Program-made: the position numbers and the translations under genes
From: Patescibacteria group bacterium
GTDB lineage: Bacteria > Patescibacteriota > Kazan-3B-28 > UBA10110
Assembly: GCA_043802665.1 (NCBI GenBank)
Contig: JAZDKW010000020.1
Span: 7,036 to 71,035, forward strand
Direction: 5' to 3'
Length of the DNA stretch: 64,000 nucleotides
Shown: in pieces, positions 1 through 64,000 of the stretch
Numbering within the stretch: the first letter of the stretch is position 1
Layout: each line of letters starts with the position of its first letter
The notes under the pieces: model-generated
What the model was told of the DNA's origin: nothing
Database searches by the model: none
The model's input: the letters and a program-made list of their open reading frames with translations, nothing else

Positions 1-554
1 ACAATCAGAGCATCGTTGCCTGGCCGCCGCATAATCAGCCGGGTTAACACAATATTTAGGGCATAACTTAGTTCTGATAGTACAATCATTAGAATTCCGA
101 AACTGCTTCCCATTAATTTATTATCAAATAAAAAGATGTAAGCACCGACAAAAGCAACCAGTCCGCCGATAACCTGCCAGCTCCTTGGCTTCTCCCGCAA
201 AATTGTCCAGCTTAAAAACATCACTAAGGCGGATCCCAAGCCGGCAAACAAACCCGCTGTAGTTCCGGCTACATATTTTAACCCGATCACTGCAAATAGC
301 GGTGCCACCACAAACCCCATTATCCCTAAAAGAACTAAAACAGATATCTCCATTTTTTTAAATGGCTGGCTTAACTTAATGGGATGAAATAGGCTATAAA
401 TAACCAGACTGACTAAGGCGACTGCTTGAGTACATCCAGCTAACAACAAGGGAGTAGCAAATCCTAAACCCAATTTAAGAATAATCTTAGAGGCTGACCA
501 AAGAAAGGTCGCCGCAAGAGCCTGAGCCAACAAGATTAGCCGAGTGTCTTTCAT
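1..554 (-). CDS. DMT/EamA-like multi-pass membrane transporter, partial (runs off window start)
   Basis: Reverse-strand translation from ATG at 554 gives MKDTRLILLAQALAATFLWSASKIILKLG..., with repeated hydrophobic helices. Its ATG overlaps the recR stop (ATGA). Absent from the ORF track because it is truncated by the window edge. Confidence 0.4.
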   Translation of the reverse strand, partial: MKDTRLILLAQALAATFLWSASKIILKLGLGFATPLLLAGCTQAVALVSLVIYSLFHPIKLSQPFKKMEISVLVLLGIMGFVVAPLFAVIGLKYVAGTTAGLFAGLGSALVMFLSWTILREKPRSWQVIGGLVAFVGAYIFLFDNKLMGSSFGILMIVLSELSYALNIVLTRLIMRRPGNDALI

Positions 555-1150
555 ACTTCCCTCCGTCCTTCAAATGCCCGAAGCAAGGTTACTTCATCGG
601 CATATTCTAAATCGCTTCCCATTGGAAGACCGCTGGCAATTCGGCTGATTTTCACCCCGACGGTTTCTAACAGCTTCGTTACATACATTGCTGTCGTCTC
701 GCCCTCTATATTATGATTAGTAGCAATGATTACTTCGGTGACACCTCCGGTTTTGATGCGTTGAACCAAAGAAGATAGATTCAAATCCGTAGCAGTAACC
801 CCTTCTAAGGGAGATAGCCGACCACCCAAGACATGGTAATGCCCTTGGAAACCACCGGCTTTCTCGATAGCTAAAACATCCAACGGCTCTTCCACCACGC
901 ACAGCAGTTGGCTATCCCGAGCATTATCAGTGCAGATAGCGCAGGGGTCATGGTCGGCAATATTGTGGCATTGGGAACAATAGACTAAGTCTAATTTTAG
1001 ATTCAACAAGGCCTCACCTAAAGATTTCACATCGATGCTGGGATTTTTTACTAAATAAAAAGCCAGTCGGGAAGCGGTTTTCGGTCCGATCCCTGGCAAT
1101 TTGCTTAATTCTTCTATTAATTTAGAAACTGATTTAGGCAGGGAATACAT
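551..1150 (-). CDS. recR: recombination protein RecR
   Basis: 199 aa with an N-terminal helix-hairpin-helix, a C4 zinc finger (CSQCHN...CAIC) and a Toprim segment (VVEEPLDVLAIE); sits in the conserved dnaX-ybaB-recR arrangement. Confidence 0.9.
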   Translation of the reverse strand: MYSLPKSVSKLIEELSKLPGIGPKTASRLAFYLVKNPSIDVKSLGEALLNLKLDLVYCSQCHNIADHDPCAICTDNARDSQLLCVVEEPLDVLAIEKAGGFQGHYHVLGGRLSPLEGVTATDLNLSSLVQRIKTGGVTEVIIATNHNIEGETTAMYVTKLLETVGVKISRIASGLPMGSDLEYADEVTLLRAFEGRREV

Positions 1151-1237
1151 ATCAACAAATTAATGTAGTCCTTCTCCGCCGGCTGGCGGATACACTCAGG
1201 GATTATTGTCTGAGCAAGGTCGAAGACATACCTATGT

Positions 1238-1546
1238 TTATAAGCCGGGAATGCCCAAACCCCCCATAATCTCCTTGGTTTTATTAGAAGCCGCTTGCTG
1301 GGCTCTTTTAAGCGCAGCGTTGGTTGCTTGGGTCACAAATTTAATAAGACTGCTCTTCTCGTCTAAGCTAACCAAACTATCATCTATCTCCATGGCGGTG
1401 ATCTTTTGCTCTCCCGTTACAGTGACCTTTACTTTCCCTCCTAACTCCGTACCCGTAAACTCCATTTCCCGTAATTGATTCTGGAGTTTTTTAGCCTTGC
1501 TTTGCAAATCCCAAAGTTTTTTAGCTTTATCAAACATTTTAACCAC
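1238..1546 (-). CDS. ybaB: nucleoid-associated protein YbaB/EbfC
   Basis: 102 aa; typical YbaB sequence (coiled N-terminus, GGLGIPGL C-terminus); immediately upstream of recR. Confidence 0.85.
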   Translation of the reverse strand: MVKMFDKAKKLWDLQSKAKKLQNQLREMEFTGTELGGKVKVTVTGEQKITAMEIDDSLVSLDEKSSLIKFVTQATNAALKRAQQAASNKTKEIMGGLGIPGL

Positions 1547-1548
1547 TG

Positions 1549-1626
1549 ATTACACTGATAGAATACTGATTAGCAACTGATTTCACTGATTGACCACTAA
1601 CCACTGATTGCACTGATTTAATTAAT
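1549..1626. repeat. array of 7-8 direct copies of the 8-mer (C/T)ACTGATT at ~10-12 bp spacing, in the intergenic region upstream of ybaB-recR
   Basis: The sequence ccACTGATTacACTGATagaatACTGATTagcaACTGATTtcACTGATTgaccactaaccACTGATTgcACTGATTtaatt is read directly. Confidence 0.6.
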
Positions 1627-1635
1627 TTTGGCATC

Positions 1636-2391
1636 TTAACTACTGCTAATAATTACATCTTTTAAAATAATATCTGTTTTGGGCCGATCATTAGTGCTAT
1701 CAGTTTCAGTCTTGCCAATTTTATCAACAATATCCATGCCATAGACCACCTGACCAAAAGGAGTGTGCTGACCATCCAGCCAAGGGGTAGCATCTTTGGT
1801 AATAATGAAGAACTGGCTCCCATTGCTACCCTTGCCTTGCTCGTCTACCCCAGAATTAGCCATAGCTACAACCCCCCGCACCAACTTTGGGCTATCGGCA
1901 CTGATCTCGTCGTCAAAAGTATAGCCGGGACCGCCGGTGCCATCATTAGTAGGATCGTCATCCTTGGATAGCGGGTCCCCTGTCTGAATCATAAAATCAT
2001 CAATAACCCGATGGAATTTTACTCCATCATAAAAATCTTGCTTCGCCAACAACACAAAGTTAGCTACTGTTTTAGGAACAATTTCGTTCAAAAGCTCTAC
2101 TTTAATATCACCTTCGCTGGTAACTAAAGTAGCGAACTTGCTTTCCTGCAATTCTTTTTTAGCAATGCTACCAAATTCGCCAGATATTTTTCCCATATTC
2201 TCCGCCAAAATAATCCCTCGCGGCACTAACCAAACTAATAAAATTATTAAGATGGTGCTACTGACAGGCCAAAGCAGTTTCTTCCAGGGAAAAGCTACCC
2301 GATAAAGGTTGCGCTGAGCCCGTAACTCACGCAGAGCCTGCCTTTTTTCCTCGAGCCTTTGTTGTTTGCGTAGTCTTTGCCGTGTGGCCAT
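1636..2391 (-). CDS. ppiB: peptidyl-prolyl cis-trans isomerase, cyclophilin type, with N-terminal membrane anchor
   Basis: 251 aa; cyclophilin core motifs FHRVIDDFMIQTGDP and GQVVYGMDIVDKI; one N-terminal TM helix. Confidence 0.85.
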   Translation of the reverse strand: MATRQRLRKQQRLEEKRQALRELRAQRNLYRVAFPWKKLLWPVSSTILIILLVWLVPRGIILAENMGKISGEFGSIAKKELQESKFATLVTSEGDIKVELLNEIVPKTVANFVLLAKQDFYDGVKFHRVIDDFMIQTGDPLSKDDDPTNDGTGGPGYTFDDEISADSPKLVRGVVAMANSGVDEQGKGSNGSQFFIITKDATPWLDGQHTPFGQVVYGMDIVDKIGKTETDSTNDRPKTDIILKDVIISSS

Positions 2392-2678
2392 AGCATCTAA
2401 GTTACCTGTTTATTTTACCATTCTTACCAACAAATCAATAAATTAAACCGGCCCCACCAATGCATTGGTCCTAAGTTATTTTTTGCTACTTTTAGAACCA
2501 GTTAATTTGGTTAGCCGCAATGTTGGTCCCCCAAAAGATGATGTAAGGACCAACTATCTGGATAATGACTATGGAAACTATGATCACGGCTAATTGTCGC
2601 CAGAATGAATTAGTAAAATCCCTCTGGCGGGTCGCCTCTTCACGGAAATTCTGGATGAACTTTTGACTAACTATCATA

Positions 2679-3923
2679 TTAGCTTGCTGGGTTAAACATT
2701 GATCCAAAGAATTGGGCCCAGAAACCGACTTTTGGCGGAGGTGCCGACATAGCGGCAGGAGCACTATCCACCACCATACTAATTATACCCACATTGGTTA
2801 GTTGGCGCAAAGAAGCATCTATTATTGAGCGGGCGGCGGGTAACTCTGGTAGAACAGGGAAAGCCGTGTCTGCGGATAGTTCTCTAAGCGACATTAATTC
2901 ATTGGGGGTAATCAGTTGTGTCTTTTCGGAGACAATATAAGCATCGATAAATTGTTGCTGGGCAATAGCCTGTTGGCGCACCGTCCGCGAATCTACTGGC
3001 GGTGTCTGACTAACCGCATTATCATTGGTATGTACAACGAACAATATTATGTCTTTGTTCAGAGTATAGGAACCACTATCCTTTCCCTGGGCAGAGAGGT
3101 TGATCACCCGACGGGCAATGGGAGCATCAGCAGAAGTAGAAATCTCCAATTTGGCCGTAAAGGTTGGGAATCCCGAAGCCGGACTGAACATTGCTGTCAT
3201 ACCTTGTGGCAAACCAGTCAAAGATAAGACTACCTCGCTACTATAACCATTATTTGATAGCACAGAAATCTGATAAACCGCCGTTCCTCCCGCGGTAACT
3301 AAATGTTCGGCTGGTTGAATAACTAAATCAAATGCTTGCTCTGGAGGTGGAGTACTGCTGGGAATCAAAGATAGACTATTGATCGCCCAAAGGTTAGCTC
3401 CATAACGTTTGAAATTGAATTCTATATTGCCTCCTGCAGTAGCAGTTTTAAAAGTCAGGGTTTTCCAAATCCCCGGATCAGAATTGATAACATAGTTAGT
3501 ACCGTTAACAACTACTTTAGTAGTAATGGAATTATTTAACGTTCCACTTACTAAAGTCACTGTATAGTATTGTGCAGTAAGCCCACTAATGATGAAAGTA
3601 TTGTCGCCGACGCCTTGATTAGAATCAGTTTCAAATAAATTTGCTACCTGGGTACCGCTACTTTGTTCGGTAACATAGGGAGTCTGCCAACCATATTGTA
3701 ATTGACCAGAAACTTGGGGATAGACGCTGGATCCACCATTAACGGGAATACTCCCGGGTGCAATCTCCGTGCTGAGGCCAGAACCAAAATCAAAGGTTAC
3801 CGTAGGGTCACCTGCGGCAAAACCCAGACCTACCAGCACCACCAACAATAAAGCCAAAGCCAGCACTGTACGCAGTTCTATTTTAAATAATTCGAGCAAA
3901 GCTACGGCTGATTTTTTCTCCAT
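2679..3923 (-). CDS. hypothetical membrane-anchored exported protein
   Basis: 414-aa ORF with a single N-terminal hydrophobic segment followed by a Thr/Ser/Gly/Asn-rich beta-type sequence; no recognisable catalytic motif. Confidence 0.5.
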   Translation of the reverse strand: MEKKSAVALLELFKIELRTVLALALLLVVLVGLGFAAGDPTVTFDFGSGLSTEIAPGSIPVNGGSSVYPQVSGQLQYGWQTPYVTEQSSGTQVANLFETDSNQGVGDNTFIISGLTAQYYTVTLVSGTLNNSITTKVVVNGTNYVINSDPGIWKTLTFKTATAGGNIEFNFKRYGANLWAINSLSLIPSSTPPPEQAFDLVIQPAEHLVTAGGTAVYQISVLSNNGYSSEVVLSLTGLPQGMTAMFSPASGFPTFTAKLEISTSADAPIARRVINLSAQGKDSGSYTLNKDIILFVVHTNDNAVSQTPPVDSRTVRQQAIAQQQFIDAYIVSEKTQLITPNELMSLRELSADTAFPVLPELPAARSIIDASLRQLTNVGIISMVVDSAPAAMSAPPPKVGFWAQFFGSMFNPAS

Positions 3924-3982
3924 TGTCTACTCCTCTCTTTTTATTATAACAAGCTTACGTGTTAAGAGAGAGCAGAGCACCC

Positions 3983-5365
3983 TTAAACACTGGTTTCTTC
4001 AATGGCCACCAGGGACTCGGCGGTTAATTCTCGTTCGGTTTCCAGGGTGCGGAATGTCATTGTTTCAGGTTTAAAGTAAAGTTCCACCTGACCGGTAGGA
4101 CCATTACGATGTTTGGCAATAATAATATCGGCAATATTAGGATGTTCGCTATCTTTATTATAATAATCGTCCCGATAAATAAGCATTACTACATCCGCAT
4201 CCTGTTCAATGGCGCCACTTTCGCGCAAGTCTGATAACTGCGGGATCTTTCGGGGACGCTTTTCCACCTCCCGTGATAATTGCGACACGGCGATGACCGG
4301 GATATTAAGTTCCCGAGCTAAACCTTTAAGCCCTCTTGAGATTTCAGATATTTCCTGAACTCGATTATCCGAATTCCTCCGTGACTCCATCAACTGCAAA
4401 TAATCCACAATCAACAAGTCTAATTTTTTCTCCGCCTGCAAACGGCGAGCTTTAGTACGCATCTCCATTACATTTGATCCCGGGGAATCATCAATATAAA
4501 TAGGGAACTCAGCTAATTTGCTCATCGCTTCACTTAAGCGAGCAAAATCCTCTTCTCGCAAATTACCTGTTCGCAACCGCCAGGAATCGATTCCGGATTC
4601 CGCACTAATCAACCGATCAACCACTTGATCTTTAGACATCTCTAAATGAAACATCCCAACCGCATAACCTTCGGTGGCGGCATTGAGAGCAAAACTCAAA
4701 GCCAAACTAGTCTTGCCAATACTGGGACGGGCAGCCACCACAATTAAATCGGATTTCTGAAAACCTGATAGTATGTTGTCTAATAGTTTAAATCCAGTAG
4801 GGACGCCGCGAGTCTGGCCGCGATGCTCGTGCAGTTTATCAATTCTTTCAAAGGCTTCATCCAACACATCTCGTACCGAAACAAATCCGCCATGCAGATA
4901 CTTTCTGGCCACAGCAAACAATCGCTTTTCGGCTTCATCCAAAAGGATATCCAACTCCTGGTTTTCTTGCCGGCCAAAAGCAGCAATATCAGCCCCAGCC
5001 GCAATCAAATTACGCAAAGTAGCTTTAGCAGAAACAATTTCAGCATATCTCGCCACACTCGCACTACTTGGCAAACTACCAGCCAGACTGGTTAAATAGC
5101 TCGCTCCGCCAACACTATCTAATTTCTTGCGATCACGCAGAACATCTGTCACTGTTACCACATCAATCGGCCTCATCTTTTCGTACAAAGCCAACATCGC
5201 CGAAAAAATAATGCCATGCCGATCCTCGTAAAAATCTTCTGGCTTAACAATATCAGCCACACGGATAACGGCATCTTTATCCAACAACAATGACCCCAGC
5301 AATGATTTTTCTGCGTCTACATTTTGGGGAGGCATTACATTTTCAGCTGATTGCGAAGCGCTCAT
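3983..5365 (-). CDS. dnaB: replicative DNA helicase DnaB
   Basis: 460 aa; Walker A GKTSLALSF in RecA-like C-terminal domain; DnaB N-terminal domain. Confidence 0.9.
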   Translation of the reverse strand: MSASQSAENVMPPQNVDAEKSLLGSLLLDKDAVIRVADIVKPEDFYEDRHGIIFSAMLALYEKMRPIDVVTVTDVLRDRKKLDSVGGASYLTSLAGSLPSSASVARYAEIVSAKATLRNLIAAGADIAAFGRQENQELDILLDEAEKRLFAVARKYLHGGFVSVRDVLDEAFERIDKLHEHRGQTRGVPTGFKLLDNILSGFQKSDLIVVAARPSIGKTSLALSFALNAATEGYAVGMFHLEMSKDQVVDRLISAESGIDSWRLRTGNLREEDFARLSEAMSKLAEFPIYIDDSPGSNVMEMRTKARRLQAEKKLDLLIVDYLQLMESRRNSDNRVQEISEISRGLKGLARELNIPVIAVSQLSREVEKRPRKIPQLSDLRESGAIEQDADVVMLIYRDDYYNKDSEHPNIADIIIAKHRNGPTGQVELYFKPETMTFRTLETERELTAESLVAIEETSV

Positions 5366-5382
5366 AGATGATAATTTAGACC

Positions 5383-6912
5383 TTACATTATATCAAAGAC
5401 TTGTGCCACTTCTGTAACAGTATTAGCGACGGGCTCGACCACATACTCAACAATAATATCTCCTATTCCTGCTTGCACTAACTGTCGGGCGAAAAGCTCC
5501 CGATTAGCTGCCTTATCTAACGTATCCTGAAGAAATTTACTGGGGACTTTAATGCACATCTTCCCCGAATTAAAGGTGAATTGACAGGTTTTCAAAATCG
5601 CTCCCAGCGAAGGGCTCACCGAGCTAATCCCCTGGCAAATCTGCGCGCTTATTTCGGCAAAATTATCTTCTGTTAAAGCAACTTCCTTGACTAAAGTTGG
5701 GGAAGCCGCAGACGAAACGGTCGGAGCCAAACCAGATATTGTTCTTTTCTCCGCCGTTGTCTCCGAACTGGCTGGGACTGTTGGTTTGCTATCTACTCCC
5801 CCGCAACTTTTGGCTACAACCAACTCCAGGGCCAATTGAGGCAAACTGACTACCCGATACTGATTCATCGCCTCCACTAAGCGCTGTAATAAATTGATTA
5901 ATTCACTAATTGTTAGAACCGCCGACTGACGAGCCATCTCTTTTTTCTCGTCAACAGACTTTTGGACCAATTGGCCATTCCCCAATTTAATCATCAGCAA
6001 CTCCCGCAAATAATTTAGCCATAATTTCCCAACTTGGTTGATATCGTAGCCCTTAAAATATACCTCATTGATCAAGTTAATACCCGCGGGAGCATCCTGA
6101 TCTAAAACAGCCTGGGTAAGAGTGCGCGCTACCTGTGTATCCACTACCCCCAATAGGTCTTTCAGGACTTGCTGATCCACTTTCCCGGATGTAAAACTCG
6201 CCGCTTGGTCCATCAGGCTGATGGCATCCCGCATACTACCCTCGGAGTTATCTGCGATCGTCACTAAGGCCGCTTCATCAATTTTGATTTTTTCCTGCTG
6301 GGCAATTTTTTTAAGCTGTTCGGTCAGCTCGGCATGCGAAAGATAATGAAAATCAAAATACTGGCATCGAGAGACTACCGTGGAGGGTAATTTATGTACT
6401 TCGGTAGTAGCCAGAATAAATATGGCATGGGCAGGCGGCTCCTCCAAGGTCTTCAGGAGCGCATTGAAAGCACTGCGCGAGAGCATATGCACCTCGTCTA
6501 TGATATAGACCTTATAGCGGGCTATAGAGGGAGCATAATTAACCTTTTCAATAAGGTTGCGAACATCGTCCACACTGGTATGGGAGGCGGCATCAATCTC
6601 GATTAGATCAATCATTCTCCCTGAGGACAGAGCTGAACAATTAGCACACTTTCCACAAGGTTCGCCCTCTTTGTTATCTGAACAATTCACTGCTTTGGCA
6701 AGTAACCGAGCCAACGAAGTCTTTCCCGTACCCCGAGGGCCAGCAAATAAATAGGCATGGCTGACCTTGCCAGTCTTGATGGCATTAAGAATCGTTTGTT
6801 TGATGTGGTTTTGCCCTATTAAATCCGCAAAAGTCTGCGGCCGCCACCGACGGTATAAGGCCTGATTATCTGCCATTTTTCCTCCTAAGTTGCACTTTTT
6901 ATCATAGCACAA
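5383..6912 (-). CDS. dnaX: DNA polymerase III subunit gamma/tau
   Basis: 509 aa; AAA+ clamp-loader motifs GPRGTGKTS and the zinc module CGKCANC; the true start is probably the internal MADNQALYRRWRPQTF, 12 codons into the ORF. Confidence 0.9.
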   Translation of the reverse strand: MCYDKKCNLGGKMADNQALYRRWRPQTFADLIGQNHIKQTILNAIKTGKVSHAYLFAGPRGTGKTSLARLLAKAVNCSDNKEGEPCGKCANCSALSSGRMIDLIEIDAASHTSVDDVRNLIEKVNYAPSIARYKVYIIDEVHMLSRSAFNALLKTLEEPPAHAIFILATTEVHKLPSTVVSRCQYFDFHYLSHAELTEQLKKIAQQEKIKIDEAALVTIADNSEGSMRDAISLMDQAASFTSGKVDQQVLKDLLGVVDTQVARTLTQAVLDQDAPAGINLINEVYFKGYDINQVGKLWLNYLRELLMIKLGNGQLVQKSVDEKKEMARQSAVLTISELINLLQRLVEAMNQYRVVSLPQLALELVVAKSCGGVDSKPTVPASSETTAEKRTISGLAPTVSSAASPTLVKEVALTEDNFAEISAQICQGISSVSPSLGAILKTCQFTFNSGKMCIKVPSKFLQDTLDKAANRELFARQLVQAGIGDIIVEYVVEPVANTVTEVAQVFDIM

Positions 6913-7021
6913 CCCATTGGCATGTAGAGATTAGAGTTTTAGCGGTTAGCGAATAGTGAAGAACCTCTTATGCTCTTAAACTTTAACCTACCCCGCTAGT
7001 CGCTATTCTCTAGTCTCTAAT

Positions 7022-7903
7022 TTATTTATAATACACCCGGTCTAAAATGCGCAGATCAACATACTGGCGAGGATGAGCCCCATCGCGGAGGATTTTAGCC
7101 AGATTATTTAATTGGGTATCCGGACTTTTAGTAGCATCAAAGATAATCTTCCAGCCTTCATTGGTTATAACTTCAACTTCAAAGGTGGTTTCTGGTACTA
7201 CTATCTGTCGCACATTCAAATTGGTTTTGCGAGGAAGATTCGCCGCCACAAAGTTCACAAACTCAATAAAATCGGTGGTTAGAATCTGTTGCTTCAAGCT
7301 CACCGGCACATTCTTTAGATCCTCCACTACGAGTAGCGGGCTATCAGGAGGAGCAATATCATAAACCACACCCGCCCGATTCACCAAAAACTGTTCGTTG
7401 TTGGTACGCCAGATTAAGGACGTTTCATGTTCTTCTATAATAATTTGCAACTGGTGTTGCCAAATATTTTTGTGAAAATCTATTGTCTTGATTTGGGAGA
7501 TAGTCATTGCTTGCCGCATTGCCTTGACCTCATTGAACAACAAAGCATTCACTCCTTTAAACTCTTGCTTAAAAATTGTATCTACAAGGGTCTGGTTGTC
7601 CACTAAACGATTGCCTTGAATATCTAACTGATCTAAGACAAAGAAGTGCGATCCAAACACCCAATAAAAAAGCACGATTAAACCTGCCCCCACCAATGTT
7701 CGGAGCAGTGGTGCGGCTACTGTGCTTAAAGATTTATGCTTAAATTTAGGCGTCCAGGCTAATTTTTTTAGCCGATGTTTGCGGGGTTGGACAAGAGAAG
7801 GTTTAGTCGTATAAAAGCTTACGCAGGGACGAATAGTAGACGCCAGTGCCGGCGGCAATTTTTTTTTGAACACTTTTTCGAAAGCAAATCCCCTCTTTAC
7901 CAT
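7022..7903 (-). CDS. ftsQ: cell division protein FtsQ/DivIB (POTRA domain)
   Basis: 293 aa; basic N-terminus, one TM helix, then POTRA-like beta/alpha region; located directly downstream of murC. Confidence 0.7.
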   Translation of the reverse strand: MVKRGFAFEKVFKKKLPPALASTIRPCVSFYTTKPSLVQPRKHRLKKLAWTPKFKHKSLSTVAAPLLRTLVGAGLIVLFYWVFGSHFFVLDQLDIQGNRLVDNQTLVDTIFKQEFKGVNALLFNEVKAMRQAMTISQIKTIDFHKNIWQHQLQIIIEEHETSLIWRTNNEQFLVNRAGVVYDIAPPDSPLLVVEDLKNVPVSLKQQILTTDFIEFVNFVAANLPRKTNLNVRQIVVPETTFEVEVITNEGWKIIFDATKSPDTQLNNLAKILRDGAHPRQYVDLRILDRVYYK

Positions 7904-7905
7904 AG

Positions 7906-9306
7906 CTAATCGGTTTGGGAATATGCCGAAACAAACTCCTTAATCCAATCACTGTTTTTCCCCGCTCCGAGCGATATAACCACTTCACCTGGTTGCAAGG
8001 CGGCAGACAGATAGTCGCTAATCTCCTGGAAGTCTGAATAAGCCCGAGCATTATGGCTTATTTTATCGATCGCTTCCGCTAAGCGATTGTTGTCAATTGC
8101 TTGGATGTCTTCCTCACTATCTCGCACCGCCAAGATCGGAGCAATTAAGACTTCGTCCGCATCACCAAAACTCTGGGCAAACTCGTTTAACAGAAGTCGC
8201 GTCCGACTATATTGATGAGCCTGAAACACCACTCGAATTTTTCGGCCGCCAAAATAATCCCGGGCAGCCGCAAGGGTCGCCTGGATCTCCGTAGGGTGAT
8301 GTCCATAATCATCCACAAAAGCGACGCCACCAATATTACCTACGATTTCAAACCGGCGATCCGCTCCCTGAAATTTATTCTCCAACACCATTTTAATAAC
8401 AGCATCACTTACTTTTAAGTGTTTAGCTACAGCGATAGCAGCTAAAGCATCCATTACCAGATGTTTACCAGGAAATTTCAACCAAGTCTGGATGCCATCA
8501 ACAGCAAACTTCATCTTGCCATCCTGATAGATGATATCTCTGGCCACTAAATTATTGCCAATCTCCGATGAGGTGGAAAAACCAAATTTAATTACTTTGG
8601 ATTTGGCTTGTGGCAAAATTTCCAAAATATTGGGGTCATCGCCGCAGGCAACGACCAGGCCATCTGTCGGCACTAATTGTAAAAACTGTGCAAATGCTTG
8701 TTTAATTTCATTAATATCTTGATAATAATCCAAGTGATCAGCATCAATGTTAGTAAGGACTGCGATTTTGGGTCGCATATCCAAAAATGCTCGATCATAT
8801 TCACAAGCCTCTATCACCCAATACTCACTCCGACCTAAAATGCCACAGCCTTCCAAGCTTTTTACCTCCGCTCCAATCAAAGCGGTAGGATCCATCCCAG
8901 CCTCCTGCAGAATCAAAGTGATTAACGTGGAGACAGTGGTCTTGCCGTGGGTACCGGACACAGCGATTCCGATTTTATTCTTCATCAACTCGCCAATAAA
9001 TTCGGAACGTTTCCAGGCTGTTCGCCCCATTTTTTTGGCCTGCTCAATCTCTAAATGGACAGTATCCGGCCTCGCCGCGGCAGAAGTATAGATTAGTTCA
9101 TTGATATCCGTTGGAACGTTCTCGGCAATCTGTTCCCCAATTATTACTTTGGCCCCCTTACTCTCCAGACGCTTCCGACCCGGGAAATCCTGAATGTCAC
9201 TGCCCGTAATCCGATTCCCCATACCCAAAAGCACATCGGCAAGTGCCTGCATCCCAATGCCACCGATCCCCACCATAAAATAGTGTTTAGGAGTTACTTT
9301 TTTCAC
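7906..9306 (-). CDS. murC: UDP-N-acetylmuramate--L-alanine ligase
   Basis: 466 aa; Mur ligase P-loop GTHGKTT; N-terminal Rossmann motif GIGGIGMQALA. Confidence 0.9.
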   Translation of the reverse strand: MKKVTPKHYFMVGIGGIGMQALADVLLGMGNRITGSDIQDFPGRKRLESKGAKVIIGEQIAENVPTDINELIYTSAAARPDTVHLEIEQAKKMGRTAWKRSEFIGELMKNKIGIAVSGTHGKTTVSTLITLILQEAGMDPTALIGAEVKSLEGCGILGRSEYWVIEACEYDRAFLDMRPKIAVLTNIDADHLDYYQDINEIKQAFAQFLQLVPTDGLVVACGDDPNILEILPQAKSKVIKFGFSTSSEIGNNLVARDIIYQDGKMKFAVDGIQTWLKFPGKHLVMDALAAIAVAKHLKVSDAVIKMVLENKFQGADRRFEIVGNIGGVAFVDDYGHHPTEIQATLAAARDYFGGRKIRVVFQAHQYSRTRLLLNEFAQSFGDADEVLIAPILAVRDSEEDIQAIDNNRLAEAIDKISHNARAYSDFQEISDYLSAALQPGEVVISLGAGKNSDWIKEFVSAYSQTD

Positions 9307-9350
9307 CCCTCTATTGTATCAAAATCTCCTTACTCCTCTGTTATCATCCC

Positions 9351-9462
9351 ACCCTATTGTCATTCCCGCAGAGGCGAGGATCCAGGCCTGGATCCTGCCT
9401 GCCCGGCCAGGGAATCCGAACTTGGCCTTTGGCCAGTCGGTCCAGGATGACAAAGAAAAACC
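9351..9462. mobile_element. MITE-like element with terminal inverted repeats TGTCATTCC ... GGATGACA and an internal perfect palindrome GGATCCAGGCCTGGATCC
   Basis: Terminal inverted repeats read directly; same inverted-repeat family recurs at >=6 other sites in the window. Confidence 0.45.
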
Positions 9463-9480
9463 CCGCCAGAGATGACAGTA

Positions 9481-10143
9481 TTATGATTTTTCAGCTATTT
9501 CACTGATGACAAATTGTTTGCCCTCATAATCGATCGCATCAGCAGTCAGAGTTCCCCGAATCTCTACCTTAATATCCTTATCAGTGACATCCACAATTTT
9601 GGCTTTAACCCCTGGATCGGCAATTTTATTTTGCATAACTGATTCAATGCCAAAAGTTTCGCCAGTATCGGCAACAAAATAATCATCAAATTGAGCCCCC
9701 TCGGGCGTAGATTTAATTACCCCTATATAAGTTAGTAAGCCATCATCGCCTGGATTGCCGTTGATCGTAACCAAGAACTCATTTGCCACATCGGTTTTAT
9801 CCCAGGGTCGTAGATATTTCATCACGATATGCGACCGTTCCACCTTCAAAACCTTGAAAGTCCAGACTTCTTCGCCTCCTGCACCGACCAGATTTTCCGT
9901 ATTGTATTTATCGGTAACTTGGTATGTATTATCTACCCGTTCCAGCACCCCCGCAGTAATATCCGTCACTTGCCATTGATAACCAGTAGATTGATTGGAC
10001 GGTAAAACAACTTTAAATTGCTGACCTATTGGGAAATCAAAGTTTTGCCGGTGATCCTTAAGAGTAATTTGGGGCAAAGTACTAACTAAAGCACACCCCC
10101 CTGCCAACAAGAGCGGAACTAAGCAAAAGATTAATCTTTTCAT
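9481..10143 (-). CDS. hypothetical exported protein, probable lipoprotein
   Basis: 220 aa; signal peptide ending LLAGGCALVS, which is lipobox-like. Confidence 0.5.
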   Translation of the reverse strand: MKRLIFCLVPLLLAGGCALVSTLPQITLKDHRQNFDFPIGQQFKVVLPSNQSTGYQWQVTDITAGVLERVDNTYQVTDKYNTENLVGAGGEEVWTFKVLKVERSHIVMKYLRPWDKTDVANEFLVTINGNPGDDGLLTYIGVIKSTPEGAQFDDYFVADTGETFGIESVMQNKIADPGVKAKIVDVTDKDIKVEIRGTLTADAIDYEGKQFVISEIAEKS

Positions 10144-10160
10144 AAAACCATCCTTAAAAA

Positions 10161-10433
10161 TTAATTTCTATTCCTCAGTAACAAAATACTAAGTACCAAG
10201 GCAATAGTAAAGAACACTGCCCCCCAGAAACAAGGAGTGACAAAAAGATTAATCAGGGCAGGGCAACTAACCTCAAAGCACTGGGCACCTGTACACGGAT
10301 AACAAATCTGCTGGCTCCGCCAATTTATCACTTCCAAAACAAAGTTCCCCCAAGCAAATAAAGTGCCCAGAAGCAATACCCAAAACTGTGCCCAAATAAT
10401 TTTATTCACCCCGTTAGAGATAGAAAACTTCAT
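10161..10433 (-). CDS. small Cys-rich integral membrane protein
   Basis: 90 aa, three hydrophobic segments, CxxC-like pairs (CYPCTGAQC, SCP). Confidence 0.4.
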   Translation of the reverse strand: MKFSISNGVNKIIWAQFWVLLLGTLFAWGNFVLEVINWRSQQICYPCTGAQCFEVSCPALINLFVTPCFWGAVFFTIALVLSILLLRNRN

Positions 10434-10533
10434 CGTTTTCGTAAGTTAATAATAATTTCTAAATAAAGCTTGATTTAATAATTGATATATAAGTTGGTGA
10501 AAAATAGTTGCTATTGGTTATCTCTAACGGGGT

Positions 10534-10710
10534 TCATTTCCGCCAGTCTTTAATAATTAAATGACGCCCGGCGGCCCGGACAACCAGCTTTTGACGCTCC
10601 TGCCATCCCAGCTTACGCACCACTTCTGCAGGCAAAGTCAGCCCCAAGCTATATTTAGCAATGCGAGTGAGCTTTCTAATATCTTTTTTACCGCTTCTAT
10701 TTCTCGCCAT
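10534..10710 (-). CDS. SpoVT/AbrB-type (MazE-like) swapped-hairpin DNA-binding protein, 58 aa
   Basis: Manual minus-strand translation: MARNRSGKKDIRKLTRIAKYSLGLTLPAEVVRKLGWQERQKLVVRAAGRHLIIKDWRK. This fits the AbrB/MazE fold pattern (LPAEVVRKLGW..G..L). It is below the 60-aa ORF-track cutoff. Confidence 0.5.
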   Translation of the reverse strand: MARNRSGKKDIRKLTRIAKYSLGLTLPAEVVRKLGWQERQKLVVRAAGRHLIIKDWRK

Positions 10711-10714
10711 AATA

Positions 10715-10784
10715 TTACTTACTATATTACTTACTATGTTAAGTAATTATTTAGAACGTTCGACGTTCCTTACGTAATTATTTT
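10715..10784. promoter_or_regulatory. repeat block A: TTACTTACTAT x2, then TAAGTAATTATTTAG, palindrome GAACGTTCGACGTTC and TTACGTAATTATTTT; sits in the promoter region of the AbrB-like gene
   Basis: Read directly; near-identical block B at 12122-12173. Confidence 0.55.
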
Positions 10785-10839
10785 ATCATACAATCATTTA
10801 TCCAAGCCGATTCTGCTCTCCAGCAATAACCCCACCTAA

Positions 10840-10862
10840 CCTCCCCTTATCTTAAGGGGAGG
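10840..10862. repeat. stem-loop CCTCCCCTTAtcTTAAGGGGAGG (copy 1 of 2)
   Basis: Perfect 10-bp inverted repeat; near-identical copy at 15142-15162. Confidence 0.5.
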
Positions 10863-11214
10863 AGATGAGAGAGAAGATTCAACACCCCTCTTAAGACAAA
10901 AGGGCAGGCGGTGCCCCGCACAATTCAATATATATCCAGAGAGGATAAATATCATATTCTGGATGAGACTGAATTGTGCTGGGGGAAAGTTATGATACAT
11001 TTTTACAACAATATAACCCCTGGTCAACGCCTGATATTAACAATCTGAAAATCAACAATAAAACCGCTCTCCAAGCCAAAAATATGCTTGACCAGCCGAA
11101 ATAAATAAGTTATACTGCGGGCAAATTCAGTATTAACTGGATGACCTTTGAAAAGGAGGTCGCTCGAGATGCGACAGATCATTTTTCTTCCAAACAAGAA
11201 CAGAGGTGAAAAAG

Positions 11215-11991
11215 ATGACTGTAAATGAGATGGAAGAAGTATTAACAAAGCACATAGAACGCGTTGAGAGACAGAACAGATGCGCTATGAGAATCGCTTG
11301 GATTCTGGGAGCCACATTAACATTATTACTGGCGCTATTGGTATTATTGGGTGTTTATGTTTATTTAGGACCAACCTGGGAAACTAAAACTATTCGTACG
11401 CAGGCTATTGAAATCTTAGATGAGGATGGGAACTCCCGTATTAAACTCCGCATCTTTGAAGGAGAACCCAGTATTGCTCTCTATAACAAGAATGGGAATA
11501 ATCGTGTCTTACTCACTCTTTTTAAAGGGGAGCCGTGTTTTGCGCTCTATGATGCGATTGGAAGCCAGCGTGCCTTGCTCTCTATCCCTGAAGAAACACC
11601 GGGTTTATGGATTTACGACAAGAATGGAAATTGTCAGGTTGCGCTTGCCACCCCTGAAGAGAAACCTGGTTTATGGCTTTATGATGAGAATGGAAATCAT
11701 CGAGCTGGACTCTCCATCTCTGAAGGAGCACCAGGTCTTGCGCTCTATGATGTAGATGGAAGCCAGCGTGCCTTGCTCACCGTCTCTAAAGGAGAACCTG
11801 GTTTATGGCTTTATGACGAGAATGGAAATCATCGAGCTGGGCTAGAGATACTCTCTAAAGGAAAAGGAACACCTGGTTTATGGCTCTGGGACGAGGATGG
11901 AAATCATCGAGCTGGGCTAGAGATCGCGGAAGGAACACCAGGTTTATGGCTCTGGGACCAATATGGCCATTCTACCTTTAAAACTCCTTAG
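11215..11991 (+). CDS. membrane-anchored protein made of ~8 tandem ~20-aa repeats of the form G(E/T)PGLWLYDxNGNxRAxL (YD-repeat-like)
   Basis: The ORF may start at GTG 11206 or ATG 11215; an AGAGGTGA SD-like sequence lies upstream. It has an N-terminal cytoplasmic segment plus one TM helix. The tandem 60-63-bp repeats are visible at DNA level from 11440 to 11960. Confidence 0.7.
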   Translation: MTVNEMEEVLTKHIERVERQNRCAMRIAWILGATLTLLLALLVLLGVYVYLGPTWETKTIRTQAIEILDEDGNSRIKLRIFEGEPSIALYNKNGNNRVLLTLFKGEPCFALYDAIGSQRALLSIPEETPGLWIYDKNGNCQVALATPEEKPGLWLYDENGNHRAGLSISEGAPGLALYDVDGSQRALLTVSKGEPGLWLYDENGNHRAGLEILSKGKGTPGLWLWDEDGNHRAGLEIAEGTPGLWLWDQYGHSTFKTP

Positions 11992-12121
11992 GAAAGACCG
12001 TGGATGAGAGTGTCCCCTTCCTCGGTAAGTTTCTACCGTACGGTAAAGAATTCAATGCGGACCTAATTTGGTCCGCTTTTCTATTACTAAATATCTTTAC
12101 CTGATTGGGACTAAAAAAAAA

Positions 12122-12173
12122 TTACTTACTGAATTACTTACTATAGTACTTACTACATTACGTAATTATTTAG
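12122..12173. repeat. repeat block B: TTACTTACT x3, then TTACGTAATTATTTAG; direct repeat of block A, overlapping the stop codon of the nuclease gene
   Basis: Read directly. Confidence 0.55.
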
Positions 12174-12921
12174 CTTTGAGTTGGCTGATAGCATTGCGGT
12201 AGGTGCAGAAATCGCATTCGGGACCGGCGGGTGGGATTTTGTCGGACATCAAACAATCTTTAATTTTCTCCAAAGTCGGTGCGATCCAATCAGTGGTACC
12301 CTCATAAGAGATCAGTTTAATCCTGAACTCCAATTTACCGTCAAACGCCTCCCTGTCGCGCTTACCATTGCAATAAACAAAATAGCCTGCCGGCGCTACC
12401 GAAAAACCATTTTGCCGGAAAAGCCATTGATAAATCTCCATCTGACGCTTATAGCCCTTTTGCCACTCGGCGTCTAAGGTAACTTCCTTGTCTTTGCTGG
12501 TCGCCTTGTAATCCACAATGATCAACTCACCTTTCGGGTCCACCCAAACATCGTCTACTCCTCCATAAACCAAAAAATTGGTGACTGGATCCAAATACTG
12601 GATACCGCTCCGAGCATTACGCCAAGTCTCTAAATCTTCATGGGGGAAAGGAACTGCATCTACTCCATACTGTGTCATTAAGGGATGGGGCTGACCTTTG
12701 GCCCGATGGATATCAAATTCTTTCTTCAAGAGATGATCTACAGCCGAGTTCAAAGTAAAAGGATAGCCGGGCGGCTGGCCCACTCCCAGGCGTACATCGA
12801 TATAAAAACAGCGGGGACAATTACAATACAGATCAATTTTGGAGCGACTAATCTTAAACGGATCTGTTGATGCGGGGTCAAATAACCCCCGAGTGCGCTG
12901 ACCATGATAATATTCCGACAT
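12166..12921 (-). CDS. PD-(D/E)XK nuclease, Cas4/RecB-like, with Cys clusters
   Basis: 251 aa; motif ELIIVDYKATS matches the hhDYK(T/S) motif III of RecB-family nucleases. Cys clusters lie at the N-terminus (CNCPRC) and C-terminus (CDFC), as in Cas4-type Fe-S nucleases. No cas genes or CRISPR array lie nearby. Confidence 0.6.
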   Translation of the reverse strand: MSEYYHGQRTRGLFDPASTDPFKISRSKIDLYCNCPRCFYIDVRLGVGQPPGYPFTLNSAVDHLLKKEFDIHRAKGQPHPLMTQYGVDAVPFPHEDLETWRNARSGIQYLDPVTNFLVYGGVDDVWVDPKGELIIVDYKATSKDKEVTLDAEWQKGYKRQMEIYQWLFRQNGFSVAPAGYFVYCNGKRDREAFDGKLEFRIKLISYEGTTDWIAPTLEKIKDCLMSDKIPPAGPECDFCTYRNAISQLKAK

Positions 12922-13049
12922 AGATAGGTAGGGGTTAGAGAATAGGGATTAGAAAATAGCGGATAGAGACGAGGGAATAAAGGAAGAGATAAAGTTTCAG
13001 CCAAAACGTAACACATTTTGGCTGAAACTACCAAAACTTGTTTTAAACC

Positions 13050-13253
13050 TTACTTGGTCATCTTCGGCAAAAAGACAAAGAGCCCGTAGAGAGCAGACAA
13101 ACCTACGAGATCGTAGATCAGTTTAGACAAAGTGGTCATATCCCCGAACAGGGTTGCGACCAAGTCAAACCCGAACAAACTAACGAACCCCCAATTGAGT
13201 CCGCCCACGATCAAGAGGATAGCGGCAATCCAATTAATGATCTTCATACCCAA
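13050..13253 (-). CDS. DUF378-family small membrane protein
   Basis: 67 aa; GGLNWGFVSLFGFDLV motif typical of DUF378. Confidence 0.7.
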   Translation of the reverse strand: MGMKIINWIAAILLIVGGLNWGFVSLFGFDLVATLFGDMTTLSKLIYDLVGLSALYGLFVFLPKMTK

Positions 13254-13320
13254 ACCCCCGAATAAATTAATAATAACAATTTTATTATATCAACTTTATT
13301 TTATTTGTCATCCGCCAACG

Positions 13321-13356
13321 AAAAAAGCCGCTTCCTAAGAAGGAAACGGCGGGGCT
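13321..13356 (-). terminator. rho-independent terminator after the 13381-13824 gene
   Basis: On the minus strand: GCCGTTTCCTTCTTAGGAAGCGGC followed by TTTTTT. Confidence 0.6.
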
Positions 13357-13380
13357 GATTTGATCTCGTATCCACTTTAC

Positions 13381-13824
13381 TTACAAAAGTCGCAAAAAAC
13401 CTAATTCGGTAGATAGTGATTCAAATGCGAACAGCGCTTCGTAGTCGTTAGCAAAAACCTTGGCTTTGGATGTCTCTATCCACCCCATGGTTGTCAAATC
13501 CTCACCGAACGTCACAGAGAAGGCTGGAGGTATTACCCCACGACGGTACTTAATCGTCCCTGAAACCACTAAAATATTATTGATAATCACCAACCTCTTC
13601 TCGTCTATAACTACCGTTTCAGGATTTTCACCAGCAGTCACCAAGCACTGCAGAAAGGGAAAAACATCAATGTATTTCAACAATATCTTTCCTAACGTAT
13701 CTGCACTTGCCCGGAACAAACATTGTCGCGGATCTGGACGGCAATAATCATAAGCGATATGTTGTTTCAGCGCCAATGTTAAGAACTCGCTGATATTAAC
13801 GTCAGCATTTTCCAAATTTATCAC
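13381..13824 (-). CDS. hypothetical protein
   Basis: 147-aa ORF with a terminator downstream; no recognisable motif. Confidence 0.45.
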   Translation of the reverse strand: MINLENADVNISEFLTLALKQHIAYDYCRPDPRQCLFRASADTLGKILLKYIDVFPFLQCLVTAGENPETVVIDEKRLVIINNILVVSGTIKYRRGVIPPAFSVTFGEDLTTMGWIETSKAKVFANDYEALFAFESLSTELGFLRLL

Positions 13825-13937
13825 TCCTTTTTAAGGTACAGGGATCAGGTAATTTTGCTTAATATACCACAGGCTTTAGCCAACACCAACTTTTTTATCC
13901 AGAGGGGATGAGCTACCTCAGCAACATCTCATATTGG

Positions 13938-14417
13938 TTACGGTTCTAAAACTGCGGGGCGTTCGCCGTGGTTAATAGTAATTTTTATATCTTTAACAGT
14001 AGGAAATTGGGTTAGGGTTTTAAAAATCTGTTGGTAGACCGCCTGTACCCGAGCCGAACCGCCCATTTGAAAATCAAATTGATCATCAAAATCAACTGTG
14101 GCCACTCCATCGGCGATATTAACATAATTCAGAGCTGTTCCTTCAGCGATCGCCGTGCTCAAGCCCTCGTTTTTCTCGGCTTCTGTGGGACCTTTCAGCA
14201 ACTCTTGGATGGCGGCAGTCGCCACCATCACAGTTTTAGGAATCGTGCGATCAACTGCTACTTGCACAATATCGGTTGGTTCACTCTTACAAAAATAGAT
14301 TAGGATATCTTGGGTGGTATCGTCTGAATAATTATCTGGTTGATAATAATATTGGACTAACCAATACCCACCCACTGCTACTATTAAACAACTAACTATC
14401 CACAGTAAATATCTCAT
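13938..14417 (-). CDS. GerMN-domain protein, membrane-anchored
   Basis: 159 aa; N-terminal TM; GerMN pattern (LLKGPT..E...GL.T.I..GT.L..V.I.DGVATVDF ... V.I.I). Confidence 0.65.
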   Translation of the reverse strand: MRYLLWIVSCLIVAVGGYWLVQYYYQPDNYSDDTTQDILIYFCKSEPTDIVQVAVDRTIPKTVMVATAAIQELLKGPTEAEKNEGLSTAIAEGTALNYVNIADGVATVDFDDQFDFQMGGSARVQAVYQQIFKTLTQFPTVKDIKITINHGERPAVLEP

Positions 14418-14429
14418 AACCTTATTTTA

Positions 14430-15185
14430 CTATATTCGGACTGGGGCTAAATCATTGATTGACGCAATGCGATGTAAATCTGTCGCTTGCGATAAAGTAT
14501 AGTCTCCTATTTTGGTCCGTACTAAACCGGACATATATGCCCCCACGCCTAACTTTTGACCAATATCATTGATCAATGATCGGATATAGGTTCCGGAAGA
14601 TACTTTGACATTGAATTTCAGAATAGGATATTGATAATCCAATAGCTCAATCTTATGGATAGTAACCGGCACTGGCTTTAATTTTACTTCCTTGCCTTGC
14701 CGAGCTAAGTCATAAGCTTTCTTGCCTCCAACTTTCTTAGCCGAAAAGATAGGCGGCATTTGTTCCTGTGCTCCTATAAAACTTTGCAGAGTTTTAATTA
14801 TTTCTTCTTGGCCAGGTGATTTAGAATTACCAGACGGAATAATCTCTCCTTCAGCATCGTAAGTGGTGCTGGTGGAACCTAATGTTGCAATAGCGACATA
14901 GTCCTTATCTAATTTGATGAACTCCGAGATACGTTTAGTAAATTCCCGGCCAATGGCAACAATCATCAGCCCAGAGGCTAAAGGATCTAACGTACCCGCG
15001 TGACCAACAGTTTTTTCTCCGGTGACTCTACGCAAATAATCCACTACGTCATGCGAAGTGATGCCAATGGGCTTGTTGATTAAATAAATTCCATTCATAT
15101 AATGATTCGGATGATATTTCTCTAAACTAATCCCCTCCCATCCTCCCCTTATCAAGGGGAGGTGCAGGCGGGAATTGCCTGACAC
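14430..15185 (-). CDS. truB: tRNA pseudouridine(55) synthase TruB
   Basis: GHAGTLDPLASGLM catalytic motif; the true start is probably the internal MNGIYLINKPIGITSHD, around 15098. The first 29 codons of the ORF just translate the intergenic hairpin at 15142-15162. Confidence 0.85.
   Translation of the reverse strand: MSGNSRLHLPLIRGGWEGISLEKYHPNHYMNGIYLINKPIGITSHDVVDYLRRVTGEKTVGHAGTLDPLASGLMIVAIGREFTKRISEFIKLDKDYVAIATLGSTSTTYDAEGEIIPSGNSKSPGQEEIIKTLQSFIGAQEQMPPIFSAKKVGGKKAYDLARQGKEVKLKPVPVTIHKIELLDYQYPILKFNVKVSSGTYIRSLINDIGQKLGVGAYMSGLVRTKIGDYTLSQATDLHRIASINDLAPVRI
15142..15162. repeat. stem-loop CCTCCCCTTAtcAAGGGGAGG (copy 2 of 2)
   Basis: Near-identical to 10840-10862. Confidence 0.5.
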
Positions 15186-15205
15186 ATGATACTTGATACT
15201 TTCTA

Positions 15206-15646
15206 TTAGCGGAAACGGACAGGGATAATAAAGCTATCGTCATTGTCTGGTAAACCCGAAGGATTATCTTTTTTTAGCACTAATTTGCCCGTATCCCCCA
15301 AAGGCATCTCAAATTTTATCTCTGCCGTAAATGGTACTAAATCTTCAGTCATCCAATCCCCTTGTGCTATCCCCAGAGCCTGGGCTAATACTTGATCATT
15401 TTGGTCTAAAATCTGGATAGGAAAAGAGGCTTCAAAAAACCAATTTCCCCGAGCTCTACCGTTGATCTTCAATGGGCTCTTGATCAGTGAATCTTCCTGT
15501 AAACGATAAGTACAAATCTGTTCTATTTCTTCATTATTATAATGGCAGATTAATTTAGGCTTAGCCCCACCTAACTGATACCAGCCCAATACGCTAATCA
15601 GTAATACTGCCACTACAATCCAGCCCCAATTTTTCATCATTTTCAT
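15206..15646 (-). CDS. hypothetical exported protein (possibly Gmad2-like Ig-fold, the usual partner of GerMN)
   Basis: 146 aa with signal peptide; no strong motif. Confidence 0.45.
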   Translation of the reverse strand: MKMMKNWGWIVVAVLLISVLGWYQLGGAKPKLICHYNNEEIEQICTYRLQEDSLIKSPLKINGRARGNWFFEASFPIQILDQNDQVLAQALGIAQGDWMTEDLVPFTAEIKFEMPLGDTGKLVLKKDNPSGLPDNDDSFIIPVRFR

Positions 15647-16755
15647 TAGTTAAGGTTATCATTGTTATCATACAAGACCAAGTGAGCTATTTTAAGATCG
15701 GCGTCTTTTTGAGTTATAGATTTAATATTAAATATTAGGCGAGGACCAAGATCGGAATTCATAATTTTGAAAATTCTTTCTTGCAATACTTCCGGTGTCA
15801 GATCTTCTTGCTTGATTAGAACGGCCGCTCCCCGATCTGCTAAATACTCCGCATTGTACAACTGATGTTGATTAGCTGAGCTGGGCAAAGGAACCAAAAT
15901 AACCGGCCGGGCGCTCGCAGCAATTTCGGCAATGGCGGTAGCCCCAGCTCGGGAGATAATTACTGCCGCTTTTCGCATCAAATAAGCCACTTGTTCATTG
16001 GGCAAACTCTCGAATAAGTAATAGTGGCGGAATCTTTCGGTTTCTGCCCATTCTTTTAGGGTGGCGAAATCACGGGCTCCGGCTAAATGCAATACTTGGT
16101 AATCCTGAATCAGGGCCGACAAGGACGCTTGGACTAATCGATTAATCGCTTGGGCACCCTGAGAACCACCCATAACTAACAAGAAAGGTTTTACTTCCGA
16201 AAAAGGAATGCCAGTGTTATTTTCTATCTCTGGAGTGTAGAAAATCTCGTTTACGGGAGTTCCGGTATGAATTAACTTAGCAATGTATTTCTTAGGTAAT
16301 TTATAGGAATCTACTGGAAAAGAAACACAAATCCGTTTAGCTAATGGGGTCAGTAAACGATTAGCCAGACCCATCCGAGCATCCGATTCATGAATAATTA
16401 TTGGCCGAGCCAGTATCCAAGCGGCAAAACCAACGGGCACCCCCACATAGCCACCTTTTATAAAAACGCGATTCGGTTGAAAACGCAGAATGATAGCCAT
16501 AGCGGAAAACCAGCCAGCCAAAGTAACAAATAGGTCTATTATATTCTGCCAATCCCAATACCGGCGCAATTTGCCCGCCGGAATACTAATAAATTTAAAT
16601 CCGGCTGATTGTACCACCTCGCGATCTGCCGAGCGGCGAGAACCCACAAACCAGACCTCACTCTGTGGGCTTTCTTTCAAGATAGCGCGCCCGACGGATA
16701 AAGCCGGCAACACGTGACCAGATGTCCCCCCACCAACCAAAAGGATCTTCATCAT
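15646..16755 (-). CDS. murG: UDP-GlcNAc:undecaprenyl-PP-MurNAc-pentapeptide GlcNAc transferase
   Basis: 369 aa; N-terminal G-loop GGGTSGHVLPAL; glycosyltransferase family 28. Confidence 0.9.
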   Translation of the reverse strand: MMKILLVGGGTSGHVLPALSVGRAILKESPQSEVWFVGSRRSADREVVQSAGFKFISIPAGKLRRYWDWQNIIDLFVTLAGWFSAMAIILRFQPNRVFIKGGYVGVPVGFAAWILARPIIIHESDARMGLANRLLTPLAKRICVSFPVDSYKLPKKYIAKLIHTGTPVNEIFYTPEIENNTGIPFSEVKPFLLVMGGSQGAQAINRLVQASLSALIQDYQVLHLAGARDFATLKEWAETERFRHYYLFESLPNEQVAYLMRKAAVIISRAGATAIAEIAASARPVILVPLPSSANQHQLYNAEYLADRGAAVLIKQEDLTPEVLQERIFKIMNSDLGPRLIFNIKSITQKDADLKIAHLVLYDNNDNLN

Positions 16756-17860
16756 CTTTAGTATAAATGGTTTGCCTCGAAATATTCAATAATATACCCG
16801 AAGCGGCCAAAACAAACAGTAAGGAGCTTCCTCCTTGGCTAATAAAAGGTAATGGTACACCTGTAAGCGGAATAAGGCCAATGATTGCTCCGATATTCAC
16901 GGCGGCCTGCCAGCCAATCCATGTGGTAATCCCCACAGCCAATAACCGCCCGAAAGTATCCGGTGCACGCCGAGCTGTTTGCAACCCCCGCCAGACAAAA
17001 ACAGTTAGCGGCAAAAGGACCAAAAAGATTATTCCCAAGAAACCCAATTCTTCGCCAATGATAGCAAAAATGGAATCCGAGGATGTCTCCGGCAAAAAGT
17101 TGTACTTTTGGCGACTACGACCAAATCCCAATCCTAAGAACCCACCCGAACCCAAGGCAATGAGAGCTTGGTTAATGTGATACCCCGCTCCTAAAGGATC
17201 GTCCGATAAATTAAGGAAGGTCATTAAGCGAGCCGCTCGATAAGGTGCCGCCCAGATTAAAACCCACGCTATTGTCACTCCACCAAAAACAATCAGAGAG
17301 AGATGTTGCCATCTTCCTCCTGCAGAATAATACATTGCTAAGGCAATTCCAGCAATCACCATAGTAGTTCCCATATCAGGTTCAGCCACAATTAGACCGC
17401 AGATCACGACAAGCAAAACAATAAAGGGCAGGCAAGTATGATAAAAACTATTGATTCTGGGTCCTTTTTGTTCCAACCAATACGCCAAATAAAAAATTAA
17501 CCCCAACTTTAAAACTTCTGTAACTTGCAACGTCAGATCGCCTGCCCCTAACCACCGGCGCGATCCCCCTGCCTCCACCCCTAAACCTGGGATAAACACC
17601 AACACCAGCAATACCGCACTGATCAACAAAGCCGTTGTGGCAACGAAACGATAATTATGGTAATCAAATCTTTGCAAGAAGAACCATAACATCAAACCAA
17701 CCAAAGCAAAGATAGCCTGCCGAAAGAAATAATAGGTATTACTCCCGGTCACTTGAAAAGATTCCACTACGGAAGCTGAGGATACCATAATAATACCGAA
17801 GATCACCAAAGCTAAGGTCGCGAGGATTAGATAAGGATCGGGGGAATGAAATTTACGCAT
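16658..17860 (-). CDS. ftsW: SEDS-family peptidoglycan glycosyltransferase FtsW
   Basis: 400 aa; ~10 TM helices; position between murD and murG. Confidence 0.85.
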   Translation of the reverse strand: MRKFHSPDPYLILATLALVIFGIIMVSSASVVESFQVTGSNTYYFFRQAIFALVGLMLWFFLQRFDYHNYRFVATTALLISAVLLVLVFIPGLGVEAGGSRRWLGAGDLTLQVTEVLKLGLIFYLAYWLEQKGPRINSFYHTCLPFIVLLVVICGLIVAEPDMGTTMVIAGIALAMYYSAGGRWQHLSLIVFGGVTIAWVLIWAAPYRAARLMTFLNLSDDPLGAGYHINQALIALGSGGFLGLGFGRSRQKYNFLPETSSDSIFAIIGEELGFLGIIFLVLLPLTVFVWRGLQTARRAPDTFGRLLAVGITTWIGWQAAVNIGAIIGLIPLTGVPLPFISQGGSSLLFVLAASGILLNISRQTIYTKDDEDPFGWWGDIWSRVAGFIRRARYLERKPTE

Positions 17861-19284
17861 TAAGAATGGATAATTTTATTAACCAATGATTTAAATTGCT
17901 GGCCGCGGTCATAGGCGTCAGTGAACCAGCCAAAACTTGCGCAAGCCGGAGAGAACAGCACTGTGCCTCGAGGCTCTGCATAATGATAAGCTTGTTGCAC
18001 AGCGGCAGAAAAATCTTTGGCCTGGCTGACAGGAAACTTAACTTTGGCGGCTTTGAGTAATTGATGAATTTTTTTGGCTGTTTCTCCAATTAATATTACC
18101 CCTTGCACAGGATAATGTTCTAAACTATTAACCAACCCGCGAAAATCTTCTTTTTTACTCGCTCCTCCCAGTATGAGAGTTAGCGGTCCAGCCACAGTTT
18201 CCAATGCTGCCAAAGTGGCCACCGGAGTGGTGGCTAATGAATCATTAATAAACTTTATTCCCTTTTTTTCTCCTACCAATTCTAACCGATGCTCTAAAGT
18301 AATAAATTTTTTCAGACGACGACGGATTTTTTCCGGTTTAACCCCCAACAAAAGTGCTACCGCTATTGCCGCTAAGACATTGCCAAGGTTATGCTTACCA
18401 GGCAAAGAAATTTCCGACACCGGCATTACCGGATACCGATGACCAGTTTTAATATCGCGGTGGATAATCTCCCCGTCGGCAATATAAAGCCCTCTGGGCA
18501 AAACCTTGCGAGTCGAATATCTTACTTTCTTTCCACGGATGGATAATGCAATGGTAGATGAAATTTTGTGGTCACTGCTTACTATCGCCCAATCGTTTTT
18601 AGTTTGGTGATGCACAATGTTCATTTTAGCTGCCAGGTAGCTTTTGAAAGTCCGGTGGCGATTAAGATGCTCAGGCACAACATCCAGCACCACGGCGATG
18701 TGTGGGCTTTTAGTCATATCTTCTAACTGAAAACTGGATAATTCCAACACCACTACATCTTTTTTAGTTAACTTGGGCAACAAATTCAATGGCGGATAGC
18801 CAATATTCCCTCCCATATAAACTTTGCCCGATGACCGCCCCTTTAATAAGTGGTAAATGAGAGAGGTGGTAGTGCTTTTGCCTTTAGTGCCCGTAATGCC
18901 CACAATAAGAGCAGGACAAAGATCAAAAAACAATTGGATGGGAGAGCTGAATCGCACCCCGCGGCGGCGGGCACGCTTTATTGGAAGCAAATCCAAAGAC
19001 ACTCCAGGACTACGAAAGACGAGATCAAAATCGCCTAAATTATCCAAATAATGTTTTCCTAATCGTAGCTCATGAGTCAGATGCTTAAATTCAAGGTAGC
19101 GCCGATCAGTCGGTACTAAGGATTTTTCATCTAATCCGACTGAATTAATATCTAACTTACGCAAAAAATGGAGCAGATCAAGTCCTTCTTTACCTAATCC
19201 CAAGACAGCAATCTTACTTAACTGTTCTGCAAGTTGTGACATAGTTTTAACTTTACGATGGTCCGCCACCGACGATACCAACAA
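17860..19284 (-). CDS. murD: UDP-N-acetylmuramoylalanine--D-glutamate ligase
   Basis: 474 aa; GITGTKGKSTTT P-loop. Confidence 0.9.
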   Translation of the reverse strand: MLVSSVADHRKVKTMSQLAEQLSKIAVLGLGKEGLDLLHFLRKLDINSVGLDEKSLVPTDRRYLEFKHLTHELRLGKHYLDNLGDFDLVFRSPGVSLDLLPIKRARRRGVRFSSPIQLFFDLCPALIVGITGTKGKSTTTSLIYHLLKGRSSGKVYMGGNIGYPPLNLLPKLTKKDVVVLELSSFQLEDMTKSPHIAVVLDVVPEHLNRHRTFKSYLAAKMNIVHHQTKNDWAIVSSDHKISSTIALSIRGKKVRYSTRKVLPRGLYIADGEIIHRDIKTGHRYPVMPVSEISLPGKHNLGNVLAAIAVALLLGVKPEKIRRRLKKFITLEHRLELVGEKKGIKFINDSLATTPVATLAALETVAGPLTLILGGASKKEDFRGLVNSLEHYPVQGVILIGETAKKIHQLLKAAKVKFPVSQAKDFSAAVQQAYHYAEPRGTVLFSPACASFGWFTDAYDRGQQFKSLVNKIIHS

Positions 19285-20302
19285 TCACGCCTAATAGCGC
19301 CATGAAAGCTCCGATAATCCAAAAACGCATCGTTACTTTTGTTTCCGGCCAACCTAATGCTTCGAAATGGTGGTGCAAAGGAGCGATTAGGAACAGCTTT
19401 TTATGGCGAAACTTACGATAAAACAATTGTAGAATATCAGAAACTACTTCCATCATCGGCACAAAAGCAATCAATGGCAAAACCGCCAATCCGACATTGC
19501 TTTGAATCAACATCGCCACCACTCCTAACGTCGCGCCCATAGACAAGGCATACGTATCACCTCCAAAAAACCGAGCCGGATAAATATTAAACCACAGGTA
19601 GGCCAACAAGGCCCCTGCCGCCGTAGCACAAAAGATGGCTAAGCTTATTTGACCATTCAAAAAAGCTAAGATGCCATAAGCCACAAAGGCAATACTCAAT
19701 AGCCCCCCTGACAAACCATCTAAACCATCCGCAATATTAACCGCGTTAGCGGTAGCCAAAATAATAAAAATAAAGATGGGGATATACCACCATCCCACAG
19801 TAATATCCCCATAGGCAGGAATATGGAGACTGTCGATGCCTAATTTAGCAAAAAACCACCAAGCACCTAAAGCCGCTACACCAAATAACCAAGCCATTTT
19901 GTGACGGGCACGCACTCCTTTTATGCCCCCCACTCCCCGGATATTAAACCAATCATCTACCGCTCCTAAAATTCCCACCGCCACCATAAAAAATAGCGGC
20001 AAATAAGTTTGATTACGCGTCAGATTGAACAGCAGTGTAACTATCAAGATTGTTCCCCACACTAACACCCCCGCTAAAGTAGGGATATGGCGGCGATGCT
20101 TCTCGCCGTGCAACTTTTGAAAAACAGTGGCGTAACTACCATATAAGGTTTCTTCTTTGGCTTGTTTCCAAAATTTATACCGATACAAGATGTTACTCCA
20201 AAATGGCGTTGCCGCCATTGCTACAAGGAAAGAAATAACGCCGATAACGAGCGTACGAATTAAATTCCCTTGCTCAGTAATAATCTTAGTTAAATCATTC
20301 AT
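19253..20302 (-). CDS. mraY: phospho-N-acetylmuramoyl-pentapeptide transferase
   Basis: 349 aa; polytopic; MraY motifs (NAVNIADGLDGL, HHHFE). Confidence 0.9.
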   Translation of the reverse strand: MNDLTKIITEQGNLIRTLVIGVISFLVAMAATPFWSNILYRYKFWKQAKEETLYGSYATVFQKLHGEKHRRHIPTLAGVLVWGTILIVTLLFNLTRNQTYLPLFFMVAVGILGAVDDWFNIRGVGGIKGVRARHKMAWLFGVAALGAWWFFAKLGIDSLHIPAYGDITVGWWYIPIFIFIILATANAVNIADGLDGLSGGLLSIAFVAYGILAFLNGQISLAIFCATAAGALLAYLWFNIYPARFFGGDTYALSMGATLGVVAMLIQSNVGLAVLPLIAFVPMMEVVSDILQLFYRKFRHKKLFLIAPLHHHFEALGWPETKVTMRFWIIGAFMALLGVIVGIVGGGPS

Positions 20303-21521
20303 TTAGGTGGTCCTTGAACAAATCTACAATTTTATCCATCCGGAGGGCTCGCGACCCCTTAACCAGTACTATACTATTATCCTGCAAAATAGTGGAGATT
20401 GCATCGGGGGAAAAATCTCGCGCCTGGCCAGGAGGCAATCCAGCCTGGACAGCTGCTTCCTTTATCAAAGCTCCCCCTTTTCCTACAACCCAAAGCTGAT
20501 CTACCGTTTTAGCAGCATATTCCCCTACGCTCCGGTGTCCTTTATCATGAGCACTGCCCAACTCGCGCATTTCTCCTAAAATAGCAACCTTGCGGCGATT
20601 GGCACCCAAGCGAGCCAAACTTCTCAAAGCCGCTGTCACAGAAGTAGGATTAGCGTTGTAGGTATCGTCGATCACTATGATGCCCGCTAACCGGATAACT
20701 TCAAACCTACTCTTTGGCAAAGTATAGCGACTAAGCCGCTTGGCCATAGTATCCCAGGGTACCCCAAAGTAATGTCCCACGGTTAACGCCGTTAAAGCGG
20801 CGTAAACAAATTGGTAGCCATAGACTGGCAAGTCTATCTGGGTGACATGATTATCCGCTCGTGCACTAAAGTGAATACCCCCGCTACCAAAACCAATATC
20901 ACTAGCCCAAACATCGCCTTCTCCTTCAGCACTGATAAAAACTTTTTTAGCAGATGTCTTGCGTGAAATTAATTTACTAAAATCGTCGTCTTTATTAAGG
21001 ATGGCCAGTCCCTTTCGTTTGACATTGGCAATCACCAAACTTTTCTCTTCAACCAATTCCGATTTTGACCCGAAGAACTCCAAATGTACATCACCGATAT
21101 TAGTCAGCACTCCTACTTCTGGAACAATAAACTTCATAAAATAGCTGATATCCCCTGGCCGATCAGCCGCTAATTCTAAAATGAATATTTGCGGATAAGA
21201 ACATTTTCTAACTAATTTTTGGATGGCTAACCATGTTAGCCTCCCCACATCTTGCCAAGTTATTTTAACCCTGCCATCAATTTCAGTGCCGACAAAATCG
21301 GGATCAATAATTGTAGCCGTAACTCCAAATTCGGTATTTAGATTTCCGCGGGTAGCGGCGATATGAGAATCTTCTTTCTGCCCTCGTAGCACCACGAGAA
21401 TAGCCTCTTTTGTGCTAGTTTTTCCGGTACTGCCAGTAATCGCCACAATCCGAGGGTGGTATTTGGCCAAAATTTTAGCGGCCCAGTATCTGAACCAAGT
21501 TTTGAGAAATCTTCTTGCCAT
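20295..21521 (-). CDS. murF: Mur ligase, most likely UDP-MurNAc-tripeptide--D-Ala-D-Ala ligase MurF
   Basis: 408 aa; ITGSTGKTSTKE P-loop; sits between ftsI and mraY. No separate murE is present in the window. Confidence 0.7.
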   Translation of the reverse strand: MARRFLKTWFRYWAAKILAKYHPRIVAITGSTGKTSTKEAILVVLRGQKEDSHIAATRGNLNTEFGVTATIIDPDFVGTEIDGRVKITWQDVGRLTWLAIQKLVRKCSYPQIFILELAADRPGDISYFMKFIVPEVGVLTNIGDVHLEFFGSKSELVEEKSLVIANVKRKGLAILNKDDDFSKLISRKTSAKKVFISAEGEGDVWASDIGFGSGGIHFSARADNHVTQIDLPVYGYQFVYAALTALTVGHYFGVPWDTMAKRLSRYTLPKSRFEVIRLAGIIVIDDTYNANPTSVTAALRSLARLGANRRKVAILGEMRELGSAHDKGHRSVGEYAAKTVDQLWVVGKGGALIKEAAVQAGLPPGQARDFSPDAISTILQDNSIVLVKGSRALRMDKIVDLFKDHLNE

Positions 21522-21536
21522 TGATTATACTATATC

Positions 21537-23249
21537 TTATTTATCCGGAGGGATCTGCCAATAATCAAACAGGAATTTAGCGATATCACTAAATAACGGG
21601 GCAGCGGAAACCTCTGCAAATTTAGCATCCTTGGGACGATCGATGCGTGTCAGCATAACAAACCGCGGATTGTCCACCGGAGCAAACCCAACAAAAGTGC
21701 CAATGCTGACATTTTTCTCATAACCACCCGGGGAAGCAATCTGGGCGGTCCCAGTTTTGCCAGCTATGCGGTATCCAGGCACACCAGCCAATTGACCATG
21801 GCCACGTTCAACTACGCTCACCATCATCGCCCCCACCAATTGAGCTGTCTGCGGTTTCATCGCCACTCGTACTACTTGAGTATCTATAGAAGCCGCTCCG
21901 CCAGGATAAATAATTTTATCAACAATATGCGGTTTAACTAATTTACCCTGGTTAGCAATCGCGCCGACAGCCGCTATCAGCTGTATGGGAGTTACGGCTA
22001 CTGCTTGGCCAAATGACATTGAAGCCAAGTCAATATCCGCCCATTCTCGGAATGACCGGACAGATGCCGCTATCTCCCCATCTAAACCAACATTAGTGGA
22101 GGCATCAAACCCTAAATCTTTCAGGTATTTATAGAAAAGTTGACGCCCCAACTTTTGCACCACAAAAGTAGCTCCCGTGTTTAGTGATTTTTCTAACACT
22201 TGGGTCATTGTCTGCACACCATACGCCGCTAAATCAGAGTTGCGTACTACGTCATCGTCAATTTTTACCTCTCCCGTATCAACATATGTAGTGCTTGGGG
22301 AGATTAACCCTGTATCTATTCCGGCCGCGATAGTAAATATTTTAAATACCGATCCCGGCTCGTAAGCTAAAGACACATTTGGATTGGCAAAGTTTTCTAA
22401 GGAATATTGGTTGTAATAATTGGGGTTAAAGTCAGGATAGGACGCCATAGCGATAATGCGACCGGTGGTTGGTTCCATAATAATAACGTCACCCCCAGTG
22501 GCTTCGTGTTTTTCTACTGCCTCTTTTAATTTCTTCTCCACATAATACTGGATTGCTCGATCGATGGTCAAAACGATATCGGCTCCATCTTCCGGATTAA
22601 CAATCTTGCGATTTCCCACAGTAATATGCGATCCCAATGAGCTCTTTTCTACCTGTTCCAACCCAGCCTTTCCACTAAGCTCCTGATCAAAATAACCCTC
22701 AATCCCATACTGGCCCAACTGATCTCTGTTCACAAACCCTAACACTTGAGAGGCTAAGCTGTCTTCCGGATAATAGCGGTATTCTTCCGACCGAAAATAG
22801 ACACCATCCAAGTTTAGATTTTGGATCTCTTCTTTTTCTTTCACCTCCACCCTTCGCTTCAAAGGCGGTGCATAAACCTTATTTGATTCGAGAATATCCA
22901 GTAGCTCCGCCTCAGTGATATCGAACAAATAAGGCATTAGTTTATTGGCGACCAACTCTGGTTGCTTAACTTGAGTGGGGACTACATTCAAACTATACAA
23001 AGCCACATTAACAGCTAAAGGATAGTAACTGTTAAGTTGGGGGTCATAAACCAAAATCTTGCCACGAGGAGCCGGAGTATTTTCATTTACCACATGCTGT
23101 TCACGGGCTAAGGCCGCGAAATTAGTGTACTCAATAATTTGCCGTTGGAAAATCTTGCCTATAACCAGGGCAAGGAAAACGGCAAAGAAAAGAGTTAACA
23201 CATTAAGCCGATGTAGCTGTAGTGACTCATTTAATGCGTTATAAGCCAT
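21537..23249 (-). CDS. ftsI: penicillin-binding transpeptidase FtsI/PBP2 class
   Basis: 570 aa; SxxK (GSVFK), SxN (KSLNTG) and KTG (GKTGTA) motifs; N-terminal TM. Confidence 0.9.
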   Translation of the reverse strand: MAYNALNESLQLHRLNVLTLFFAVFLALVIGKIFQRQIIEYTNFAALAREQHVVNENTPAPRGKILVYDPQLNSYYPLAVNVALYSLNVVPTQVKQPELVANKLMPYLFDITEAELLDILESNKVYAPPLKRRVEVKEKEEIQNLNLDGVYFRSEEYRYYPEDSLASQVLGFVNRDQLGQYGIEGYFDQELSGKAGLEQVEKSSLGSHITVGNRKIVNPEDGADIVLTIDRAIQYYVEKKLKEAVEKHEATGGDVIIMEPTTGRIIAMASYPDFNPNYYNQYSLENFANPNVSLAYEPGSVFKIFTIAAGIDTGLISPSTTYVDTGEVKIDDDVVRNSDLAAYGVQTMTQVLEKSLNTGATFVVQKLGRQLFYKYLKDLGFDASTNVGLDGEIAASVRSFREWADIDLASMSFGQAVAVTPIQLIAAVGAIANQGKLVKPHIVDKIIYPGGAASIDTQVVRVAMKPQTAQLVGAMMVSVVERGHGQLAGVPGYRIAGKTGTAQIASPGGYEKNVSIGTFVGFAPVDNPRFVMLTRIDRPKDAKFAEVSAAPLFSDIAKFLFDYWQIPPDK

Positions 23250-23374
23250 AAGATTATTATAACAATACCCTCTATTTTTTCCTGGAGAATCCCCTCGCTA
23301 AGCTCAACCTAATTACCTTTAACTAAAGCACGCCTGCTTACGCTTTCAGTCGCTTAATCTAAAAATAACTGAAA

Positions 23375-23836
23375 TTATTTTTGAGCCAAAGGGCCACTCG
23401 TGTCTTCCAGATAAGTCAACGAACCTATCTGTATCATTTTCGGGACATAAGTAGTTTGATTGGCTGGTTCTATTTGATCCGTGGAAGATTCTGTAGCAGG
23501 CTTTGTCCGTCCAGTGGGCTGACCATTGTCCCCTATTTCAATCTGTTCAGTTGCACCCTTTTCAATCACGGCTAATGATTGTAGCCGGGCCGCTTCTACC
23601 GCCAATCTTTCGTTCTCAGCCGCTAATCCTTTCTTGGTCAAATCTAAGGTATGGATTTGGGCCCCCTTGGTTGAAACTACATTGATAATAACGATGTACG
23701 AGCAGGTCAAAACTACAAACAGTACCAAGGATATTGAAGTAACTGAAATTGCCCCCCATTTAATTTTGTTGAACTTACGAAAACGGACTGCTTCCTTTGA
23801 TTTAATACCGCCTTGTTTGGGAGACCAACTTGCCAT
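23375..23836 (-). CDS. ftsL: FtsL-like cell division protein
   Basis: 153 aa; one TM helix plus coiled-coil; lies between rsmH and ftsI. Confidence 0.5.
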   Translation of the reverse strand: MASWSPKQGGIKSKEAVRFRKFNKIKWGAISVTSISLVLFVVLTCSYIVIINVVSTKGAQIHTLDLTKKGLAAENERLAVEAARLQSLAVIEKGATEQIEIGDNGQPTGRTKPATESSTDQIEPANQTTYVPKMIQIGSLTYLEDTSGPLAQK

Positions 23837-23845
23837 AACAAATTT

Positions 23846-24739
23846 TTATATTTTCTCAATAACTCGTAGCTTAGCACTTCGGGCCCGGGGATTGCTGTGA
23901 ATCTCGTCCGGGGTAGGCACAACTGGCTTTTTGGTGATCAATTTCACTAATTCAGCCCGTGCTTGGTCACGAAAAACATTTTTCACAATTCGATCCTCTA
24001 AAGAATGGTAACTGATGACTGCCAATCTGCCTCCCTGATTCAAGCAAGCTATCGCCCGCGGTAACGCTGTGGTCAATAAGCCTAATTCGTCATTAACGGC
24101 GATTCTTAGAGCTTGAAAAGTTTGAGTGGCTGGGTGAATCCTACCGTGCCGGCCGCCTTTGGCGGTGGCTACAATATCGGCTAATTCACCAGTAGAAGTA
24201 ATTTTCTCTCTCCGCCGGGCAGTAAAGATAGCATCAGCAATTTTGCGACTGGCTCGTTCTTCTCCAAACTCCCAAATTATCCGGGCCAGCTCTTCTTTCG
24301 GATAGGAATTAACAATTTCAGCGGCCGTAAGCTCCTGATTGGCATCAAAACGCATATCTAAAGGTGCATCTTCTTTAAAGGAAAAACCTCGCCTCCCACT
24401 TAACTGGCGAGACGATAAACCCAGGTCAAATAATATTGCGTCAACTCGCTTATGTCCATGCTCTTTAATGAGGTCACCAAGATCATTGTAATTGCCAGGG
24501 ATAACAACCAGTTCAACTTTCGATTTTTGAGAAGATAATTTTTCATAAGCACTTTCTACTGCTTCCGAGTCGCGATCCAATCCAAGGAAAAACCCTCCCG
24601 GGCTAATCTGGGGGAGAATTTTAGTGGCATGCCCGCCACCCCCCACTGTGGCATCTACCACTGCTTCACCGGGACGCAAGTCCATCAGCGCAATAGCTTC
24701 TTCCACCAGCACTGGAATATGAATTAAATGGATTTCCAA
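23846..24739 (-). CDS. rsmH: 16S rRNA (cytosine1402-N4)-methyltransferase
   Basis: 297 aa; SAM motif DATVGGGGHA. Confidence 0.9.
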   Translation of the reverse strand: MEIHLIHIPVLVEEAIALMDLRPGEAVVDATVGGGGHATKILPQISPGGFFLGLDRDSEAVESAYEKLSSQKSKVELVVIPGNYNDLGDLIKEHGHKRVDAILFDLGLSSRQLSGRRGFSFKEDAPLDMRFDANQELTAAEIVNSYPKEELARIIWEFGEERASRKIADAIFTARRREKITSTGELADIVATAKGGRHGRIHPATQTFQALRIAVNDELGLLTTALPRAIACLNQGGRLAVISYHSLEDRIVKNVFRDQARAELVKLITKKPVVPTPDEIHSNPRARSAKLRVIEKI

Positions 24740-24906
24740 ATTATTAAAACTGATAAAATTGTCATCGGTAGTCCGCGCAGGAAGGCATTCTTTTTTGTTC
24801 CCTTGGGTGGAGGGAAAATTTCACTTAGGAGGTGAAAATTGTTGGCTAATTGTTGCACAATAATGACAAATTGTCGCCTTCCTGCAGACTACCCCGTAAA
24901 TAAGAA

Positions 24907-25329
24907 TTAAATGAACAGCTGCTCGACAAGAGTTTCGCTCTCTTTTTCAGTAGATTCTTTGTATTCTTGCCAGACTTTTGCATCCCAAATTTCTATACGA
25001 CTCAAAAGTCCAGCAACAATTATGGCACGATTTAGATTAGCATAATCCATCAAATATTTTGGCAAAATGATCCGACCCTGTTTATCCAGTCCCACTTCCA
25101 TCGCTCCCGCTAAAATTAAACGAGAAAAGGCTCGGGCGCTTTTTTGGGAGATCGGTGTGCTATTTAGCTTATCTACCAATTTTTGCCATTCGGTCAAAGT
25201 ATAAAGGAACAGACAACCATCTAAACCCTTTGTGACAACCGCTCCGCCCGCTAAATCAGCACGGAACTTGATGGGAATTGCCAGCCTACTCTTTTCATCA
25301 ATTGTGTGTGAATACTCGCCAATAAACAT
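24907..25329 (-). CDS. mraZ: transcriptional regulator MraZ
   Basis: 140 aa; duplicated MraZ half-domains; first gene of the dcw cluster. Confidence 0.9.
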   Translation of the reverse strand: MFIGEYSHTIDEKSRLAIPIKFRADLAGGAVVTKGLDGCLFLYTLTEWQKLVDKLNSTPISQKSARAFSRLILAGAMEVGLDKQGRIILPKYLMDYANLNRAIIVAGLLSRIEIWDAKVWQEYKESTEKESETLVEQLFI

Positions 25330-25642
25330 TTATCCACTTTTAATCTCCACTTATCCCCACCCTTCTCCACATCGTTATTATTATAAACCACACCAACCCA
25401 TTGGCAACCATTAGATATCCCCACTAAATGAAAATTGGCTCTGGAAGCCAAGACTTTTTAAATTTATTATTGCCAAACCCGACTATTTGGATTGTAGACT
25501 TACAATAGGGCTCTCTATTACCTATCTTAATACCGAAGGTGGTACCTTTTGACATCCATATCATCTACCCTCTGACTGGCTGGGTGGCTATTATTACTCT
25601 AATTCTATAAAATATAAGTGTTAATAGGATAACCTTTTATTT

Positions 25643-26377
25643 ATGAAAAAATCGCGACCTTCTTTAAGCACTGAAGCTCTGGCAGTAATACTGTTGGTAT
25701 TAGTTTCTGCCGGATTAACTTGGGCCAATACCACCAATAACACCGTCTCCTCTGCAGTAACTTGGCCCGGTATGACCTCCGATACTTTCACTATCCCTTC
25801 TGGGATAAATACGGACAACACAACCAGCTCCAGCACCAGCGGTTGTTGTAGCAAACGCGTGGTTAATGGCAAAACCAGTGGAATTTGTGTTAAAGGCACC
25901 GGTTGTCCCAGCAACAATCAATGTTCCAATATCGGCGGGGCTTGTAGTAACTACAGCGGCAGTGGCGGATCTGGAGGATCTGGCGGTGGCACTACTCCCA
26001 CTCCCTCTACCCCCACCACCCCAACCCCCACTCCGGTTGACCCCGACCATGATGGTAAACATTGGGCCTGCGTTCCTGTTAGTTATGGAACGATAGCCTA
26101 CAAATGCGTGGAAGTCAACGGAGAAGCTGAAGATACTTGCGGAGAAGAAAAAGGCCCTTGTCTAAACAAGCCCGCTGGCACTCCCGCTGATTATTATTAC
26201 ACTTGCCGAGCAAACAAATGTGTAGCCGTTGCTAATATACCAGGACAATTACCTGGCAGAAGCAGTTGTAGTAGTGATACAGATTGTACCAAAAACGTTT
26301 TTACCTCTGTAGGCAATAGCATCGGCAATTTCTTCGGCATGATTTGGTCTACTGTTCTTTCTTGGTTTGGTCGCTAA
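25643..26377 (+). CDS. secreted Cys-rich protein with a GS/TP-rich linker
   Basis: 244 aa; signal/anchor then ~20 Cys and a (GSG)n(TPTPS)n linker. Confidence 0.55.
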   Translation: MKKSRPSLSTEALAVILLVLVSAGLTWANTTNNTVSSAVTWPGMTSDTFTIPSGINTDNTTSSSTSGCCSKRVVNGKTSGICVKGTGCPSNNQCSNIGGACSNYSGSGGSGGSGGGTTPTPSTPTTPTPTPVDPDHDGKHWACVPVSYGTIAYKCVEVNGEAEDTCGEEKGPCLNKPAGTPADYYYTCRANKCVAVANIPGQLPGRSSCSSDTDCTKNVFTSVGNSIGNFFGMIWSTVLSWFGR

Positions 26378-26422
26378 TTATCGGGGTTTTAATAATGGGG
26401 ATCGTCCCCTTCTACCTTCCCA

Positions 26423-26462
26423 ACGGCTCTCCGATGAGTATCGGAGAGCCGTTGCTTTTTTG
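26423..26462 (+). terminator. rho-independent terminator
   Basis: AACGGCTCTCCGATgagtATCGGAGAGCCGTT followed by a T-run. Confidence 0.7.
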
Positions 26463-26474
26463 TTTGGTGTATTA

Positions 26475-26501
26475 AAAAACCCGCATTTCAGCGGGGTTTT
26501 T
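26475..26501. terminator. bidirectional terminator hairpin
   Basis: AAAAAACCCGCatttcaGCGGGGTTTTT. Confidence 0.65.
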
Positions 26502-26610
26502 AAAATAAAAGAAAACATTCGGTGGGCACCTAATTGGGTGGATAACAGACCCACCCTGCTACTTCCTGACATGGTCGTCTGGAATGGTGCGTACTTCAGG
26601 GATCCCAGGT

Positions 26611-26793
26611 TCACAACAAGCTCCACCAGCCAAAGGTGGCTCCTCCCAGTATGGCACCTCCGCCAAAGATAAAAGCTATTCCGATGAGAGTGGGACCCAA
26701 CTCTTTTTTGGTGGTGCCGATTACCATGAGGATAAGACCAAGAATAAGAACAGCGGCTCCGAAGATTTGAGCGGATGACTCGAAGAATGACAT
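26611..26793 (-). CDS. small glycine-zipper membrane protein (60 aa)
   Basis: Perfect SD AAGGAGGAA 4 nt before the ATG; two hydrophobic helices with GxxxG runs. Confidence 0.6.
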   Translation of the reverse strand: MSFFESSAQIFGAAVLILGLILMVIGTTKKELGPTLIGIAFIFGGGAILGGATFGWWSLL

Positions 26794-26820
26794 TTCTTCC
26801 TCCTTAAGGTGCGACTACTT

Positions 26821-26881
26821 TTTCTCTATCTCCGTCCTAAAGACAGAAACAGGGAGAAAGGCCAATGCGAGAAGCATTGGC
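26821..26881. repeat. structured ~62-nt repeat, copy 1: TTTCTCTATCTC-CGTCCTAAAGACAGAAA-CAGGGAGAAAG-GCCAATGC(gagaa)GCATTGGC
   Basis: Read directly; 4 copies in 1.6 kb. Confidence 0.7.
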
Positions 26882-26905
26882 GGATGAATTTCTGACACAG
26901 GATGA

Positions 26906-27145
26906 TTAGGACTTTATGAATGCATCGTATTCCGGGCGACCGAATAGCTCCACTGTGAGAAAGTTAAAGCCGCCTTTGCAGCTAGGGCAAAGATTTAATT
27001 TAGCTAGCTCCTTATAGAGAACGATCGCTGCTTTTCGTTCCGGACTACCGTTAGGAGCATTCTTGGCGGCACAAAGGATTTTTTTGCCTTTCTCTTGAAG
27101 CTCCGATTTGTGTCCGCAGGTGCACTTATTATTTTTTCCTACCAT
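26906..27145 (-). CDS. small zinc-ribbon-like protein (79 aa; CxC...CxxC)
   Basis: SD GGAGGAGAAACC immediately before the ATG. Confidence 0.55.
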   Translation of the reverse strand: MVGKNNKCTCGHKSELQEKGKKILCAAKNAPNGSPERKAAIVLYKELAKLNLCPSCKGGFNFLTVELFGRPEYDAFIKS

Positions 27146-27385
27146 GGTTTCTCCTCCAGAGAAAACAACAAGGGTTACAAGCCCTTTTGCTGCCGGATCA
27201 CTCGCAGAGATGCGCCTTCAGTAAAGACAATAAGATATATATGGGTGTCAATCCATATACAGAGATTATCGCTTTACCTACTCAACCACATCTGTGTGCC
27301 TGATTAGATCCGATGATACTGGACAAGCAATCCAGTCCCTTTCCAGGGGGTTCTATTTGAATGACTTTATTTTCAAGATACGATT

Positions 27386-27449
27386 CTTTCTCTCTATCTC
27401 AATCGGGTTGATTGGGACAGGGAGAAAGGCCAATGCTTCTTGCATTGGC
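27386..27449. repeat. structured repeat, copy 2: CTTTCTCTCTATCTC-AATCGGGTTGATTGGGA-CAGGGAGAAAG-GCCAATGC(ttctt)GCATTGGC
   Basis: Read directly. Confidence 0.7.
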
Positions 27450-27680
27450 CAGGAGAACTTATGCATGGTCTCTCCTGGTAACCATATAACGGCGCACCGT
27501 CTCACGCCCCATCTATATACGTACAACGTTATTCCGGCTTCTCCATATGGGTTTTTGTTTATTTGTACCCACATGGTGGAACTAACTGTATATACGATGG
27601 ACTTACGATGCACCGTAAGAAGAAACTGGGCCAAATAAAGCAGGGGTTTGCCTGCTTGGATTTTTGATGTGAAAGTACAA

Positions 27681-27744
27681 TCTTTCTCTCTATCTCAATC
27701 GGGTTGATTGGGACAGGGAGAAAGGCCAATGCAAGGCATTGGCG
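27681..27744. repeat. structured repeat, copy 3 (same variant as copy 2; loop AAG)
   Basis: Read directly. Confidence 0.7.
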
Positions 27745-27764
27745 CTGGGAAGAGCAATTAAATT

Positions 27765-28190
27765 TCAAAATGTAGTGTGCTTCGCTTCCGCAATGAGCTC
27801 ATTCTCGCCCGTCATGTCCAACAGCTTGTCAAAGCTATCGGGGAACCCTGTCTGGAATTTAATCCAGTCTTGGGGCATCAGATACACATGACGCCCATCG
27901 TGAGGGTACATCCCGCATTGACCATTGGACATTAGGATAAGGGCTTTTCTAGTGACATCTTCTTCAATCACCTGGATCATGCCTCGGCAATCGAGACAAC
28001 CCTCTCCAGAATCCACGATGACGTAGTCGAGGGATTCGGAAGAAAACACATTTACGCATTCCTCGTGGACTTGAAATCCGAGAAAATTACCTTTGCTACC
28101 AGCGACAGGGCCCCTTATATTGGCAGTGAGTTTTTCCCATTTACCTTCAGGGAATGTCATGGATGCCATGGATGTCATAACTGATTTCAT
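27765..28190 (-). CDS. hypothetical protein (141 aa)
   Basis: SD GGGAGGAGAAAA before the ATG; no recognisable motif. Confidence 0.55.
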   Translation of the reverse strand: MKSVMTSMASMTFPEGKWEKLTANIRGPVAGSKGNFLGFQVHEECVNVFSSESLDYVIVDSGEGCLDCRGMIQVIEEDVTRKALILMSNGQCGMYPHDGRHVYLMPQDWIKFQTGFPDSFDKLLDMTGENELIAEAKHTTF

Positions 28191-28345
28191 TTTTCTCCTC
28201 CCAGAGAAGCTCAGTTTATTTACTGGTCATGAGCTTGACCAGGCCAGCTTATATCCATAAACAGTAATTTAGATGGATATACATGCAAGGCATGTATATC
28301 AGACGTAAGCTGTTATGGAGTGGCATAAATTTTTAAGGAACTATT

Positions 28346-28410
28346 CCTTTCTCTCTATCTCCGTCCTAAAGACAGAAACAGGGAGAAAGGCCAATGCAGA
28401 GTACATTGGC
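28346..28410. repeat. structured repeat, copy 4 (same variant as copy 1; hairpin GCCAATG(cagagta)CATTGGC)
   Basis: Read directly. Confidence 0.7.
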
Positions 28411-28728
28411 ACCGACCAGTTGAGGAGGAGAATTTTTTCAGGGATAGGCATCTCCTCGTAACCATTTTTTGTTAGCTACAGCTAACCCCTTCGCTGTCTA
28501 CATGGTGATACATGGGTATGAGTGATATACTCACTCTGCCCATATAGCCCATGGCTGATCAGCATAATAATAATGACTCTTTTGCTTAAGGTACTTGTGA
28601 TGGATTAGTGGCTCTCAGAGCTAACTTTGTCCATCAACGTTAAGCCGAGTATACGCCCGACTACGATTTTTGTCAATTTGAATTATCTCTTAGTTGGCTT
28701 TTGCTCGTCTGACATTGGTAATTATATC

Positions 28729-28784
28729 TGTCAAAATTGTCAAAGAGTATTGACAGATTAAACAAATAAGAGTAAAATGTAACT
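28729..28784 (+). promoter_or_regulatory. sigma70-type promoter for the TrmB-like gene: TTGACA (28750-28755), 17-bp spacer, TAAAAT (28773-28778). The -35 is overlapped by the palindrome TGTCAA-agagta-TTGACA, with a third TGTCAA half-site upstream. The ATG lies 6 nt after the -10, so the mRNA is leaderless.
   Basis: Read directly. Confidence 0.6.
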
Positions 28785-29573
28785 ATGAAACTACCATCTC
28801 AAGATAGCGTATTGCAAGCTTCTTTAGAAGCCATCGGCTTGTCGGAAAAAGAAGCTAAAATCTACATCACCTTAGTTAAATTCGGCACCCTTACCCTATC
28901 TATGCTGGGCAGACACGCTGGGTTAAAACGCGGGATTGTTTATGATTTAACTAAAAAATTAATGACGAAAGGAATTGTTTCTTTATTCGAAAAAGACAAA
29001 AAATTAGTGGCTCAAGCTCAACCCCCGGAAAACTTACGAGCATTAGCAGAGGCGCAGGAAATGGAAACCAAATTAGCTAAGAAGCAACTAGAACAAAATA
29101 TTGTTGAACTAAAGAATATTTATGAGAACATCAACCTTAAACCTAATATTTCTTATTTGATTGGCGACACATCAATAGATTTTTTACACAATGATATATT
29201 ATCGGATAAGAAAACAGTATTCTTAGTTAGATCACTATACGATAGGATTATGAGGGAAGATATTCTATACTACATTAGTAAAAGGGCTAAATTAGGTATC
29301 TTAACAGAAATTACAGCTCCAAAAGATCCCAATAGAACTGACAAAGAACTATTGGAAAAACATCCACCATCGCTAGATAAGAAAAGATTGCTGATACGCA
29401 AATGGTTGCCACGAGGAGAATATGACTCACCTATCGCAATCCAAGTTTACGGTAATAAACTTTCTTTTATCAACTACCGCGAGAATAGAAAAATGGGGTT
29501 ATTAATCGAAGACAAAGACATTGCCGAATCAATTAGGCAAATTCTGCAAGCTCTGCGAAAGAGACTGGATTGA
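28785..29573 (+). CDS. TrmB-family transcriptional regulator
   Basis: 262 aa; N-terminal winged HTH (LGLSEKEAKIYITLVKFGTLTLSML), coiled linker, C-terminal effector-type domain. Confidence 0.65.
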   Translation: MKLPSQDSVLQASLEAIGLSEKEAKIYITLVKFGTLTLSMLGRHAGLKRGIVYDLTKKLMTKGIVSLFEKDKKLVAQAQPPENLRALAEAQEMETKLAKKQLEQNIVELKNIYENINLKPNISYLIGDTSIDFLHNDILSDKKTVFLVRSLYDRIMREDILYYISKRAKLGILTEITAPKDPNRTDKELLEKHPPSLDKKRLLIRKWLPRGEYDSPIAIQVYGNKLSFINYRENRKMGLLIEDKDIAESIRQILQALRKRLD

Positions 29574-29578
29574 GACAA

Positions 29579-30892
29579 CTAACAATTCAGCTTATTTTTC
29601 AGCCAGTCCCCTAACTCGGTAATATTTATCCGGTCTTGCTTCATAGAGTCGCGGTGGCGGATGGTGACAGTTTTGTCATTCAGGGAATCAGAATCTACCG
29701 TGATACAGAAAGGCGTTCCGATCTCGTCCTGGCGGCGATAACGTTTCCCCACTGTGCCGTCTTCGTCATATTCCACAAAGAAATGCGGTTTTAACTCTTC
29801 GTAAATTTCTTTGGCGATCTTGACTAATTCAGCATCTTTTTTTACCAACGGCAGAATGGCGGCTTTAATCGGTGCTAATTTTGGGTGCAGAGATAGCACC
29901 ACTCTTTGTTCGCCCTTAACTTCTTCTTCTTTATAGGCATCCACCAAAAAAGCTAAGGTTGCCCGATCCACTCCGCCGGAAGGTTCTATAACAAATGGTA
30001 ATAGTTTTTCTTTGGTTTCTTCGTCAAAATAAGCAAGATCTTGGCCACTCACTTTTTGGTGTTGAGCCAAGTCGTAATCTCCGCGATTGGCAATCCCTTC
30101 CAATTCCGACCAACCAAACGGGAATTCATATTCTATGTCGCTCACCGCTTTAGCATAATGTGCTAAATCTTTTTTATCATGATCCTGGAACCGCAATTTA
30201 TTTTTAGTAATACCTAAATCGCTGTACCAATCAAACCGAGCCTGCCGCCATTTTTTGAATTCGGCATCGGCATTTTTGGGATAGCAAAAATATTCCAGTT
30301 CAAATTGTTCAAACTCCAGTGTCCGAAAAGTAAAATTACCAGGGGTAATTTCGTTTCTGAAGGCTTTGCCGATCTGGGCTATGCCAAATGGAAGTTTGAC
30401 TCGGGTGCTGTCCAAAACATTTTTGAAATTAGTAAAAATCCCCTGCGCAGTCTCTGGCCGTAAATAAGTTACGCTTTTTTCATCTTCAACTGGCCCAACA
30501 AAAGTTTTGAACATTAATTGAAATTCTTTGGCTTCGGTTAGTTCTCCTTTGCAATTAGGACATTCGTTACTGGTAATATCATCAGCCTTGAAGCGTTGCT
30601 TGCATTTCTTACAATCTATCAATGGATCGTGAAATTCCTTAAGGTGACCAGAAGCTTCCCAGACTTTGGCATTCATTAATATGGAGCTATCCAATCCGAC
30701 AATGTCTGCTCGTTCCTGTACCATTGTGTGCCACCAGGCCTGTTTGACATTATTCTTTAACAAAACTCCGTAGGGCCCATAATCCCACGTGTTGGCAAAA
30801 CCGCCGTAGATTTCGGAATTAGGGTAGATAATCCCACGGCGCTTGCACAATGCAACAATGTCTTTCATTAATTCTGGTTCTTGTTTAATCAT
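29579..30892 (-). CDS. glyQS: glycine--tRNA ligase (alpha2 dimer type)
   Basis: 437 aa; class II aaRS motifs; the typical GlyQS N-terminus MIKQ...YPNSEIYGG...WDYGPYG. Confidence 0.9.
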   Translation of the reverse strand: MIKQEPELMKDIVALCKRRGIIYPNSEIYGGFANTWDYGPYGVLLKNNVKQAWWHTMVQERADIVGLDSSILMNAKVWEASGHLKEFHDPLIDCKKCKQRFKADDITSNECPNCKGELTEAKEFQLMFKTFVGPVEDEKSVTYLRPETAQGIFTNFKNVLDSTRVKLPFGIAQIGKAFRNEITPGNFTFRTLEFEQFELEYFCYPKNADAEFKKWRQARFDWYSDLGITKNKLRFQDHDKKDLAHYAKAVSDIEYEFPFGWSELEGIANRGDYDLAQHQKVSGQDLAYFDEETKEKLLPFVIEPSGGVDRATLAFLVDAYKEEEVKGEQRVVLSLHPKLAPIKAAILPLVKKDAELVKIAKEIYEELKPHFFVEYDEDGTVGKRYRRQDEIGTPFCITVDSDSLNDKTVTIRHRDSMKQDRINITELGDWLKNKLNC

Positions 30893-30901
30893 ATTCTACT
30901 T

Positions 30902-31151
30902 TTTTGTCATTCTGAGCGAAGTCGAAGAATCTACTAGCACAAACCCCGAGATCCCTCCACTCCGGTCGGGATGACAGGAAGGAAATCCTGAATCCCGTCC
31001 TTCGCTCTCCGAGCTTCCGGCCTTCGCCCAAGGGCTACGGCGGACAAGACGGAGGACTGACACAAGTTCCCGCCGTCGCCAATGCTATGGCGGGCAGGCA
31101 GGATGACGGAAAAAGGGGCCTGGATTCCCGATCAGGTCGGGAATGACAGAT
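30902..31151. mobile_element. GC-rich ~250-bp MITE-like block bounded by TGTCATTCTGAGCG ... CGGGAATGACAGA
   Basis: Terminal inverted repeats of the (C)GTCATYCYG family; local GC far above the window average; lies between glyQS and rplI. Confidence 0.45.
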
Positions 31152-31219
31152 GAAGTTAAAGATGACACATTGCTGTTGTTATCAGTGAAATCTGTACCCA
31201 ATCAGTGTTATCAGTGGTT

Positions 31220-31666
31220 TTATTCGGAGAGGATGGTTATTTTTAGTTCGCCTTGGAGTTCGGGAGAAAAAACTACTGGCACAGTGTGTTCACCCAATTT
31301 CTTGAGAGGTTTATTTATCCTAACGGCGGCCGGATCAATCCGGCTTTTAGTTTTATCCGAGAGTTCAGCGGCAATGTGATCGGCCCCTACTCCCGCAAAT
31401 AGTCGGCCCAATTTAGAGGCCTTGCGCTGAAAAACAAGATGGATCTTGGGCAATTCGCGAATGATATCCTCCCATTTTTTATGGAGCGTTTCGAATTCCT
31501 TTTTCCGCTTAGCTTCCCGCTTTTTGAGTCGTTCCAGCCTTTCTGGAGTTGCTATCTCGGCTAAACCCCTAAGAACCAGAAAATTCCGAGCGTAACCATC
31601 GGCTACCTCCTTGATATCACCATCGTGGCCCAATCCTGCCACTTCTTTAGTTAGAATAACTTTCAT
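31220..31666 (-). CDS. rplI: 50S ribosomal protein L9
   Basis: 148 aa; [30 protein letters not shown]. Confidence 0.9.
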
Positions 31667-31783
31667 CCCGTTAGAAGCAGGAAACCTTTAGGTTCCCGAC
31701 GTTTAATAATAAGATATCTGATAATAAATGGGTTATTGAGTAATTCATAGAATTTGATACTGAATAGAGCACTTCTAACGGGA
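31667..31783. repeat. stop-to-start intergenic element 1: left end CCCGTTAGAAGCAGG, right end CACTTCTAACGGGA
   Basis: Exactly fills the gap between the ctpA stop (31788) and the rplI ATG (31666); terminal inverted repeat of 11-12 bp. Confidence 0.7.
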
Positions 31784-31787
31784 TGGA

Positions 31788-33002
31788 TCATTTTATTAGT
31801 TTCTTTAGTTCTTCTATAGCCTTATCTAACTGCACATCTGTTGCCTCGTCCTGACCCTCTTCTATTAATATATCAGGCTTAATCCCCCCCTGGCTAATGG
31901 ATTTACCGGAAGGCGTATACCAATGTGCTACTGTAATCCGCAGAGCGGAACCATCTGGCATCTCTTCAATCTCTTGGACACTTCCCTTGCCATAGGTGTT
32001 GGTCCCCACGATTGTCGCTCTCCCATTGTCCTTAAGAGCACCTGCCAAGATCTCTGCCGCCGAGGCACTACCATCATTCACCAAGACAACCACAGGGATA
32101 TCTGATAATTTCCCGGAACCATCAGCATAAAAAGGTGTCACTCGGCCATCTTTGAATCGCTCTTCCACAATCATGCCATCAAACATAAATTCATTGACGA
32201 CCTTAACCCCAACATCCAAAAACCCGCCGGGATTATTGCGCAAATCTAATACTATCCCGGTAACGCCGCCCTTGACTATAGTGCTAACAACATTGCGAAA
32301 CAATTTTTCTGTATCACTGCTAAATTTAGTGATTTCAATAACGGCCAACTGGTCCTCAAAAGAAACTAAAGTAACACTGGGTATTTTAATTAGACCACGA
32401 GTCACCACAAACTCTAACGGATTGGCTTCCCCTTCCCGGCTGATAATCAAAGTAACTTGGCTACCGCGAGCCCCCTGAATGAGCTGTACCGCCCCATCTA
32501 AACCCAAACCGATTGTGATGCGGCCATCAATGGCCATAATCGTATCGCGCGGCTTAATGCCGGCCTTCTGCGCTGGCGAACCTTCCATAGGAGTAATGAC
32601 TACTAACTGGCCATCAATATCATCCATTTCGACACCGATACCTTCATAAATGCCGTTTAAATTAGTAAAGAACTCTTTGCTTTCGGCTGGTGTGCTAAAC
32701 GAAGTGTAATGATCCCCTAAAGAATCTACCGCCCCCTTAATACTGCCATATAACAAATTGAGCTGATCTATATCACCGTAATATTTTTCTTGCAATAAAC
32801 TAATCACGTCCTCATACAAGGAAAAACTGGGGGTGACTTCACGATAGTTGCTGATCTCTTGTTGCCAAGCCGCTAAAAGATTCTGGTTGGTAATGCGATG
32901 ATAATATCCCCGAGTTACTCCCAACCAATAGCCCATCAACAAGGACACTAAAATGCTTAGGATACAAAGCGCGTTACGAGTTTTGTCATCAATTTTAAAC
33001 AT
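31788..33002 (-). CDS. ctpA: C-terminal processing peptidase (S41) with PDZ domain
   Basis: 404 aa; PDZ segment plus the S41 catalytic region. Confidence 0.8.
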   Translation of the reverse strand: MFKIDDKTRNALCILSILVSLLMGYWLGVTRGYYHRITNQNLLAAWQQEISNYREVTPSFSLYEDVISLLQEKYYGDIDQLNLLYGSIKGAVDSLGDHYTSFSTPAESKEFFTNLNGIYEGIGVEMDDIDGQLVVITPMEGSPAQKAGIKPRDTIMAIDGRITIGLGLDGAVQLIQGARGSQVTLIISREGEANPLEFVVTRGLIKIPSVTLVSFEDQLAVIEITKFSSDTEKLFRNVVSTIVKGGVTGIVLDLRNNPGGFLDVGVKVVNEFMFDGMIVEERFKDGRVTPFYADGSGKLSDIPVVVLVNDGSASAAEILAGALKDNGRATIVGTNTYGKGSVQEIEEMPDGSALRITVAHWYTPSGKSISQGGIKPDILIEEGQDEATDVQLDKAIEELKKLIK

Positions 33003-33006
33003 AACC

Positions 33007-34167
33007 TTAACTTATCAGATAAGCCAGGGGATTACGCAATACCCCTTCATACCACACCTCAAAATGTAGGTGCGGCCCGGTGGTGAGCCAGCCTGCACCA
33101 GGAGTGCCGGGAGTACCGCCGCTATATCCAATTACTTGGCCTAAACTCACTCTGGCTCCATTGCCTACTGCGAACCCGGATAAATGCATATAAACTGTAG
33201 CTAAGCCATTGTCATGATTAATCACTAAGTAACTCAGGCCTTTGGCCCCACCGTTCACTATTTTAGTTACCGTTCCACTAGCAGGTGCAGTTATCGGCGT
33301 ACCTTGGGGACAAGCAATATCCATGCCCGTATGTTGCAGGCCAAATCGTTTAAAGTAATCAGGATCGCGAAAAGTAGCAGTGATAGTTCGATACGGAATC
33401 GGCCACATTAAGGTCAAAGGCCCCACCGGATGAGTGGAAGGGGTCTGCCGTATTAAAGTGGCAACGGCATCCTCGACGGCCACTGCCTCTGCTTTGGATT
33501 CGGCTAATTTTCCCTGATATTCCGTTTCGCTTAATTTAAGATCCTTCATAATCTTATTTTTGGCGTCAACTTGAATACCCAAACTTTGTTCTTCTATTGT
33601 TCTTTGTTGACGGATATCTAACAAACGTTCGTTTTTATCTTCCAGAAAAGCTTTTTTGGAAGATAGTGATTCTTGGATTCCCTTCAAAGCCTGCAGATTA
33701 GTAGTGATTTTGTTTTGGATATAGTTAATATATTCCATCCGAATCCAGAAATCGGCTATGCTATTAGAACCCAAAACAATCTCGATTAAATTATTTTGGC
33801 TATATATATAAGAAGCGCGGATGGCCTGTTTAAGATCTATGCGCCGAGCCAAAGCCTGTTCCTCCAAATCTACTAAATCGTGATTGATAGTATTTTTTTC
33901 TATACCGATAGTAACAACCTCAGCATCAATAGCTTCTAAAGCCAATTGAGCCGTAGTGATTTGTTGGTCAAGCAACTTAACCTGATTGTCCAAAGTAAGC
34001 GTTTGTTTGCGAATATTGGATAATGTTTCTTCCTGCTGAGTAATTTTTTTTTGGATATCTTTTAGCTCTTGCTGTTTATCGGACAATAAATCGGCCCGGG
34101 CTGGGCTGTTTGTCAATATTAATCCAGCTATTAATGCTATGTTGAGTCCAAAAAGTATTTTTTTCAT
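33007..34167 (-). CDS. envC: M23/LytM peptidase with N-terminal coiled coil (EnvC-like FtsEX partner)
   Basis: 386 aa; signal peptide, long coiled coil, C-terminal M23 motifs (HTGMDIA ... GPHLHFEV). Confidence 0.8.
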   Translation of the reverse strand: MKKILFGLNIALIAGLILTNSPARADLLSDKQQELKDIQKKITQQEETLSNIRKQTLTLDNQVKLLDQQITTAQLALEAIDAEVVTIGIEKNTINHDLVDLEEQALARRIDLKQAIRASYIYSQNNLIEIVLGSNSIADFWIRMEYINYIQNKITTNLQALKGIQESLSSKKAFLEDKNERLLDIRQQRTIEEQSLGIQVDAKNKIMKDLKLSETEYQGKLAESKAEAVAVEDAVATLIRQTPSTHPVGPLTLMWPIPYRTITATFRDPDYFKRFGLQHTGMDIACPQGTPITAPASGTVTKIVNGGAKGLSYLVINHDNGLATVYMHLSGFAVGNGARVSLGQVIGYSGGTPGTPGAGWLTTGPHLHFEVWYEGVLRNPLAYLIS

Positions 34168-34287
34168 CCCGTTAGAAGCAGGAAACGCCTTCGTTTCCGT
34201 CGTTTAAAGATAAAGTGGTTAATTGGTTAGTCATGGCACAAGGCATAGCTTTTATTAAGTTGGAATCCTTTGCTGCTTCTAACGGGA
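34168..34287. repeat. stop-to-start intergenic element 2: CCCGTTAGAAGCAGG ... GCTTCTAACGGGA
   Basis: Fills the gap between the ftsX stop (34289) and the envC ATG (34167). Confidence 0.7.
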
Positions 34288-34288
34288 C

Positions 34289-35206
34289 TCATATTCTTAG
34301 ATATCGCCGGGTAGATAAGTAACTGCTGATGGCTCCTACTGATACTCCGAAAAACAACTGAACAACAAAAAGCTTCACTGCGAAAACATAATCAAAAATA
34401 TTGTGAGCACCGACCAAGGTCTGTAATGACCAGTACTGTTCGCCCAATAATAATATTATTCCTTGATACACACCCAGGGTAAGCAAAAAAGCTAACACCG
34501 CTCCCAATAATCCGTAAATTACTCCTTCTAAGATGAGCGGCCACCGAATATACCAATCGGTAGCTCCAACCAGCTTCATAATTTCTATCTCCTCTTTATG
34601 GGTAAAGATAGTGATACGGATAGTATTAAAAATAATCAGCAGGGCGATAATAATCAAAATCAAACTTAGTGCTAAATTGCCCCAAGCCAAAAACCAATTG
34701 AACTTGCGCAATTTATCTACAACGACCTGATTATTTTCTAAACTGGTTTTGGTGACAATGTGATTGGTATCTTGATCCTTCACCCGCTGCACCACCGTTT
34801 CCAAGAGGTTCGCATCGGTTACTTCAATCTGTAAACTCACAGGGAAAAAGCTACTGTCATCCCCGACAATATCTAAGAGAGCCTGATCGTGCTGACTACT
34901 GGTAGTATATCTCTCCAAAGCTTGTTCGCGTGAAATAAATTGGACATCTTTAACTCCTTTTAGATATTCAATCTTGTCCTGGAAAGCTAAAACATCGCTA
35001 TCCGGAACATAATCTTCAAAGAATACAGCCACATTAATCTGTTCGTTAAGGGCCTGAATAGCCTTATTAACTCCCAAATTAACCGTCAGGAAAATTCCCA
35101 CTAAAAGCAAAACCTGCATCATAATAAAGATCGCCACGAGACTTAACCAACCGTTGCGCCAAAAACCATGCCAAGCCGTTTTTATAATGCGTAAAAATAT
35201 TTGCAT
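34289..35206 (-). CDS. ftsX: cell division ABC permease-like protein FtsX
   Basis: 305 aa; 4 TM helices with large periplasmic loop; downstream of ftsE. Confidence 0.85.
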   Translation of the reverse strand: MQIFLRIIKTAWHGFWRNGWLSLVAIFIMMQVLLLVGIFLTVNLGVNKAIQALNEQINVAVFFEDYVPDSDVLAFQDKIEYLKGVKDVQFISREQALERYTTSSQHDQALLDIVGDDSSFFPVSLQIEVTDANLLETVVQRVKDQDTNHIVTKTSLENNQVVVDKLRKFNWFLAWGNLALSLILIIIALLIIFNTIRITIFTHKEEIEIMKLVGATDWYIRWPLILEGVIYGLLGAVLAFLLTLGVYQGIILLLGEQYWSLQTLVGAHNIFDYVFAVKLFVVQLFFGVSVGAISSYLSTRRYLRI

Positions 35207-35217
35207 TGATTGGGTAA

Positions 35218-35898
35218 TTAATTTAACCGATATTTTCCGTGCCTTTTGTCGCTAACCAACTTTCCATCCTTTAAAGAAACTACTCGTTTTCCAATTGAAT
35301 CAACAATCTCCCGATTGTGAGTAGCCAAAATTACTGTTGTGCCTAAGCGATTGATTTTTATCAACAATTGCGCGATCTCCCACGCATTGTGAGGGTCCAG
35401 ATTCCCAGTCGGTTCATCTGCAATTAATAACCGAGGATGGAGCACTAAGGCACGGGCGATCGCTACTCGCTGAGCCTCTCCTCCCGATAGTTCATGCGGA
35501 AAATTATCGGCCTTGTTTTTAAGACCTACTAAATCTAATATCTTCATTGTCTCGGTCCGAATAGCCTCGTCCGAAGCCCCCGTAACCTCTAAAGCAAAAG
35601 CTACATTTTCATATACTGTTTTATTGGGCAATAACTTAAAATCTTGATAAACTACGCCAATCTGTCTCCGATAATAAGGAATGTATGCCTTGCTCAACAA
35701 GTGAATGTCCTTTCCGTCAATAGTGATTTGACCAAAAGTGGGCTGTTCCTCACAAGTCAGCAAACGGATGATAGTCGATTTGCCCGCTCCCGATGGCCCC
35801 ACCAAGCTGATGAACTCTCGCGGCAGAATGGTAAAACTAACCCCGTCTAAGGCTCGGACCGTCCCATAATGTTTGGTTACCCGATTTAATTGAATCAT
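35218..35898 (-). CDS. ftsE: cell division ATP-binding protein FtsE
   Basis: 226 aa; Walker A GPSGAGKST, signature [15 protein letters not shown], Walker [13 protein letters not shown]. Confidence 0.9.
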   Translation of the reverse strand: MIQLNRVTKHYGTVRALDGVSFTILPREFISLVGPSGAGKSTIIRLLTCEEQPTFGQITIDGKDIHLLSKAYIPYYRRQIGVVYQDFKLLPNKTVYENVAFALEVTGASDEAIRTETMKILDLVGLKNKADNFPHELSGGEAQRVAIARALVLHPRLLIADEPTGNLDPHNAWEIAQLLIKINRLGTTVILATHNREIVDSIGKRVVSLKDGKLVSDKRHGKYRLN

Positions 35899-35946
35899 AA
35901 TTTATTATCCTGAGCGTAGTCGAAGGACTTCATTTTTATTATATGC

Positions 35947-37045
35947 TTACTTCAACCTATCTTTAAGATTTAAGGTAACACTATTAATTATTTCGTCTAA
36001 ATTACCCTCTTCCAACACCTCTTTAACCCGGGTGGTAACAAAACCACTACGATGATCTTTAATTTGATGGTATGGGTGCAGTACATAAGAACGAATTTGT
36101 TGGCCAAAATCGCCTGACTCCCCTGCGCCTTTCAGGCCCCGCTCTTCATTCTCGCGTTCTTGTTCCTTCAACAAATAGACACGGTGCTTTAGGACACGCA
36201 TAGCGATTTCCTTGTTTTGCGCTTGTGATCGTTCGCCCTGTGCTGATGCGGATAATTTAGTGGGTAAATGAGTAATGCGCACAGCCGAATCAGTGGTATT
36301 GACTGACTGACCACCGTGTCCGGAAGAACGGAAAACATCAATGCGCAGATCTTTAGCTGGCAGTTCGGCTTCGACGATCTCCCCTAAATCCGGGATAACT
36401 TCTATCAAAGCAAATGAGGTCTGCCGCAAATTCTGGGCGTTAAATGGCGACAACCGAATCAGCCGATGGACACCTTTCTCCGCCTTTAGCAGGCCGTAAG
36501 CTAAATCACCTTCTATTTTGATGGTAGCGCTTTTAATACCCGCTTCCCCACCGGCGGTTTTTTCAATTAACGTAGTGCGCCACCCTCTCCGAGCCGCATA
36601 TTTTGTATACATTCTGAGGAGCATCTCTGTCCAATCGGCGGCATCTACTCCTCCTGTCCCGCTATGTAAAAAGAGGTACGCATCGCGCCGGTCGTAGGGA
36701 CCGTTCAGTACCGTCTGCCGCTCCAATTCATCTAATCTCTTTTGTACTTTATCCAGCAGAACCACTGCCGCTTCATCAGTACTGGTAAAATCCTCATCTT
36801 TCATTACAGCGGATAGACCCCCCAGTTGGCTGTCTAAATCACTGATTTCATCAATCAGTTTTTTATTCCGCTCAAATTCAATAGTTAGCTCTTTGGCTTT
36901 CGCTGGGTCTTGCCAAAAAGCTGGTTCGCTCATTTGTTCAGCAATCGATTTGTTTTTTATAGATAGACCCGCCGGGTCAAAGATACCTCCGCAATCTATC
37001 CAACTGATCCACTGCCTCTTCCGCTGACAATTTTAATTCCTTCAT
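35947..37045 (-). CDS. prfB: peptide chain release factor 2, with programmed +1 frameshift
   Basis: ORF1 (ATG 37045) encodes MKELKLSAEEAVDQLDRLRRYL and ends at UGA 36979-36977. Its context GGAGG UAU CUU UGA C is the canonical RF2 frameshift site. The +1 frame continues into the annotated 328-aa ORF, which carries the GGQ motif (SGHGGQS). Confidence 0.85.
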
Positions 37046-37161
37046 CCCGTTAGAAGCAGGGAGCCCAGGGCTCCCGACTGGTTAACAATATAGTATCTGA
37101 TAATAAATTAATAATTAAATAATCCATAGGTTTTATACGTAATGATGTGTTTCTAACGGGA
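37046..37161. repeat. stop-to-start intergenic element 3: CCCGTTAGAAGCAGGG ... GTTTCTAACGGGA
   Basis: Fills the gap between the infC stop (37166) and the prfB ATG (37045). Confidence 0.7.
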
Positions 37162-37165
37162 TAAA

Positions 37166-37678
37166 TTATTTTGGATTTAATACTGTAAAAAGTTGTCGAT
37201 TTTGGATTGCAGGTGTTTTTTCTAAACTATAAGTTTGTTGTAACATCCCCAAAAATTTGTCTAGGACCCGTTGACCTAATTCTGGGTGAGTGATTTGACG
37301 CCCTTTGAAACGAACCACCACCTTTACCTTATGCTGTTTGGCGAGAAACTGATCGACTTTTTTAGCTTTAACTATCAGATCATGATCGTCAATCCCGAGG
37401 CTAAGCCGCATTTCTTTTTCTTCACGGTTTTTTTGTCGCTTACGTTGTTGTGCTTGAGATTTCTCCTGTTCGTATTGATATTTACCGTAGTCAATAATTT
37501 TACAAACTGGAGGCCGTTGGTTAGCTACAACTTCGACAAGATCCAAGCCAACTTCTTTAGCTTGTTGTAGTGCTTGAGAAGTGGCAATTATTCCTACCCG
37601 TTGTCCATTCTCGTCGATTAATAGGACTTGAGGTAGGCGGATTTGTTCATTGATGCGCAAACGTGATTGTGAGGTCAT
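37166..37678 (-). CDS. infC: translation initiation factor IF-3
   Basis: 170 aa; IF3 N- and C-domains (VRLIDENGQ..., KVKVVVRFKGRQITHPELG). Confidence 0.9.
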   Translation of the reverse strand: MTSQSRLRINEQIRLPQVLLIDENGQRVGIIATSQALQQAKEVGLDLVEVVANQRPPVCKIIDYGKYQYEQEKSQAQQRKRQKNREEKEMRLSLGIDDHDLIVKAKKVDQFLAKQHKVKVVVRFKGRQITHPELGQRVLDKFLGMLQQTYSLEKTPAIQNRQLFTVLNPK

Positions 37679-37730
37679 ATGAAGTATATATAGACACTAT
37701 CATAAGAGGTAGCTAGCGTCAACAAACTTG

Positions 37731-38531
37731 CTAGCTGGTCTGGTTAGGTGATTTAGAGGAAGTTAGGACAGTAATGGTTTTACCGATGGCATGGATCTTG
37801 ACAGGAGTATGAGCCACCGTATCATTGCCAGATATTATAGGCATATTTAAACTGCTCTCAATTTCTATATGATTTGCCCGAAATATACTTTTTTCAGGGC
37901 TCTTTTCGTTACAGGTATTAAGATAGATTTTCATCTTCTTGCCAAATTCATCTTGAAAATAAATGGCCATAGTATGTAATTGGCATTTGATGACAAATTC
38001 GTTGTCTATTTTTATTGTACAAGCAACATGGTGTTCTTCCTTGGGGATTGCTCTAGTATTGGCCCCGATGAAGTTGCGCAATAGGCTTTTCTTTTCGAAG
38101 AGATTAGCTAACAGGGTGCGTTTTGGGCTAATCAAAAGTGACCCCGCAAAATATCTTTCCCCAATTTTACCCAGACGTAGTTGTTTCTTTTTGTGTTGAG
38201 CTAATATTTTAATCCCAGTTTTCCAATCCCGAGCGCCCAGTGTATTAGCCAGCAGGTTGGCTTTGCTAATAGGAATAATAGCTAAAGGCAAATTGCGGTA
38301 ATCTGCCAAAGCATCAATCACAGCATTAACAGTACCATTGCCTCCCACTGCCACCACTGCCTTTAAACTAGTTTTGGCATGTTGTTTAATTAAATCTTCT
38401 ACATTAGCTAAATCGTCGATGATAACTATTTTATATTTAATATCCAACTTATTGAGTAAGCTGGTAAAAGGTCGTTCAATTCGACGGTAGCGCTGATTTC
38501 CTGCTTTGGGGTTGACTAGAAGAAGGTACAT
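37731..38531 (-). CDS. diacylglycerol/lipid kinase catalytic-domain protein (YegS/BmrU family)
   Basis: 266 aa; VVAVGGNGTVNAV nucleotide-binding motif of DAGK_cat. Confidence 0.65.
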   Translation of the reverse strand: MYLLLVNPKAGNQRYRRIERPFTSLLNKLDIKYKIVIIDDLANVEDLIKQHAKTSLKAVVAVGGNGTVNAVIDALADYRNLPLAIIPISKANLLANTLGARDWKTGIKILAQHKKKQLRLGKIGERYFAGSLLISPKRTLLANLFEKKSLLRNFIGANTRAIPKEEHHVACTIKIDNEFVIKCQLHTMAIYFQDEFGKKMKIYLNTCNEKSPEKSIFRANHIEIESSLNMPIISGNDTVAHTPVKIHAIGKTITVLTSSKSPNQTS

Positions 38532-38532
38532 T

Positions 38533-38943
38533 TTAATCTAGTTTTTCCTCTTCTACTTCGAAAGTTGGTTTAGCTGTTGGCGTGTCTTCGGATACATTTT
38601 GCATCTGACTGCTACCTTTTAGAATGCCCCCGGGTTCAATTGATAAAGCTTGGCTAGTAACATCACCCATAACTCTTCCAGTTTCAAGAATTTGTAATTT
38701 TGCTTGAGCTTTGATGTCTCCATCAACCTCGCCACTCACATAAACATTTTTGGCATCAATTTCTGCTTTGACTTTACCATGTTCTCCCACAATCAAATCT
38801 CCGGAAATTTCAATTTCGCCAGTAAACTGTCCATTAATTTGTACATCACCTTCTCCTTTTAACTCGCCTTCTACAACAACCTCTTTGCCGATCAAAGTAT
38901 CGAGATGTTCGGAGTCAGCAAAATCTTTGCGATCTTTTGCCAT
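38533..38943 (-). CDS. bactofilin
   Basis: 136 aa; repetitive beta-helical (V/I)xGx(V/I) pattern typical of bactofilin/DUF583. Confidence 0.75.
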   Translation of the reverse strand: MAKDRKDFADSEHLDTLIGKEVVVEGELKGEGDVQINGQFTGEIEISGDLIVGEHGKVKAEIDAKNVYVSGEVDGDIKAQAKLQILETGRVMGDVTSQALSIEPGGILKGSSQMQNVSEDTPTAKPTFEVEEEKLD

Positions 38944-39114
38944 TAATTGATTTTAAATACCACAAATATTATATGTGTTAATCCAAAGTTCGTAAAGATA
39001 AACTATTTTTTAAATAATGATCAAAAATGGCTCTGAGATTGACATATTTGACCATAATCTGCATAGGGGGTATAATCTAACTTCTGCTCAAATCTCTTAA
39101 TCTTTAGATTAAAT

Positions 39115-40686
39115 ATGAAAGCAAGATACATTATTATACCAGTAGCGGTAGTGGGAGCAATTGTGCTGACTATTTGGTTATTGGGCCGAGCATTAAATAA
39201 AACTCCCCAGTATGAATTATATGAAGTGCGTAAAGGGTCAGTAGCTAAGACTGTTTCTGTTTCAGGGTCAGTCATCAGTGACCAAAAATTTGAGTTAGGT
39301 TTTTTGTCCCCCGGTATTGTTCAAACAGTTAATGCAAAAGTTGGAGATATTGTAAAACAAGGAGATTTATTAGTAGCATTGGATACTAGTATTTTGCGCG
39401 AGCAAGCTAATCAAGCTAGGGCCAGTATAGCCGCGTCTAGTGCTATGCTGTCCAAATCTCGCAATGCTTTGCGCCCGCAAGATGTTACGGTATTAAATCG
39501 ATCTTTGGATAGTGCCAGAGTTGCTTTGAATACTGCCCAAAAAAATTTGCAGGATGCATATCGCACCAGGGATTTAGATATTAATAATTCTGTTGCTAGT
39601 TTAGCCACTGCTGAAACTGCTTACCAGAATGCCATTAATACTTACAACGCTCGCCAAGCTGTTATTGACCAATCGACAGTTAGTGCACAAGTGGCGCTAA
39701 ATAATGCTAGCAATGCTTTAAGTATCGCCCAATCTTCTTATAGTCAAGTTCTAAATTTGTATAATTATGGGCAAGCGACGATGTTTGATCTGCAACAAGC
39801 CCAGTTGGCATTAAATACTGCTAATAGTGGTTATCTGACTGCCCGATCTACTTATGACAATGTCATACAACAGGCTAATTTAGAGAAAGTATCAGCTAGC
39901 GCTAGTGTTAATAGTGCGCGAGCCCAGTTAGATAGTGCTCGGGCAATGTATAATTTTTCTCTTTCGGGTATTGATACAAAGATAAACAGCGCTCAAAATG
40001 CTTTGTCGGCTGCACAAGCCACTTACAATTTGGCGACTGCTCAATATCAGCAATCATTAGCGCCAGCTCATTTTGCAGATGTCGCATCAGCCTCTGCCCA
40101 AGTAGCTTCAGCTTCAGCTTCGTTGCGGGCCGTGCAAGCCCAAATTGATAAGGCTTATATCAAAGCACCAATTGACGGTATCATTACGGCAGTTAATGCT
40201 ACCGAACACGAAATTTCGCCAATGAGTGCGCCAGCCATAGTGTTGGAAACAGTCGGTGCTTATCAAATCGAGGCCTATATCTCCGAAGTGGATATCGAAA
40301 AGATTACCCCAGGAGCAGAAGCGCGCATTACTTTAGATGCGTTGCTTAATGTCGAGGCCCATGGCAATGTTGCGCAAATCGATCCAGCCGCCACTATTGT
40401 TTTGGGAGTAGTGAATTATAAAATTAATGTAGCAATTACTGATCAAATCGACCAATTAAAATCAGCCATGACGGCAGATTTAGAAATTTTGACTGAACAA
40501 CGCGATGATGTTTTATTTGTTCCGCGCAAGGCAGTTACTCGCTCAGAGGGCAAGTATTCAATTAAAGTTTTAGTTAATGATAAAGTTGAGGAACAAGAAG
40601 TACAAGTAGGTTTAGTGGGCGACAATGAATTAGAGATTTTAACTGGGTTAATCGAAGGCGATCGTATAGTGTTAAAAGAACTATAA
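39115..40686 (+). CDS. periplasmic adaptor subunit (HlyD/MacA family) of tripartite efflux system
   Basis: 523 aa; N-terminal TM, biotinyl-lipoyl-like half motifs flanking a very long Ala/Gln-rich coiled coil, C-terminal beta-barrel. Confidence 0.75.
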   Translation: MKARYIIIPVAVVGAIVLTIWLLGRALNKTPQYELYEVRKGSVAKTVSVSGSVISDQKFELGFLSPGIVQTVNAKVGDIVKQGDLLVALDTSILREQANQARASIAASSAMLSKSRNALRPQDVTVLNRSLDSARVALNTAQKNLQDAYRTRDLDINNSVASLATAETAYQNAINTYNARQAVIDQSTVSAQVALNNASNALSIAQSSYSQVLNLYNYGQATMFDLQQAQLALNTANSGYLTARSTYDNVIQQANLEKVSASASVNSARAQLDSARAMYNFSLSGIDTKINSAQNALSAAQATYNLATAQYQQSLAPAHFADVASASAQVASASASLRAVQAQIDKAYIKAPIDGIITAVNATEHEISPMSAPAIVLETVGAYQIEAYISEVDIEKITPGAEARITLDALLNVEAHGNVAQIDPAATIVLGVVNYKINVAITDQIDQLKSAMTADLEILTEQRDDVLFVPRKAVTRSEGKYSIKVLVNDKVEEQEVQVGLVGDNELEILTGLIEGDRIVLKEL

Positions 40687-40687
40687 A

Positions 40688-41401
40688 ATGACCAGCTTGG
40701 TGAATGTGCATGAATTGTACAAAGCCTATGGTAGTGGTGACACGCAGACTGAAGTTTTGAAAGGAGTGGGTTTAACCATTCAATCAGGTGAATTCGTAGC
40801 GATTATGGGACCATCTGGTTCGGGCAAATCAACCTTAATGCATATCTTGGGTTTATTGGATAAACCCACGAGTGGTACGTATGAATTGGATGGGGTAAGA
40901 ACTGATAGTTTATCCGAAGATCGTCTAGCAGAATTACGCAATCTTAAACTTGGATTCGTATTCCAATCGTTTAATTTATTAGCGCGGACGTCGGCTTTAG
41001 AAAATGTTGAGTTGCCTTTGATTTATAATAATAAATTTTCTTCTAGTGAACAGCGCAAAATTGCCGAACAAGCTCTGCAATCAGTCGGGTTAAGCCACCG
41101 TCTCAAATCATTTCCTAACCAGTTGTCTGGTGGTGAACAGCAAAGAGTAGCAATTGCACGAGCTTTAGTCAGCAACCCGCAAATTATTTTTGCCGATGAG
41201 CCTACTGGCAATTTAGATACTAAGACCAGCATTGAAATTATGGAAATTTTGAAGCATCTTCATCAGCAAGGTAAAACAATTATTTTAGTTACTCATGAAA
41301 CAGCTATCTCCAAATTTGCCGAGCGAATTATTAATATTCGTGATGGTTTGATTATTAACGATCAAACCAATAATCAATTTACTGATGAAACCATTAGTTA
41401 A
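40688..41401 (+). CDS. ABC transporter ATP-binding protein (MacB/LolD type)
   Basis: 237 aa; [35 protein letters not shown]. Confidence 0.9.
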
Positions 41402-42623
41402 TGTTAAATTAGCTCTGCATGCCTTGTGGATCAACAAAGTTAGATCTATTTTGACTTTATTGGGTATTGTTATAGGTATCTCTGCGGTTGTGATTATCGT
41501 GGCATCGGGAGAAGGTGTTCAACAATTTATTTTAAATCAATTCCAAGGCGTGGGTACAAATATAATTGGTATCACCCCAGGTGGCTCAGAAGGTGACCAG
41601 ATTGGTCCACCGGCTTCTGTGATGGGAGTAACAGTCACTACGTTAACCATGGATGATGTAGAGGCTTTGGGGGATCCTAGGAATGTACCAGATGTTATTG
41701 ATGTGGGTGCAGCTTCTTCGGCGGTTCAGGTAGTAGTCAAAGCCATTGATGGTGATATGATCACTAATGTTTTTGGGATCACTCCCAATTATTTTGATTT
41801 GATGAGTTTAGATTTCGCAGATGGGATATCTTTTGATGATGATGATGTTAAAACTTTAAATAAAATTGCGGTGTTGGGAGACACTATCAAAAAAGATTTG
41901 TTTGATGATGAAGAAGCTATAGGTAAAAAAGTCAGGCTTAAAAATAATAATTATCGTATTGTTGGAGTATTGGGTAAAAGCACTGGTTTTTCTTTTGGGA
42001 TGGATTATGGTAAATTCATTTTTGTGCCGGTAACCACCGCCCAAAAATTTTTGCTGGGTGTCGATTATCTTTATGAAGCCATGGTGAGAGTCGTGGATGA
42101 ATCACAAGTAGAAACAGCTCGTACTGATGTGGTAGAAACTTTACGTATACAACACGATATTGCCGAAGGCCAAGGTAGTGATTTTACCATTCGGACTATT
42201 CAAGATGCTATCGAAATTATTCGTTCGATTATGGGTGCGTTAACATTGTTTTTGGCCGCGATTGCTGGTATCTCATTGCTCGTTGGTGGTATTGGCATCA
42301 TGAATATTATGTTAGTTTCGGTAACTGAACGCACGCGAGAGATTGGTTTGCGTAAAGCCTTGGGTGCTCGTCGGCGGGATATTCTGTTACAATTTTTGTT
42401 CGAAGCAATTTTGTTGACTCTGATTGGCGGGCTAATCGGTTTTCTCGTTGGTATTTTAGGCGCATTTGGTGTTTCTCAGGTAGGGAATTGGGATTTTCGT
42501 ATTAGTTGGATAGCGATTGTGTTGCCTTTGGCGATGACAGCTGGATTTGGGATTGTTTTTGGCATGTATCCAGCCATTAAGGCTAGTAAATTAGATCCCA
42601 TCGTTGCCTTGCGATATGAATAA
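41385..42623 (+). CDS. ABC transporter permease (MacB/FtsX-like fold)
   Basis: 412 aa; N-terminal TM, large periplasmic domain, C-terminal 3 TM helices. Confidence 0.85.
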   Translation: MKPLVNVKLALHALWINKVRSILTLLGIVIGISAVVIIVASGEGVQQFILNQFQGVGTNIIGITPGGSEGDQIGPPASVMGVTVTTLTMDDVEALGDPRNVPDVIDVGAASSAVQVVVKAIDGDMITNVFGITPNYFDLMSLDFADGISFDDDDVKTLNKIAVLGDTIKKDLFDDEEAIGKKVRLKNNNYRIVGVLGKSTGFSFGMDYGKFIFVPVTTAQKFLLGVDYLYEAMVRVVDESQVETARTDVVETLRIQHDIAEGQGSDFTIRTIQDAIEIIRSIMGALTLFLAAIAGISLLVGGIGIMNIMLVSVTERTREIGLRKALGARRRDILLQFLFEAILLTLIGGLIGFLVGILGAFGVSQVGNWDFRISWIAIVLPLAMTAGFGIVFGMYPAIKASKLDPIVALRYE

Positions 42624-42678
42624 AATCAGCTTTACTTTTTGGTTAATTTCTTTAATATATAAAGAGTAAATTGAGACA

Positions 42679-42900
42679 ATGATAGGAAATATTTTGATGA
42701 TTGTACAGGTAGTTTTAGCCATTATATTAATGGTAAGTATTTTGGTTCAAGGTCGCGGGGCATCGTTGGGGGAGGCATTTGGCGGCAGCAGTTCTTTTTA
42801 CACTACGCGCCGTGGTGCGGAGCGGACATTGTTTGTTATTACGATTGTAGTAGCAGTTTTGTTTGTGGTGACTGCGTTGCTCAACCTCTTCTTTAAATAA
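42679..42900 (+). CDS. secG: preprotein translocase subunit SecG
   Basis: 73 aa; two TM helices and the SecG loop motif LVQGRGASLGEAFGG. Confidence 0.7.
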   Translation: MIGNILMIVQVVLAIILMVSILVQGRGASLGEAFGGSSSFYTTRRGAERTLFVITIVVAVLFVVTALLNLFFK

Positions 42901-42966
42901 AGGGAGGTCAAAATTTTTAGGGTCAGGAAAAGGCTTAGCCAAGAATTACAACAGACTCACCAGCTT

Positions 42967-44673
42967 TTGCGCTGGCTATCTGGTAGTCATCGGGTTGGTT
43001 TTGTCGGAATAGCTTTGTTAAAGGTATTTGCTGGTAGATTTTCGCGGGCCGAAAAATTAATTATGGCTGGTTTGTTAGTGATGATTACAGTATCACTAGG
43101 AACGTTGGCAATTTGGCGAGATAACATAGGTACCGAGCAACCTCTTAAAGGTGGGGTATTTGTGGAAGGTGTGATTGGCAAACCGCAGATTATTAATCCT
43201 TTATATACCCGCGCGAATACTGTTGAAGGAGATCTTGTTAAATTGATTTTTGCTGGTTTAGTTAAAATCAATGCTTCCAGAGAATTTGAACCAGATTTAG
43301 CTGAGAATTGGGAAGTGCAGAACAAGGGCAAAACTTATTTATTTAAATTACGAGAAAATCTTAAATGGCAAGACGGCGAAAAAATTGATGCGGACGATGT
43401 TGTGTTTTCTATTCAAATTATGCAAAGCGAATCCTACACTGGCCCGTATCGGGCAGACTGGTTAAATACGGTTGTGGTTGCAGTCGATGACAGAACAGTC
43501 AAAATTGATTTGCCCGATCCTTCCACCTTCTTTTTAGCTAAAGCAACCATTGGTATTATCCCCTCACATTTATTTGCATTGTTGCCAGTGGCAGAAATTG
43601 GTGATCCAACTAACAATACTAAACCGATCGGAGCTGGCCCTTATCGTTTAGTACAATCATCTTTTGGGCAAGAAACTATTAATTTAGAGCCGAATCAATA
43701 TTATTATGCGGGCGCTCCCCTAATTGATAAAATCGTTTTTACTTCTTTCGATAGTCAAAAAGAATTACTAGTTGCATTAGCTAATGGCAATATTACTGCT
43801 GGTGGATTTTCTAATGATATCTCTGCTAGTGATCTTTTGCTCCCCAATCTGAATAAATATATTTATCCTTTGCCGCAGTATCGGGCTATTTTCTTTAATC
43901 AACTAGGTGATAATAAAATTTTGGCCGATATTAATGTGCGCCAAGCCTTAGCCTATGCCACCAACAAAGATAAAATTATTAAAGAAGTAGCGGGTGGTAA
44001 CGCCGAGATTGTTGATAGTCCAATCCTTGCTGGTTTTTGGGGGAATCTTCCAGATGTTGCTAAATATGATTACGATTTGGGGTCGGCTGCCAGTGTTTTA
44101 ACTAGAGCGGGATGGAAAGATATTGATGACGATAAAATTTTAGAAAACAATAAGCAAAAATTATCTTTTACGCTGACTTTTAAAGATGATAAAGCTAATA
44201 CTACGATGGCAAAAATTCTTCAAGAAGGTTGGCAAGCGATTGGCGCCGAGGTTAAATTAAATCCTGTAAATTCTAATGATTTGGTTAATACAATTATCCG
44301 TCCACGCAATTATGAGGTATTAATTTTTGGTCAAAGTTTAGGAGCTGATTCCGATCCGTATGCGTATTGGCACAGTAGTCAAACTGCTGACCCCGGCTTG
44401 GCTTTATCAGTAATGTACGACAAAGATATTGATAATCCTCTCGAAATGGCGCGCTTGTCTTCCGATTTAGGCCGAGCGATTAGTTACTATCATAATTTTC
44501 AAAATGCCTTTGCTAAAACTGTGCCAGCAATTTTGTTATATCAGCCAAATTATACTTATTTAGTAGATACAAAAGTTAAAGGTACAACAGCGTCAATTAA
44601 TATCAGCAGTACCTCTGACCGGTTTATGAATATTGAAAAGTGGTACATCCGCTCCAAAAAAACGATGAATTAA
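42967..44673 (+). CDS. ABC transporter substrate-binding protein, family 5 (peptide/nickel type)
   Basis: 568 aa; SBP_bac_5-like core; the start is uncertain (MAGLLVM... at 43051 is the alternative). Confidence 0.7.
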   Translation: MRWLSGSHRVGFVGIALLKVFAGRFSRAEKLIMAGLLVMITVSLGTLAIWRDNIGTEQPLKGGVFVEGVIGKPQIINPLYTRANTVEGDLVKLIFAGLVKINASREFEPDLAENWEVQNKGKTYLFKLRENLKWQDGEKIDADDVVFSIQIMQSESYTGPYRADWLNTVVVAVDDRTVKIDLPDPSTFFLAKATIGIIPSHLFALLPVAEIGDPTNNTKPIGAGPYRLVQSSFGQETINLEPNQYYYAGAPLIDKIVFTSFDSQKELLVALANGNITAGGFSNDISASDLLLPNLNKYIYPLPQYRAIFFNQLGDNKILADINVRQALAYATNKDKIIKEVAGGNAEIVDSPILAGFWGNLPDVAKYDYDLGSAASVLTRAGWKDIDDDKILENNKQKLSFTLTFKDDKANTTMAKILQEGWQAIGAEVKLNPVNSNDLVNTIIRPRNYEVLIFGQSLGADSDPYAYWHSSQTADPGLALSVMYDKDIDNPLEMARLSSDLGRAISYYHNFQNAFAKTVPAILLYQPNYTYLVDTKVKGTTASINISSTSDRFMNIEKWYIRSKKTMN

Positions 44674-44739
44674 TTGTTAGTACCGAGTATCTAATGGCAG
44701 GTGTTAGAATAAGATTATTCTAAGAGTGTGATGTAATAA

Positions 44740-45225
44740 TTATTTCTTTGGTTGTTTTTGTCTGCAATTTTTCCCCCTGTATGTTTCAGTTAAACTATGG
44801 CAGTTCGGGCAAAGAATTCTTAGATTTTTAATTCGATTATCGTGCCTGTCCCCATTAATGTGGTCTAACTCTAATGGCAAATGTCCGGTAGCACTACATT
44901 TAGCCCAGCCACATTGTTCACAATACATAGGTTTTAATTTGGCACTAAATAATCTTTTTTTAAGCTTGAAGCTTTGGAAGTTACTATTTTTAGTGAGAAT
45001 TTTATCTAGGGGAATGCGCGGTTTACCGATACCTTTCATGCCAGCATTCCAGCCTTTACCTCGAAAGTGTTGAATATCGAGATTAAATTCTTGAATATAT
45101 TTCTGAATCTGTTCATAATTGCCACCAGCAGGACGCAATCCTAGTTTTAGCAATACTTGGCGTATGCTAAAAGATTTTCGCACAGCTTGCCTCAATGCTT
45201 TTATTGTCCATTTTCTTTTACGCAT
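44740..45225 (-). CDS. HNH endonuclease (free-standing homing-endonuclease-like)
   Basis: C-terminal HNH/zinc motif CEQCGW...HLPLELDHINGDRHDNRIKNLRILCPNCH. The ORF-track N-terminus overlaps tRNA-Leu, so the start is placed at the internal MRKRKW (45225), preceded by a TATAAT box. Confidence 0.65.
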   Translation of the reverse strand: MRKRKWTIKALRQAVRKSFSIRQVLLKLGLRPAGGNYEQIQKYIQEFNLDIQHFRGKGWNAGMKGIGKPRIPLDKILTKNSNFQSFKLKKRLFSAKLKPMYCEQCGWAKCSATGHLPLELDHINGDRHDNRIKNLRILCPNCHSLTETYRGKNCRQKQPKK

Positions 45226-45285
45226 ATTATCATTATACGATAAGGGTAAAGGCATAAGTAATGCTATTTTTGTGCGTGTTCTATT

Positions 45286-45369
45286 TGGTGGGCAGAGTGG
45301 GACTCGAACCCACAAGCCTTGCGGCACAGCATTTTAAGTGCTGCGTGTATACCATTCCACCACCTGCCC
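45286..45369 (-). tRNA. tRNA-Leu(UAA), type II with long variable arm, CCA encoded
   Basis: Manual fold: GGGCAGG acceptor, anticodon loop CUUAAAA, long variable arm, T-arm GGGTTCGAGTCCC. Confidence 0.75.
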
Positions 45370-45383
45370 ATCAGGTATTTATG

Positions 45384-45460
45384 TGGAGCGGGAAACGGGA
45401 TTCAAACCCGCGACCTCTTCCTTGGCAAGGAAGCGCTCTAATCAACTGAGCTATTCCCGC
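45384..45460 (-). tRNA. tRNA-Gly(GCC), CCA encoded
   Basis: GCGGGAATAGCTCAGTTGATTAGAGCGCTTCCTTGCCAAGGAAGAGGTCGCGGGTTTGAATCCCGTTTCCCGCTCCA. Confidence 0.8.
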
Positions 45461-45536
45461 AGAAAATCTATTCTTAATTTATCACATATTAATGCAGTCA
45501 AGATTTTATTCAATCAACCCCGAAGGGGCCCCGTTG

Positions 45537-45556
45537 GGGATGAGCTATTCCCGCGT
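45537..45556. repeat. duplicated 14-nt fragment of the tRNA-Gly 5' end (TGAGCTATTCCCGC)
   Basis: Exact match to 45447-45460, lying ~80 bp away. Confidence 0.5.
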
Positions 45557-45592
45557 AGCAGTTTAATAAAAAGTTTGAATAAAGAGATTGTG

Positions 45593-45886
45593 TGGTGCCG
45601 CGGGACGGGATCGGACCGCCGACGCATGCCTCTTCCGAAGCATTTGGACTATCTCATTCTCCATTTAGCAATGGAGATTGGGCGCTAATGTGGGATTATC
45701 GTTGGGACTCACCCACTAGTCTCTACACCTTCCTCGCTATCATATGCCCGGCGAGGCTTGGCTCGGGATTGTCAAACACATGGCGTGTGTTTGGTTTTCC
45801 CCGAATTCACCCAATTTTTCAATCCTAGTTACCTAGGAAAGCCCCGAAGATTCCAGGGCATCGCTCTACCACTGAGCTACCGCGGC
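45593..45886 (-). tRNA. tRNA-Phe(GAA), interrupted between U33 and G34 by a group I intron
   Basis: The 5' exon is 45855-45886, GCCGCGGUAGCUCAGUGGUAGAGCGAUGCCCU. The 3' exon is 45593-45635, GAAGAGGCAUGCGUCGGCGGUCCGAUCCCGUCCCGCGGCACCA. Joined, they give a canonical 75-nt tRNA with anticodon loop CUGAAGA. The T-loop UCCGAUC is atypical. Confidence 0.6.
45636..45854 (-). ncRNA. group I intron (~219 nt) in the tRNA-Phe anticodon loop
   Basis: The 5' exon ends in U and pairs with the intron GGGG (P1). The intron UCUUC pairs with the 3' exon GAAGA (P10). The P7 halves GUAGAGACUAGUG (R-like) and GAGAUAGUCC (S-like, consensus AAGAUAUAGUCC) are present, and the intron ends in G. There is no internal ORF. 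Confidence 0.6.
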
Positions 45887-46788
45887 AATATTTATTCACA
45901 CCAAAATAATATCAGCATTAAACCTATTTTTCAATGCCGTATCGGTAGAACAGAAAACTAGATTTCTAATTAACTGTTCCACAATTAGTTATAAAATAAA
46001 CCCTTGATCTTCGGGGGATTTTGGGTTGTGGTATAGGAGGAAAGTGGGTGTGGATATCACAGAAAGTGGCTCTGGGAGTATAATATTCTTGACAGGAACC
46101 TCAATTAGGAGTATGCTTAAATTATAAGGGTGATAAACAGATTTGGTTGATTCGGCAGATTAAAAATTAGGTCTAAGAGGAGAGACGCGAGATCGGCGTT
46201 ACGGATCACATTAGACCTGGGTCTAAATAATTTAGATCTAAGGAAGCTAGCAGAGGTCTGCTACGCGACTGCATGGCTAATGGCTACTAACTGTAAATAA
46301 TAAATTTTATCGTCATTCTGGCTTGTCCAGAATCGTATAAATAAAAGAGCAGTTGGGAGATCTCTTCTTTGGTAAAAATACGAACGAAGAGATCTCTTGA
46401 CTGCTTTTTTGTTTACCCCGTAGCTCCACTACTAGCGGATGGTATCGGGGTTTAGTCGCAGGAGACGCATTCTGTTTGTCATCCTGAGCGGATCCGCCAG
46501 TTGGCGGAGGAGTCGAAGGATCTGTCTGTAAGATCCTGACCTGTGCCAGCATGACTGAATTGAAAAATTGTTTAGTCGCAGGAGACGCGAAGAGGAGAAA
46601 TATAAATGGGGAATCCAGGCACATAATTATGTAGGCCTAGGTAATTTCTCTCAAGCACTCATCTTCGCATCTCCTCTGATTATGTTATTCGTCATCCTGA
46701 ACTTGTTTCAGGATCTCAGATATCACATCGGAGAGAACATTTGAAAAAATCTGGTGACGCAATGTCGCCATTCCCTGGGAGGGGAAAA

Positions 46789-46938
46789 ATGGAAGAGAAA
46801 GACGGACAAGAAACTCAACAAAGTACTTCTGATGATTCGACGGGCACGACGGATTCGTTCGATGGTGATCGGTCGTGGGACACAGACCGCAATAACCACC
46901 GGTTACCCCTTGGGAATGGGGGGTATGTGTTCGCATAA
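46789..46938 (+). CDS. possible small acidic protein (49 aa)
   Basis: GGGAGGGG SD before the ATG; low-complexity D/T/S-rich product; weak. Confidence 0.25.
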   Translation: MEEKDGQETQQSTSDDSTGTTDSFDGDRSWDTDRNNHRLPLGNGGYVFA

Positions 46939-47202
46939 AACGGCTAGGGGAGAGCCATCAATCTCCCCAAAATCTTTCTTTGCGGATTCTGGCATTTCGG
47001 GTCGAATCTGCAGGGGTTCGACAATGATCGGACGAAACTTTCCCTAACGGGAAATGATTAACAATATCTCTGAGCCCTCAGCCTCTGCGTAGAGATACGG
47101 ATTGGCGCTATAGGGCAAGTGGAATCGGTCGGACTGCCACTTTAAATAAAGAATCCGAAAATGGGAGAGCTCTGTTGCTGGACACGCATTACCCAGCAAA
47201 CC

Positions 47203-47265
47203 ATCTCTCCCCCTCTTCTGAGTTTGTTACTTCGATAAGATAAAGTAGCAACTTCAGATGAGGGC
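47203..47265 (+). repeat. cassette hairpin element H0 (degenerate): CCCTCTTCTGAGTTTGTTAC ... AACTTCAGATGAGGG
   Basis: Inverted repeat read directly; followed by the conserved CGAATCTTGAAAATT motif. Confidence 0.55.
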
Positions 47266-47394
47266 TTGCTCTCAAAACGAATCTTGAAAATTAAATTCAA
47301 TCCAACTCTTGTAGAGAGCAATTTGGGTATAAATTATTTTCTGAAATGTTCGTATCCAAGTTGCTCTCTAAGAAGAGCAAAGGAGGCATGTCAA

Positions 47395-48588
47395 ATGCCT
47401 AAATTAATTAAGGTCGCCATTGGTGGCCCACCGAAATCCGGCACGACATGCTTTCTTGCCGGGTTATGCGAAAACCTTCCGAGGTTTTCGCGCTATCTCT
47501 TCCGGGCTTGCCCGGACGGAGAGGGAACTTGGACTTACAGGTCCGAGGCCTCTGCCAAGTATCGTCGCAAGGGGCAGTTCGCCCCGGGGCTGGTTGACTG
47601 GTACTGCCAGTCGCTAGCCAAGTGCGTGATGGCCCCGATCGTCCTCGTGGACATCGGTGGCCGTTGCTCTGATGAGAATTCCCGAATCCTTCGCGAAGGC
47701 GGAGTACAATTCGGGATAATCCTTTCCCCATCTCTGGAAGCAATTCCAGAATGGGAGAGATTTTTCCGCTCTTGCGGAGTGGAAGTAATCGCTCGAGTAA
47801 TCAGCGATTACAACGGCACTGATGACATTACTATTGATGCCGACCCGATGGTCGTGCATCATCTTGATCGGGAGGTAAGCGCAGAGGAATTGGCAACTCG
47901 GCCAACCATTCAGAAGGTGGCTGAAATTATTTTGGGGTTGATCGCCCCGGAGGAAACAGAAATGAACATTCTTTCTTCATTGATTACTCCCGACGGGGTC
48001 ATCACGGTTGCCGCTCTTGCGGCCGCCCTCGGTAAGACTGCAGTTGAAAGGGCTTTGCCGAATGGCAAAGTCATCCCCCAGATCGTCTGGGAGGGTGCGG
48101 ACTTGGTCCGCATCGCCGAGCTCCTGCACAACCGCTCGGCAGAAATGCCGGAAGTTGTGAGGATCGACGGCCCCGCTCCGGCGTGGCTCGTTGCGTCGCT
48201 CACTCACGAGTGCCATCCGCGGATGGTGGCATTGAATAGTGCTGACGGATTCGTCAATGTTGGGTGCCGCCGGCCTTCCGGCGGCGGCGAGGGGATCAAC
48301 TTCAAGGTTGAGACCCGTCCCGACGACTGGAAAGTCGTCACATTCGAGCTGGACCCCTCGGTCCCGCTCTCTCCGGCCGATCTTGACCGGATTGCCCCAC
48401 CTGACCTGGGCACCCTTGACTCGAAAGTAGTCCTTTCGGGTCGGGGGCCAAACTGGCTCTTTGCCAGTTTGGCCTTGGCATACCACGGCCGCGCCGGGGC
48501 CGTGGCCCGCTTCCAGCCGGGGACTGGTAGCACGGTCGTCTGGACCCACACTCAGAGTGTGGTACTCGGGGATAATATCCCTGAGTAA
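47395..48588 (+). CDS. P-loop-containing protein of unknown function (cassette gene A)
   Basis: SD AAAGGAGG 7 nt before ATG 47395; the ORF track extends to 47266 but no SD lies there. The N-terminus has a Walker-A-like KVAIGGPPKSGTT. The C-terminal half carries a duplicated motif GPAPAWLVASLTHECH / GRGPNWLFASLALAYHG. GC is ~60%, against ~40% for the window. Confidence 0.6.
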   Translation: MPKLIKVAIGGPPKSGTTCFLAGLCENLPRFSRYLFRACPDGEGTWTYRSEASAKYRRKGQFAPGLVDWYCQSLAKCVMAPIVLVDIGGRCSDENSRILREGGVQFGIILSPSLEAIPEWERFFRSCGVEVIARVISDYNGTDDITIDADPMVVHHLDREVSAEELATRPTIQKVAEIILGLIAPEETEMNILSSLITPDGVITVAALAAALGKTAVERALPNGKVIPQIVWEGADLVRIAELLHNRSAEMPEVVRIDGPAPAWLVASLTHECHPRMVALNSADGFVNVGCRRPSGGGEGINFKVETRPDDWKVVTFELDPSVPLSPADLDRIAPPDLGTLDSKVVLSGRGPNWLFASLALAYHGRAGAVARFQPGTGSTVVWTHTQSVVLGDNIPE

Positions 48589-48627
48589 GAATTGCACATT
48601 TTCAGAGGGAGAGCTTCGTCTCTCCCT

Positions 48628-48799
48628 CCTTCATCCGAGTTCACCATTATTCATTGTCCGTCATTCCGGCCTACGAGCCGGAATCTAGATCCTGAATCGT
48701 ATTAATTATACGATCCTGGACAAAGCCAGGATGACGAAGTAAGGAATACTTCATCAGTTCAGGATGACGCATAAGTAAATGATGAATTCAGATGAGGGA
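48628..48799 (+). repeat. cassette hairpin element H1: CCTTCATCCGAGTTCACC ... AATGATGAATTCAGATGAGGGA, with a ~130-bp MITE nested in its loop
   Basis: Arms read directly. The insert at 48646-48777 has terminal inverted repeats CGTCATTCCGG/CAGGATGACG. The element is preceded by the hairpin GAGGGAGAGcttcgtCTCTCCCTC. Confidence 0.65.
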
Positions 48800-48956
48800 G
48801 AAATCTCTTAACACCGAATCTTGAAAATTGAAAATTATTTCTCTTGTGGAGAGTCACATCCTCACAATCTATTTTGTGATGAGCTGACTCTCCATCAGGA
48901 GAGAAAAATATAGCCGGAATGCCCTGTAAACCGGTCAAGGGGCAAGGAGGCCAAAA

Positions 48957-49766
48957 ATGGCCAAAAAAATATTACGTCTGAATGAAGAGCAGTTTAATCT
49001 GCTCAGGAACGCTGTGCGAGAGAATCAGATTAAACGGGATAAGTTGAAGAGTCGGATGGTAGAAATACTATCCGAACTCAACTCTCTTTGCCGAGGCTTT
49101 ATTTTCTCGGATGGTACTTCTGTTGTGTCAGTTAATTTCTATGCTTTCTGGTCTTTTTCGACCGGGAGATGGAATTGCGAGGATCTGGGGTATAAGTCGG
49201 GTTTTCCGACTATCCCCCAGCGCGACAAGCGTTGGCCGGAGTTGACTGTTGCCGTGCCGGAACTGTCGGCATTAATGACGGAGTATGAGTTAAACAAGAA
49301 GGCAATGGGGGAAATTGCACATCTCACCATCGCGCCTCAGTACAGGAAAGTGCGAGGGTACTATGAAGTTGACTCAACAGAGTGGGATCGTCTTGTAGAT
49401 AGCCCCAACACCTCTTCTGGATTTTTCTGGGAAACGGAAGAAAGCGGGGGAGGCATGACAAACACCGGCTATAGCCAGGTTGTTTGTCTTCTGAGCGGTA
49501 ATCCCGCAATTGCATATTGTCTTGGACATCACGCAAATGATGTGCATGCGCGGTTCCGGTTCAGGTCCAAGTTCAGGTGGATTGAAGTTCGTGTTAAACG
49601 CTATCGGGAATCAGTTGAGATATCTGGTTGCGAAATGCCGAGTGGGGAAGAAATCTTTTATGCCACATGCATCGAAGAAGTTCCAGAATTTCTTCTGGAC
49701 GCCACCAAAGCGGCGATGGCCAAGGCAGATGATTATCACTGCCGGAAACCATATTTCATTTTTTGA
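48957..49766 (+). CDS. hypothetical protein (cassette gene B, 269 aa)
   Basis: SD AAGGAGG before the ATG; no recognisable motif. Confidence 0.6.
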   Translation: MAKKILRLNEEQFNLLRNAVRENQIKRDKLKSRMVEILSELNSLCRGFIFSDGTSVVSVNFYAFWSFSTGRWNCEDLGYKSGFPTIPQRDKRWPELTVAVPELSALMTEYELNKKAMGEIAHLTIAPQYRKVRGYYEVDSTEWDRLVDSPNTSSGFFWETEESGGGMTNTGYSQVVCLLSGNPAIAYCLGHHANDVHARFRFRSKFRWIEVRVKRYRESVEISGCEMPSGEEIFYATCIEEVPEFLLDATKAAMAKADDYHCRKPYFIF

Positions 49767-49795
49767 CCACCTTGTTCTTTCTTGGGTAATAAGAC

Positions 49796-49860
49796 GGGGG
49801 CCTTACGGCCCCCCTTTCATCTGAGTTTACCATCTGTAAATGATGAATTCAGATGAGGGA
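49796..49860 (+). repeat. terminator-like hairpin GGGGGCCTTACGGCCCCC followed by cassette hairpin H2 (CCTTTCATCTGAGTTTACC ... TGAATTCAGATGAGGGA)
   Basis: Read directly. Confidence 0.65.
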
Positions 49861-49913
49861 ATCATCTCTCAAATTTTCTCGGCAAAATGCCGAAATGAAC
49901 CTTGAGGTGTAAC

Positions 49914-50171
49914 ATGGCTGTTGGTAAGTGGACCACTACTGTTATCGGAGTATATTGGGACAAAATGATCGACGGTATAGCTGAGGAATTTGTCTATAGG
50001 CTATACAAAGAGTTATCTGCCGAAGAGATCAATATACTTGTAGATGAGGCGTTCAAAAATATGTCTCTTTTGCCACCACAACTTGCAGATTGTATAAAAG
50101 CAACGGTTGTTGAAATGAAGAACCGAAAACCGATAATTGCTTATCCTCCTACCACGGGAGAATCTGGATAG
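49914..50171 (+). CDS. hypothetical small protein (cassette gene C, ~85 aa)
   Basis: SD GAGGTG before ATG 49914; the ORF track starts at 49902. Confidence 0.5.
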   Translation: MAVGKWTTTVIGVYWDKMIDGIAEEFVYRLYKELSAEEINILVDEAFKNMSLLPPQLADCIKATVVEMKNRKPIIAYPPTTGESG

Positions 50172-50177
50172 ATTCTC

Positions 50178-50245
50178 CCCCTTCATCCGAGTTCAGCATT
50201 CGGCAAGCTCATGACAGAGCACGAATAATGAATTCAGATGAGGGG
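50178..50245 (+). repeat. cassette hairpin H3: CCCTTCATCCGAGTTCAGCAT-(27 nt)-AATGAATTCAGATGAGGGG
   Basis: Read directly. Confidence 0.65.
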
Positions 50246-50287
50246 CAACTCTCAATTCGAAATTTGAAAATACAAGGAGGCACGAAA

Positions 50288-50572
50288 ATGCCGAAAAAGC
50301 CATGGTTCATTAAGATTTTATGCTACGGGATGATTATCGGGAGCATAGCATTGATTGTTGTTATGCTCTCGAGTGGTTTCTATTCTGAACTATTCATTTC
50401 CCCAGCGGAGTCACGCTGGTGGTGGGTGCTAATTAACCCAACACCAGAAGCTATTGATCACGGGACACTGTGGATGTGGGTGCTTGCAGTGTTCCCAGTT
50501 GTGACGGCGATACTTGGGGTTCTGGGTTTGGGTCGTTGCTCCCTCGGGGCATCATCCCCCTTGGTCTCTTAG
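50288..50572 (+). CDS. small two-TM membrane protein (cassette gene D, ~94 aa)
   Basis: SD AAGGAGG before ATG 50288; the upstream part of the ORF-track version just translates hairpin H3. Confidence 0.55.
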   Translation: MPKKPWFIKILCYGMIIGSIALIVVMLSSGFYSELFISPAESRWWWVLINPTPEAIDHGTLWMWVLAVFPVVTAILGVLGLGRCSLGASSPLVS

Positions 50573-50607
50573 CTCTCTGCTATCCTCTTTGTTCTTTTGT
50601 GGATACA

Positions 50608-50673
50608 CGGGGGCCTTACGGCCCCCCCTTCATCCGAGTTCAGCATCTACAAATGATGAATTCAGATGAGGGA
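50608..50673 (+). repeat. terminator-like hairpin CGGGGGCCTTACGGCCCCC followed by cassette hairpin H4 (CCTTCATCCGAGTTCAGCAT-tacaaa-TGATGAATTCAGATGAGGGA)
   Basis: Read directly. Confidence 0.65.
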
Positions 50674-50733
50674 GATAAGCACGCAAAAAATATAATAAAG
50701 AATATAATAAAAATAGATTAACAAATAGTCGGT

Positions 50734-50916
50734 GGGAGGCTGTAAGAAATTTGAAAGGAATTTTACCCCGTAAAAAGTTTTACTTTTTTCGGGGCGAATC
50801 AGGGTTCAATGTTTGGTCCCTGAAACCGAAAGGAAGAGGGGATTAATTTCTCTCCTCAAGAGCATCGGTTCTTGATTCGTATAATTTCAATCTAAATTTT
50901 CTTACAGCCTTCTGTT
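50734..50916. other. ~180-bp structured non-coding element bounded by the 15-bp inverted repeat GGCTGTAAGAAATT / AATTTTCTTACAGCC, with nested hairpins (CCCCGtaaaaagttttacttttttCGGGG)
   Basis: Read directly; no ORF; lies between the cassette array and the pseudo-tRNA. Confidence 0.4.
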
Positions 50917-50975
50917 GGCTATTTTTTATTGTTGTACTTTTCTGTAGAATAGATGTAGCTTATCTTTGAGAAGAT

Positions 50976-51105
50976 ATGGGCACTTAGCTCAGTCCGAACG
51001 GGACCCCTTCGGGGTTGGTTACCCGCCCGTACCGAACGGGTACGTTCGGGTGGGGAGCGTTCGGTTTACATCCGAAAGGTCGGGGTTCGCCCCGCATCTG
51101 AAGAT
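50976..51105 (+). pseudogene. degenerate tRNA-Val-like sequence
   Basis: It keeps a tRNA-like 5' end GGGCACTTAGCTCAGT and an anticodon arm identical to tRNA-Val (CGGTTTACATCCG). A ~55-nt insertion sits in the D-loop, the T-arm is truncated, and no acceptor 3' strand or CCA is present. Confidence 0.5.
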
Positions 51106-51228
51106 GTTAATGTATAACTAAACAAGATTGATCTACTATTTTTACAATATTACTGAAATAAGTAGTAGCGCGGGGCGCCCTGCGAATGCTGGGGCGAGCC
51201 CTGAATAGATATTTAACTAAAATAATGC

Positions 51229-51304
51229 GGACGATTAGCTCAGCGGTTAGAGCACTCGGTTTACATCCGAGGGGTCATAGGTTCAAATCCTATATCGTCC
51301 ACCA
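51229..51304 (+). tRNA. tRNA-Val(UAC)
   Basis: GGACGATTAGCTCAGCGGTTAGAGCACTCGGTTTACATCCGAGGGGTCATAGGTTCAAATCCTATATCGTCCACCA. Confidence 0.8.
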
Positions 51305-51309
51305 CTTTA

Positions 51310-51395
51310 GGACAGGTGGCGGAATGGCAGACGCGCTAGGTTAAGGGCCTAGTGAGAGCAATCTCGTGGAGGTTCAAGTCCTCTCCTGTCCACCA
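51310..51395 (+). tRNA. tRNA-Leu (type II), anticodon reads AAG in loop UUAAGGG
   Basis: Acceptor GGACAGG/CCTGTCC, long variable arm, CCA encoded. Its D-, variable and T-arms are identical to the tRNA-Leu(CAG) at 52295. The A34 anticodon is unusual for bacteria. Confidence 0.65.
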
Positions 51396-51715
51396 AAACA
51401 CGGTGCTCTGCAAAGCAGGGCAGTAAGTTTTGGTGTGGATGGAGTGGATTTGATAAGTCCTCCCTGCCCCGTCTCATTTGGCGAAGACAAATGCATCGGG
51501 GTCCTGTCCACCAGCCGGCGCTCTCCGAGCTATGGCTGGCTACGCCATTTTTTATTGTTCACAAGAAGCCCCGTGTATACTGGGACGACTGACATGGTCC
51601 ACTGATTAGATATTGGAAATAGCTATTGACGCAATGGTGTTTTGGTGGTACACTTTTATTCGTACATTTGAACCTTTGAATTCTTTGAATTCTTTCTTAC
51701 ACTGAAAACATCGAG

Positions 51716-51982
51716 GTGATTCTCGTGTCTATTACTCTAGACTTGGATAATCGTACTCAGGCATGCCAGTTGATGGGTAATCTTGTCTCTCGCATAAAAG
51801 CGGGGGATAAAACTATCACGACCAAAGACTTGTTAGTTGCGTATACTCATGCGCAAGATTGTTCCCATTGTTCTCCAATGGCAGGTGCCATATCAGTATT
51901 GATGTTTTATAAGTTGGCTGGCGTTCTAAGAAGTTTCCCACCCCCAACTGGGGGAAGATATCTTCGCCATCATCGCTGGTAG
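51716..51982 (+). CDS. hypothetical small protein (88 aa)
   Basis: GAGGTG SD with GTG start; followed by a strong terminator. Confidence 0.4.
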   Translation: MILVSITLDLDNRTQACQLMGNLVSRIKAGDKTITTKDLLVAYTHAQDCSHCSPMAGAISVLMFYKLAGVLRSFPPPTGGRYLRHHRW

Positions 51983-52026
51983 CACATTAATGTGGTCCCC
52001 TCCTCCCCTTGTGATAGCGCCCTCAT

Positions 52027-52063
52027 GAATTTAATTGAGGGCGCGTTTTTTTATATTGAGAAA
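52027..52063 (+). terminator. rho-independent terminator
   Basis: GCGCCCTCatgaatttaattGAGGGCGC followed by TTTTTTT. Confidence 0.7.
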
Positions 52064-52111
52064 TTTTATTTGATTAGGGTACACTATTAATTAGTAGGGG
52101 ATATTAAAATA

Positions 52112-52185
52112 GGCCTGGTGGCCGAGCGGTTAGGCAGGGGTCTGCAAAACCTCGTATAGCGGTTCGACTCCGCTCCAGGCCTCCA
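52112..52185 (+). tRNA. tRNA-Cys(GCA)
   Basis: GGCCTGGTGGCCGAGCGGTTAGGCAGGGGTCTGCAAAACCTCGTATAGCGGTTCGACTCCGCTCCAGGCCTCCA; anticodon loop CUGCAAA. Confidence 0.7.
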
Positions 52186-52294
52186 TACGTGGTTGATAAT
52201 TTTCGGTCGGGTCTTTGACCCGGTCTCCGACTCGGATAAGTCTCCGACTTGGAGAGAGGTCCTCCAGTCGCCGAAAGCGGCTCCGGACCGGAGG

Positions 52295-52380
52295 GGGCGG
52301 ATGGCGGAATGGCAGACGCGCTAGATTCAGGTTCTAGTGAGAGCAATCTCGTGGAGGTTCAAGTCCTCTTCCGCCCACCA
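52295..52380 (+). tRNA. tRNA-Leu(CAG), type II
   Basis: Acceptor GGGCGGA/TCCGCCC, anticodon loop UUCAGGU, long variable arm, CCA encoded. Confidence 0.75.
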
Positions 52381-52688
52381 AAACTTAATTATTCAAGTCC
52401 TCCCTGCCCGGCCGAAGTTCTGCTATATAGCAGAACGAAGGAGGGTTCCGCCCACCAGATATAAAACTATAATAGCTTGGCTTTTTAGGGTAGGGGAGTT
52501 TTGGTATGAAAAATCCTATACCTATAACTTAAACGGCTCAACGACGTTCTCGTTGAGCCGTTTAGGTATGTGACATAAAAACAGGTCTGGGAGCGTAAAA
52601 ACCTTGACTCATAGGAGGTTTTGTAGTATATTTAATTGAGTTTGCTAGGGGATGTCTGGATGCAATAAGTTAAAAAATAGCTAGTCGG

Positions 52689-52712
52689 TTAGAGTTAAAT
52701 CCTATCCCTTAG
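52689..52712. pseudogene. tRNA-Val remnant (D-loop CGGTTAGAG fused to T-arm TTAAATCCTAT)
   Basis: Matches segments of the tRNA-Val at 51229. Confidence 0.35.
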
Positions 52713-52870
52713 TTTTCTTAAGTATTTTGCATCTTAAATTTAGTTTTTGTTCAGGACGATTTGGTCATAAATCAGATAGTTTGGGTTTGATTGTGCCTAG
52801 ATTGTCCTGAATAAATCGGGACGGTTGGCCTAGAGTCGCCAGCTAACTTTCATACGGGGTGGATAATGCT

Positions 52871-53203
52871 ATGGGAAATTCTGTTTTTGTTCTTGGGAGA
52901 GAGCCCATGACTGTTGCGAGGATCGCCGCGGTATTGGGTGATTTGCCCGATGATTTCATCGGGCCGCTAGAATGGAAGCGTTTTCCTGAGTATCCAGATG
53001 AATTGCACCATCTCTTAGATTGCAACCCCTGTGTAATAGATTTCGATACTCTCGATGATGAGAGTATCGAAATGGTGTGCAATGCAGCGCAAAATTCATC
53101 TGGCATTATCTGCAGTTTCTGGATTTATTCCAGAAAAGATGGCACCATGAAACTTATTATGCGGGGATACAAATCCCCACTAGTTTCAATGACTGTCGGC
53201 TAA
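52871..53203 (+). CDS. hypothetical protein
   Basis: ORF of 110-114 aa (GTG 52859 or ATG 52871); no motif. Confidence 0.4.
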   Translation: MGNSVFVLGREPMTVARIAAVLGDLPDDFIGPLEWKRFPEYPDELHHLLDCNPCVIDFDTLDDESIEMVCNAAQNSSGIICSFWIYSRKDGTMKLIMRGYKSPLVSMTVG

Positions 53204-53485
53204 AACGAAGGAGTTCCCGTTCAACCAAGATGAGTGGAAATAACGAAGGAAGGATTTCCACTCACTTTCTCTTGTTTGTTCATTGTTTTCGATCAGTTAC
53301 TGGGGATAGACCAAGAAGTTTTTTAAACTTGAGCCTATCCCCGTTCTTTTTTCAAGCAGAAGCTTGGAGATAAATTTAAAGTAATTTGTCTCTAAACTTC
53401 TTCCTGGCTAGAGTAAAATCGGGGTCAGATAGTATCTTAAAATTTTCCCTGCCAAAAATTGGCCGGGATATCAAGGAGAACCTGA

Positions 53486-54148
53486 ATGTACAGGACAACA
53501 ATTAATACGACTCTTATGTCGTTCCTGACAAGAGATGGTCGGAAGGAATTGGCGGGGAAACTCGAGGAACTCATCGAGTGGCTCGAAACCTTCGCCAATG
53601 ACGCCTTGCGATTAGAGGATGGATGTGTCGGTAAGTACACCACAGAGATTATTGGGTTGATGTCAGCCGTGAGAGATCTCAAGAAAGTCATCTTGCGTTA
53701 TTACAAGCAAGATGAAAAAGATGTGTATTTTAGCTGGTCCGAAATACAGTACAGCATAATGCACCACGTTCGGGCATGGCAGTGGACATTCCGCGCCATT
53801 CCTGAAGCCGATGACCACGCTCGGTACCTCGAAATGATATTGAAACACTGCCGAACCGTGATTGTATCTTTGGATGGCAATTTCTGGGTATATGAGGAAG
53901 GCGATCATCTCCCTCAGGAAGTGCTGGATAGATGGTTGGCTGGCAAACGGCCAGATCCAGTCCAGACAGAAAGTGGCCCGGTCTCACCGAGCTGGGGTTA
54001 TGAGATCGTAACGATTGTTCCTGGGTTTGTCATGCACCCGACGTTGGAACTATTTTTTACGATCAGTCCGAAGGTGGATATCAAAATAACGGTCTACCCG
54101 GTTTCGGGAGAGGTTGAAGAATCTGCTGAAGTACCGGCGACAGTATAA
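53486..54148 (+). CDS. hypothetical protein (220 aa)
   Basis: Strong SD AAGGAGAA; terminator downstream. Confidence 0.55.
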   Translation: MYRTTINTTLMSFLTRDGRKELAGKLEELIEWLETFANDALRLEDGCVGKYTTEIIGLMSAVRDLKKVILRYYKQDEKDVYFSWSEIQYSIMHHVRAWQWTFRAIPEADDHARYLEMILKHCRTVIVSLDGNFWVYEEGDHLPQEVLDRWLAGKRPDPVQTESGPVSPSWGYEIVTIVPGFVMHPTLELFFTISPKVDIKITVYPVSGEVEESAEVPATV

Positions 54149-54187
54149 GCTAGTTGTCGATCATATCTCCTTAATTTGCACACAGTC

Positions 54188-54214
54188 AAGCCCCGTCTTA
54201 AAGATGGGGCTTTT
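54188..54214 (+). terminator. rho-independent terminator
   Basis: AGCCCCGTCTTAAAGATGGGGCT followed by TTTT. Confidence 0.7.
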
Positions 54215-54245
54215 TCGTATCTAGAGATGTTGTATAATCAATGAT

Positions 54246-54350
54246 GTGTTGGTTGCATCATTTCCGCCAGTTGGCGGACTGGTCTTATTCAGAATCGTAT
54301 AATATATAATGAATCTATAAGATTCTGGACGCACTTTGTTTGCCAGAATG
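54246..54350. mobile_element. MITE-like element (GCATCATTTCCGCC ... GCCAGAATGACGAA) sharing the internal 16-mer TCCGCCAGTTGGCGGA with the copy at 46478
   Basis: Read directly. Confidence 0.45.
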
Positions 54351-54355
54351 ACGAA

Positions 54356-54643
54356 TTGGAGAAAAAAATGAGGAAATACGAGAAATTAAGCCGCAAATAT
54401 AAATATCGGATGAAGCAAAAATATTCCGAAGATCCCTTCGCTTTTCTTATTTTATGGTCCCTATTTTTCAGCGCAGTTTTTCTGGTGTTTGCCTTTAGAG
54501 GATTAATTGCGGCAATTTTTATGCCAAAGGTAGATGTATCCGATCAACCAATTGTTAGCGAGGATACTCTTAACCCCAACTCAGCAAATTCTACAGATAA
54601 ATCCCCTGCCAATAATTCTGATTTATCAAATACAACCGAATGA
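54356..54643 (+). CDS. small membrane protein
   Basis: 95 aa; basic N-terminus, one TM, Ser/Asn-rich tail. Confidence 0.4.
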   Translation: MEKKMRKYEKLSRKYKYRMKQKYSEDPFAFLILWSLFFSAVFLVFAFRGLIAAIFMPKVDVSDQPIVSEDTLNPNSANSTDKSPANNSDLSNTTE

Positions 54644-55236
54644 AGTGGTTGTTTTGGTTAATTGGTTTTCCAGTCTTGCTGGTGGCCGTTGTCATAAGTG
54701 GCATTATTAGTGCCGGATTTTTCTTGTCTCCACAGGATGCTTTAGAAAAAAGCGATGTGATCATTGCTATTTCGGGTGGAGAAACTCAACAACGGGTGGC
54801 AGAGGCGGTGCAGTTGTATCGAGATGGTTGGGCCCCTCTAATGATTATGTCGGGAGCGGCGCGGGACGAAGGCCCGTCCAATGCTTTAACGATGCAAAAT
54901 ATAGCAGTAGCGGCTGGTGTGCCCAAGAATAAAATACTTATTGAAGAGTCAGCTACTACCACTGCCCTTAATGCAACTTTTGTGCGTAATATTATTGAAG
55001 AGAAAAAATTTACTAAAGTTATTTTAGTCACTTCGCCTTATCACCAACGTCGAGCCAGTTTAGCTTTTATTAAGGCCTTAAAAGGTTTGCCAGTAAAAAT
55101 AATTAATCATTCTTCTACTGACTCGATTTGGCGTAAGAAAGGTTGGTGGTGGGATGAATGGGCCAGAGAATTAACCTGGACAGAAATTCAGAAAACTATC
55201 TATACCTGGGCTATGCCTTTAGATAAATTAACGTAG
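54640..55236 (+). CDS. DUF218 (YdcF/ElyC/SanA-like) domain protein
   Basis: 198 aa; N-terminal TM; DUF218 pattern (VIIAISGG ... PLMIMSG ... TTALNA ... VILVTSPYHQRRA). Confidence 0.65.
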   Translation: MKWLFWLIGFPVLLVAVVISGIISAGFFLSPQDALEKSDVIIAISGGETQQRVAEAVQLYRDGWAPLMIMSGAARDEGPSNALTMQNIAVAAGVPKNKILIEESATTTALNATFVRNIIEEKKFTKVILVTSPYHQRRASLAFIKALKGLPVKIINHSSTDSIWRKKGWWWDEWARELTWTEIQKTIYTWAMPLDKLT

Positions 55237-55277
55237 GCTATAATAGATGAGGGTGTTTTAATCTTAATTAGAATAAA

Positions 55278-55856
55278 ATGAATACTTTTTTGTGGATTCT
55301 ATTAATACTTGTAGTTGTAATTGTGTTTTGGCTGATCGGTATTTTTAACGGCCTGATTGTTTTAAAGAATCGAGTAGCCGAAGCTTTTAGTGATATTGAT
55401 GTACAGCTTAAGCGTCGCTATGATCTCATCCCCAATCTTATCAATACTGTTAAAGGTTATGCAGAACATGAGCGGGAATTGTTTGAAAAGGTTACCGAAG
55501 CGCGGACGGCTGCTATGGGCGTTCCCACTAAAGATGTAGCCGAAAAAGCCAAGCGAGAAAATGCTTTAGGCGAAACATTAAAAACCTTGTTCGCCGTAGC
55601 CGAAAATTATCCCCAATTAAAAGCCAACGAGAATTTTTTGGCTTTGCAGGAAGAATTGTCTGATACCGAAAATAAAATTATGTCGGCTCGCCGTTTTTAC
55701 AACACCAATGTAAAAGATTTTAATACCAGACAAGAAACCTTTCCTGCTAATACAGTAGCCAATATGCTAGGTTTTACTAAAGCTGAATATTTTGATTTGG
55801 AGTCTAATCCAGCCGAACGCGAAAATCCTAAAGTCGATTTTTCCACTAAGGAATAA
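55278..55856 (+). CDS. lemA: LemA family protein
   Basis: 192 aa; N-terminal TM plus LemA core (LKNRVAEAFSDIDVQLKRRYDLIPNL ... ENYPQLKANENF). Confidence 0.85.
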   Translation: MNTFLWILLILVVVIVFWLIGIFNGLIVLKNRVAEAFSDIDVQLKRRYDLIPNLINTVKGYAEHERELFEKVTEARTAAMGVPTKDVAEKAKRENALGETLKTLFAVAENYPQLKANENFLALQEELSDTENKIMSARRFYNTNVKDFNTRQETFPANTVANMLGFTKAEYFDLESNPAERENPKVDFSTKE

Positions 55857-55874
55857 TAATCTTTTTCGCCATCC

Positions 55875-56771
55875 ATGTATAAAGAGATTGCGGCGAATCG
55901 CCAGAAAACAATTTTTCTTATCACTGTATTTTTGGTGATATTAATTGGTGCAGGTTATGCCGCATCGGTATATTGGGATAGTCCAGATGTGTTGTTTTTG
56001 GCTGTGATAGTTAGCATTGGGATGAGTTGGTGGAGTTATTTCGCTGGTGACAAGGCGATTTTGTCTATGTCGGGAGCCAGATTAGTTCGACAGGGTGCAA
56101 AGTTAAAAGAAACTCAGATTGTACATTTAGTTGAGAATCTTTGTATTACTGCTGGCTTGCCCACACCAAAGGTTTATTTGGTAAATGATCCTGCCCCCAA
56201 TGCGTTTGCAGTGGGCAGAGATCCCAAGCATGCTAGCATTGCTCTGACTACTGGCATAGTAGAAAAGCTAGATAAAGTTGAACTAGAGGGTGTGATTGCG
56301 CATGAATTATCGCATGTAAAAAATTATGATATTTTATTGGCCACGGTAGTTATAACATTGTTAGGTGTGATTACTTTGGTCGCTGATTGGATGAGTCGGC
56401 GTAGTCGATGGATGAATTTTAATAACAACAACCGCAACAACCAGGGCAATAATATTATGGCGATAGTTGCAATCGTCTTCTTAATTTTGGCGCCAATATT
56501 TGCTCAGTTAGTTTATTTAGCCATCTCGCGTCAGCGGGAATATTTAGCCGATGCATCGGGTGCTTTGCTTACTCGATATCCCGAGGGTTTGGCTAGTGCT
56601 TTAAAAAAATTAGCCGCTGATACCAATCAATTAAAATTTGCTAATCGCGCCACCGCCAGCTTGTATATTGTGAATCCTTTCAAGAAAACAAATGCCATGT
56701 TGGCAGAAACATTATCTACCCATCCGCCACTAGCAAAACGGATTGCAGCACTGGAGCGGATGAATGTTTAG
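55875..56771 (+). CDS. htpX: M48-family zinc metalloprotease HtpX-like
   Basis: 298 aa; HExxH (AHELSHV) in TM context; partner of LemA. Confidence 0.8.
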   Translation: MYKEIAANRQKTIFLITVFLVILIGAGYAASVYWDSPDVLFLAVIVSIGMSWWSYFAGDKAILSMSGARLVRQGAKLKETQIVHLVENLCITAGLPTPKVYLVNDPAPNAFAVGRDPKHASIALTTGIVEKLDKVELEGVIAHELSHVKNYDILLATVVITLLGVITLVADWMSRRSRWMNFNNNNRNNQGNNIMAIVAIVFLILAPIFAQLVYLAISRQREYLADASGALLTRYPEGLASALKKLAADTNQLKFANRATASLYIVNPFKKTNAMLAETLSTHPPLAKRIAALERMNV

Positions 56772-56806
56772 TTTCATGATAAAATGATAAAAACGATGGG
56801 GGAGCT

Positions 56807-57628
56807 ATGAATTACAAAAAAATAATATTTTTAGTCGCGTTATTAGTCATTTTGGGAGCGGCTAGTTGTAGTAAGAGCAGTTCATCAATTGCCACGATTG
56901 GTGAAATGGCAGTAACAACTCAAATTAATAATGATAATACTCCAATCAGCAGTTTGCCAGTTATTTTGGATACCTCTCAAAAGATTTATGCCACAGTTGA
57001 ATTAATTAATATCCAAAGAGGGGACAACGTGCAAGTAATATGGAGTTATACTCCCAAAAATCAAATTATTGCCACTGAGACATTTAATGGTCGGCGCGCA
57101 TCGGATCAACCATATGATTTTATTGGTGGGCCTAGCCCAGCCACCAGTTGGTTGGCTTCTTCCGTAACCCTAACAGATTTAAATTGGCCCAATGGTGATT
57201 ACGAAATAGTAGTACAGCTAAATCGTAAAGAGATTAAAAAATTAGGTTTTACTGTTACTAATGAACATGAATTAGATACAGTCACCAAACAAGCCATGAT
57301 TAAAAATACATGGCTTGGTAAAGGCATTAACAGTAACCATCAAATTACTCTGCCAACTACTAATTTTTCCAAAACAGATGACAATATTTATGCTGTTGTG
57401 TTAACCAAAGATATTCCAACCAATACTCGTCTGAAAGCCCAATGGGAGCTTTTAGAAACAGGTCAGATTATTAACGAATTTATTACCACTGTTTCGGGCA
57501 GTGAGTATGTCCCATTTGTGTTAAATTTACAACAATCCAACCGAACAACTTGGGCCAAGGGGAATTATACATTCAGTTTGTTTGTGGATAATGTCATGGT
57601 TGGTACCAAAAATTTTCAGATTAGTTAA
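56807..57628 (+). CDS. hypothetical lipoprotein
   Basis: 273 aa; signal peptide ending in the lipobox-like LGAASCS. Confidence 0.5.
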   Translation: MNYKKIIFLVALLVILGAASCSKSSSSIATIGEMAVTTQINNDNTPISSLPVILDTSQKIYATVELINIQRGDNVQVIWSYTPKNQIIATETFNGRRASDQPYDFIGGPSPATSWLASSVTLTDLNWPNGDYEIVVQLNRKEIKKLGFTVTNEHELDTVTKQAMIKNTWLGKGINSNHQITLPTTNFSKTDDNIYAVVLTKDIPTNTRLKAQWELLETGQIINEFITTVSGSEYVPFVLNLQQSNRTTWAKGNYTFSLFVDNVMVGTKNFQIS

Positions 57629-57775
57629 AGAGATTATTATAACGGTTATCCCCAATTTATAGGAGAAGGTTACTTTTTCATTGCATCTAGCGCAGTAAAT
57701 TGTTGACAAATCCCAGTGTAATTGTTAATTTGGGATTATGGCAAAATTTTAAACTAAGGCTCCTACCCTATCTTT

Positions 57776-60700
57776 TTGGTAAATATAATCAAAAGGGCAA
57801 TTTTTATGTTAGCCAAATCATCTTCATTATCTACAATCGACAACTCAAATTTTGTTGATAAGTGGTACGCGCCAGCCAAAGACTTGGCTATTTTGCCTGA
57901 TTTAAATTCTTTACAAGTTAATTCATACCAGTGGTTTATTAAAGAAGGGCTCAAGGAATTATTTGAAGAGATTAGCCCTGTAGAAGATTTGACTGGCAAA
58001 AATCTTGAGTTGCATTTTGTGGATTATTATTTGGATGAATCCAAGGTAGATGAAGATACTTCCAGAAATTCAGATATGACTTACGAAGCTTCTTTGCGGG
58101 TCAAATTAAGATTAATTAATAAAGAAACAGGCGAAATTAAGGAACAAGAAGTATTCTTGGGCGACATTCCTGTTATGACTGCTGCGGGCGCTTTTATTAT
58201 AAATGGAATTGAACGAGTAGTTATTTCTCAATTAATTCGTTCAGCAGGGGTGTTATTTACCAGAAGTGAAGGGTTAACCCATGGTCAATATGGCACTAAA
58301 ATTATTCCTGAAAGAGGGGCTTGGCTAGAGATTGAAACCAATAATAAAGGTATTTTAACGGTTAAAATTGATCGTAAGCGCAAAACCTACTTAACTACTC
58401 TGTTACGTGCTTTTGGTTTGGGTAGTGATAGTGAGCTAATTGAAGCGTTTAAAGATGTTAACACTAATCCTAAAATGGATTACATCCAAACTACTATTGA
58501 TCGTGATCCCACCAAGTCTAGTGATCAGGCTATCTTAGAGGTATATAAAAAGATGCGCCCAGGTGATTTAGCCACTGTGGATAATGCGCGTAACCTTTTC
58601 CACAATGTTTTTATGAGTTTGCGTCGTTATGATTTAAGCAGTGTTGGACGCTACAAGCTGAACAAACGCTTAAAGCTGGATTTACCTAACAATAAAGAAT
58701 TCCGAGTTTTAACTATAGATGATTTAGTCGCTATCACTAAAGAAATTATCAGGTTAAATAATGAAGGCGGTCCAGCTGATGATGTGGATAACTTAAAAAA
58801 TCGTCGGGTTAAAGCTGTGGGAGAGTTGGTATTAAATAGATTTCGCACTGGCATGATGCGAGTAGAGAGAATTGTGAAAGATCGCATGAGTGTATCTGAT
58901 ATCCACACAGTTACTCCGGCTCAATTAATTAATGCCCGTCCCATCACAGCTATCCTACAAGAATTCTTTGGTAGTTCGCAGTTGTCACAGTTTATGGATC
59001 AGACTAATCCCCTATCTGAGTTAGAGAATAAACGCAGGATGTCCGCTATGGGTCCAGGTGGTCTTTCGCATGAACGGGCTGGTTTTGAGGTGCGAGACGT
59101 TCACTCGTCGCATTATGGTAGAATTTGTCCCATCCAAACTCCTGAAGGACCTAATATCGGTTTGGTGATGTATTTGTCCTCGTTGGCCAGAGTTAACCAC
59201 TATGGGTTTATTGAAACGCCTTACCACAAAATTATTCACGAAGTAGCCAATGACGGGAAATCACTTGTTGGCCATGTGTTATTTAAGGATATTGTGGCGC
59301 CAGGCAGTACTAAAGTTTTGGTATCTGCCGGTCAATTAATTAGTACCGAAACTGCAGAAATGTTGACCAAGTATAAAGACATTACAGTTATCCCAATAAA
59401 ATCAAGGATTCTTGATCATATTGATTATTTAGATGTTTACAGTGAAGAAAAGGCTTTGATTGCTCAGCCCAATATTTCTCAAGATGAAAACGGTGTTATC
59501 TTGTGTGATCGAGTGATTGCCAGAGAGGGCGGCGGTGGTGATCCGCTGACTACTTCGGTAGGGCATCTGGACTATGTTGATGTATCTGCTCGGCAGACAC
59601 TCAGTATTGCTGCATCGTTGATCCCGTTCATTGAACATGATGATGCTCGTAGAGCTCTTATGGGTGCCAATATGCAACGCCAAGCTGTTCCTTTGGTCAA
59701 ACCACAGGTTCCCTTAGTGGGTACTGGCATGGAGGGTGCAGCGGCGGTAGGTTCTGGCTGGGTCATTACTGCCCCCGTAGCGGGGACTATTAAATACGTT
59801 GATGCCAATAGAATTGATTTAGTTGGTGATAAGGATAGCAAAACACACACATTTAAACTAGCTAATTTTCGTAAGTCTAATGCTGAGACAGTTTTGCACC
59901 AGAGCCCAATTGTAAATCTTGGTCAAAAAGTTACCAAAGGACAAGCTTTGTGTAATGGCCCAGCAATTAGTAATGGTAAATTAGCACTTGGTCGTAATTT
60001 GCTAGTTGCTTTTATGCCATGGGGTGGGGCTAACTATGAAGATGCCATTATTTTGTCAGATAATTTAGTCAAAGAAGATGTTTATACATCCATCCATATT
60101 AAAAGACAAGAAATTGATGTACGAGAAACTAAATTAGGTCCAGAAATTACCACCAGAGATATTCCCAATGTAGGAGAAGATGCCGTAGCAGATTTAGATG
60201 AGGATGGAGTTGTCCGAATTGGTGCCAGAGTTAAGGCTAATGATATTTTAGTGGGTAAAATTACACCAAAGGGAGAAACAGAGCTAACAGCCGAAGAAAG
60301 ATTATTGCGTGCTATTTTTGGCGAAAAAGTAAAAGATGTGAAAGATACTTCATTAAAATTACCTCATGGTGGATATGGCAAAGTGGTTGCGGTAAAAATA
60401 TTTGATCACGATAAGGGTGACAAATTGGAAGTGGGAGTGATTAAGCGTATTTATGTTTATATTGCTCAAATGCGCAAAATATCAGTTGGAGATAAGTTAT
60501 CTGGTCGCCATGGTAATAAAGGTGTTATTTCGCGAATTATGCCAGCTGCTGATATGTCATTTATGGCTGATGGCACACCAGTGGACATTATTTTAAATCC
60601 ACTCGGTGTTGTTTCGCGGATGAATTTAGGTCAAGTATTAGAAACCCATTTAGGTTGGGCAGCTGCTAAGCAAGGATTTAATAGTAGTAATCCGGTATTT

Positions 60701-61219
60701 GAAGGTATTGATATGGATGGTATTGTTGATGAATTGAAAAAAGCTGGTTTACCAGAAGATGGCAAGATTCAATTATTTGATGGGCTGACTGGTGACGCAT
60801 TTGATCAGAAAACTATGGTGGGTATGATTTACATGCTAAAGCTTAACCATATGGTTGATGATAAAATTCATGCTCGGTCGATTGGCCCTTATGCTCTTGT
60901 TACTCAACAACCATTAGGAGGTAAAGCCCAACTTGGCGGTCAAAGAGTTGGAGAAATGGAAGTTTGGGCCCTAGAAGGCTATGGAGCCGCACATATTTTA
61001 CAAGAAATGTTGACAATTAAATCTGACGATGTGTTGGGTAGGTCCAATGCATATAAATCAATCATTCGGGGTGAGGAAATTCAAAAACCACAAACCCCCG
61101 AAGCCTTTAACGTTATTGCGAAAGAATTGCAAGGTTTAGGTCTTAATATTGAATTATTAGATGCTGATGGTAAATCAATTGGTGATAGCCCGGCGCCACG
61201 CAAATTTAGAAAAAAGTAA
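57776..61219 (+). CDS. rpoB: DNA-directed RNA polymerase subunit beta
   Basis: 1147 aa; all conserved beta-subunit regions; the real start may be 57806 (MLAKSS...). Confidence 0.95.
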   Translation: MVNIIKRAIFMLAKSSSLSTIDNSNFVDKWYAPAKDLAILPDLNSLQVNSYQWFIKEGLKELFEEISPVEDLTGKNLELHFVDYYLDESKVDEDTSRNSDMTYEASLRVKLRLINKETGEIKEQEVFLGDIPVMTAAGAFIINGIERVVISQLIRSAGVLFTRSEGLTHGQYGTKIIPERGAWLEIETNNKGILTVKIDRKRKTYLTTLLRAFGLGSDSELIEAFKDVNTNPKMDYIQTTIDRDPTKSSDQAILEVYKKMRPGDLATVDNARNLFHNVFMSLRRYDLSSVGRYKLNKRLKLDLPNNKEFRVLTIDDLVAITKEIIRLNNEGGPADDVDNLKNRRVKAVGELVLNRFRTGMMRVERIVKDRMSVSDIHTVTPAQLINARPITAILQEFFGSSQLSQFMDQTNPLSELENKRRMSAMGPGGLSHERAGFEVRDVHSSHYGRICPIQTPEGPNIGLVMYLSSLARVNHYGFIETPYHKIIHEVANDGKSLVGHVLFKDIVAPGSTKVLVSAGQLISTETAEMLTKYKDITVIPIKSRILDHIDYLDVYSEEKALIAQPNISQDENGVILCDRVIAREGGGGDPLTTSVGHLDYVDVSARQTLSIAASLIPFIEHDDARRALMGANMQRQAVPLVKPQVPLVGTGMEGAAAVGSGWVITAPVAGTIKYVDANRIDLVGDKDSKTHTFKLANFRKSNAETVLHQSPIVNLGQKVTKGQALCNGPAISNGKLALGRNLLVAFMPWGGANYEDAIILSDNLVKEDVYTSIHIKRQEIDVRETKLGPEITTRDIPNVGEDAVADLDEDGVVRIGARVKANDILVGKITPKGETELTAEERLLRAIFGEKVKDVKDTSLKLPHGGYGKVVAVKIFDHDKGDKLEVGVIKRIYVYIAQMRKISVGDKLSGRHGNKGVISRIMPAADMSFMADGTPVDIILNPLGVVSRMNLGQVLETHLGWAAAKQGFNSSNPVFEGIDMDGIVDELKKAGLPEDGKIQLFDGLTGDAFDQKTMVGMIYMLKLNHMVDDKIHARSIGPYALVTQQPLGGKAQLGGQRVGEMEVWALEGYGAAHILQEMLTIKSDDVLGRSNAYKSIIRGEEIQKPQTPEAFNVIAKELQGLGLNIELLDADGKSIGDSPAPRKFRKK

Positions 61220-61221
61220 TT

Positions 61222-64000
61222 ATGAGTATGATCACCGAAAAAAATAGTGATAAGAAAAATATTTCCGATATGTTTGAATCGGTGCGAATATCATTAGCAT
61301 CCCCAGAAAAAATTTTGGAATGGTCTCACGGAGAAATTACAAAACCCGAAACGATTAATTATCGCACACTTAAGCCAGAAAAAGATGGGTTGTTTGATGA
61401 AAGGATTTTCGGGCCCACCAAAGATTGGGAATGTTATTGTGGCAAATATAAAAAAATTCGTTACAAAGGCATAGTTTGTGATAAATGTGGTGTAGAAGTT
61501 ACTCGATCATTGGTACGACGCGAGCGTATGGGACATATTAGTTTAGCAGTACCAGTAACTCATATTTGGTATTTACGAGGCGCACCATCTAAATTGGCCT
61601 TGGCTTTGGATGTACCTTCGCGCAAATTGGAACAGGTAGTTTATTTTGCCGCTTACATTGTTACCGAAGTGAATGAAGAAATGCGTCAGCAGGCGATTAA
61701 TCAATTAGCTTCAGAGTATGCTCAGCACACTAAAGGAATTAAAAATGATTATAAAACGAAAATGGATGGGGCTAATAATCTTACTGAGCGAGAGCGCATC
61801 AGTAAAGAATTAGCTGAAAAATTAGATAAACTCAAAGTAGCTTATAATACTGCTGTTTCAGAAATTGGTAGTATTAAACTTAAAACAATTTTGTCAGAGT
61901 TAGAGTATCGTGATTTAAGTTTAAAATACGGAGGAGTTTTTAAAGCTAGTATTGGTGCAGAGGCAGTCTATGATTTGGTTGGTAAATTAGATGTTGTCAC
62001 TGATATGGCTGAGTTAAGCAAAGCATTAATCGATGCTGTTGGGCAAAAGCGTAAACGTTTTCAAAAGAGATTGCGGTTACTAAGAAATTTTCATGAGGCC
62101 AGTATTATCCCAAGGTGGATGTTATTGACCAATTTGCCAGTTATACCTCCCGATTTGCGACCTATGGTTCAGTTGGATGGTGGCAGATTTGCTACATCAG
62201 ACCTCAATGATTTATATCGTAGGGTAATTAATCGTAATAATCGACTTAAGAAACTATTAGATTTAGGTGCCCCAGAAGTTATCACCCGCAATGAAAAAAG
62301 AATGTTACAGGAAGCTGTTGATGCTTTGCTAGACTTAACTGCTAGAGAAACTTCTACCTCGACGGTTAGTAAACGAAAACTAAAATCTTTATCTGATTTA
62401 TTGCGCGGGAAACAAGGTCGTTTCCGTCAGAATTTGCTTGGTAAGCGGGTAGATTATTCTGGCCGAAGTGTGATTGTGGTGGGGCCAACCCTAAAGCTTG
62501 ATCAATGCGGTTTACCCAAAACGATTGCTTTAGAAATATTTAAGCCATTTGTAATTGCTAATTTGATGCGCAATGAAATTGTGCATAATGTTAAAACTGC
62601 TAGCAAAATGGTTGAGCGTCAAGTGCCAGAAGTATGGGATGCCCTTGATGAAGTGATTGGGCATTACTATGTATTGTTGGATCGTGCTCCAACTTTACAT
62701 CGTTTAGGCATTCAGGCGTTTAAACCTATATTAGTAGAAGGTAATGCTATCCAATTACATCCCCTAACTTGTCTTGCCTTTAATGCTGATTTTGATGGTG
62801 ATCAAATGGCTGTTCATTTGCCACTTTCTCGCGCGGCTCAAGCGGAAGCAAGAGATATTATGTTATCAACTCATAACCTACTGAAACCGGCTACGGGTGA
62901 TCCCATTATTGTACCTAGTCAGGATATTGTGCTGGGATGTTATTACGCTACGTTAATGAAACAATCAACCAAGAGCACAATTGTGAAAGCCTTTAAAAGC
63001 GTTGATGAGCTAACCCTAGTTCATATAAATGGGTTAATTGATTATCATGACATTATTAAAATAAAATTAACTGCCGAAAGTGATTGGTTAGAAACTACTT
63101 TGGGGCGAGTATTATTTAATCAAATTATTCCCGAAGGTATTGCTTATGTTAATGCACCAGTAGTAAAGAAGACGTTAAAAAATATAATTCGTGCGGTCTA
63201 TGAAATGTATGGTGATGAGGTAACTGCTAAATTCGCCGATGATTTAAAAAATATTGGTTTTAAATTTGCTACAGCTTCGGGGGCCACTTTTAGTGCCACT
63301 GATATTATCATCCCTCCAGAAAAAACTCAGATAATGCAAGAAGCGGAAGATAAGGTTGAACAAATTCGGTTGCAATATAAAGAAGGTTTAATCACTACTG
63401 AAGAAAAGAAAAGGTTATCTATTGAAGCATGGTCTGATGCTAAATCTGATATCGAGAGTTTTGCTCATAAAAAAGATGATCCATTTTTTTCAATTAATCT
63501 AATGATGGATTCACAGGCTCGTGGCAGTATGGAACAACTCAACCAAATGGCTGGGATGAAAGGTATTGTGGTGAACCCAGCTGGTAGAGCGATTGAATTG
63601 CCAGTTAAATCTAACTACAAAGAAGGTTTAACTCCACTGGAATACTTTATTTCTACTCACGGTGCTCGTAAGGGTGGTGCTGATACAGCTCTCAAGACAT
63701 CTGATGCAGGTTATCTTACTCGCCGGTTAGTGGATGTAGCCCAAGATATGACTGTTATGCAAGCTGATTGCGGTGTCAAAATCGGTCGTACTATTACCAA
63801 GGAGTATGTTGAATCAATTAATGATAAACTTTCGTCAGTTGTGGCCGGTCGATTTACTCTAGAACCAATTATTAGTGCTGATGGCAAAGAAGTAATACCT
63901 ACTGATACCTATATAGATAAAATAGCAGAGCAGATTATTGAAGAATCTGGCGTCACTGAAGTTGCTGTTCGCTCAATTCTACATTGCCAATCCGAACATG
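61222..64000 (+). CDS. rpoC: DNA-directed RNA polymerase subunit beta' (partial, continues beyond window)
   Basis: Starts 2 nt after the rpoB stop. Carries the N-terminal zinc-binding CYCGKYKKIRYKGIVCDKCGVEV and the catalytic NADFDGD region. The ORF track stops listing at ~59.8 kb. Confidence 0.9.
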   Translation, partial: MSMITEKNSDKKNISDMFESVRISLASPEKILEWSHGEITKPETINYRTLKPEKDGLFDERIFGPTKDWECYCGKYKKIRYKGIVCDKCGVEVTRSLVRRERMGHISLAVPVTHIWYLRGAPSKLALALDVPSRKLEQVVYFAAYIVTEVNEEMRQQAINQLASEYAQHTKGIKNDYKTKMDGANNLTERERISKELAEKLDKLKVAYNTAVSEIGSIKLKTILSELEYRDLSLKYGGVFKASIGAEAVYDLVGKLDVVTDMAELSKALIDAVGQKRKRFQKRLRLLRNFHEASIIPRWMLLTNLPVIPPDLRPMVQLDGGRFATSDLNDLYRRVINRNNRLKKLLDLGAPEVITRNEKRMLQEAVDALLDLTARETSTSTVSKRKLKSLSDLLRGKQGRFRQNLLGKRVDYSGRSVIVVGPTLKLDQCGLPKTIALEIFKPFVIANLMRNEIVHNVKTASKMVERQVPEVWDALDEVIGHYYVLLDRAPTLHRLGIQAFKPILVEGNAIQLHPLTCLAFNADFDGDQMAVHLPLSRAAQAEARDIMLSTHNLLKPATGDPIIVPSQDIVLGCYYATLMKQSTKSTIVKAFKSVDELTLVHINGLIDYHDIIKIKLTAESDWLETTLGRVLFNQIIPEGIAYVNAPVVKKTLKNIIRAVYEMYGDEVTAKFADDLKNIGFKFATASGATFSATDIIIPPEKTQIMQEAEDKVEQIRLQYKEGLITTEEKKRLSIEAWSDAKSDIESFAHKKDDPFFSINLMMDSQARGSMEQLNQMAGMKGIVVNPAGRAIELPVKSNYKEGLTPLEYFISTHGARKGGADTALKTSDAGYLTRRLVDVAQDMTVMQADCGVKIGRTITKEYVESINDKLSSVVAGRFTLEPIISADGKEVIPTDTYIDKIAEQIIEESGVTEVAVRSILHCQSEH

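Follow-up and report, generated by a model that had tools for sequence, protein, structure and literature searches.

The question raised by this locus is why two near-identical repeat blocks flank a single gene in the murG-to-murC region of a Patescibacteria genome. The original prediction had offered two answers, operators of a neighbouring AbrB-like gene or att-type scars of an inserted module. The blocks are described first, followed by the related loci and by the readings that they allow.

Two repeat blocks and the gene behind block A

The window, the whole 64-kb stretch of DNA that was analysed, contains block A (10714-10784) and block B (12121-12173) with a common stretch of 41 nt at 90% identity. 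The best-matching copies were found at 10714-10754 and 12133-12173 (90% over 41 nt) in a repeat search of the window, which also returned a register-shifted extra copy at 12121-12161. Both blocks combine tandem units of 12 nt, which read AGTAAGTAAT on the strand of the gene, with AAATAATTAC(G/T)TAA boxes, and TRF reported 12-nt arrays at 10712-10741 (2.5 copies) for block A and at 12119-12161 (3.6 copies) for block B. The motifs TAMGTAATTATTT (with at most one mismatch) and TTACTTACT have four sites each in the 64 kb, all within the two blocks, where about 0.4 would be expected by chance and four were reached in none of 100 shuffles. TTACGTAA was found at positions 10770 and 12158 only, and no further copy of either block was observed anywhere in the window. 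The predicted pair of blocks around the repeat-protein gene is therefore real and specific, as judged by the repeat search, TRF and the shuffles.

Three nucleotides separate block A from the ATG (10710) of a minus-strand gene (10534-10710) for a 58-residue protein, here called AbrB58. The block and its promoter occupy 10714-10804 on the same strand (direct reading, promoter scan, TRF and orthologue alignment). A -35/-10 pair was predicted there by the promoter scan, with TGGATA at 10804-10799 and AATAAT at 10782-10777, the latter overlapping an extended -10 element, TGATAAAAT (10788-10780). The distal box AAAATAATTACGTAAGG (10784-10768), a hairpin palindrome (10768-10754), the proximal box CTAAATAATTACTTAA (10754-10739) and two 12-nt units AGTAAGTAAT (10735-10726 and 10723-10714) follow in that order, one AAATAATTAC(G/T)TAA box lying on either side of the palindrome. 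This palindrome had been called perfect; it does exist, but its 6-nt arms (GAACGT and ACGTTC) surround a 3-nt centre. No known RNA family was detected in 10350-12250 or in the related locus L100.

Block B, found by the repeat search and TRF on the minus strand, consists of the box CTAAATAATTACGTAAT and three 12-nt units, as against two in block A, and a T9 run comes after it. The final two codons of the adjoining nuclease gene and its stop (12166-12168) lie in the first bases of the block. The promoter scan called no promoter and no good -35 element in block B. Homology between the two blocks ends at the block edges and none was found upstream of them, beside these edges. Block B carries the window-specific TAAATAATTAC as well as ACGTAAT and TAGTAAGTACTATAGTAAGTAAT stretches as in the close relative L176, which points to a duplication within the lineage of the window. 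A search for an AbrB58 remnant after block B, or after the nuclease-side copy of locus L084, gave local alignments no better than those of shuffles (59/500 and 124/300), and a vestigial second AbrB module is thus unsupported here. Remnants of AbrB58 genes do occur elsewhere, as in L168.

The assignment of AbrB58 draws on Pfam, PDB profiles, an AF2 model and Foldseek. Its best Pfam match is PF04014 (MazE_antitoxin), with 20.2 bits against a cut-off of 24.7 (E 5.7e-4), and several homologues have precomputed matches to this family. The best PDB profile match was the N-domain of B. subtilis AbrB (E 0.16). The AF2 monomer model (pLDDT 75) has a beta-beta-alpha-beta-beta topology, with strands at residues 13-18, 21-25, 42-47 and 50-55 and a helix at 28-34, and its top Foldseek matches are MazE (probability 0.96), AbrB-N, VapB, SpoVT and Sso7c4, with E values of only 0.1-5. 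AbrB58 has the topology of about 50 residues seen in the swapped-hairpin superfamily and lies below the curated PF04014 threshold. All four lines agree with the predicted AbrB/MazE/SpoVT-like identity, at sub-threshold sequence scores, and the protein is a predicted DNA-binding one. Its family comprises 491 clusters at 50% identity, nearly all of 55-65 residues. A literature search returned no paper linking AbrB to Patescibacteria. Exact-sequence look-ups of the window nuclease and AbrB58 returned no match and relatives were therefore used for the comparison.

Boxes upstream of the AbrB58 family

Boxes with a 12-nt period were observed just upstream of the AbrB58-family gene at 64 homologous loci whose contexts are unrelated. 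Among these 64 non-identical upstream regions, self-similarity at lag 12 was 0.465 compared with 0.28 in controls, and lag 12 was the best lag in 45 of them. The orthologue consensus before the AbrB58 ATG reads TGnTAAAATAATTAyGTAAGG, then AATTACGTAATT, then one to four units of AAGTAAGTAATT; the flanks differ among orthologous loci and the block itself is conserved. We noticed that the core of the box (TACGTA, TCAGTA or TCATGA) varies together with the protein loop that follows RKLT. For example, ACGTA/AAGTA boxes occur with the loop RKLTRxxxxS(I/L)G, TCAGTA boxes with RKLT(K/R)MGxGxS and TCATGA boxes with RKLSKVANGNS. Part of this co-variation could be due to shared descent.

From the co-variation we infer that AbrB58 binds DNA. 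The conserved block, the 12-nt periodicity and the matching of box to loop give strong comparative support, at the level of sequence, to the predicted operator sites of an AbrB-like regulator, and both blocks are most likely binding sites of this putative 58-residue repressor. The small regulon predicted along with them did not become apparent, as motif sites in the window, which covers about 64 kb of the genome, and in 86 loci are limited to AbrB58 promoters and the copies that follow the nuclease gene. Second operator copies were also found at the 3' ends of AbrB58-led operons in three loci (L136, L138 and L093), and their recurrence hints at a function or a mechanism beyond a passive leftover.

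Two other candidates near the block were rejected. TTGGATAAA, which lies 5' of block A and is common to the window and L084, was considered as a cassette end and is more likely a -35 element because TTAGAT is found at the same offset in L176. TTATGTAA resembles by eye the XerD arm of a dif site; it has neither a XerC arm nor the 6-nt centre pattern, and it equals one variant of the 12-nt box which varies with the AbrB58 subfamily.

The slot between the nuclease gene and AbrB58

A backbone of murG-Gmad2-truB-Germane-x-DUF378-nuclease-slot-AbrB58-I42-murC was found in all the relatives recovered, and among them the slot between the nuclease gene and AbrB58 is the sole variable part of the murG-to-murC region. 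It is either empty or filled by two small ORFs, by a 590-nt non-coding stretch or by one of three different opposite-strand genes. At the empty sites (L092 and L099) the nuclease stop is followed by one block and then by the AbrB58 ATG, and block B lies where L092 has its single block, measured from the nuclease stop. A different opposite-strand cargo lies between 43-nt duplicates of 100% identity (43/43) in L084-L086, and the duplicated block of L084 is independent of that in the window. L100 has an insert without a second copy of the block, and in L090 and L091 the second copy has decayed. Beyond the blocks, the insert of the window has no DNA in common with the other cargoes, and the cargoes have no common terminal sequences.

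In the window the slot holds a lineage-specific insert (10785-12120, plus strand), where relatives have other content or nothing. It includes about 300 nt of unassigned DNA with hairpins, a promoter, TTGACC-17-TATACT (11088-11116), the gene (11215-11991) of a 258-residue repeat protein and a terminator (12057-12076). ATG 11215 is more likely to be the start than GTG 11206 since a Shine-Dalgarno-like GAGGTG precedes it. This gene is the sole plus-strand gene in more than 25 kb. Its product has an N-terminal TM helix followed by 22-residue beta-hairpin repeats, and the AF2 model (pLDDT 89) contains 18 strands. Foldseek matched it with engineered OspA single-layer sheets and with Rhs/YD/teneurin shells (E 2e-7 to 1e-4), and only 30 distant homologues were found. 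The protein has the beta-hairpin repeat sheet of the Rhs/YD type; no RHS/YD repeat model of Pfam or NCBIfam matched it, nor any curated Pfam family (two matches were sub-threshold). Its 258 residues fall far short of what a closed shell needs, and a toxin domain is lacking.

Degraded genes were looked for in 10785-11205 and 12068-12202, with no Pfam match at E up to 1. A foreign base composition of the insert was rejected, its GC content of 0.42-0.48 not being distinct from that of the flanks (0.40-0.48). The repeat list contained no terminal inverted repeats at the insert ends. An inserted module, as had been proposed, is thus seen in the repeat-protein gene between its duplicated blocks, but not in the 9.3-15.6 kb block that had been taken to break the dcw cluster, as the interruption between murG and murC is lineage-wide and not recent. 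A universal gene order together with blocks missing from orthologous loci had been named in advance as evidence against the prediction; the first part holds, in that the order is lineage-wide, and the second does not, since those loci do carry the blocks.

The nuclease gene (12166-12921, minus strand; PF12705, E 1.5e-11) had been regarded as an orphan Cas4-like gene in an unusual pairing with the repeat protein. Its product has the PD-(D/E)XK core and four invariant cysteines in a 2+2 arrangement, whereas the pattern of Cas4 is 1+3. The invariant residues are C35, C38, C236, C239, D123/124, E132, D137-x-K139, Q160 and Y164. Scores of 35.6 bits with the Cas4 equivalog TIGR00372 (cut-off 65) and 18.6 bits with PF01930 (cut-off 22.7) were obtained, and the PADLOC Cas4 models gave E values of only about 1e-9. 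At least 8000 homologues were found, the top 120 at 64% identity or more, and members of the family occur, in varied contexts, in 579 or more species-level genomes of Patescibacteria. No cas gene was found among the Pfam-scanned neighbouring ORFs in the window or in L081-L086, and the whole-window repeat search gave no CRISPR-like array. The nuclease is therefore not Cas4 but a member of a family conserved across Patescibacteria. Only in the window was it seen paired with the repeat protein, and this pairing is accidental; judged from the genomic comparison, the nuclease gene is part of the backbone and not cargo.

On the other side of the slot, AbrB58 is the first gene of a minus-strand sub-operon that continues with orf90, a small Cys-rich membrane protein (10433-10161), a chagasin-type I42 inhibitor lipoprotein (10143-9481), MurC (9306-7906) and an FtsQ-like protein (7903-7022), as identified from the ORF list and Pfam. 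The order of these downstream genes (7022-10433) is the same in relatives, where the AbrB58 stop overlaps the start of the next gene as ATGA. In most relatives orf90 is missing and AbrB58 is coupled directly to I42. A 126-nt inverted-repeat element with perfect 15-nt arms (10408-10533, minus strand), whose family numbers four copies in the window, sits at the former ATGA overlap of AbrB58 and orf90, with TGA duplicated on both sides, and gives orf90 a new start context. The element is present in L176 and absent from L087, L003 and L100.

Readings of the blocks and their meaning

We consider it probable that block A is the promoter and operator array of AbrB58 and that block B is a second copy which arose when an opposite-strand gene was inserted. 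AbrB58 would be a minimal repressor of the AbrB fold, and block A its sigma-70-type promoter and operator array. Oligomers of AbrB58 would bind boxes 12 bp apart, TTACGTAA and (A)GTAAGTAA(T), over the -10 element, the transcription start and the stretch up to the start codon. Binding would throttle transcription of AbrB58, orf90, I42, murC and the ftsQ-like gene, the last four of which are translationally coupled to AbrB58 in relatives. The split dcw cluster would then have AbrB58 as a second controller, acting locally on its distal half, its proximal half being headed by a genuine MraZ (24907-25329, E 2.3e-37). The ancestral layout would have been nuclease stop, one block and AbrB58. In the lineage of the window the intergenic block would have received an opposite-strand gene that is self-contained, with a promoter and a terminator of its own, and the operator array would have come to lie on both sides of it, block B being the second copy, with intact boxes and without a good promoter. 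We infer the binding, the repression and this route of duplication; the duplication of a 41-53-nt block at insertion is without a standard mechanism. Block B would be either a passive leftover or an extra putative AbrB58 binding site.

The latter, a working second operator forming a small regulon with block A, is compatible with the promoter-operator reading and is a possibility of lesser weight. AbrB58 bound at block B might silence the enclosed gene by looping to block A, prevent read-through of the nuclease gene into the antisense strand of the inserted gene, or control an antisense transcript. The four boxes of block B are near-consensus, and the block matches the family consensus more closely than the proximal part of block A does; no terminator of the nuclease gene precedes it, and paired operator copies surround transcription units in the unrelated family loci L093, L136 and L138. 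However, the second copy is not generally maintained, as its decay in L090/L091 and its absence from L100 show; in addition, no promoter is predicted at block B, the promoter of the inserted gene is about 300 nt from block A, and the duplicates may simply be young. That the blocks are mainly att-like recombination sites we regard as unlikely. In this reading, which is modelled on integron cassettes or dif/Xer modules, single-gene cassettes with one block would integrate into the chromosomal block by a recombinase acting in trans, and the insert would end up between two blocks. The original att scar is possible in so far as direct repeats and one-copy empty sites are present, at least six different contents share one slot, the near-perfect duplicates that flank two independent cargoes do not extend beyond the block, entire AbrB58-led restriction-modification operons lie between operator copies next to tRNA genes in L136 and L138, and the boxes are partly palindromic. 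Nevertheless, the ORFs in and next to the slot include no integrase, transposase or Xer-type gene, conserved cassette ends are lacking, the L100 insert has no second copy, and no AbrB58-family relatives were found on viral or phage contigs. The box sequence follows the AbrB58 subfamily and always lies at the AbrB58 start, and an operator therefore fits better than a recombinase site.

It is improbable, though conceivable, that the operator array also serves as an insertion site marked by a protein, either through entry at the edges of the AbrB58-bound array, which is thereby duplicated, or through excision and re-integration of operator-bracketed units by recombination of operator copies; edge entry of foreign single-gene units would resemble the duplication of a CRISPR repeat at spacer integration. 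An action on RNA in the 5' UTR, as an A/U-rich translation enhancer independent of a Shine-Dalgarno sequence or as three-frame stops (TAAGTAAGTAA) ending upstream translation before AbrB58, seems quite improbable. The units do lie between the predicted -10 and the ATG, no Shine-Dalgarno sequence was found for AbrB58, and TAAGTAAGTAA, with stops in all three frames, directly follows the nuclease ORF in the empty-site layout; but other subfamilies have boxes free of stop codons (TCATGA, TCAGTAAC) at an unchanged 12-nt spacing, the cores consist of paired palindromic half-sites, as is typical of DNA operators, and the boxes co-vary with a protein loop. Least credible is a type II toxin-antitoxin pair in which AbrB58 is the antitoxin, orf90 the toxin and the blocks the operator of AbrB58. 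MazE_antitoxin as the best Pfam match and the stop/start overlap with the next gene recall such an operon, yet the 58-residue protein ends at the last strand of its DNA-binding domain in the AF2 model and so lacks a toxin-binding tail, orf90, I42 and murC match no toxin family, orf90 is missing from most relatives, and the genes downstream of AbrB58 are very diverse across the family.

The preferred promoter-operator reading has parallels in several known systems. MraZ belongs to an AbrB-related fold superfamily. It binds serial direct repeats at its own promoter, the Mollicutes site being (AAAGTGKN3)3 as cited in PMC5282649. Like MraZ, which heads the cell-division/cell-wall operon it controls, AbrB58 heads murC-ftsQ behind tandem boxes; unlike MraZ (about 150 residues with two PF02381 domains), it is a single 58-residue domain without a PF02381 match, its boxes differ and have a 12-nt period, and its family is not confined to dcw clusters. 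HsdC of Mycoplasma gallisepticum, a controller (C) protein of a restriction-modification system, is a small autoregulator encoded by a leading cistron, with repeats that overlap the -10 element and the transcription start (PMC5282649). AbrB58 is likewise a leading cistron, and many homologues precede methyltransferase-like genes and large restriction-enzyme-like genes (915-929 residues; judged by eye from the N-terminal sequence). However, C proteins have a helix-turn-helix and AbrB58 the swapped hairpin of the AbrB fold, and in the window the latter protein leads cell-envelope genes and not a restriction-modification system.

The best sequence and structure matches of AbrB58 are the N-domains of the AbrB/MazE/VapB/SpoVT group, of about 50 residues and the same topology, and autoregulation through operators at the own promoter is the rule in this group. 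AbrB58 differs in having neither a C-terminal oligomerisation or toxin-binding domain nor a toxin partner. B. subtilis AbrB is known for having no clear consensus site, whereas the boxes of AbrB58 are sharply defined and periodic. The slot itself resembles integron cassettes, dif/Xer modules and att-flanked islets in that one site receives varied single-gene cargoes between direct repeats and has one repeat copy when empty. In contrast to these, it has no recombinase gene, its repeat is the operator of a neighbouring regulator, and its cargoes have no common recombination element, each carrying its own promoter and terminator.

For annotation, the dcw cluster is split lineage-wide, the gene read as Cas4-like is a conserved backbone gene and not a defence orphan, and the junction of nuclease and AbrB58 is a small hot spot of accessory genes. 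If the array did serve as an insertion site, genome-reduced Patescibacteria would swap accessory genes without a recombinase at regulator-defined hot spots, which would also account for the operator copies around AbrB58-led restriction-modification operons elsewhere. Recognisable regulators are very few in Patescibacteria, and the AbrB58 family appears to be a portable self-regulating leader gene, of murC-ftsQ here and of restriction-modification and other genes elsewhere. Sharply defined boxes with a 12-bp period that co-vary with one loop are unusual for the AbrB fold, whose recognition rules are poorly understood, and the family could therefore become a simple model for the DNA code of AbrB-fold proteins.

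Repeat blocks and a probable AbrB-fold regulator

The direct repeats proposed to flank the repeat-protein gene were confirmed by repeat search, by TRF and by string counts against shuffles. The blocks form one repeat family, in which 10714-10754, in the block before the start codon of the 58-aa gene AbrB58 (block A, 10714-10784), matches 12133-12173, in the block at the nuclease stop codon (block B, 12121-12173), at 90% over 41 nt, and a further copy in shifted register lies at 12121-12161. TRF reported arrays with a 12-nt period, of 2.5 copies at 10712-10741 and of 3.6 copies at 12119-12161. Both TAMGTAATTATTT (at most one mismatch) and TTACTTACT were observed four times in the 64 kb, every time within the two blocks; about 0.4 occurrences are expected by chance and four were never reached in the shuffles. 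The string TTACGTAA occurs in the window solely at 10770 and 12158. All genes neighbouring the blocks are on the minus strand and, by direct reading of this strand, block A runs TGATAAAATAATTACGTAAGG, AACGTCGAACGTTC, TAAATAATTACTTAAC, ATAGTAAGTAAT, ATAGTAAGTAAT, ATT and ATG, while block B follows the nuclease end (...GCT AAA TAA) with TTACGTAATG, TAGTAAGTACTA, TAGTAAGTAATTC, AGTAAGTAAT and T9.

AbrB58 (10534-10710, minus strand) gave a weak Pfam match to PF04014, and its best PDB profile match is the N-domain of B. subtilis AbrB. Its structure model is a confident beta-beta-alpha-beta-beta arrangement whose top Foldseek matches belong exclusively to the MazE/AbrB/VapB/SpoVT group. These several weak but consistent signals suggest that AbrB58 has the AbrB fold; it lacks a C-terminal tail, and no partner toxin was found. 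Block A is kept before the orthologous gene in all relatives with dcw context, where the alignment consensus is TGnTAAAATAATTAyGTAAGG, AATTACGTAATT, one to four copies of AAGTAAGTAATT and ATG. Since a promoter scan predicted a -35 element (TGGATA) and a -10 element (AATAAT) at 10804-10777 on the minus strand, the boxes would reach from the start codon back to the -10 element; transcription is predicted to begin near 10770 on this strand.

Profile searching across 1.84 billion representatives returned 491 clusters of the family, nearly all of 55-65 aa, and scanning metagenomes with the alignment of the family gave 368 relatives; 80 loci were fetched. The genes behind the homologues, judged by eye from N-terminal sequences, are highly diverse and include methyltransferase-like genes, DUF3800, RadC, MazG, GlyRS and others, together with genes of 915-929 aa that have the look of restriction enzymes. 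Two to four boxes at 12-nt spacing are almost always present in the 60 nt before the AbrB58 gene. Among 64 non-identical upstream regions the mean identity at lag 12 was 0.465 against 0.28 for controls, and lag 12 was the best lag in 45 of them. We noticed that the box core varies with the AbrB58 subfamily, in step with the loop that follows the conserved RKLT. Cores TTACGTAA, ATACGTAT or GTAAGTAA accompany the loop RKLTRxxxxS(I/L)G, TCAGTAA accompanies RKLT(K/R)MGxGxS and TCATGA accompanies RKLSKVANGNS. Constancy of position and period, with a core that tracks the protein, is what one usually sees at an autoregulatory operator, and we infer that AbrB58 binds the boxes. Of the two options in the original prediction, that of operator sites for the AbrB-like regulator is well supported by this position, period and co-variation.

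The palindrome said to be perfect and to follow block A consists of two 6-nt arms separated by a 3-nt centre. In the alignment of block A orthologues it lies in a 19-nt insertion common to the window and two related loci, L087 and L176, and reads GAACGTC(G/A)(A/G)ACGTTC within the operator block (window 10754-10768; L087 about 1015-1035; L176 118-135). In L087 a 7-nt duplication, TAAGGAA, borders the insertion, and in the window a duplicated AAATAATTAC box does; L087 also holds two partial copies of the promoter part, about 80 nt apart. Small duplicative insertions seem to occur easily in the operator block.

The dcw backbone, the variable slot and the nuclease

A complete dcw cluster is present on the minus strand of the window, according to the ORF list and Pfam. 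Its proximal part comprises mraZ (24907-25329), rsmH, ftsI, a Mur ligase gene, mraY, murD, ftsW and murG, and its distal part murC, an ftsQ-like gene and dnaX. Between them lie genes for Gmad2-like, TruB, Germane, orf147, DUF378 and PD-(D/E)XK nuclease proteins, the plus-strand repeat-protein gene, AbrB58, orf90 (a small Cys-rich membrane protein) and the I42 inhibitor. The same murG-to-murC backbone was observed in the homologous loci L081, L082/L083, L084-L086, L003, L037, L090-L092 and L099, with AbrB58 absent altogether from L037. Because the relatives share this backbone, the interruption is a lineage trait that lies outside the repeat-bounded insertion, and the earlier proposal that the cluster break was part of it does not hold. 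The notion of an inserted module stands for the repeat-protein gene and falls for everything else.

What varies among the relatives is the slot between the nuclease stop codon and the AbrB58 block. It is empty in L092 and L099, where the stop codon, one block and ATG follow one another; it holds two small paralogous same-strand ORFs and a terminator in L081, L082/83, L087/88/96 and L003/102/103, and in L100 (369-957) a non-coding stretch of about 590 nt, in which Rfam matched nothing and no ORF was convincing. Opposite-strand genes occupy it elsewhere, encoding a 258-aa hairpin-repeat membrane protein in the window, a 309-314-aa multi-HTH protein in L084-86 and L098, and a 170-188-aa polytopic membrane protein in L090, L091 and L097. 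No DNA outside the blocks was found to be common to the different cargoes. The window insert is a self-contained unit, with a predicted plus-strand promoter (TTGACC-17-TATACT, 11088-11116), a Shine-Dalgarno sequence with ATG at 11215 and a terminator from the terminator scan at 12057-12076. Its GC content is unremarkable, and its gene is the sole plus-strand gene in more than 25 kb. The protein model has a transmembrane helix and 18 strands (pLDDT 89) and resembles single-layer OspA sheets and Rhs/YD/teneurin shells in Foldseek; no sequence match to YD repeats was found, and the homologues are only 30 and distant. Separately, the cargo of L084 (1116-2060, minus strand) and L086 (454-1383, minus strand) carries three or four tandem HTH modules (HTH_24, E 3.7e-10) and a C-terminus, CETPHCLNPWH, which is HNH-like by eye and without a Pfam match. 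This cargo may encode a homing-type endonuclease of the free-standing kind and thus be a selfish gene, in the slot that holds the insert of the window.

The nuclease (12166-12921, minus strand), which had been taken for an orphan Cas4-like nuclease, matches PDDEXK_1 (E 1.5e-11) and scores below the Cas4 cut-offs (PF01930, 18.6 against 22.7; TIGR00372, 35.6 against 65). No CRISPR-like array was found in repeat searches of the whole window, and no solved structure matched the family by sequence search. At least 8000 homologues exist, the best 120 at 64-100% identity, and the family is encoded in at least 579 species-level genomes. A Patescibacteria MAG carries annotated proteins identical to the nuclease and to AbrB58, on a contig of 71.7 kb. 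Among the 80 best of these genome loci (L001-L080) identity is 60-75%, and in 78 of the 80 the surrounding genes are unrelated to those of the window. The PD-(D/E)XK residues and C35, C38, C236 and C239, in a 2+2 cysteine pattern, are invariant. The nuclease is a conserved, housekeeping-type enzyme and its family a candidate core enzyme of Patescibacteria; the reading as an orphan Cas4 does not hold. Nor does its supposedly unusual pairing with a surface repeat protein; the adjacency is unique to the window.

Other repeat elements and a split tRNA gene

An inverted-repeat family of roughly 115-125 nt, of the form CCCGTTAGA...TCTAACGGG, has four copies in the 64 kb where none is expected (10410-10531, 31667-31782, 34168-34286 and 37046-37160), and further copies in L176 (369-489) and L063 (11487-11604 and 17022-17142). 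Three of the four window copies were checked against ORF coordinates, that at 37.0 kb incompletely, and those at 10.4, 31.7 and 34.2 kb fill gaps between consecutive minus-strand genes. One arm is immediately preceded by the TGA stop codon of the upstream gene, the other terminates in GGG(A/G)TG with the start codon of the downstream gene, and the pairing of an inner GC hairpin is retained with a sequence that differs per copy. The AbrB58/orf90 junction is an ATGA overlap in relatives, whereas it reads TGA[element]TGA in the window and L176. The elements resemble either a MITE of the ERIC/Correia type or an intercistronic RNA structure.

Two more dispersed repeat families, at 26804-28410 and 47253-50685, comprise four copies of a 52-78-nt unit, TCTTTCTCTCTATCTC...GGGAGAAAGGCCAATGC...GCATTGGC, and several copies of CCTTCATCCGAGTTCA...AATTCAGATGAGGG with an inverted repeat inside. 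In addition, the gene for tRNA-Phe(GAA), at about 45598-45886 on the minus strand, is interrupted after U33 by a group I intron about 240 nt long (Rfam Intron_gpI, 66 bits at 45626-45864). ARAGORN made no call for this tRNA; its exons, taken from the sequence by eye, are GCCGCGGTAGCTCAGTGGTAGAGCGATGCCCT and GAAGAGGCATGCG...CCGCGGCACCA.

Duplicates of the putative operator and the nature of the feature

The cargo of L084-86 is flanked by a 43-nt block duplicate of 100% identity, with copies directly behind the nuclease stop and in front of AbrB58, the same layout as in the window. The nuclease-side copy is decayed in L090/91 and missing in L100. Block B and the proximal part of block A share the window-specific TAAATAATTAC, and block B retains ACGTAAT and TAGTAAGTACTATAGTAAGTAAT as in the close relative L176, which points to a duplication within the window's lineage with block A having changed more since. 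In unrelated AbrB58 loci, too, the local operator has a second copy 0.3-3.8 kb away, and operator-bracketed units therefore recur. These copies stand before a second AbrB58 paralogue (L118 3020-4177; L163 1346-2984), before a truncated AbrB58 start, MATRKLKL* (L168 596-1470), or at the 3' end of an AbrB58-led operon (L136 3953-7850; L138 105-3670; L093 3061-3970). A tRNA gene adjoins the end copy in L138, and two tRNA genes lie directly upstream of the AbrB58 operator in L136.

Three origins are possible for the duplicated operators. They might have arisen by cassette-type recombination at the operator or by recombination between operator copies; homology between blocks A and B ends at the block edges, and neither a recombinase, a transposase, a terminal inverted repeat nor a gene remnant was found at the insert among ORFs, repeats and Pfam matches. 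We know of no transposition mechanism that gives a 41-53 nt duplication. It is also possible that a second binding site is kept by selection, as a loop or a roadblock; the boxes of block B are intact, and the promoter scan predicted no promoter there.

The proposed operator logic of AbrB58 resembles that of MraZ, which heads the dcw cluster, and that of restriction-modification C proteins, two cases in which direct repeats overlap with the -10 element and with the start of transcription (PMC5282649). Read from its sequence, the feature would be a small repressor of the AbrB fold that controls its own gene through tandem operators to which it is predicted to bind.

What the first reader, a model, noticed from the sequence alone, without database searches (positions are those of the whole stretch)
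26500..28450. Second small-gene island with four copies of a ~62-nt structured repeat whose stem is conserved while the loop varies
**Repeats seen in sequence.** Four elements lie at 26821, 27386, 27681 and 28346. Each has the architecture TTTCTCTCTATCTC-[core A: CGTCCTAAAGACAGAAA or core B: AATCGGGTTGATTGGGA]-CAGGGAGAAAG-GCCAATGC-loop-GCATTGGC. The outer TTTCTC/GAGAAA pair and the 7-8-bp GCCAATGC/GCATTGGC stem are invariant. The terminal loop is different in every copy (gagaa, ttctt, aag, cagagta).

**Genes.** The repeats alternate with three small minus-strand genes (60-aa glycine-zipper membrane protein, 79-aa zinc ribbon, 141-aa unknown). Each gene carries a near-perfect SD, unlike the host genes. 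The region is GC-elevated and bounded by a bidirectional terminator on one side and a TrmB regulator on the other.

**Inference.** This is a second, independent cassette-type array using a different boundary element. Alternatively the repeats form a family of cis-acting RNA elements (processing or stability sites) in a polycistronic small-protein operon.
Basis: partly seen in the sequence, partly recalled or inferred. Interest (0 to 1): 0.8.

Follow-up and report, generated by a model that had tools for sequence, protein, structure and literature searches.

The report
Double-hairpin repeats between small foreign genes
Four copies of a 63-65-base element made of two back-to-back hairpins separate the units of a small, probably foreign, unusually structured gene island in an uncultured Patescibacteria genome; they most likely act as RNA "punctuation marks" between genes, but no relatives exist in public data and the function is untested.

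Summary
Four co-oriented copies (26818-26881, 27386-27449, 27682-27743, 28347-28410) occur only here in the 64-kb window, against 0 expected by chance. None was found in the genome, metagenome, viral, phage or plasmid collections, and there is no Rfam match.

Each copy is two abutting hairpins:
- hp1 has an 8-bp stem and a loop that has drifted. One loop is an inversion of another.
- hp2 has 17-19 bp, a fixed base, and one of two unrelated but equally self-complementary tips.

The flanks are not homologous, so this is not a simple tandem duplication. The copies lie at the 3' end of each unit of a minus-strand island. That island is about 60% non-coding, extremely structured, and carries three orphan genes with strong Shine-Dalgarno sites in a host whose genes lack them.

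The 47-50.7 kb island has an unrelated repeat with the same hairpin-hairpin architecture after each gene.

Best reading (confidence about 0.4): cis-acting RNA elements between cistrons that protect or process transcript ends.

A cassette-junction or recombination role is not excluded. However, attC core sites are absent, no recombinase was found in the window, and the divergent neighbour is a TrmBL2-like regulator. A peptide-coding reading is unlikely.

Comparative tests were impossible because the lineage is barely sampled.

The parts
28347..28410 (-). F1 copy c4, core A. In the sense direction, hp1 is 28410-28390 and hp2 is 28389-28347.
   Evidence: sense-strand fold -36.4 kcal/mol, z -6.85; 88.3 bits
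27682..27743 (-). F1 copy c3, core B. It starts 21 nt after the stop codon of the 141-aa gene.
   Evidence: -32.9 kcal/mol, z -8.86; 86.0 bits
27386..27449 (-). F1 copy c2, core B. It is identical to c3 over 52 nt except for the hp1 loop, which is an inversion of a c1-like loop.
   Evidence: D1, I1; -34.4 kcal/mol, z -8.76; 87.8 bits
26818..26881 (-). F1 copy c1, core A. It starts 24 nt after the stop codon of the 79-aa gene and ends 24 nt before the ATG of the 60-aa gene.
   Evidence: -31.3 kcal/mol, z -6.12; 87.0 bits
28425..28465 (-). Extension of c4: the conserved ATGGTTACGAGGAGA plus a hairpin GAGGAGA...TCTCCTC. The pyrimidine arm can alternatively pair with the SD of the 141-aa gene.
27450..27485 (-). 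Extension of c2: the conserved ATGGTTACCAGGAGA plus a hairpin CAGGAGA...TCTCCTG. The closing pair is C-G where c4 has G-C.
27765..28190 (-). 141-aa orphan ORF with RBS TTCTCTGGGAGGAGAAAAATG.
   Evidence: only a self hit in 5.8 and 1.8 billion proteins; no family; SD
26906..27145 (-). 79-aa CxC...CxxC ORF with RBS GGAGGAGAAACCATG. No homologue was found, and not even a self hit in the protein collection.
26611..26793 (-). 60-aa glycine-rich ORF predicted to span the membrane twice, with SD AAGGAGG.
   Evidence: (sub-threshold TrbC/VirB2 match, E 0.017)
28648..28676 (-). Sigma-70-type promoter TTGACA-17-TATACT (11 of 12 matches) reading into the island, divergent from the promoter of the TrmBL2-like gene.
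26480..26495 (.). Bidirectional intrinsic terminator that closes the island.
27638..27657 (.). Hairpin AAGCAGG/CCTGCTT located 24 nt after c3. It is terminator-like on the + strand and a weaker candidate on the sense strand; it may act as an internal attenuator.
28411..28647 (-). Structured non-coding leader. Together with 28191-28346 it gives a fold z-score of -8.0 on the sense strand.
27146..27681 (-). Structured non-coding stretch that carries c2, with a fold z-score of -8.9 on the sense strand. The hexamer GTATAT/ATATAC is 27-fold enriched in the island spacers.
28785..29573 (+). Divergently transcribed TrmBL2-like DNA-binding protein: winged helix, coiled coil and a PLD-like C-terminal domain without an HKD motif.
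   Evidence: pLDDT 84; Foldseek E 1.7e-14 to 5bqt
47165..50672 (+). Second island with five copies of an unrelated repeat (F2) of the same hp1+hp2 zero-linker architecture, at about 47165-47264, 48606-48798, 49796-49859, 50160-50244 and 50609-50672. Each follows a gene.
   Evidence: (16.9 bits)

Best explanation
**What it is.** The element is a cis-acting RNA module on the sense (minus) strand of a small, horizontally acquired, heavily structured operon. Each copy is two abutting hairpins.
- hp1 reads GCCAAUGC-loop-GCAUUGGC.
- hp2 has the base CUUUCUC.CUGU / AUAG.GAGAAAG with a replaceable tip.

**Where it sits.** One copy lies at the 3' end of every unit: the leader RNA, the 141-aa gene, a gene-less 230-nt unit, and the 79-aa gene.

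**Proposed mechanism (inferred, not shown).** RNA polymerase reads through, because hp1 has no proper U-tract. The transcript is then cut in or next to hp2, for example by an RNase III-type enzyme acting on the 17-19-bp duplex. After the cut, hp1 caps the 3' end of the upstream segment against exonucleases, and the remaining structure caps the 5' end of the downstream segment. This would uncouple the stability and translation of the units.

**Side effect.** The near-identical 63-65-nt blocks are also substrates for homologous recombination. That could add, delete or swap the units they flank.

**Shown versus inferred.**
- Shown: the copies, their fold potential, their position and orientation, the operon signals, the foreign character of the genes, and a second family with the same architecture.
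- Inferred: transcription through the copies, cleavage, stabilisation and recombination.
For: **Real and non-random.**
- The 19-mer occurs four times against 0 expected.
- The covariance model scores 86-88 bits on these four copies only.

**Fold.**
- Every copy folds into the same two hairpins, with z-scores from -4.4 to -8.9.
- 97% of cells are paired in register, against 37-49% when the partners are slid.
- The hp2 tip is replaced by an unrelated 17-nt sequence that keeps the helix. Pairs 40-52 and 41-51 change on both sides.
- The hp1 loop drifts and even flips while its stem does not change (I1).

**Position.**
- All copies are co-oriented with the genes.
- They start 21 and 24 nt after two stop codons, between a strong promoter and a canonical terminator.
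- hp1 is not followed by a U-tract, whereas canonical terminators in the same region are. The copies are therefore probably transcribed through.

**Context.**
- The non-coding 60% of the island is extremely structured, and more so on the sense strand: -169.4 against -160.0 kcal/mol (z -8.0 against -6.2), and -229.1 against -217.9 kcal/mol (z -8.9 against -5.5).

**Independent parallel.**
- Five copies of a sequence-unrelated repeat at 47-50.7 kb have the same hp1|hp2 zero-linker architecture directly after each gene.
- hp1 there has three different covarying stems, and one copy passes the terminator scan.
- The hp2 base there has two G-U pairs that would be A.C mismatches on the other strand.

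**Precedents (literature).**
- Intercistronic stem-loops stabilise or process polycistronic mRNA.
- T7 RNase III signals are one example (PMC3867540).
- The plastid intercistronic expression element is another (PMC2230500).
Against: - There are no expression data, so transcription and cleavage are entirely inferred.
- The strand preference of the element itself is ambiguous. Core-A copies fold better on the sense strand and core-B copies on the antisense strand. Each strand has one position that is a wobble pair on that strand and a mismatch on the other.
- Covariation is thin. There are only two sequence types and two double changes, and the shuffle control is only 19 of 500.
- Invariance of stems with variable loops is also expected for DNA-level hairpins.
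- Four near-identical copies are not needed for a purely structural role, which suggests duplication or mobility.
- No relatives exist in any collection, so conservation cannot be tested.
- An RNase III gene was not looked for and may not be in the window.
Confidence: 0.4

Rival explanations
1. The element is a DNA-level cassette junction. The copies would be the recombination sites that flank independently acquired gene cassettes, either homologous-recombination substrates like phage PeSLs or sites for an unidentified recombinase. Their RNA structure would then be secondary.
For: - The flanked genes are orphans with strong SDs in a host whose genes lack SDs. The mean anti-SD match is 5.5 against 3.4 nt.
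- GC3 is above the host range in this island and very heterogeneous in the sister island, from 0.36 to 0.64.
- The flanks of the copies are unrelated.
- The order of types is nested: A-[gene]-B-[230 nt]-B-[gene]-A. This is what insertion by recombination at a like copy would give, and not what tandem duplication would give.
- One interval between copies has no gene, like an empty cassette.
- The hp1 loop inversion is a DNA-level event (I1).
- PeSL repeats flanking ORFans mediate exactly this kind of shuffling in T4-type phages (PMC2839356, PMC4122927).
Against: - No recombinase, integrase or transposase was found among about 40 ORFs tested in the 64 kb.
- The divergent neighbour is a TrmBL2-like regulator.
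- No RYYYAAC...GTTRRRY pair is present on either strand.
- No promoter component is present as there is in PeSLs.
- No second genome is available to show presence or absence of units.
- The 150-240-nt structured spacers inside each unit are not explained.
Confidence: 0.25
2. The element is a selfish palindromic DNA element of the MITE, REP or PATE type that has multiplied locally and has no function for the host.
For: - The copies are near-identical and have unrelated flanks.
- The hp2 base looks like imperfect terminal inverted repeats: CTTTCTCCCTGT against CTTTCTCTCTAT.
- The sister family tolerates a 130-nt insertion of other palindromes in its hp2 tip.
- The window holds several other palindromic repeat families.
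Against: - There are only four copies, all within 1.6 kb and all in one orientation. None occurs elsewhere in the 64 kb or in any collection.
- The flanks show no target-site duplication.
- The element as a whole has no terminal inverted repeats, because hp1 and hp2 are separate palindromes.
- There is no conserved GTAG-type tetranucleotide as in REPs.
- No transposase or RAYT was found in the window.
Confidence: 0.15
3. The element encodes a short peptide module (..ALAFLPV[SVFRT/PINPI]EIE[R/K]K) that is translated in at least c2 and c4.
For: - All four copies are open in the same frame on the sense strand.
- c2 is preceded by AGGAGAGACCATG, nearly the RBS of the 79-aa gene.
- c4 yields a 36-aa ORF with a hydrophobic stretch and a charged tail.
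Against: - The 2-nt shorter loop of c3 puts its upstream part, including the in-stem ATG, in another frame.
- c1 has no RBS.
- In c4 the ATG abuts the SD with no spacing.
- The two cores give unrelated pentapeptides while conserving base pairing.
- The + strand is open as well, so an open frame is not discriminating here.
- ORF ends differ between copies, giving 20 to 37 aa.
Confidence: 0.05
4. The element is a processive antiterminator or attenuator RNA, like the two-hairpin put RNAs of phage HK022, that modifies RNA polymerase as it is transcribed.
For: - The size and shape fit: about 65 nt, two stem-loops with no linker.
- c4 lies about 230 nt downstream of the promoter.
- c3 lies 24 nt upstream of a terminator-like hairpin.
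- The put architecture is cited from my own knowledge of the literature and was not tested.
Against: - Four copies in 2 kb are not needed for a persistent modification.
- c1 is followed directly by an RBS.
- There is no sequence relation to any curated RNA family.
- Nothing here tests an interaction with polymerase.
Confidence: 0.07

Closest known systems
PeSL regulatory cassettes of T4-type phages (promoter-early + stem-loop; PMC2839356, PMC4122927)
   Same: - Both are short conserved composite repeats containing a stem-loop.
- Both lie between small orphan genes in a variable region, co-oriented with those genes.
- Both have flanks that are otherwise unrelated.
- Both could serve as homology for modular gain and loss of the flanked genes.
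   Different: - No sigma-70 promoter is part of the element here.
- The element has two hairpins, not one.
- hp1 has no U-tract or poly-G/poly-C terminator character.
- The host is a bacterial chromosome, not a phage.
- Recombination products were not observed.
Intercistronic RNA processing and stability hairpins (T7 RNase III signals, PMC3867540; plastid IEE, PMC2230500; REP/BIME 3' stabilisers, from own knowledge)
   Same: - All are structured elements between cistrons of one transcript.
- Structure rather than tip sequence is conserved.
- Their position just after stop codons suits 3'-end protection and cleavage.
   Different: - Those elements are not near-identical repeats of a two-hairpin unit.
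- Cleavage and stabilisation are not shown here.
- REPs are dispersed in hundreds of copies and are tied to RAYT transposases.
Integron attC sites and cassette arrays
   Same: - Both involve co-oriented structured repeats after each small, mostly orphan, promoter-less gene.
- Both have a conserved stem base and a variable tip.
- Both show homogeneous repeats within one chromosomal array.
- Both have a divergently transcribed gene at the promoter-proximal end.
   Different: - There are no RYYYAAC/GTTRRRY core sites.
- The element has two hairpins.
- No IntI is present, and the divergent gene is a TrmBL2-like regulator.
- 150-240-nt structured spacers lie inside the units.
The 47-50.7 kb repeat family of the same window (F2)
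   Same: - It has the same architecture and orientation: gene, then a short GC-rich hp1, then immediately a long hp2 with a conserved base and a variable tip, starting CUUUC.
- Its genes also have strong SDs.
- The RBS hairpin TTCYCTGGGAGGRGAAA is shared.
   Different: - There is no sequence similarity beyond a 16.9-bit model hit.
- hp1 varies there by covariation but is fixed here.
- F2 has a conserved 3' tail (CTCTCAA..CGAAnnTTGAAAAT).
- F2 flanks an AAA-Csx3 gene.

Membership tests
Integron attC site | Core sites R'' (RYYYAAC) and R' (GTTRRRY) forming the base of the hairpin | tested here: not met
   No RYYYAAC...GTTRRRY pair within 45-160 nt on either strand of either island.
Integron attC site | Integron integrase (IntI) next to the array | tested here: not met
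   No recombinase domain in about 40 ORFs of the window. The divergent neighbour is TrmBL2-like. The rest of the genome could not be searched.
Integron attC site | A single imperfect hairpin with extrahelical bases | tested here: not met
   The element is two separate hairpins.
PeSL regulatory cassette | Consensus sigma-70 early promoter within the repeat | tested here: not met
   Only one weak 9-of-12 match overlaps c2. No promoter follows c1, c3 or c4.
PeSL regulatory cassette | Stem-loop that terminates transcription | tested here: inconclusive
   hp1 is stable but its tail CTTTCTCC fails the U-tract criterion. One hp1 of the sister family passes.
PeSL regulatory cassette | Flanks orphan genes in a variable region and recombines to give indels or mini-circles | not testable with these tools
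   The genes are orphans, but no second genome or DNA sample is available.
REP/BIME | Many dispersed copies, a conserved 5' GTAG-type tetranucleotide, and an associated RAYT | tested here: not met
   There are four copies at one locus only. The 5' flanks are not conserved. No HUH transposase was seen in the window.
MITE | Terminal inverted repeats at both ends of the element and a target-site duplication | tested here: not met
   The whole element has no terminal inverted repeats, since hp1 and hp2 are separate palindromes. No duplicated flank is present.
Intrinsic (Rho-independent) terminator | GC-rich hairpin followed by a U-tract | tested here: not met
   None of the four copies is listed on the sense strand, whereas the terminators at 26421-26454 and 26480-26495 are.
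Any curated RNA family (Rfam 15) | Score at or above the family's gathering threshold | tested here: not met
   No match at gathering thresholds. Only chance-level miRNA-model hits appear at E up to 10.
CRISPR or TIGR-type array | Regularly spaced short repeats with short spacers | tested here: not met
   The spacings are 568, 296 and 665 nt, and the intervals contain genes.
RNase III processing signal (T7 type) | Cleavage of an irregular hairpin of about two helical turns between cistrons | not testable with these tools
   hp2 is 17-19 bp with one or two 1x1 internal loops. Cleavage needs an experiment.

The most novel reading that the evidence does not exclude
The two islands are arrays of a previously undescribed gene-cassette platform in Patescibacteria. 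Two-hairpin junction modules, a different sequence family in each array, would mark the boundaries at which foreign, SD-bearing orphan genes are captured, lost and shuffled in a host that otherwise does not use SD sites. This would happen either through an unknown recombinase encoded elsewhere or through recombinase-independent exchange between the modules, giving a functional analogue of integrons or PeSLs.
Probability: 0.15. Interest if true: 0.8.

Novelty: new variant of a known kind. Interest (0 to 1): 0.45.

Why it matters
Patescibacteria have tiny, gene-dense genomes, and almost nothing is known about their RNA-level regulation or how they take up foreign genes.

This window shows a 2-kb island that is 60% non-coding and as structured as known large RNAs. 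It is punctuated by a repeated two-hairpin module. A second island is built the same way from different sequence. Both carry orphan genes whose translation signals differ from the host's.

- If the modules are processing or stability signals, they define a simple and portable way to express foreign genes from one transcript.
- If they are recombination junctions, they would be a new cassette system in a major uncultured lineage.

Either outcome can be tested with transcript-end mapping and strain-resolved metagenomes from the source site.

Tried and rejected
**Searches for further copies.**
- The exact 19-mer gave 0 hits in genome contigs.
- It gave 3 hits in metagenome contigs, all chance matches without the hairpin.
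- A 15-mer gave 55 single chance hits in viral contigs, none with hp1.
- Gapped and degenerate hp2 patterns gave 0 hits in viral contigs.
- The same degenerate pattern gave 7 unrelated single palindromes in genome contigs.
- blastn of the whole island found nothing in phages or plasmids.
- Patterns for the sister family found nothing in viral contigs.

**Comparative genomics.**
- The exact proteins are not in the contig index.
- The nearest TrmB-like relative is 61% identical and lies on a 1.2-kb contig, so no syntenic locus could be fetched.

**Protein function.**
- Pfam, PADLOC, PHROGs, NCBIfam and PDB gave nothing for the three genes.
- The weak phmmer hits P0002 and P0003 look spurious.
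- The AlphaFold model of the 141-aa protein was unusable (pLDDT 34).

**Ideas tested and dropped.**
- Tandem duplication is rejected, because the spacers are not homologous beyond two short RBS-like motifs.
- Internal promoters built on the enriched GTATAT motif are rejected, because no -35 box lies at a proper distance.
- A general genome-wide terminator style is rejected. A sliding fold of the window finds zero-linker double hairpins of this strength essentially only in the two islands.
- TIGR and CRISPR arrays are rejected on spacing.
Full report
**Observation.** The four copies are present as described, all in one orientation.
- In + strand coordinates they are c1 26818-26881, c2 27386-27449, c3 27682-27743 and c4 28347-28410.
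- The invariant 19-mer CAGGGAGAAAGGCCAATGC occurs four times in the window against 0.00 expected from shuffles.
- A covariance model built from the four copies and run over the whole window without filters returns only these four at 86-88 bits on the minus strand. The best unrelated hit scores 16.9 bits.
- Small corrections: c1 carries one substitution in the outer stem, and the last pair of the c4 short stem is a wobble.
- The four loops are related by descent. The c2 loop is the inversion of a c1-like loop (pair I1: 22 nt, 95% complementary), and the c3 loop is a 2-nt deletion.
- The flanks are not homologous.

**Anatomy.**
- On either strand each copy folds into two hairpins that abut without a linker (z -4.4 to -8.9).
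- Read on the minus strand, which is the sense strand of the genes, hp1 comes first: GCCAAUGC-loop-GCAUUGGC.
- hp2 follows: a 7-bp base, a C.A mismatch, 5 more pairs, and then one of two unrelated tips that both continue the helix.
- A pair count gives 97% of cells paired in register against 37-49% when partners are slid. Two pairs changed on both sides between the A and B tips.
- With only two sequence types this covariation is thin (19 of 500 shuffles).
- Energy does not settle the strand for the element itself. A-type copies are more stable on the minus strand and B-type copies on the plus strand.
- c2 and c4 carry a conserved 5' extension: ATGGTTACSAGGAGA plus a hairpin SAGGAGA...TCTCCTS' whose closing pair is C-G in one copy and G-C in the other.
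- In c4 the pyrimidine arm can alternatively pair with the ribosome-binding site of the 141-aa gene, 230 nt downstream.

**Context.**
- The source is a Patescibacteria metagenome-assembled genome. The 141-aa protein matches only NCBI entry V1807_02535 on a 71.7-kb contig.
- The island lies between housekeeping genes: MraZ and the division/cell-wall cluster on one side, glycyl-tRNA synthetase on the other.
- A near-consensus promoter at 28676-28648 reads into the island on the minus strand, and a bidirectional terminator at 26480-26495 closes it.
- In the sense direction the order is: 230-nt leader, c4, 155-nt spacer, 141-aa gene, c3, a terminator-like hairpin (27657-27638), 195-nt spacer, c2, 240-nt spacer, 79-aa gene, c1, 60-aa gene, terminator.
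- A copy therefore ends every unit except the last. c3 and c1 begin 21 and 24 nt after stop codons.
- About 60% of the island is non-coding, and these stretches are extraordinarily structured. On the sense strand they fold at -169.4 kcal/mol (z -8.0) and -229.1 kcal/mol (z -8.9). On the antisense strand they fold at -160.0 (z -6.2) and -217.9 (z -5.5).
- The hexamer GTATAT/ATATAC is 27-fold enriched in the spacers. I could not turn it into promoters.

**The genes.**
- All three are orphans.
- The 141-aa protein has no relative beyond itself in two very large protein libraries.
- The 79-aa protein has no hit at all.
- No family, defence, phage or structure library recognises any of them.
- Their ribosome-binding sites are strong (AGGAG to AAGGAGG), whereas 35 host genes in the window have essentially none (mean longest match 3.4 nt).
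- Their GC3 (0.46-0.53) lies above the host range of 0.30-0.44.
- The island is therefore probably foreign.
- The divergently transcribed neighbour is a complete TrmBL2-like protein: a winged helix, a coiled coil and a PLD-like domain without the catalytic HKD motif (model pLDDT 84; Foldseek E 1.7e-14 to 5bqt). It is a DNA-binding regulator or chromatin protein, not a recombinase.

**A second family with the same design.** The weak model hit at 50607-50672 led to the island at 47-50.7 kb.
- Five copies of an unrelated repeat each follow a gene on the + strand.
- Each consists of a short GC-rich hp1 directly followed by a long hp2 with a conserved base (CCTTCATCYGAGTT / AATTCAGATGAGGG) and a variable tip. 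One tip has a 130-nt insertion.
- hp1 there has three different self-complementary sequences, and one passes the terminator scan.
- The hp2 base has two G-U pairs on the sense strand.
- The genes again have strong ribosome-binding sites and very mixed GC3, from 0.36 to 0.64. The first is an AAA-Csx3 protein.
- Two unrelated sequences with the same order (gene, hp1, hp2), the same zero spacing and the same orientation argue that the architecture itself is what matters.
- A sliding fold of the whole window finds such strong abutting double hairpins essentially only in these two islands.

**Interpretation.**
- I rank first an RNA-level role (confidence 0.4). The copies would be punctuation modules of a read-through transcript. 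hp1 would act as a 3' protective hairpin, and hp2 as a processing site and/or 5' structure for the next unit.
- Intercistronic hairpins of phage T7 (PMC3867540) and plastid operons (PMC2230500) work this way.
- This fits the orientation, the position after stop codons, the lack of a U-tract, the structure-only constraint on tips and loops, the sense-strand bias of the surrounding structure, and the parallel family.
- It remains an inference, because there are no expression data.
- Second (0.25) is a DNA-level cassette-junction role. It is supported by the foreign, orphan nature of the flanked genes, the nested A-B-B-A order of types, the gene-less interval, and the precedent of PeSL repeats that shuffle ORFans in T4-type phages (PMC2839356, PMC4122927).
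- It is weakened by the absence of attC core sites, of any recombinase in the window and of a promoter component.
- The two readings are compatible. PeSLs are regulatory elements that also recombine.
- A selfish palindromic element (0.15), a put-like antiterminator (0.07) and a peptide-coding module (0.05) are less likely, for the reasons given under rival explanations.

**Limits.**
- No copy of either family was found outside this window in any collection.
- The closest relative of the neighbouring gene is 61% identical and lies on a 1.2-kb contig.
- Conservation, copy number in the rest of the genome and cassette polymorphism therefore could not be examined.

**Verdict.** The feature is real and non-random. 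It is not a member of any curated RNA family and it fails the defining tests for attC, REP, MITE, PeSL and canonical terminators. It is best described as a new, lineage-restricted variant of the known class of structured intergenic repeats that punctuate, and may shuffle, small accessory genes. Interest is moderate at 0.45. It would be high if the cassette-platform reading (probability about 0.15) were shown.

Noticed in passing
window 46740-50680: A second island holds five copies of an unrelated repeat with the same hp1+hp2 architecture after each gene. Its first gene is an AAA-Csx3 protein (47395-48588, GC 58% against 43% for the window). The GC3 of its four genes ranges from 0.36 to 0.64.
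   Followed up: partly
whole window (35 host genes against 8 island genes): Host genes essentially lack Shine-Dalgarno sequences, while every gene of the two islands has a 5-7-nt SD. This suggests foreign origin or a separate mode of translation.
   Followed up: partly
window 10395-10520, 31655-31800, 34155-34290, 37035-37180 (sense = minus strand): A third repeat family sits in front of host genes, including ribosomal protein L9. Its layout is CCCGTTAGAAG, then about 100 nt of AT-rich sequence, then a covarying hairpin (GGAAAC/GTTTCC, GGGAGCC/GGCTCCC, GAAAAC/GTTTTC), then TGCTTCTAACGGG directly before the ATG. The 11-nt ends are inverted repeats that bracket the whole intergenic region. There is no Rfam match.
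   Followed up: partly
window 28193-28208, 27149-27165, 46771-46787: A small hairpin presents the SD in its loop just before the start codon: UUCUC-UGGGAG-GAGAA. It is shared by genes of both islands, with a U-A to C-G change in the copy at 46771.
   Followed up: no
window 45626-45864 (minus strand) and 44740-45327: A group I intron (Rfam RF00028, 66 bits) lies next to tRNA-Gly, tRNA-Leu and an HNH endonuclease ORF.
   Followed up: no
window 11457-11966: A 66-nt unit is tandemly repeated seven times inside ORF 11206-11991, giving a 22-aa protein repeat with no Pfam match.
   Followed up: no
window 46341-46412, 47305-47376, 48837-48908, 52745-52816: Very long, near-perfect hairpins fold at -30 to -42 kcal/mol over 72 nt. 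Two of them lie in the 5' untranslated regions of the second island and share CTCTTGTRGAGAG at the base.
   Followed up: no
window 48640-48790 and 46685-46715: Palindromes of the GTCATCCTGAAC...TTCAGGATGAC type occur twice. One sits inside the tip of an F2 hairpin, which looks like a nested insertion of another small palindromic element.
   Followed up: no
window 28690-28780: The divergent promoter region between the island and the TrmBL2-like gene holds four to five TGTCAA/TTGACA half-sites, including the inverted pair TGTCAA-agagta-TTGACA. This may be the regulator's operator.
   Followed up: no
window 27146-28650, non-coding parts: The hexamer ATATAC/GTATAT is 27-fold enriched (7 of the window's 25 occurrences lie in 888 nt), mostly inside hairpin stems or loops. 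Its role is unknown.
   Followed up: partly

Follow-up and report, generated by a model that had tools for sequence, protein, structure and literature searches.

Four short elements of 115-122 nt, all on the minus strand, are found in the window (the whole 64,000-nucleotide stretch of Patescibacteria DNA analysed here). The first (E1, 116 nt, 31667-31782) has exact 11-nt inverted ends and extends from the stop of an S41 protease (ctpA-like) gene to the ATG of rplI, the gene of L9. The second (E2, 119 nt, 34168-34286) lies between the ftsX stop and the ATG of an M23/EnvC-like peptidase gene and the third (E3, 115 nt, 37046-37160) between the stop of infC (IF-3) and the ATG of prfB (RF2); both have paired inverted ends, in E3 with one A-C mismatch. 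The prfB start downstream of E3 is that of ORF0, and the frameshift is located at 36982-36976. The fourth (E4, 122 nt, 10410-10531), with the ends CCCGTTAGAGAT / ATCTCTAACGGG, was overlooked by an earlier note on this DNA, in which three elements were described as filling stop-to-start gaps in housekeeping operons. Those three are real: CCCGTTAGAAG, with at most one mismatch, has six matches in the window, forming three inward-facing pairs at E1, E2 and E3, against 0.94 expected by chance, and six matches were reached in none of 100 shuffles. The reference to housekeeping operons is not supported, because E4 has a MazE-like ORF on one side and an unknown membrane protein on the other.

Each of the four elements directly adjoins a downstream ATG or GTG. 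In E1, E2 and E3, the ATG of rplI, the peptidase gene and prfB, respectively, comes straight after the right end ...CTTCTAACGGG, exactly as had been claimed. The elements were also said to begin 1-4 nt after the upstream stop; the stops were measured at 5, 2 and 5 nt before the CCCG of E1, E2 and E3, and these distances become 3, 0 and 3 nt when two extra paired flank bases are counted, which is close to that description.

The inverted ends form a terminal stem of 12-14 bp, inside which a hairpin of 6-7 bp ends 13 nt from the gene-proximal end. On the minus strand, the hairpin reads GGGAACC taaa GGTTTCC in E1 (31680-31696, with the 3' arm ending 13 nt from the element end), GGAAACG aagg CGTTTCC in E2 (34181-34198), GGGAGCC ctg GGCTCCC in E3 (37059-37075) and GAAAAC gatgaa GTTTTC in E4 (10423-10440). 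The 7-bp hairpins of differing sequence reported for E1-E3 were recovered, their pairing not being fully compensatory as had been stated, since E1 has one G-T pair. Pairing of the element ends was likewise found, with one mismatch in the left arm of E3 (AGAAA opposite GCTTC), and in E4 both arms are altered in a compensating manner. A common segment (TTATTATCAGAT), which had been likened to a promoter -10, is present; a sigma-70 consensus scan finds no promoter on the minus strand inside any element.

The flanks of the elements carry a 4-bp direct repeat, TGAA. The host start codon is rebuilt from the last base of the element and the duplicated TG, and the left copy retains A-TGA, which is often the stop of the upstream gene. 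Aligned flanks give the logo ATGRAY / element / RTGRA, in which positions -1 and +1 complement each other (T opposite A, C opposite G), with ATG retained in the left copy. On the minus strand, E4 is flanked by ATGAAC (10532-10537), whose TGA at 10536-10534 is the stop of a 58-aa upstream ORF, and by GTGAAT (10404-10409), the GTG start of an 82-aa downstream ORF, whose G pairs with the left-junction C; together they give a perfect repeat TGAA. The left copy of the duplicated start region at E2 is ATGAGT (34287-34292), with the ftsX stop as its TGA (34291-34289), and the right copy, ATGAAA (34162-34167), is the start of the M23 peptidase gene. In E1 and E3 the repeat has decayed, two of the four bases matching. 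The left copy of E1 reads ATCCAT (31783-31788; right copy ATGAAA), with the stop TGA at 31790-31788. The left flank of E3, ATTTAT (37161-37166), matches not the prfB start ATGAAG but the rpmI start ATTAAC of another genome (L001), which is 99.7% identical through infC and E3 and then runs into rpmI instead of prfB.

Not every copy of the family abuts a start codon, a point that the earlier note had raised: among the matches listed, 84 of 135 copies (62%) adjoin the start codon (ATG or GTG) of an ORF with 50 or more codons, as do ~0.1% of random positions, and 51 do not. The preference for start codons (~92% vs ~22% for RTGRA sites) is far above the effect of the target sequence together with the loss of intragenic insertions. 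A perfect 4-bp repeat flanks 52 of the 84 start-abutting copies (26 of 84 with randomly re-paired flanks), 29 of the 51 copies off start codons, and 31 of 74 copies of the full-length form described below (6 of 74 when re-paired). The exact stop-to-start fit is largely due to insertion into tight junctions, as the empty ctpA-rplI junction of relatives is AAATGATGAAA or TAAATG. Precise removal of the element would give back junctions of the TGATGAAA type.

The ends of E1-E4 are not private to this Patescibacteria genome; they recur across over 100 species-level genomes. At least 132 short elements delimited by them were found, distributed over at least 120 genome loci that are mostly from Patescibacteria, and the host genes are unrelated and come from many phyla. 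Because both collection scans demanded intact ends, part of the conservation seen in the outer 9-10 nt is built in. Within one genome, copies resemble each other closely, as in L117, L113 and L227 and, in the window, E1 and E3. Full-text literature searches found no matching description of such a mobile element.

Gain and loss were observed at orthologous sites. L247, L249 and L251, all syntenic relatives, have no element at the E1 site. At the E2 site an element is present in L249, L250 and L251 but not in L247, and the FtsX C-terminus (...YLRI-stop) is conserved in relatives. The element at this junction in L251 has an interior similar to that of E2, and the hairpins there are GGAAACG/CGTTTCC in L251 and GAAAAC/GTTTTC in L249. 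At the prfB start, L247 has no element, whereas L249 and L251 carry one in the opposite orientation, which counts against the reading preferred below. In the relatives with element-free junctions the genes are intact. The earlier suggestion of a MITE with a strong target preference is supported by the inverted-repeat ends, the 4-bp target duplication, several similar copies per genome, the empty and occupied orthologous sites and the share of copies on start codons.

Full-length relatives of ~275 bp have the same ends and a single ORF, a GIY-YIG nuclease of ~90 aa, which overlaps both of the 12-14 bp inverted repeats (Y-CCCGTTAGA... / ...TCTAACGGG-R). Units of 264-293 bp were found in at least 120 metagenome loci, and a clear GIY-YIG ORF is present in 75 of 123 full-length units among those listed. 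Three examples tested against Pfam matched PF01541 (E = 2e-17 to 6e-14). Catalytic-type residues are at least 90% conserved in these ORFs; TIGR01453 (group I intron endonuclease) is matched weakly, and the nearest solved structures by sequence are two UPF0213 / YhbQ-type proteins, 1ZG2 BH0048 (E = 3e-5) and 1YWL EF2693. The nuclease ORF begins at the flank start codon in 19 of 75 copies (MNPVR...). In 49 of 75 it terminates with RTGA on the host start and in 13 of 75 with a TAA inside the repeat, 4 nt before that start, so that host translation may be coupled to that of the nuclease ORF. The window itself contains neither a full-length copy nor a GIY-YIG ORF.

In full-length copies, an internal stem has a 5' arm beginning at nt 88-98, a loop of ~150 nt and a 3' arm whose distance to the element end is exactly 13 nt (24 of 24). 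The window elements match this form minus the loop: their 5' arm begins at nt 86-92 and their loop measures 3-6 nt, the 3' arm again stopping 13 nt short of the element end (4 of 4). When a profile built from 75 full-length GIY elements was searched against the window, it matched exactly E1-E4, all in sense orientation, with E-values of 0.0011 for E1 (its 3' end), 0.00054 for E2 and 0.0016 for E4; E3 was matched too. The interiors of E1-E3 showed no significant similarity to full-length interiors, with gapped alignment scores within the range of shuffled controls; that of E4 alone exceeded this range.

E1-E4 probably derive, as non-autonomous and MITE-like forms, from a very small mobile GIY-YIG gene cassette, whose protein, supplied in trans, would mobilise the short copies. 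Weighing against this reading are the lack of a full-length copy and of a GIY-YIG ORF in the window, the non-significant interior similarity of E1-E3, the decayed repeats of E1 and E3 and the strength of the start-codon preference. A tiny selfish gene would then sit exactly on bacterial start codons and rebuild them. The cassette would insert after the A of ATG and duplicate ~4 bp (TGAA). The left copy would stay A-TGA-A, still able to stop an overlapping upstream gene, and would start the nuclease ORF in about a quarter of full-length copies; on the right, the last base of the element (A or G) and the duplicated TG would make ATG or GTG for the host gene. Loss of the ~150-nt loop would yield the miniature, composed of the terminal stem, ~75 nt of decayed 5' sequence and the hairpin. 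The stem may also couple host translation to upstream ribosomes: in the window, a ribosome terminating 2-5 nt upstream would melt the outer stem and so make the start-codon AU, which faces the stop on the other side of the helix, available for re-initiation.

Translational coupling had already been proposed in the earlier note and is plausible, though unproven. The terminal stem pairs the first two start-codon bases with bases beside the upstream stop, stem positions 10-12 covary (position 10 is Watson-Crick in 75 of 75 full-length copies, with four pair types), the hairpins bear compensatory changes, and a mini-ORF ends at the host start in 19 of 57 short copies from other genomes, against 4.4 +/- 1.9 expected. 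It was correctly noted that the three downstream genes have no SD. Compensation for its absence is not supported, because the genome is SD-poor throughout, an SD-like motif at -16 to -6 being present in only 9 of the 49 long ORFs of the window, against a background of 8%.

These features could also be taken to indicate that the elements are primarily cis-acting RNA devices of the host, in which the stem puts the stop beside the start or sets up processing in SD-poor operons, mobility being incidental or long past. Besides the compensatory changes and the mini-ORFs, the bias in orientation (61 sense vs 3 antisense) and the folds of the window elements, much more stable than shuffles (z -4.5 to -5.1), are in keeping with this. 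The E2 site is, moreover, occupied with intact structure in lineages with only ~72% FtsX identity (~28% diverged), which could mean host co-option rather than pure selfishness. As an origin, however, such a device is unlikely: target-site duplications are also found off start codons, orthologous sites are empty in relatives with intact genes, the long form has a nuclease gene between these ends, the elements are found on unrelated genes in many phyla, Rfam gives no match to them even at E <= 10, and most genes of the window have no SD and manage without an element. A host RNA role is compatible with the cassette origin as a secondary co-option.

Inverted repeats at the ends together with a short duplication of the target characterise DDE transposition, and GIY-YIG enzymes are not known as transposases, in prokaryotes in particular. 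The elements could be ordinary MITEs moved by a conventional (DDE-type) transposase whose insertion sequence, so far unrecognised, shares their ends; the GIY-YIG ORF would then be a passenger or unrelated occupant. The collection-wide scans covered end pairs up to 600 bp apart. In 1.74 Mb of loci, however, the spacing from a left end to the next right end is only ~28-130 bp and 250-300 bp, and three pairs spaced 0.9-1.7 kb enclose host genes and not a transposase. The long form, moreover, has room only for the GIY ORF. This origin is considered improbable. Removal or skipping of the insert, by intron-like excision between the TGAA repeats or by ribosome bypass of the kind known in phage T4 gene 60, here with take-off at the left ATG-AAY and landing at the right RTG-AAN, would suit a stable stem-loop between matched short repeats with the left ATG kept in most copies, but is very hard to credit, as the left ATG is missing from E1 and E3, the second codon often changes between the two copies (AAT vs AAA) and is then unfit for peptidyl-tRNA re-pairing, no ribozyme or intron family matches, the same repeats occur off start codons, and a long-form protein ending at the host start is a simpler route to coupling.

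The proposed cassette and its miniatures share traits with several known systems. Neisseria Correia/NEMIS, enterobacterial ERIC and pneumococcal RUP are bacterial MITEs co-transcribed within operons; as generally described, they are likewise intergenic, ~100-130 bp long and present in many copies per genome, with terminal inverted repeats, a short target duplication and long stem-loops in mRNA. In contrast to these, the coding relative here is a 275-bp cassette with a GIY-YIG nuclease only, not an insertion sequence with a DDE transposase, and the family, whose ends are the same in many phyla, inserts on start codons and rebuilds them. Homing endonuclease genes of the GIY-YIG type, whether free-standing or intron-borne (I-TevI; T4 seg/mob), share the PF01541 catalytic domain and are small selfish genes wedged between host genes; the cassette nuclease differs in having no DNA-binding domain (~90 aa vs ~245 aa), and the cassette in its inverted-repeat ends, 4-bp duplication, non-coding miniature derivatives and occurrence at hundreds of distinct genes instead of a single cognate allele. 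Minimal GIY-YIG proteins of the UPF0213 / YhbQ type (COG2827) are of the same size and single-domain, with no assigned function, whereas the N- and C-terminal codons of the cassette nuclease are the inverted repeats themselves (MNPVR..., ...FLSLTG) and its genes are placed on host start codons, where the target is duplicated. IS200/IS605-derived PATEs and REP/RAYT are also tiny elements defined by hairpins in the DNA, maybe recognised as folded single strands, with a small non-DDE nuclease partner; they have HUH Y1 enzymes and neither element-spanning terminal inverted repeats nor target duplication, unlike the 12-14 bp end-to-end stem, 4-bp duplication and GIY-YIG enzyme found here. In mRNA-hairpin coupling and split ribosome-binding sites (phage T4 genes 38 and 25; ATGA overlaps), a hairpin similarly puts upstream signals beside a start codon. 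The T4 gene 38/25 hairpins are fixed features of single genes, whereas here a mobile element would carry the putative coupling device; the RTGA stop/start overlap in the majority of full-length copies resembles the known ATGA coupling overlaps.

A search of the window for the 11-mer CCCGTTAGAAG with up to one mismatch gave six matches, which face inward in three pairs; shuffled versions of the window gave a mean of 0.94 occurrences and never reached six, which confirms the terminal-inverted-repeat elements described in the earlier note. E1 (31667-31782, minus strand) has its first base 5 nt past the stop of the S41 C-terminal protease gene (ctpA) and its right end abuts the ATG of L9 (rplI). 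E2 (34168-34286, minus strand) begins 2 nt past the FtsX stop and abuts the ATG of an M23/EnvC-like peptidase, and E3 (37046-37160, minus strand) begins 5 nt past the IF-3 stop and abuts the ATG of RF2. The right ends of all three read ...CTTCTAACGGG and are followed at once by the host ATG. A fourth copy, E4 (10410-10531, minus strand), had been overlooked; it lies between the TGA of a 58-aa MazE-like ORF and the GTG of an 82-aa ORF and was found once two mismatches were allowed, both of its arms being altered compensatorily (AGAGAT / ATCTCT). The folding that had been proposed as a check gave a terminal stem and a 7-bp hairpin in E1-E3, with stability z values of -4.5 to -5.1 against shuffled sequence.

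With a size of 115-122 nt and inverted ends of 11-14 nt, E1-E4 have the make-up of MITEs (<300 bp, non-coding, with terminal inverted repeats). The other defining features tested, i.e., a target duplication, presence/absence polymorphism at orthologous sites and a longer coding element with the same ends, were all found, and the window elements can be classed as MITEs, as one of the earlier suggestions had it. Their mini-ORFs stop after 8-21 codons or are absent, and no GIY-YIG protein was detected in them by tblastn with the protein of a full-length relative (E <= 1e-3).

The longer form is a unit of ~275 bp with one GIY-YIG nuclease ORF, and the arms of its internal stem match those of the window elements in position; the enzyme is a candidate for the mobilizing role. 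The fetched locus L111 has a 280-bp unit bounded by these ends, and in it lies a 93-aa ORF whose start is the flank ATG (ATG AAC CCC GTT AGA AGT, encoding MNPVRS) and whose stop is a TAA inside the right repeat (TTC TAA CGGG GTG). A metagenome scan for ends spaced 263-293 bp gave at least 120 loci, and among the matches listed a clear ORF of the GIY-YIG family was present in 75 of 123 units. Three proteins from full-length copies matched PF01541 in Pfam (E = 2e-17 to 6e-14), and the protein consensus reads m.Y.Y.l.s.kd...YtG.T.dLrkR...Hn.g...sTK.r.P..liYyEac.n..DA..RE.YLKsgmGkRYlkNRLkrfl.ltg. The ORF overlaps both repeats. It ends with ...CTA ACG GGR TGA in 49/75, where the stop overlaps the host start as RTGA (R = A or G), or at a TAA 4 nt before the host start (13/75), and it begins at the duplicated flank start codon in 19/75 and at an internal ATG in the others. 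It is the 3' end of the ORF that meets the host start in 40-41 cases; in 1-2 the 5' end does so.

The protein family to which these nucleases belong comprises 4295 clusters at 90% identity (E <= 1e-5), mostly of 95 or 86 aa, and its members are named in the sources just 'GIY-YIG nuclease family protein' or 'putative endonuclease'. By sequence, its closest relatives of solved structure are the uncharacterised UPF0213 proteins 1ZG2 and 1YWL. GIY-YIG genes have been listed among the genes transferred from Patescibacteria to other bacteria (PMC12455944). All contexts of protein P0029 proved to be the same locus and therefore give no sign of recent transposition. In locus L002 (~4400-4720), the 5' half of a tRNA gene is directly duplicated over 23 nt (GGGCCCATAGCTCATCCGGTAGA), and a different small GIY-YIG ORF lies between the two copies; duplicating the 5' end of the target on insertion may be a trait of further minimal GIY-YIG genes.

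On comparing the long and short forms, it was observed that one full-length subfamily contains an internal inverted repeat, in which GGAAGCGC (in the DLRKR codons) pairs with GCGCTTCC near the C-terminus. The 5' arm of this stem starts at nt 88-98 in full-length units and at nt 86-92 in the window elements, and the 3' arm ends 13 nt from the element end in 24/24 and 4/4, respectively; the loop measures ~150 nt in the former and 3-6 nt in the latter. The window elements match the long form without its internal loop, and the arithmetic agrees, since ~275 nt minus the ~150-nt loop plus a short replacement loop gives ~120 nt and so reproduces their size. A DNA profile of the 75 full-length units matched exactly E1-E4 in the window, all in sense orientation, and the matches extend over the final 25-29 positions of the model (E = 5e-4 to 0.06). 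In the predicted fold of a full-length unit, the terminal stem is stacked on the internal stem (z = -5.1). No significant alignment was obtained between the interiors of E1-E3 and full-length interiors; just E4 scored above shuffled controls. Locus L227, from a relative of the window organism, holds at 766-1180 a full-length GIY copy with an in-frame stop (a pseudogene) and, 12 nt after it, a miniature copy that shares 81-84% identity with E3 and E1; at 4824-4909, another copy precedes a GatB/YqeY-like gene. An 'ACGRRA box' before the hairpin is not general (5/84 against 2.6 expected); it characterises a subfamily and echoes the DLRKR codons found in one full-length subfamily. Stem-only versions of ~28 nt were also seen (L062 1263-1290, L196 3657-3684 and L214 251-278; e.g. 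CCCGTTAGATAACTGCGTATCTAACGGG); they represent the smallest derivatives of the element family or else remnants of its excision.

When the host gene is placed to the right, the flanks follow the pattern ATGRAY / element / RTGRA (Y = T or C), with bases -5 to -2 equal to bases +2 to +5. Variants of this direct repeat co-vary (ATGGAT..ATGGAT, ATGAGT..ATGAGC, ATGCAT..ATGCAT). A perfect 4-bp repeat was present in 52/84 start-abutting copies, compared with 26/84 when flanks were randomly re-paired, and in 31/74 full-length copies, compared with 6/74; it was also found in 29/51 non-start copies (e.g. GTAAAC..GTAAAC, GTTGAC..GTTGAC). In the window, the repeat is perfect at E4, matches at 3/4 positions at E2 and at 2/4 at E1 and E3. 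Base -1 is T or C without exception and forms a complementary pair with +1 (A or G), the T at +2 is the partner of base -2, and the left copy remains ATG even when the right copy is GTG. On the simplest reading, the element proper would be Y-CCCGTTAGA...TCTAACGGG-R; insertion after the A of an ATG would duplicate ~4 bp (3-5), usually TGAA, and the last base of the element together with the duplicated TG would recreate the host start codon. The left copy, A-TGA-A, retains a TGA that is the commonest stop of the upstream ORF in start-abutting copies (15 cases), and further common stops lie at -8 (6 cases) or are a TAG within the left repeat (6 cases). The exact filling of stop-to-start gaps to which the earlier note drew attention was indeed seen, and it is largely explained by insertion into junctions that were already tight.

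The pattern CCCGTTAGAA-N(80-110)-TTCTAACGGG was found at no fewer than 120 loci in a scan of one genome per species; both collection scans accepted only elements with intact outer ends. Among the matches listed, loci with short elements are mostly from Patescibacteria of many classes, and some are labelled Omnitrophota, Planctomycetota, Deltaproteobacteria and others, though the taxon labels of MAG contigs are possibly wrong. Viral contigs gave just two identical GC-rich matches, unlike this element family, and none of the Rfam 15 covariance models matched at the elements at the gathering score or E <= 10. In the set of 135 short elements analysed (132 from the loci and three from the window), an ATG or GTG opening at least 50 codons stands at +1 in 84, a rate of ~1/1000 being that of a random position; whether every copy abuts a start codon had been proposed as a check, and the remaining 51 do not. 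In the genome loci, RTGRA is found at 278 first start codons of long ORFs; of its other occurrences, 985 are outside and 5466 inside long ORFs. Sequence choice combined with loss of intragenic insertions would place ~22% of surviving copies on starts, and ~84/91 RTGRA-flanked copies were observed there. A possible cause of this excess is that expression of the nuclease, and with it multiplication, is limited to copies fed by a host initiation site. Copies in genomes not labelled Patescibacteria are mainly of the non-start type: in nine such loci (L003, L004, L024, L034, L045, L053, L061, L064 and L070, labelled Planctomycetota, Deltaproteobacteria, Omnitrophota, Stahlbacteria and similar), they lie mostly off starts, with flanks like GTAAAC..GTAAAC or TTTAC..GTGAA. 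Such copies could form a subfamily of their own with a different target, or come from mis-binned contigs.

The window comes from a Patescibacteria MAG, and its FtsX is 100% identical to an NCBI entry under that name, the next relatives being 70-73% identical; exact-protein look-ups for the window L9 and FtsX found no record. Three syntenic relatives share the order prfB-ftsE-ftsX-M23-ctpA-rplI-glyS. The ctpA-rplI junction, which holds E1 in the window, is empty in L247 (AAATAAATGAAAGTT) and in L249 and L251 (AAATGATGAAAATC); L250 is a short contig that ends before this junction. The earlier note had held that such gaps without the element, if expression were unchanged, would speak against its interpretation, and the empty gaps themselves do exist at the E1 site. 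At the ftsX-M23 junction, the site of E2, L247 is without an element and has an ABC-transporter gene between the two genes, L249 (and L250 where overlapping) has an element with a different, E1/E3-like interior, and L251 has one whose interior is clearly related to that of E2. The prfB start, which carries E3 in the window, is empty in L247 (TTCATGAAGGAA) and bears in L249 and L251 an element in opposite orientation with ATGAAC..GTGAAA flanks. The sites of E2 and of prfB vary among relatives, so that polymorphism is found at orthologous positions. The prfB-start elements of L249 (4087-4199) and L251 (252-363) are among the few that lie antisense, with the hairpin gene-distal, and are directly downstream of a promoter-like TTGTCA...TAAAAT.

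The metagenome contig L001 encodes the same IF-3 as the window, and the two sequences agree at 99.7% of positions through infC and E3 (window 37031-39457, L001 1-2429). Exactly past the right end of the element, L001 continues into rpmI (ATT AAC AAA ATT AAA ACA CAT...) and the window into prfB; rpmI (L35) of L001 (2414-2600) has an apparent ATT start right after the element. The left flank of E3, ATTTAT, repeats the rpmI start and not the prfB start, and the mismatch in the E3 stem is a perfect pair in L001. For these reasons the infC-E3-prfB junction of the window is most readily explained by recombination between two copies of the element or by an assembly chimera, and it suggests that element copies also mediate rearrangements.

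The terminal stem shows signs of being maintained as a structure, which may matter as RNA, as folded DNA during transposition, or in both forms. Stem positions 10-12 vary yet stay complementary; at position 10 of full-length copies, the pair is G-C in 53, A-T in 10, T-A in 8 and C-G in 4, and none is unpaired. Contiguous stems are 12-14 bp long, compared with 9-11 bp when arms are re-paired between elements, and RNAalifold predicted 14 pairs in 14 window-type copies, four of them with compensatory changes. Likewise, the subterminal hairpins differ in sequence and keep their pairing. An open mini-ORF that ends at TAA/RTGA by the host start was found in 19/57 miniature copies with an ATG at -6, compared with 4.4 +/- 1.9 for shuffled interiors, which reached 19 in 0/500 shuffles; such a mini-ORF is absent from all four window copies. 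The AU of the start codon is paired in the stem, and upstream stops lie 2-5 nt 5' of it. In the window copies, a ribosome terminating 2-5 nt before the stem would unwind the outer pairs and thereby release the A/G-U of the start codon, which faces the stop across the helix, so that re-initiation could follow. From the stem complementarity, the kept hairpin pairing and the mini-ORF results, we infer that a terminating ribosome may open the stem and re-initiate. The lack of SD sequences, noted earlier for the three downstream genes, is the rule, as only 9/49 long ORFs in the window have an SD, against a background of 8%. The prfB +1 frameshift site GGAGGTATCTTTGAC (36990-36976, minus strand) is canonical and has an internal SD-like GGAGG in a genome that otherwise rarely uses SD.

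Between the same ends, no DDE or similar transposase was found in 1.74 Mb of loci, the collection scans having covered end pairs at most 600 bp apart. GIY-YIG homing endonuclease genes resemble the full-length cassettes in the catalytic domain alone; such a gene homes within one gene at one cognate allele, and the elements are found at numerous unrelated genes (L9, M23 peptidase, RF2, L35, SecF-like and others), with a short target duplication at each. PATEs of the IS200/IS605 type are without terminal inverted repeats or target duplication and insert 3' of a fixed tetra- or pentanucleotide, whereas the elements have a 12-14 bp end-to-end stem and a 4-bp duplication. The core sites of integron attC are ordered 5'-RYYYAAC ... 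GTTRRRY-3' and lie downstream of cassette ORFs; the elements read GTTAGAA ... TTCTAAC on either strand because their ends are palindromic, and GTT/AAC is therefore at the outer, not the inner, side of the stem. A mobile or outward sigma-70 promoter, to which the reported -10-like segment pointed, is not supported by a consensus scan, which found no minus-strand -35/-10 inside E1-E3, though a promoter of non-consensus type may be present; the segment itself, TTATTATCAGAT, recurs in the L249 element and is thus a subfamily sequence.

In full-text literature searches, neither GIY-YIG cassettes bounded by inverted repeats nor MITEs that target start codons were found described, and the GIY-YIG cassette, as the coding partner of the MITEs, may be a new class of mobile element. 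A fuller proposal is put forward tentatively, at somewhat short of an even chance: the cassettes would make up a class of prokaryotic transposable elements that is new, in which a sole ~90-aa GIY-YIG nuclease acts on the folded end-to-end stem, start sites are targeted and the last base rebuilds the start codon, the terminal stem serves as an RNA device tying host translation to upstream ribosomes, and the window copies are partly domesticated coupling modules. If the GIY-YIG protein does mobilize the element, it would be a new nuclease family among bacterial transposable elements and the ~275-bp unit the smallest autonomous cassette; it would also give the first functional lead for the large family, whose UPF0213 relatives are likewise without assigned function. 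Start targeting, the rebuilt start codon and the kept stop/start overlaps illustrate how a parasite can be tolerated in the tight operons of reduced genomes, with the genes left alive.

The elements also account for recurrent annotation errors. The ORF call downstream of E4 (10161-10433) begins at an element-internal ATG, 8 codons 5' of the abutting GTG, and in L001 gene calling overlooked rpmI and produced a spurious 49-aa ORF with its start inside the element. Elsewhere in the window, the GC skew changes sign and the gene orientation flips at ~39000-40000 (minus strand to the left, plus strand to the right); on the right-hand side, an HlyD/MacAB-type efflux set comes first, rather than dnaA. 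A group I intron (Rfam RF00028, 66 bits, 45626-45864) lies inside a tRNA-like gene (45593-45885, minus strand), which has no ARAGORN call; its 5' part is GCCGCGGTAGCTCAGTGGTAGAGCGATGCCCTGGAA and its 3' part ends ...CCCGCGGCACCA, and the split gene is directly upstream of tRNA-Gly(GCC) and tRNA-Leu(UAA).
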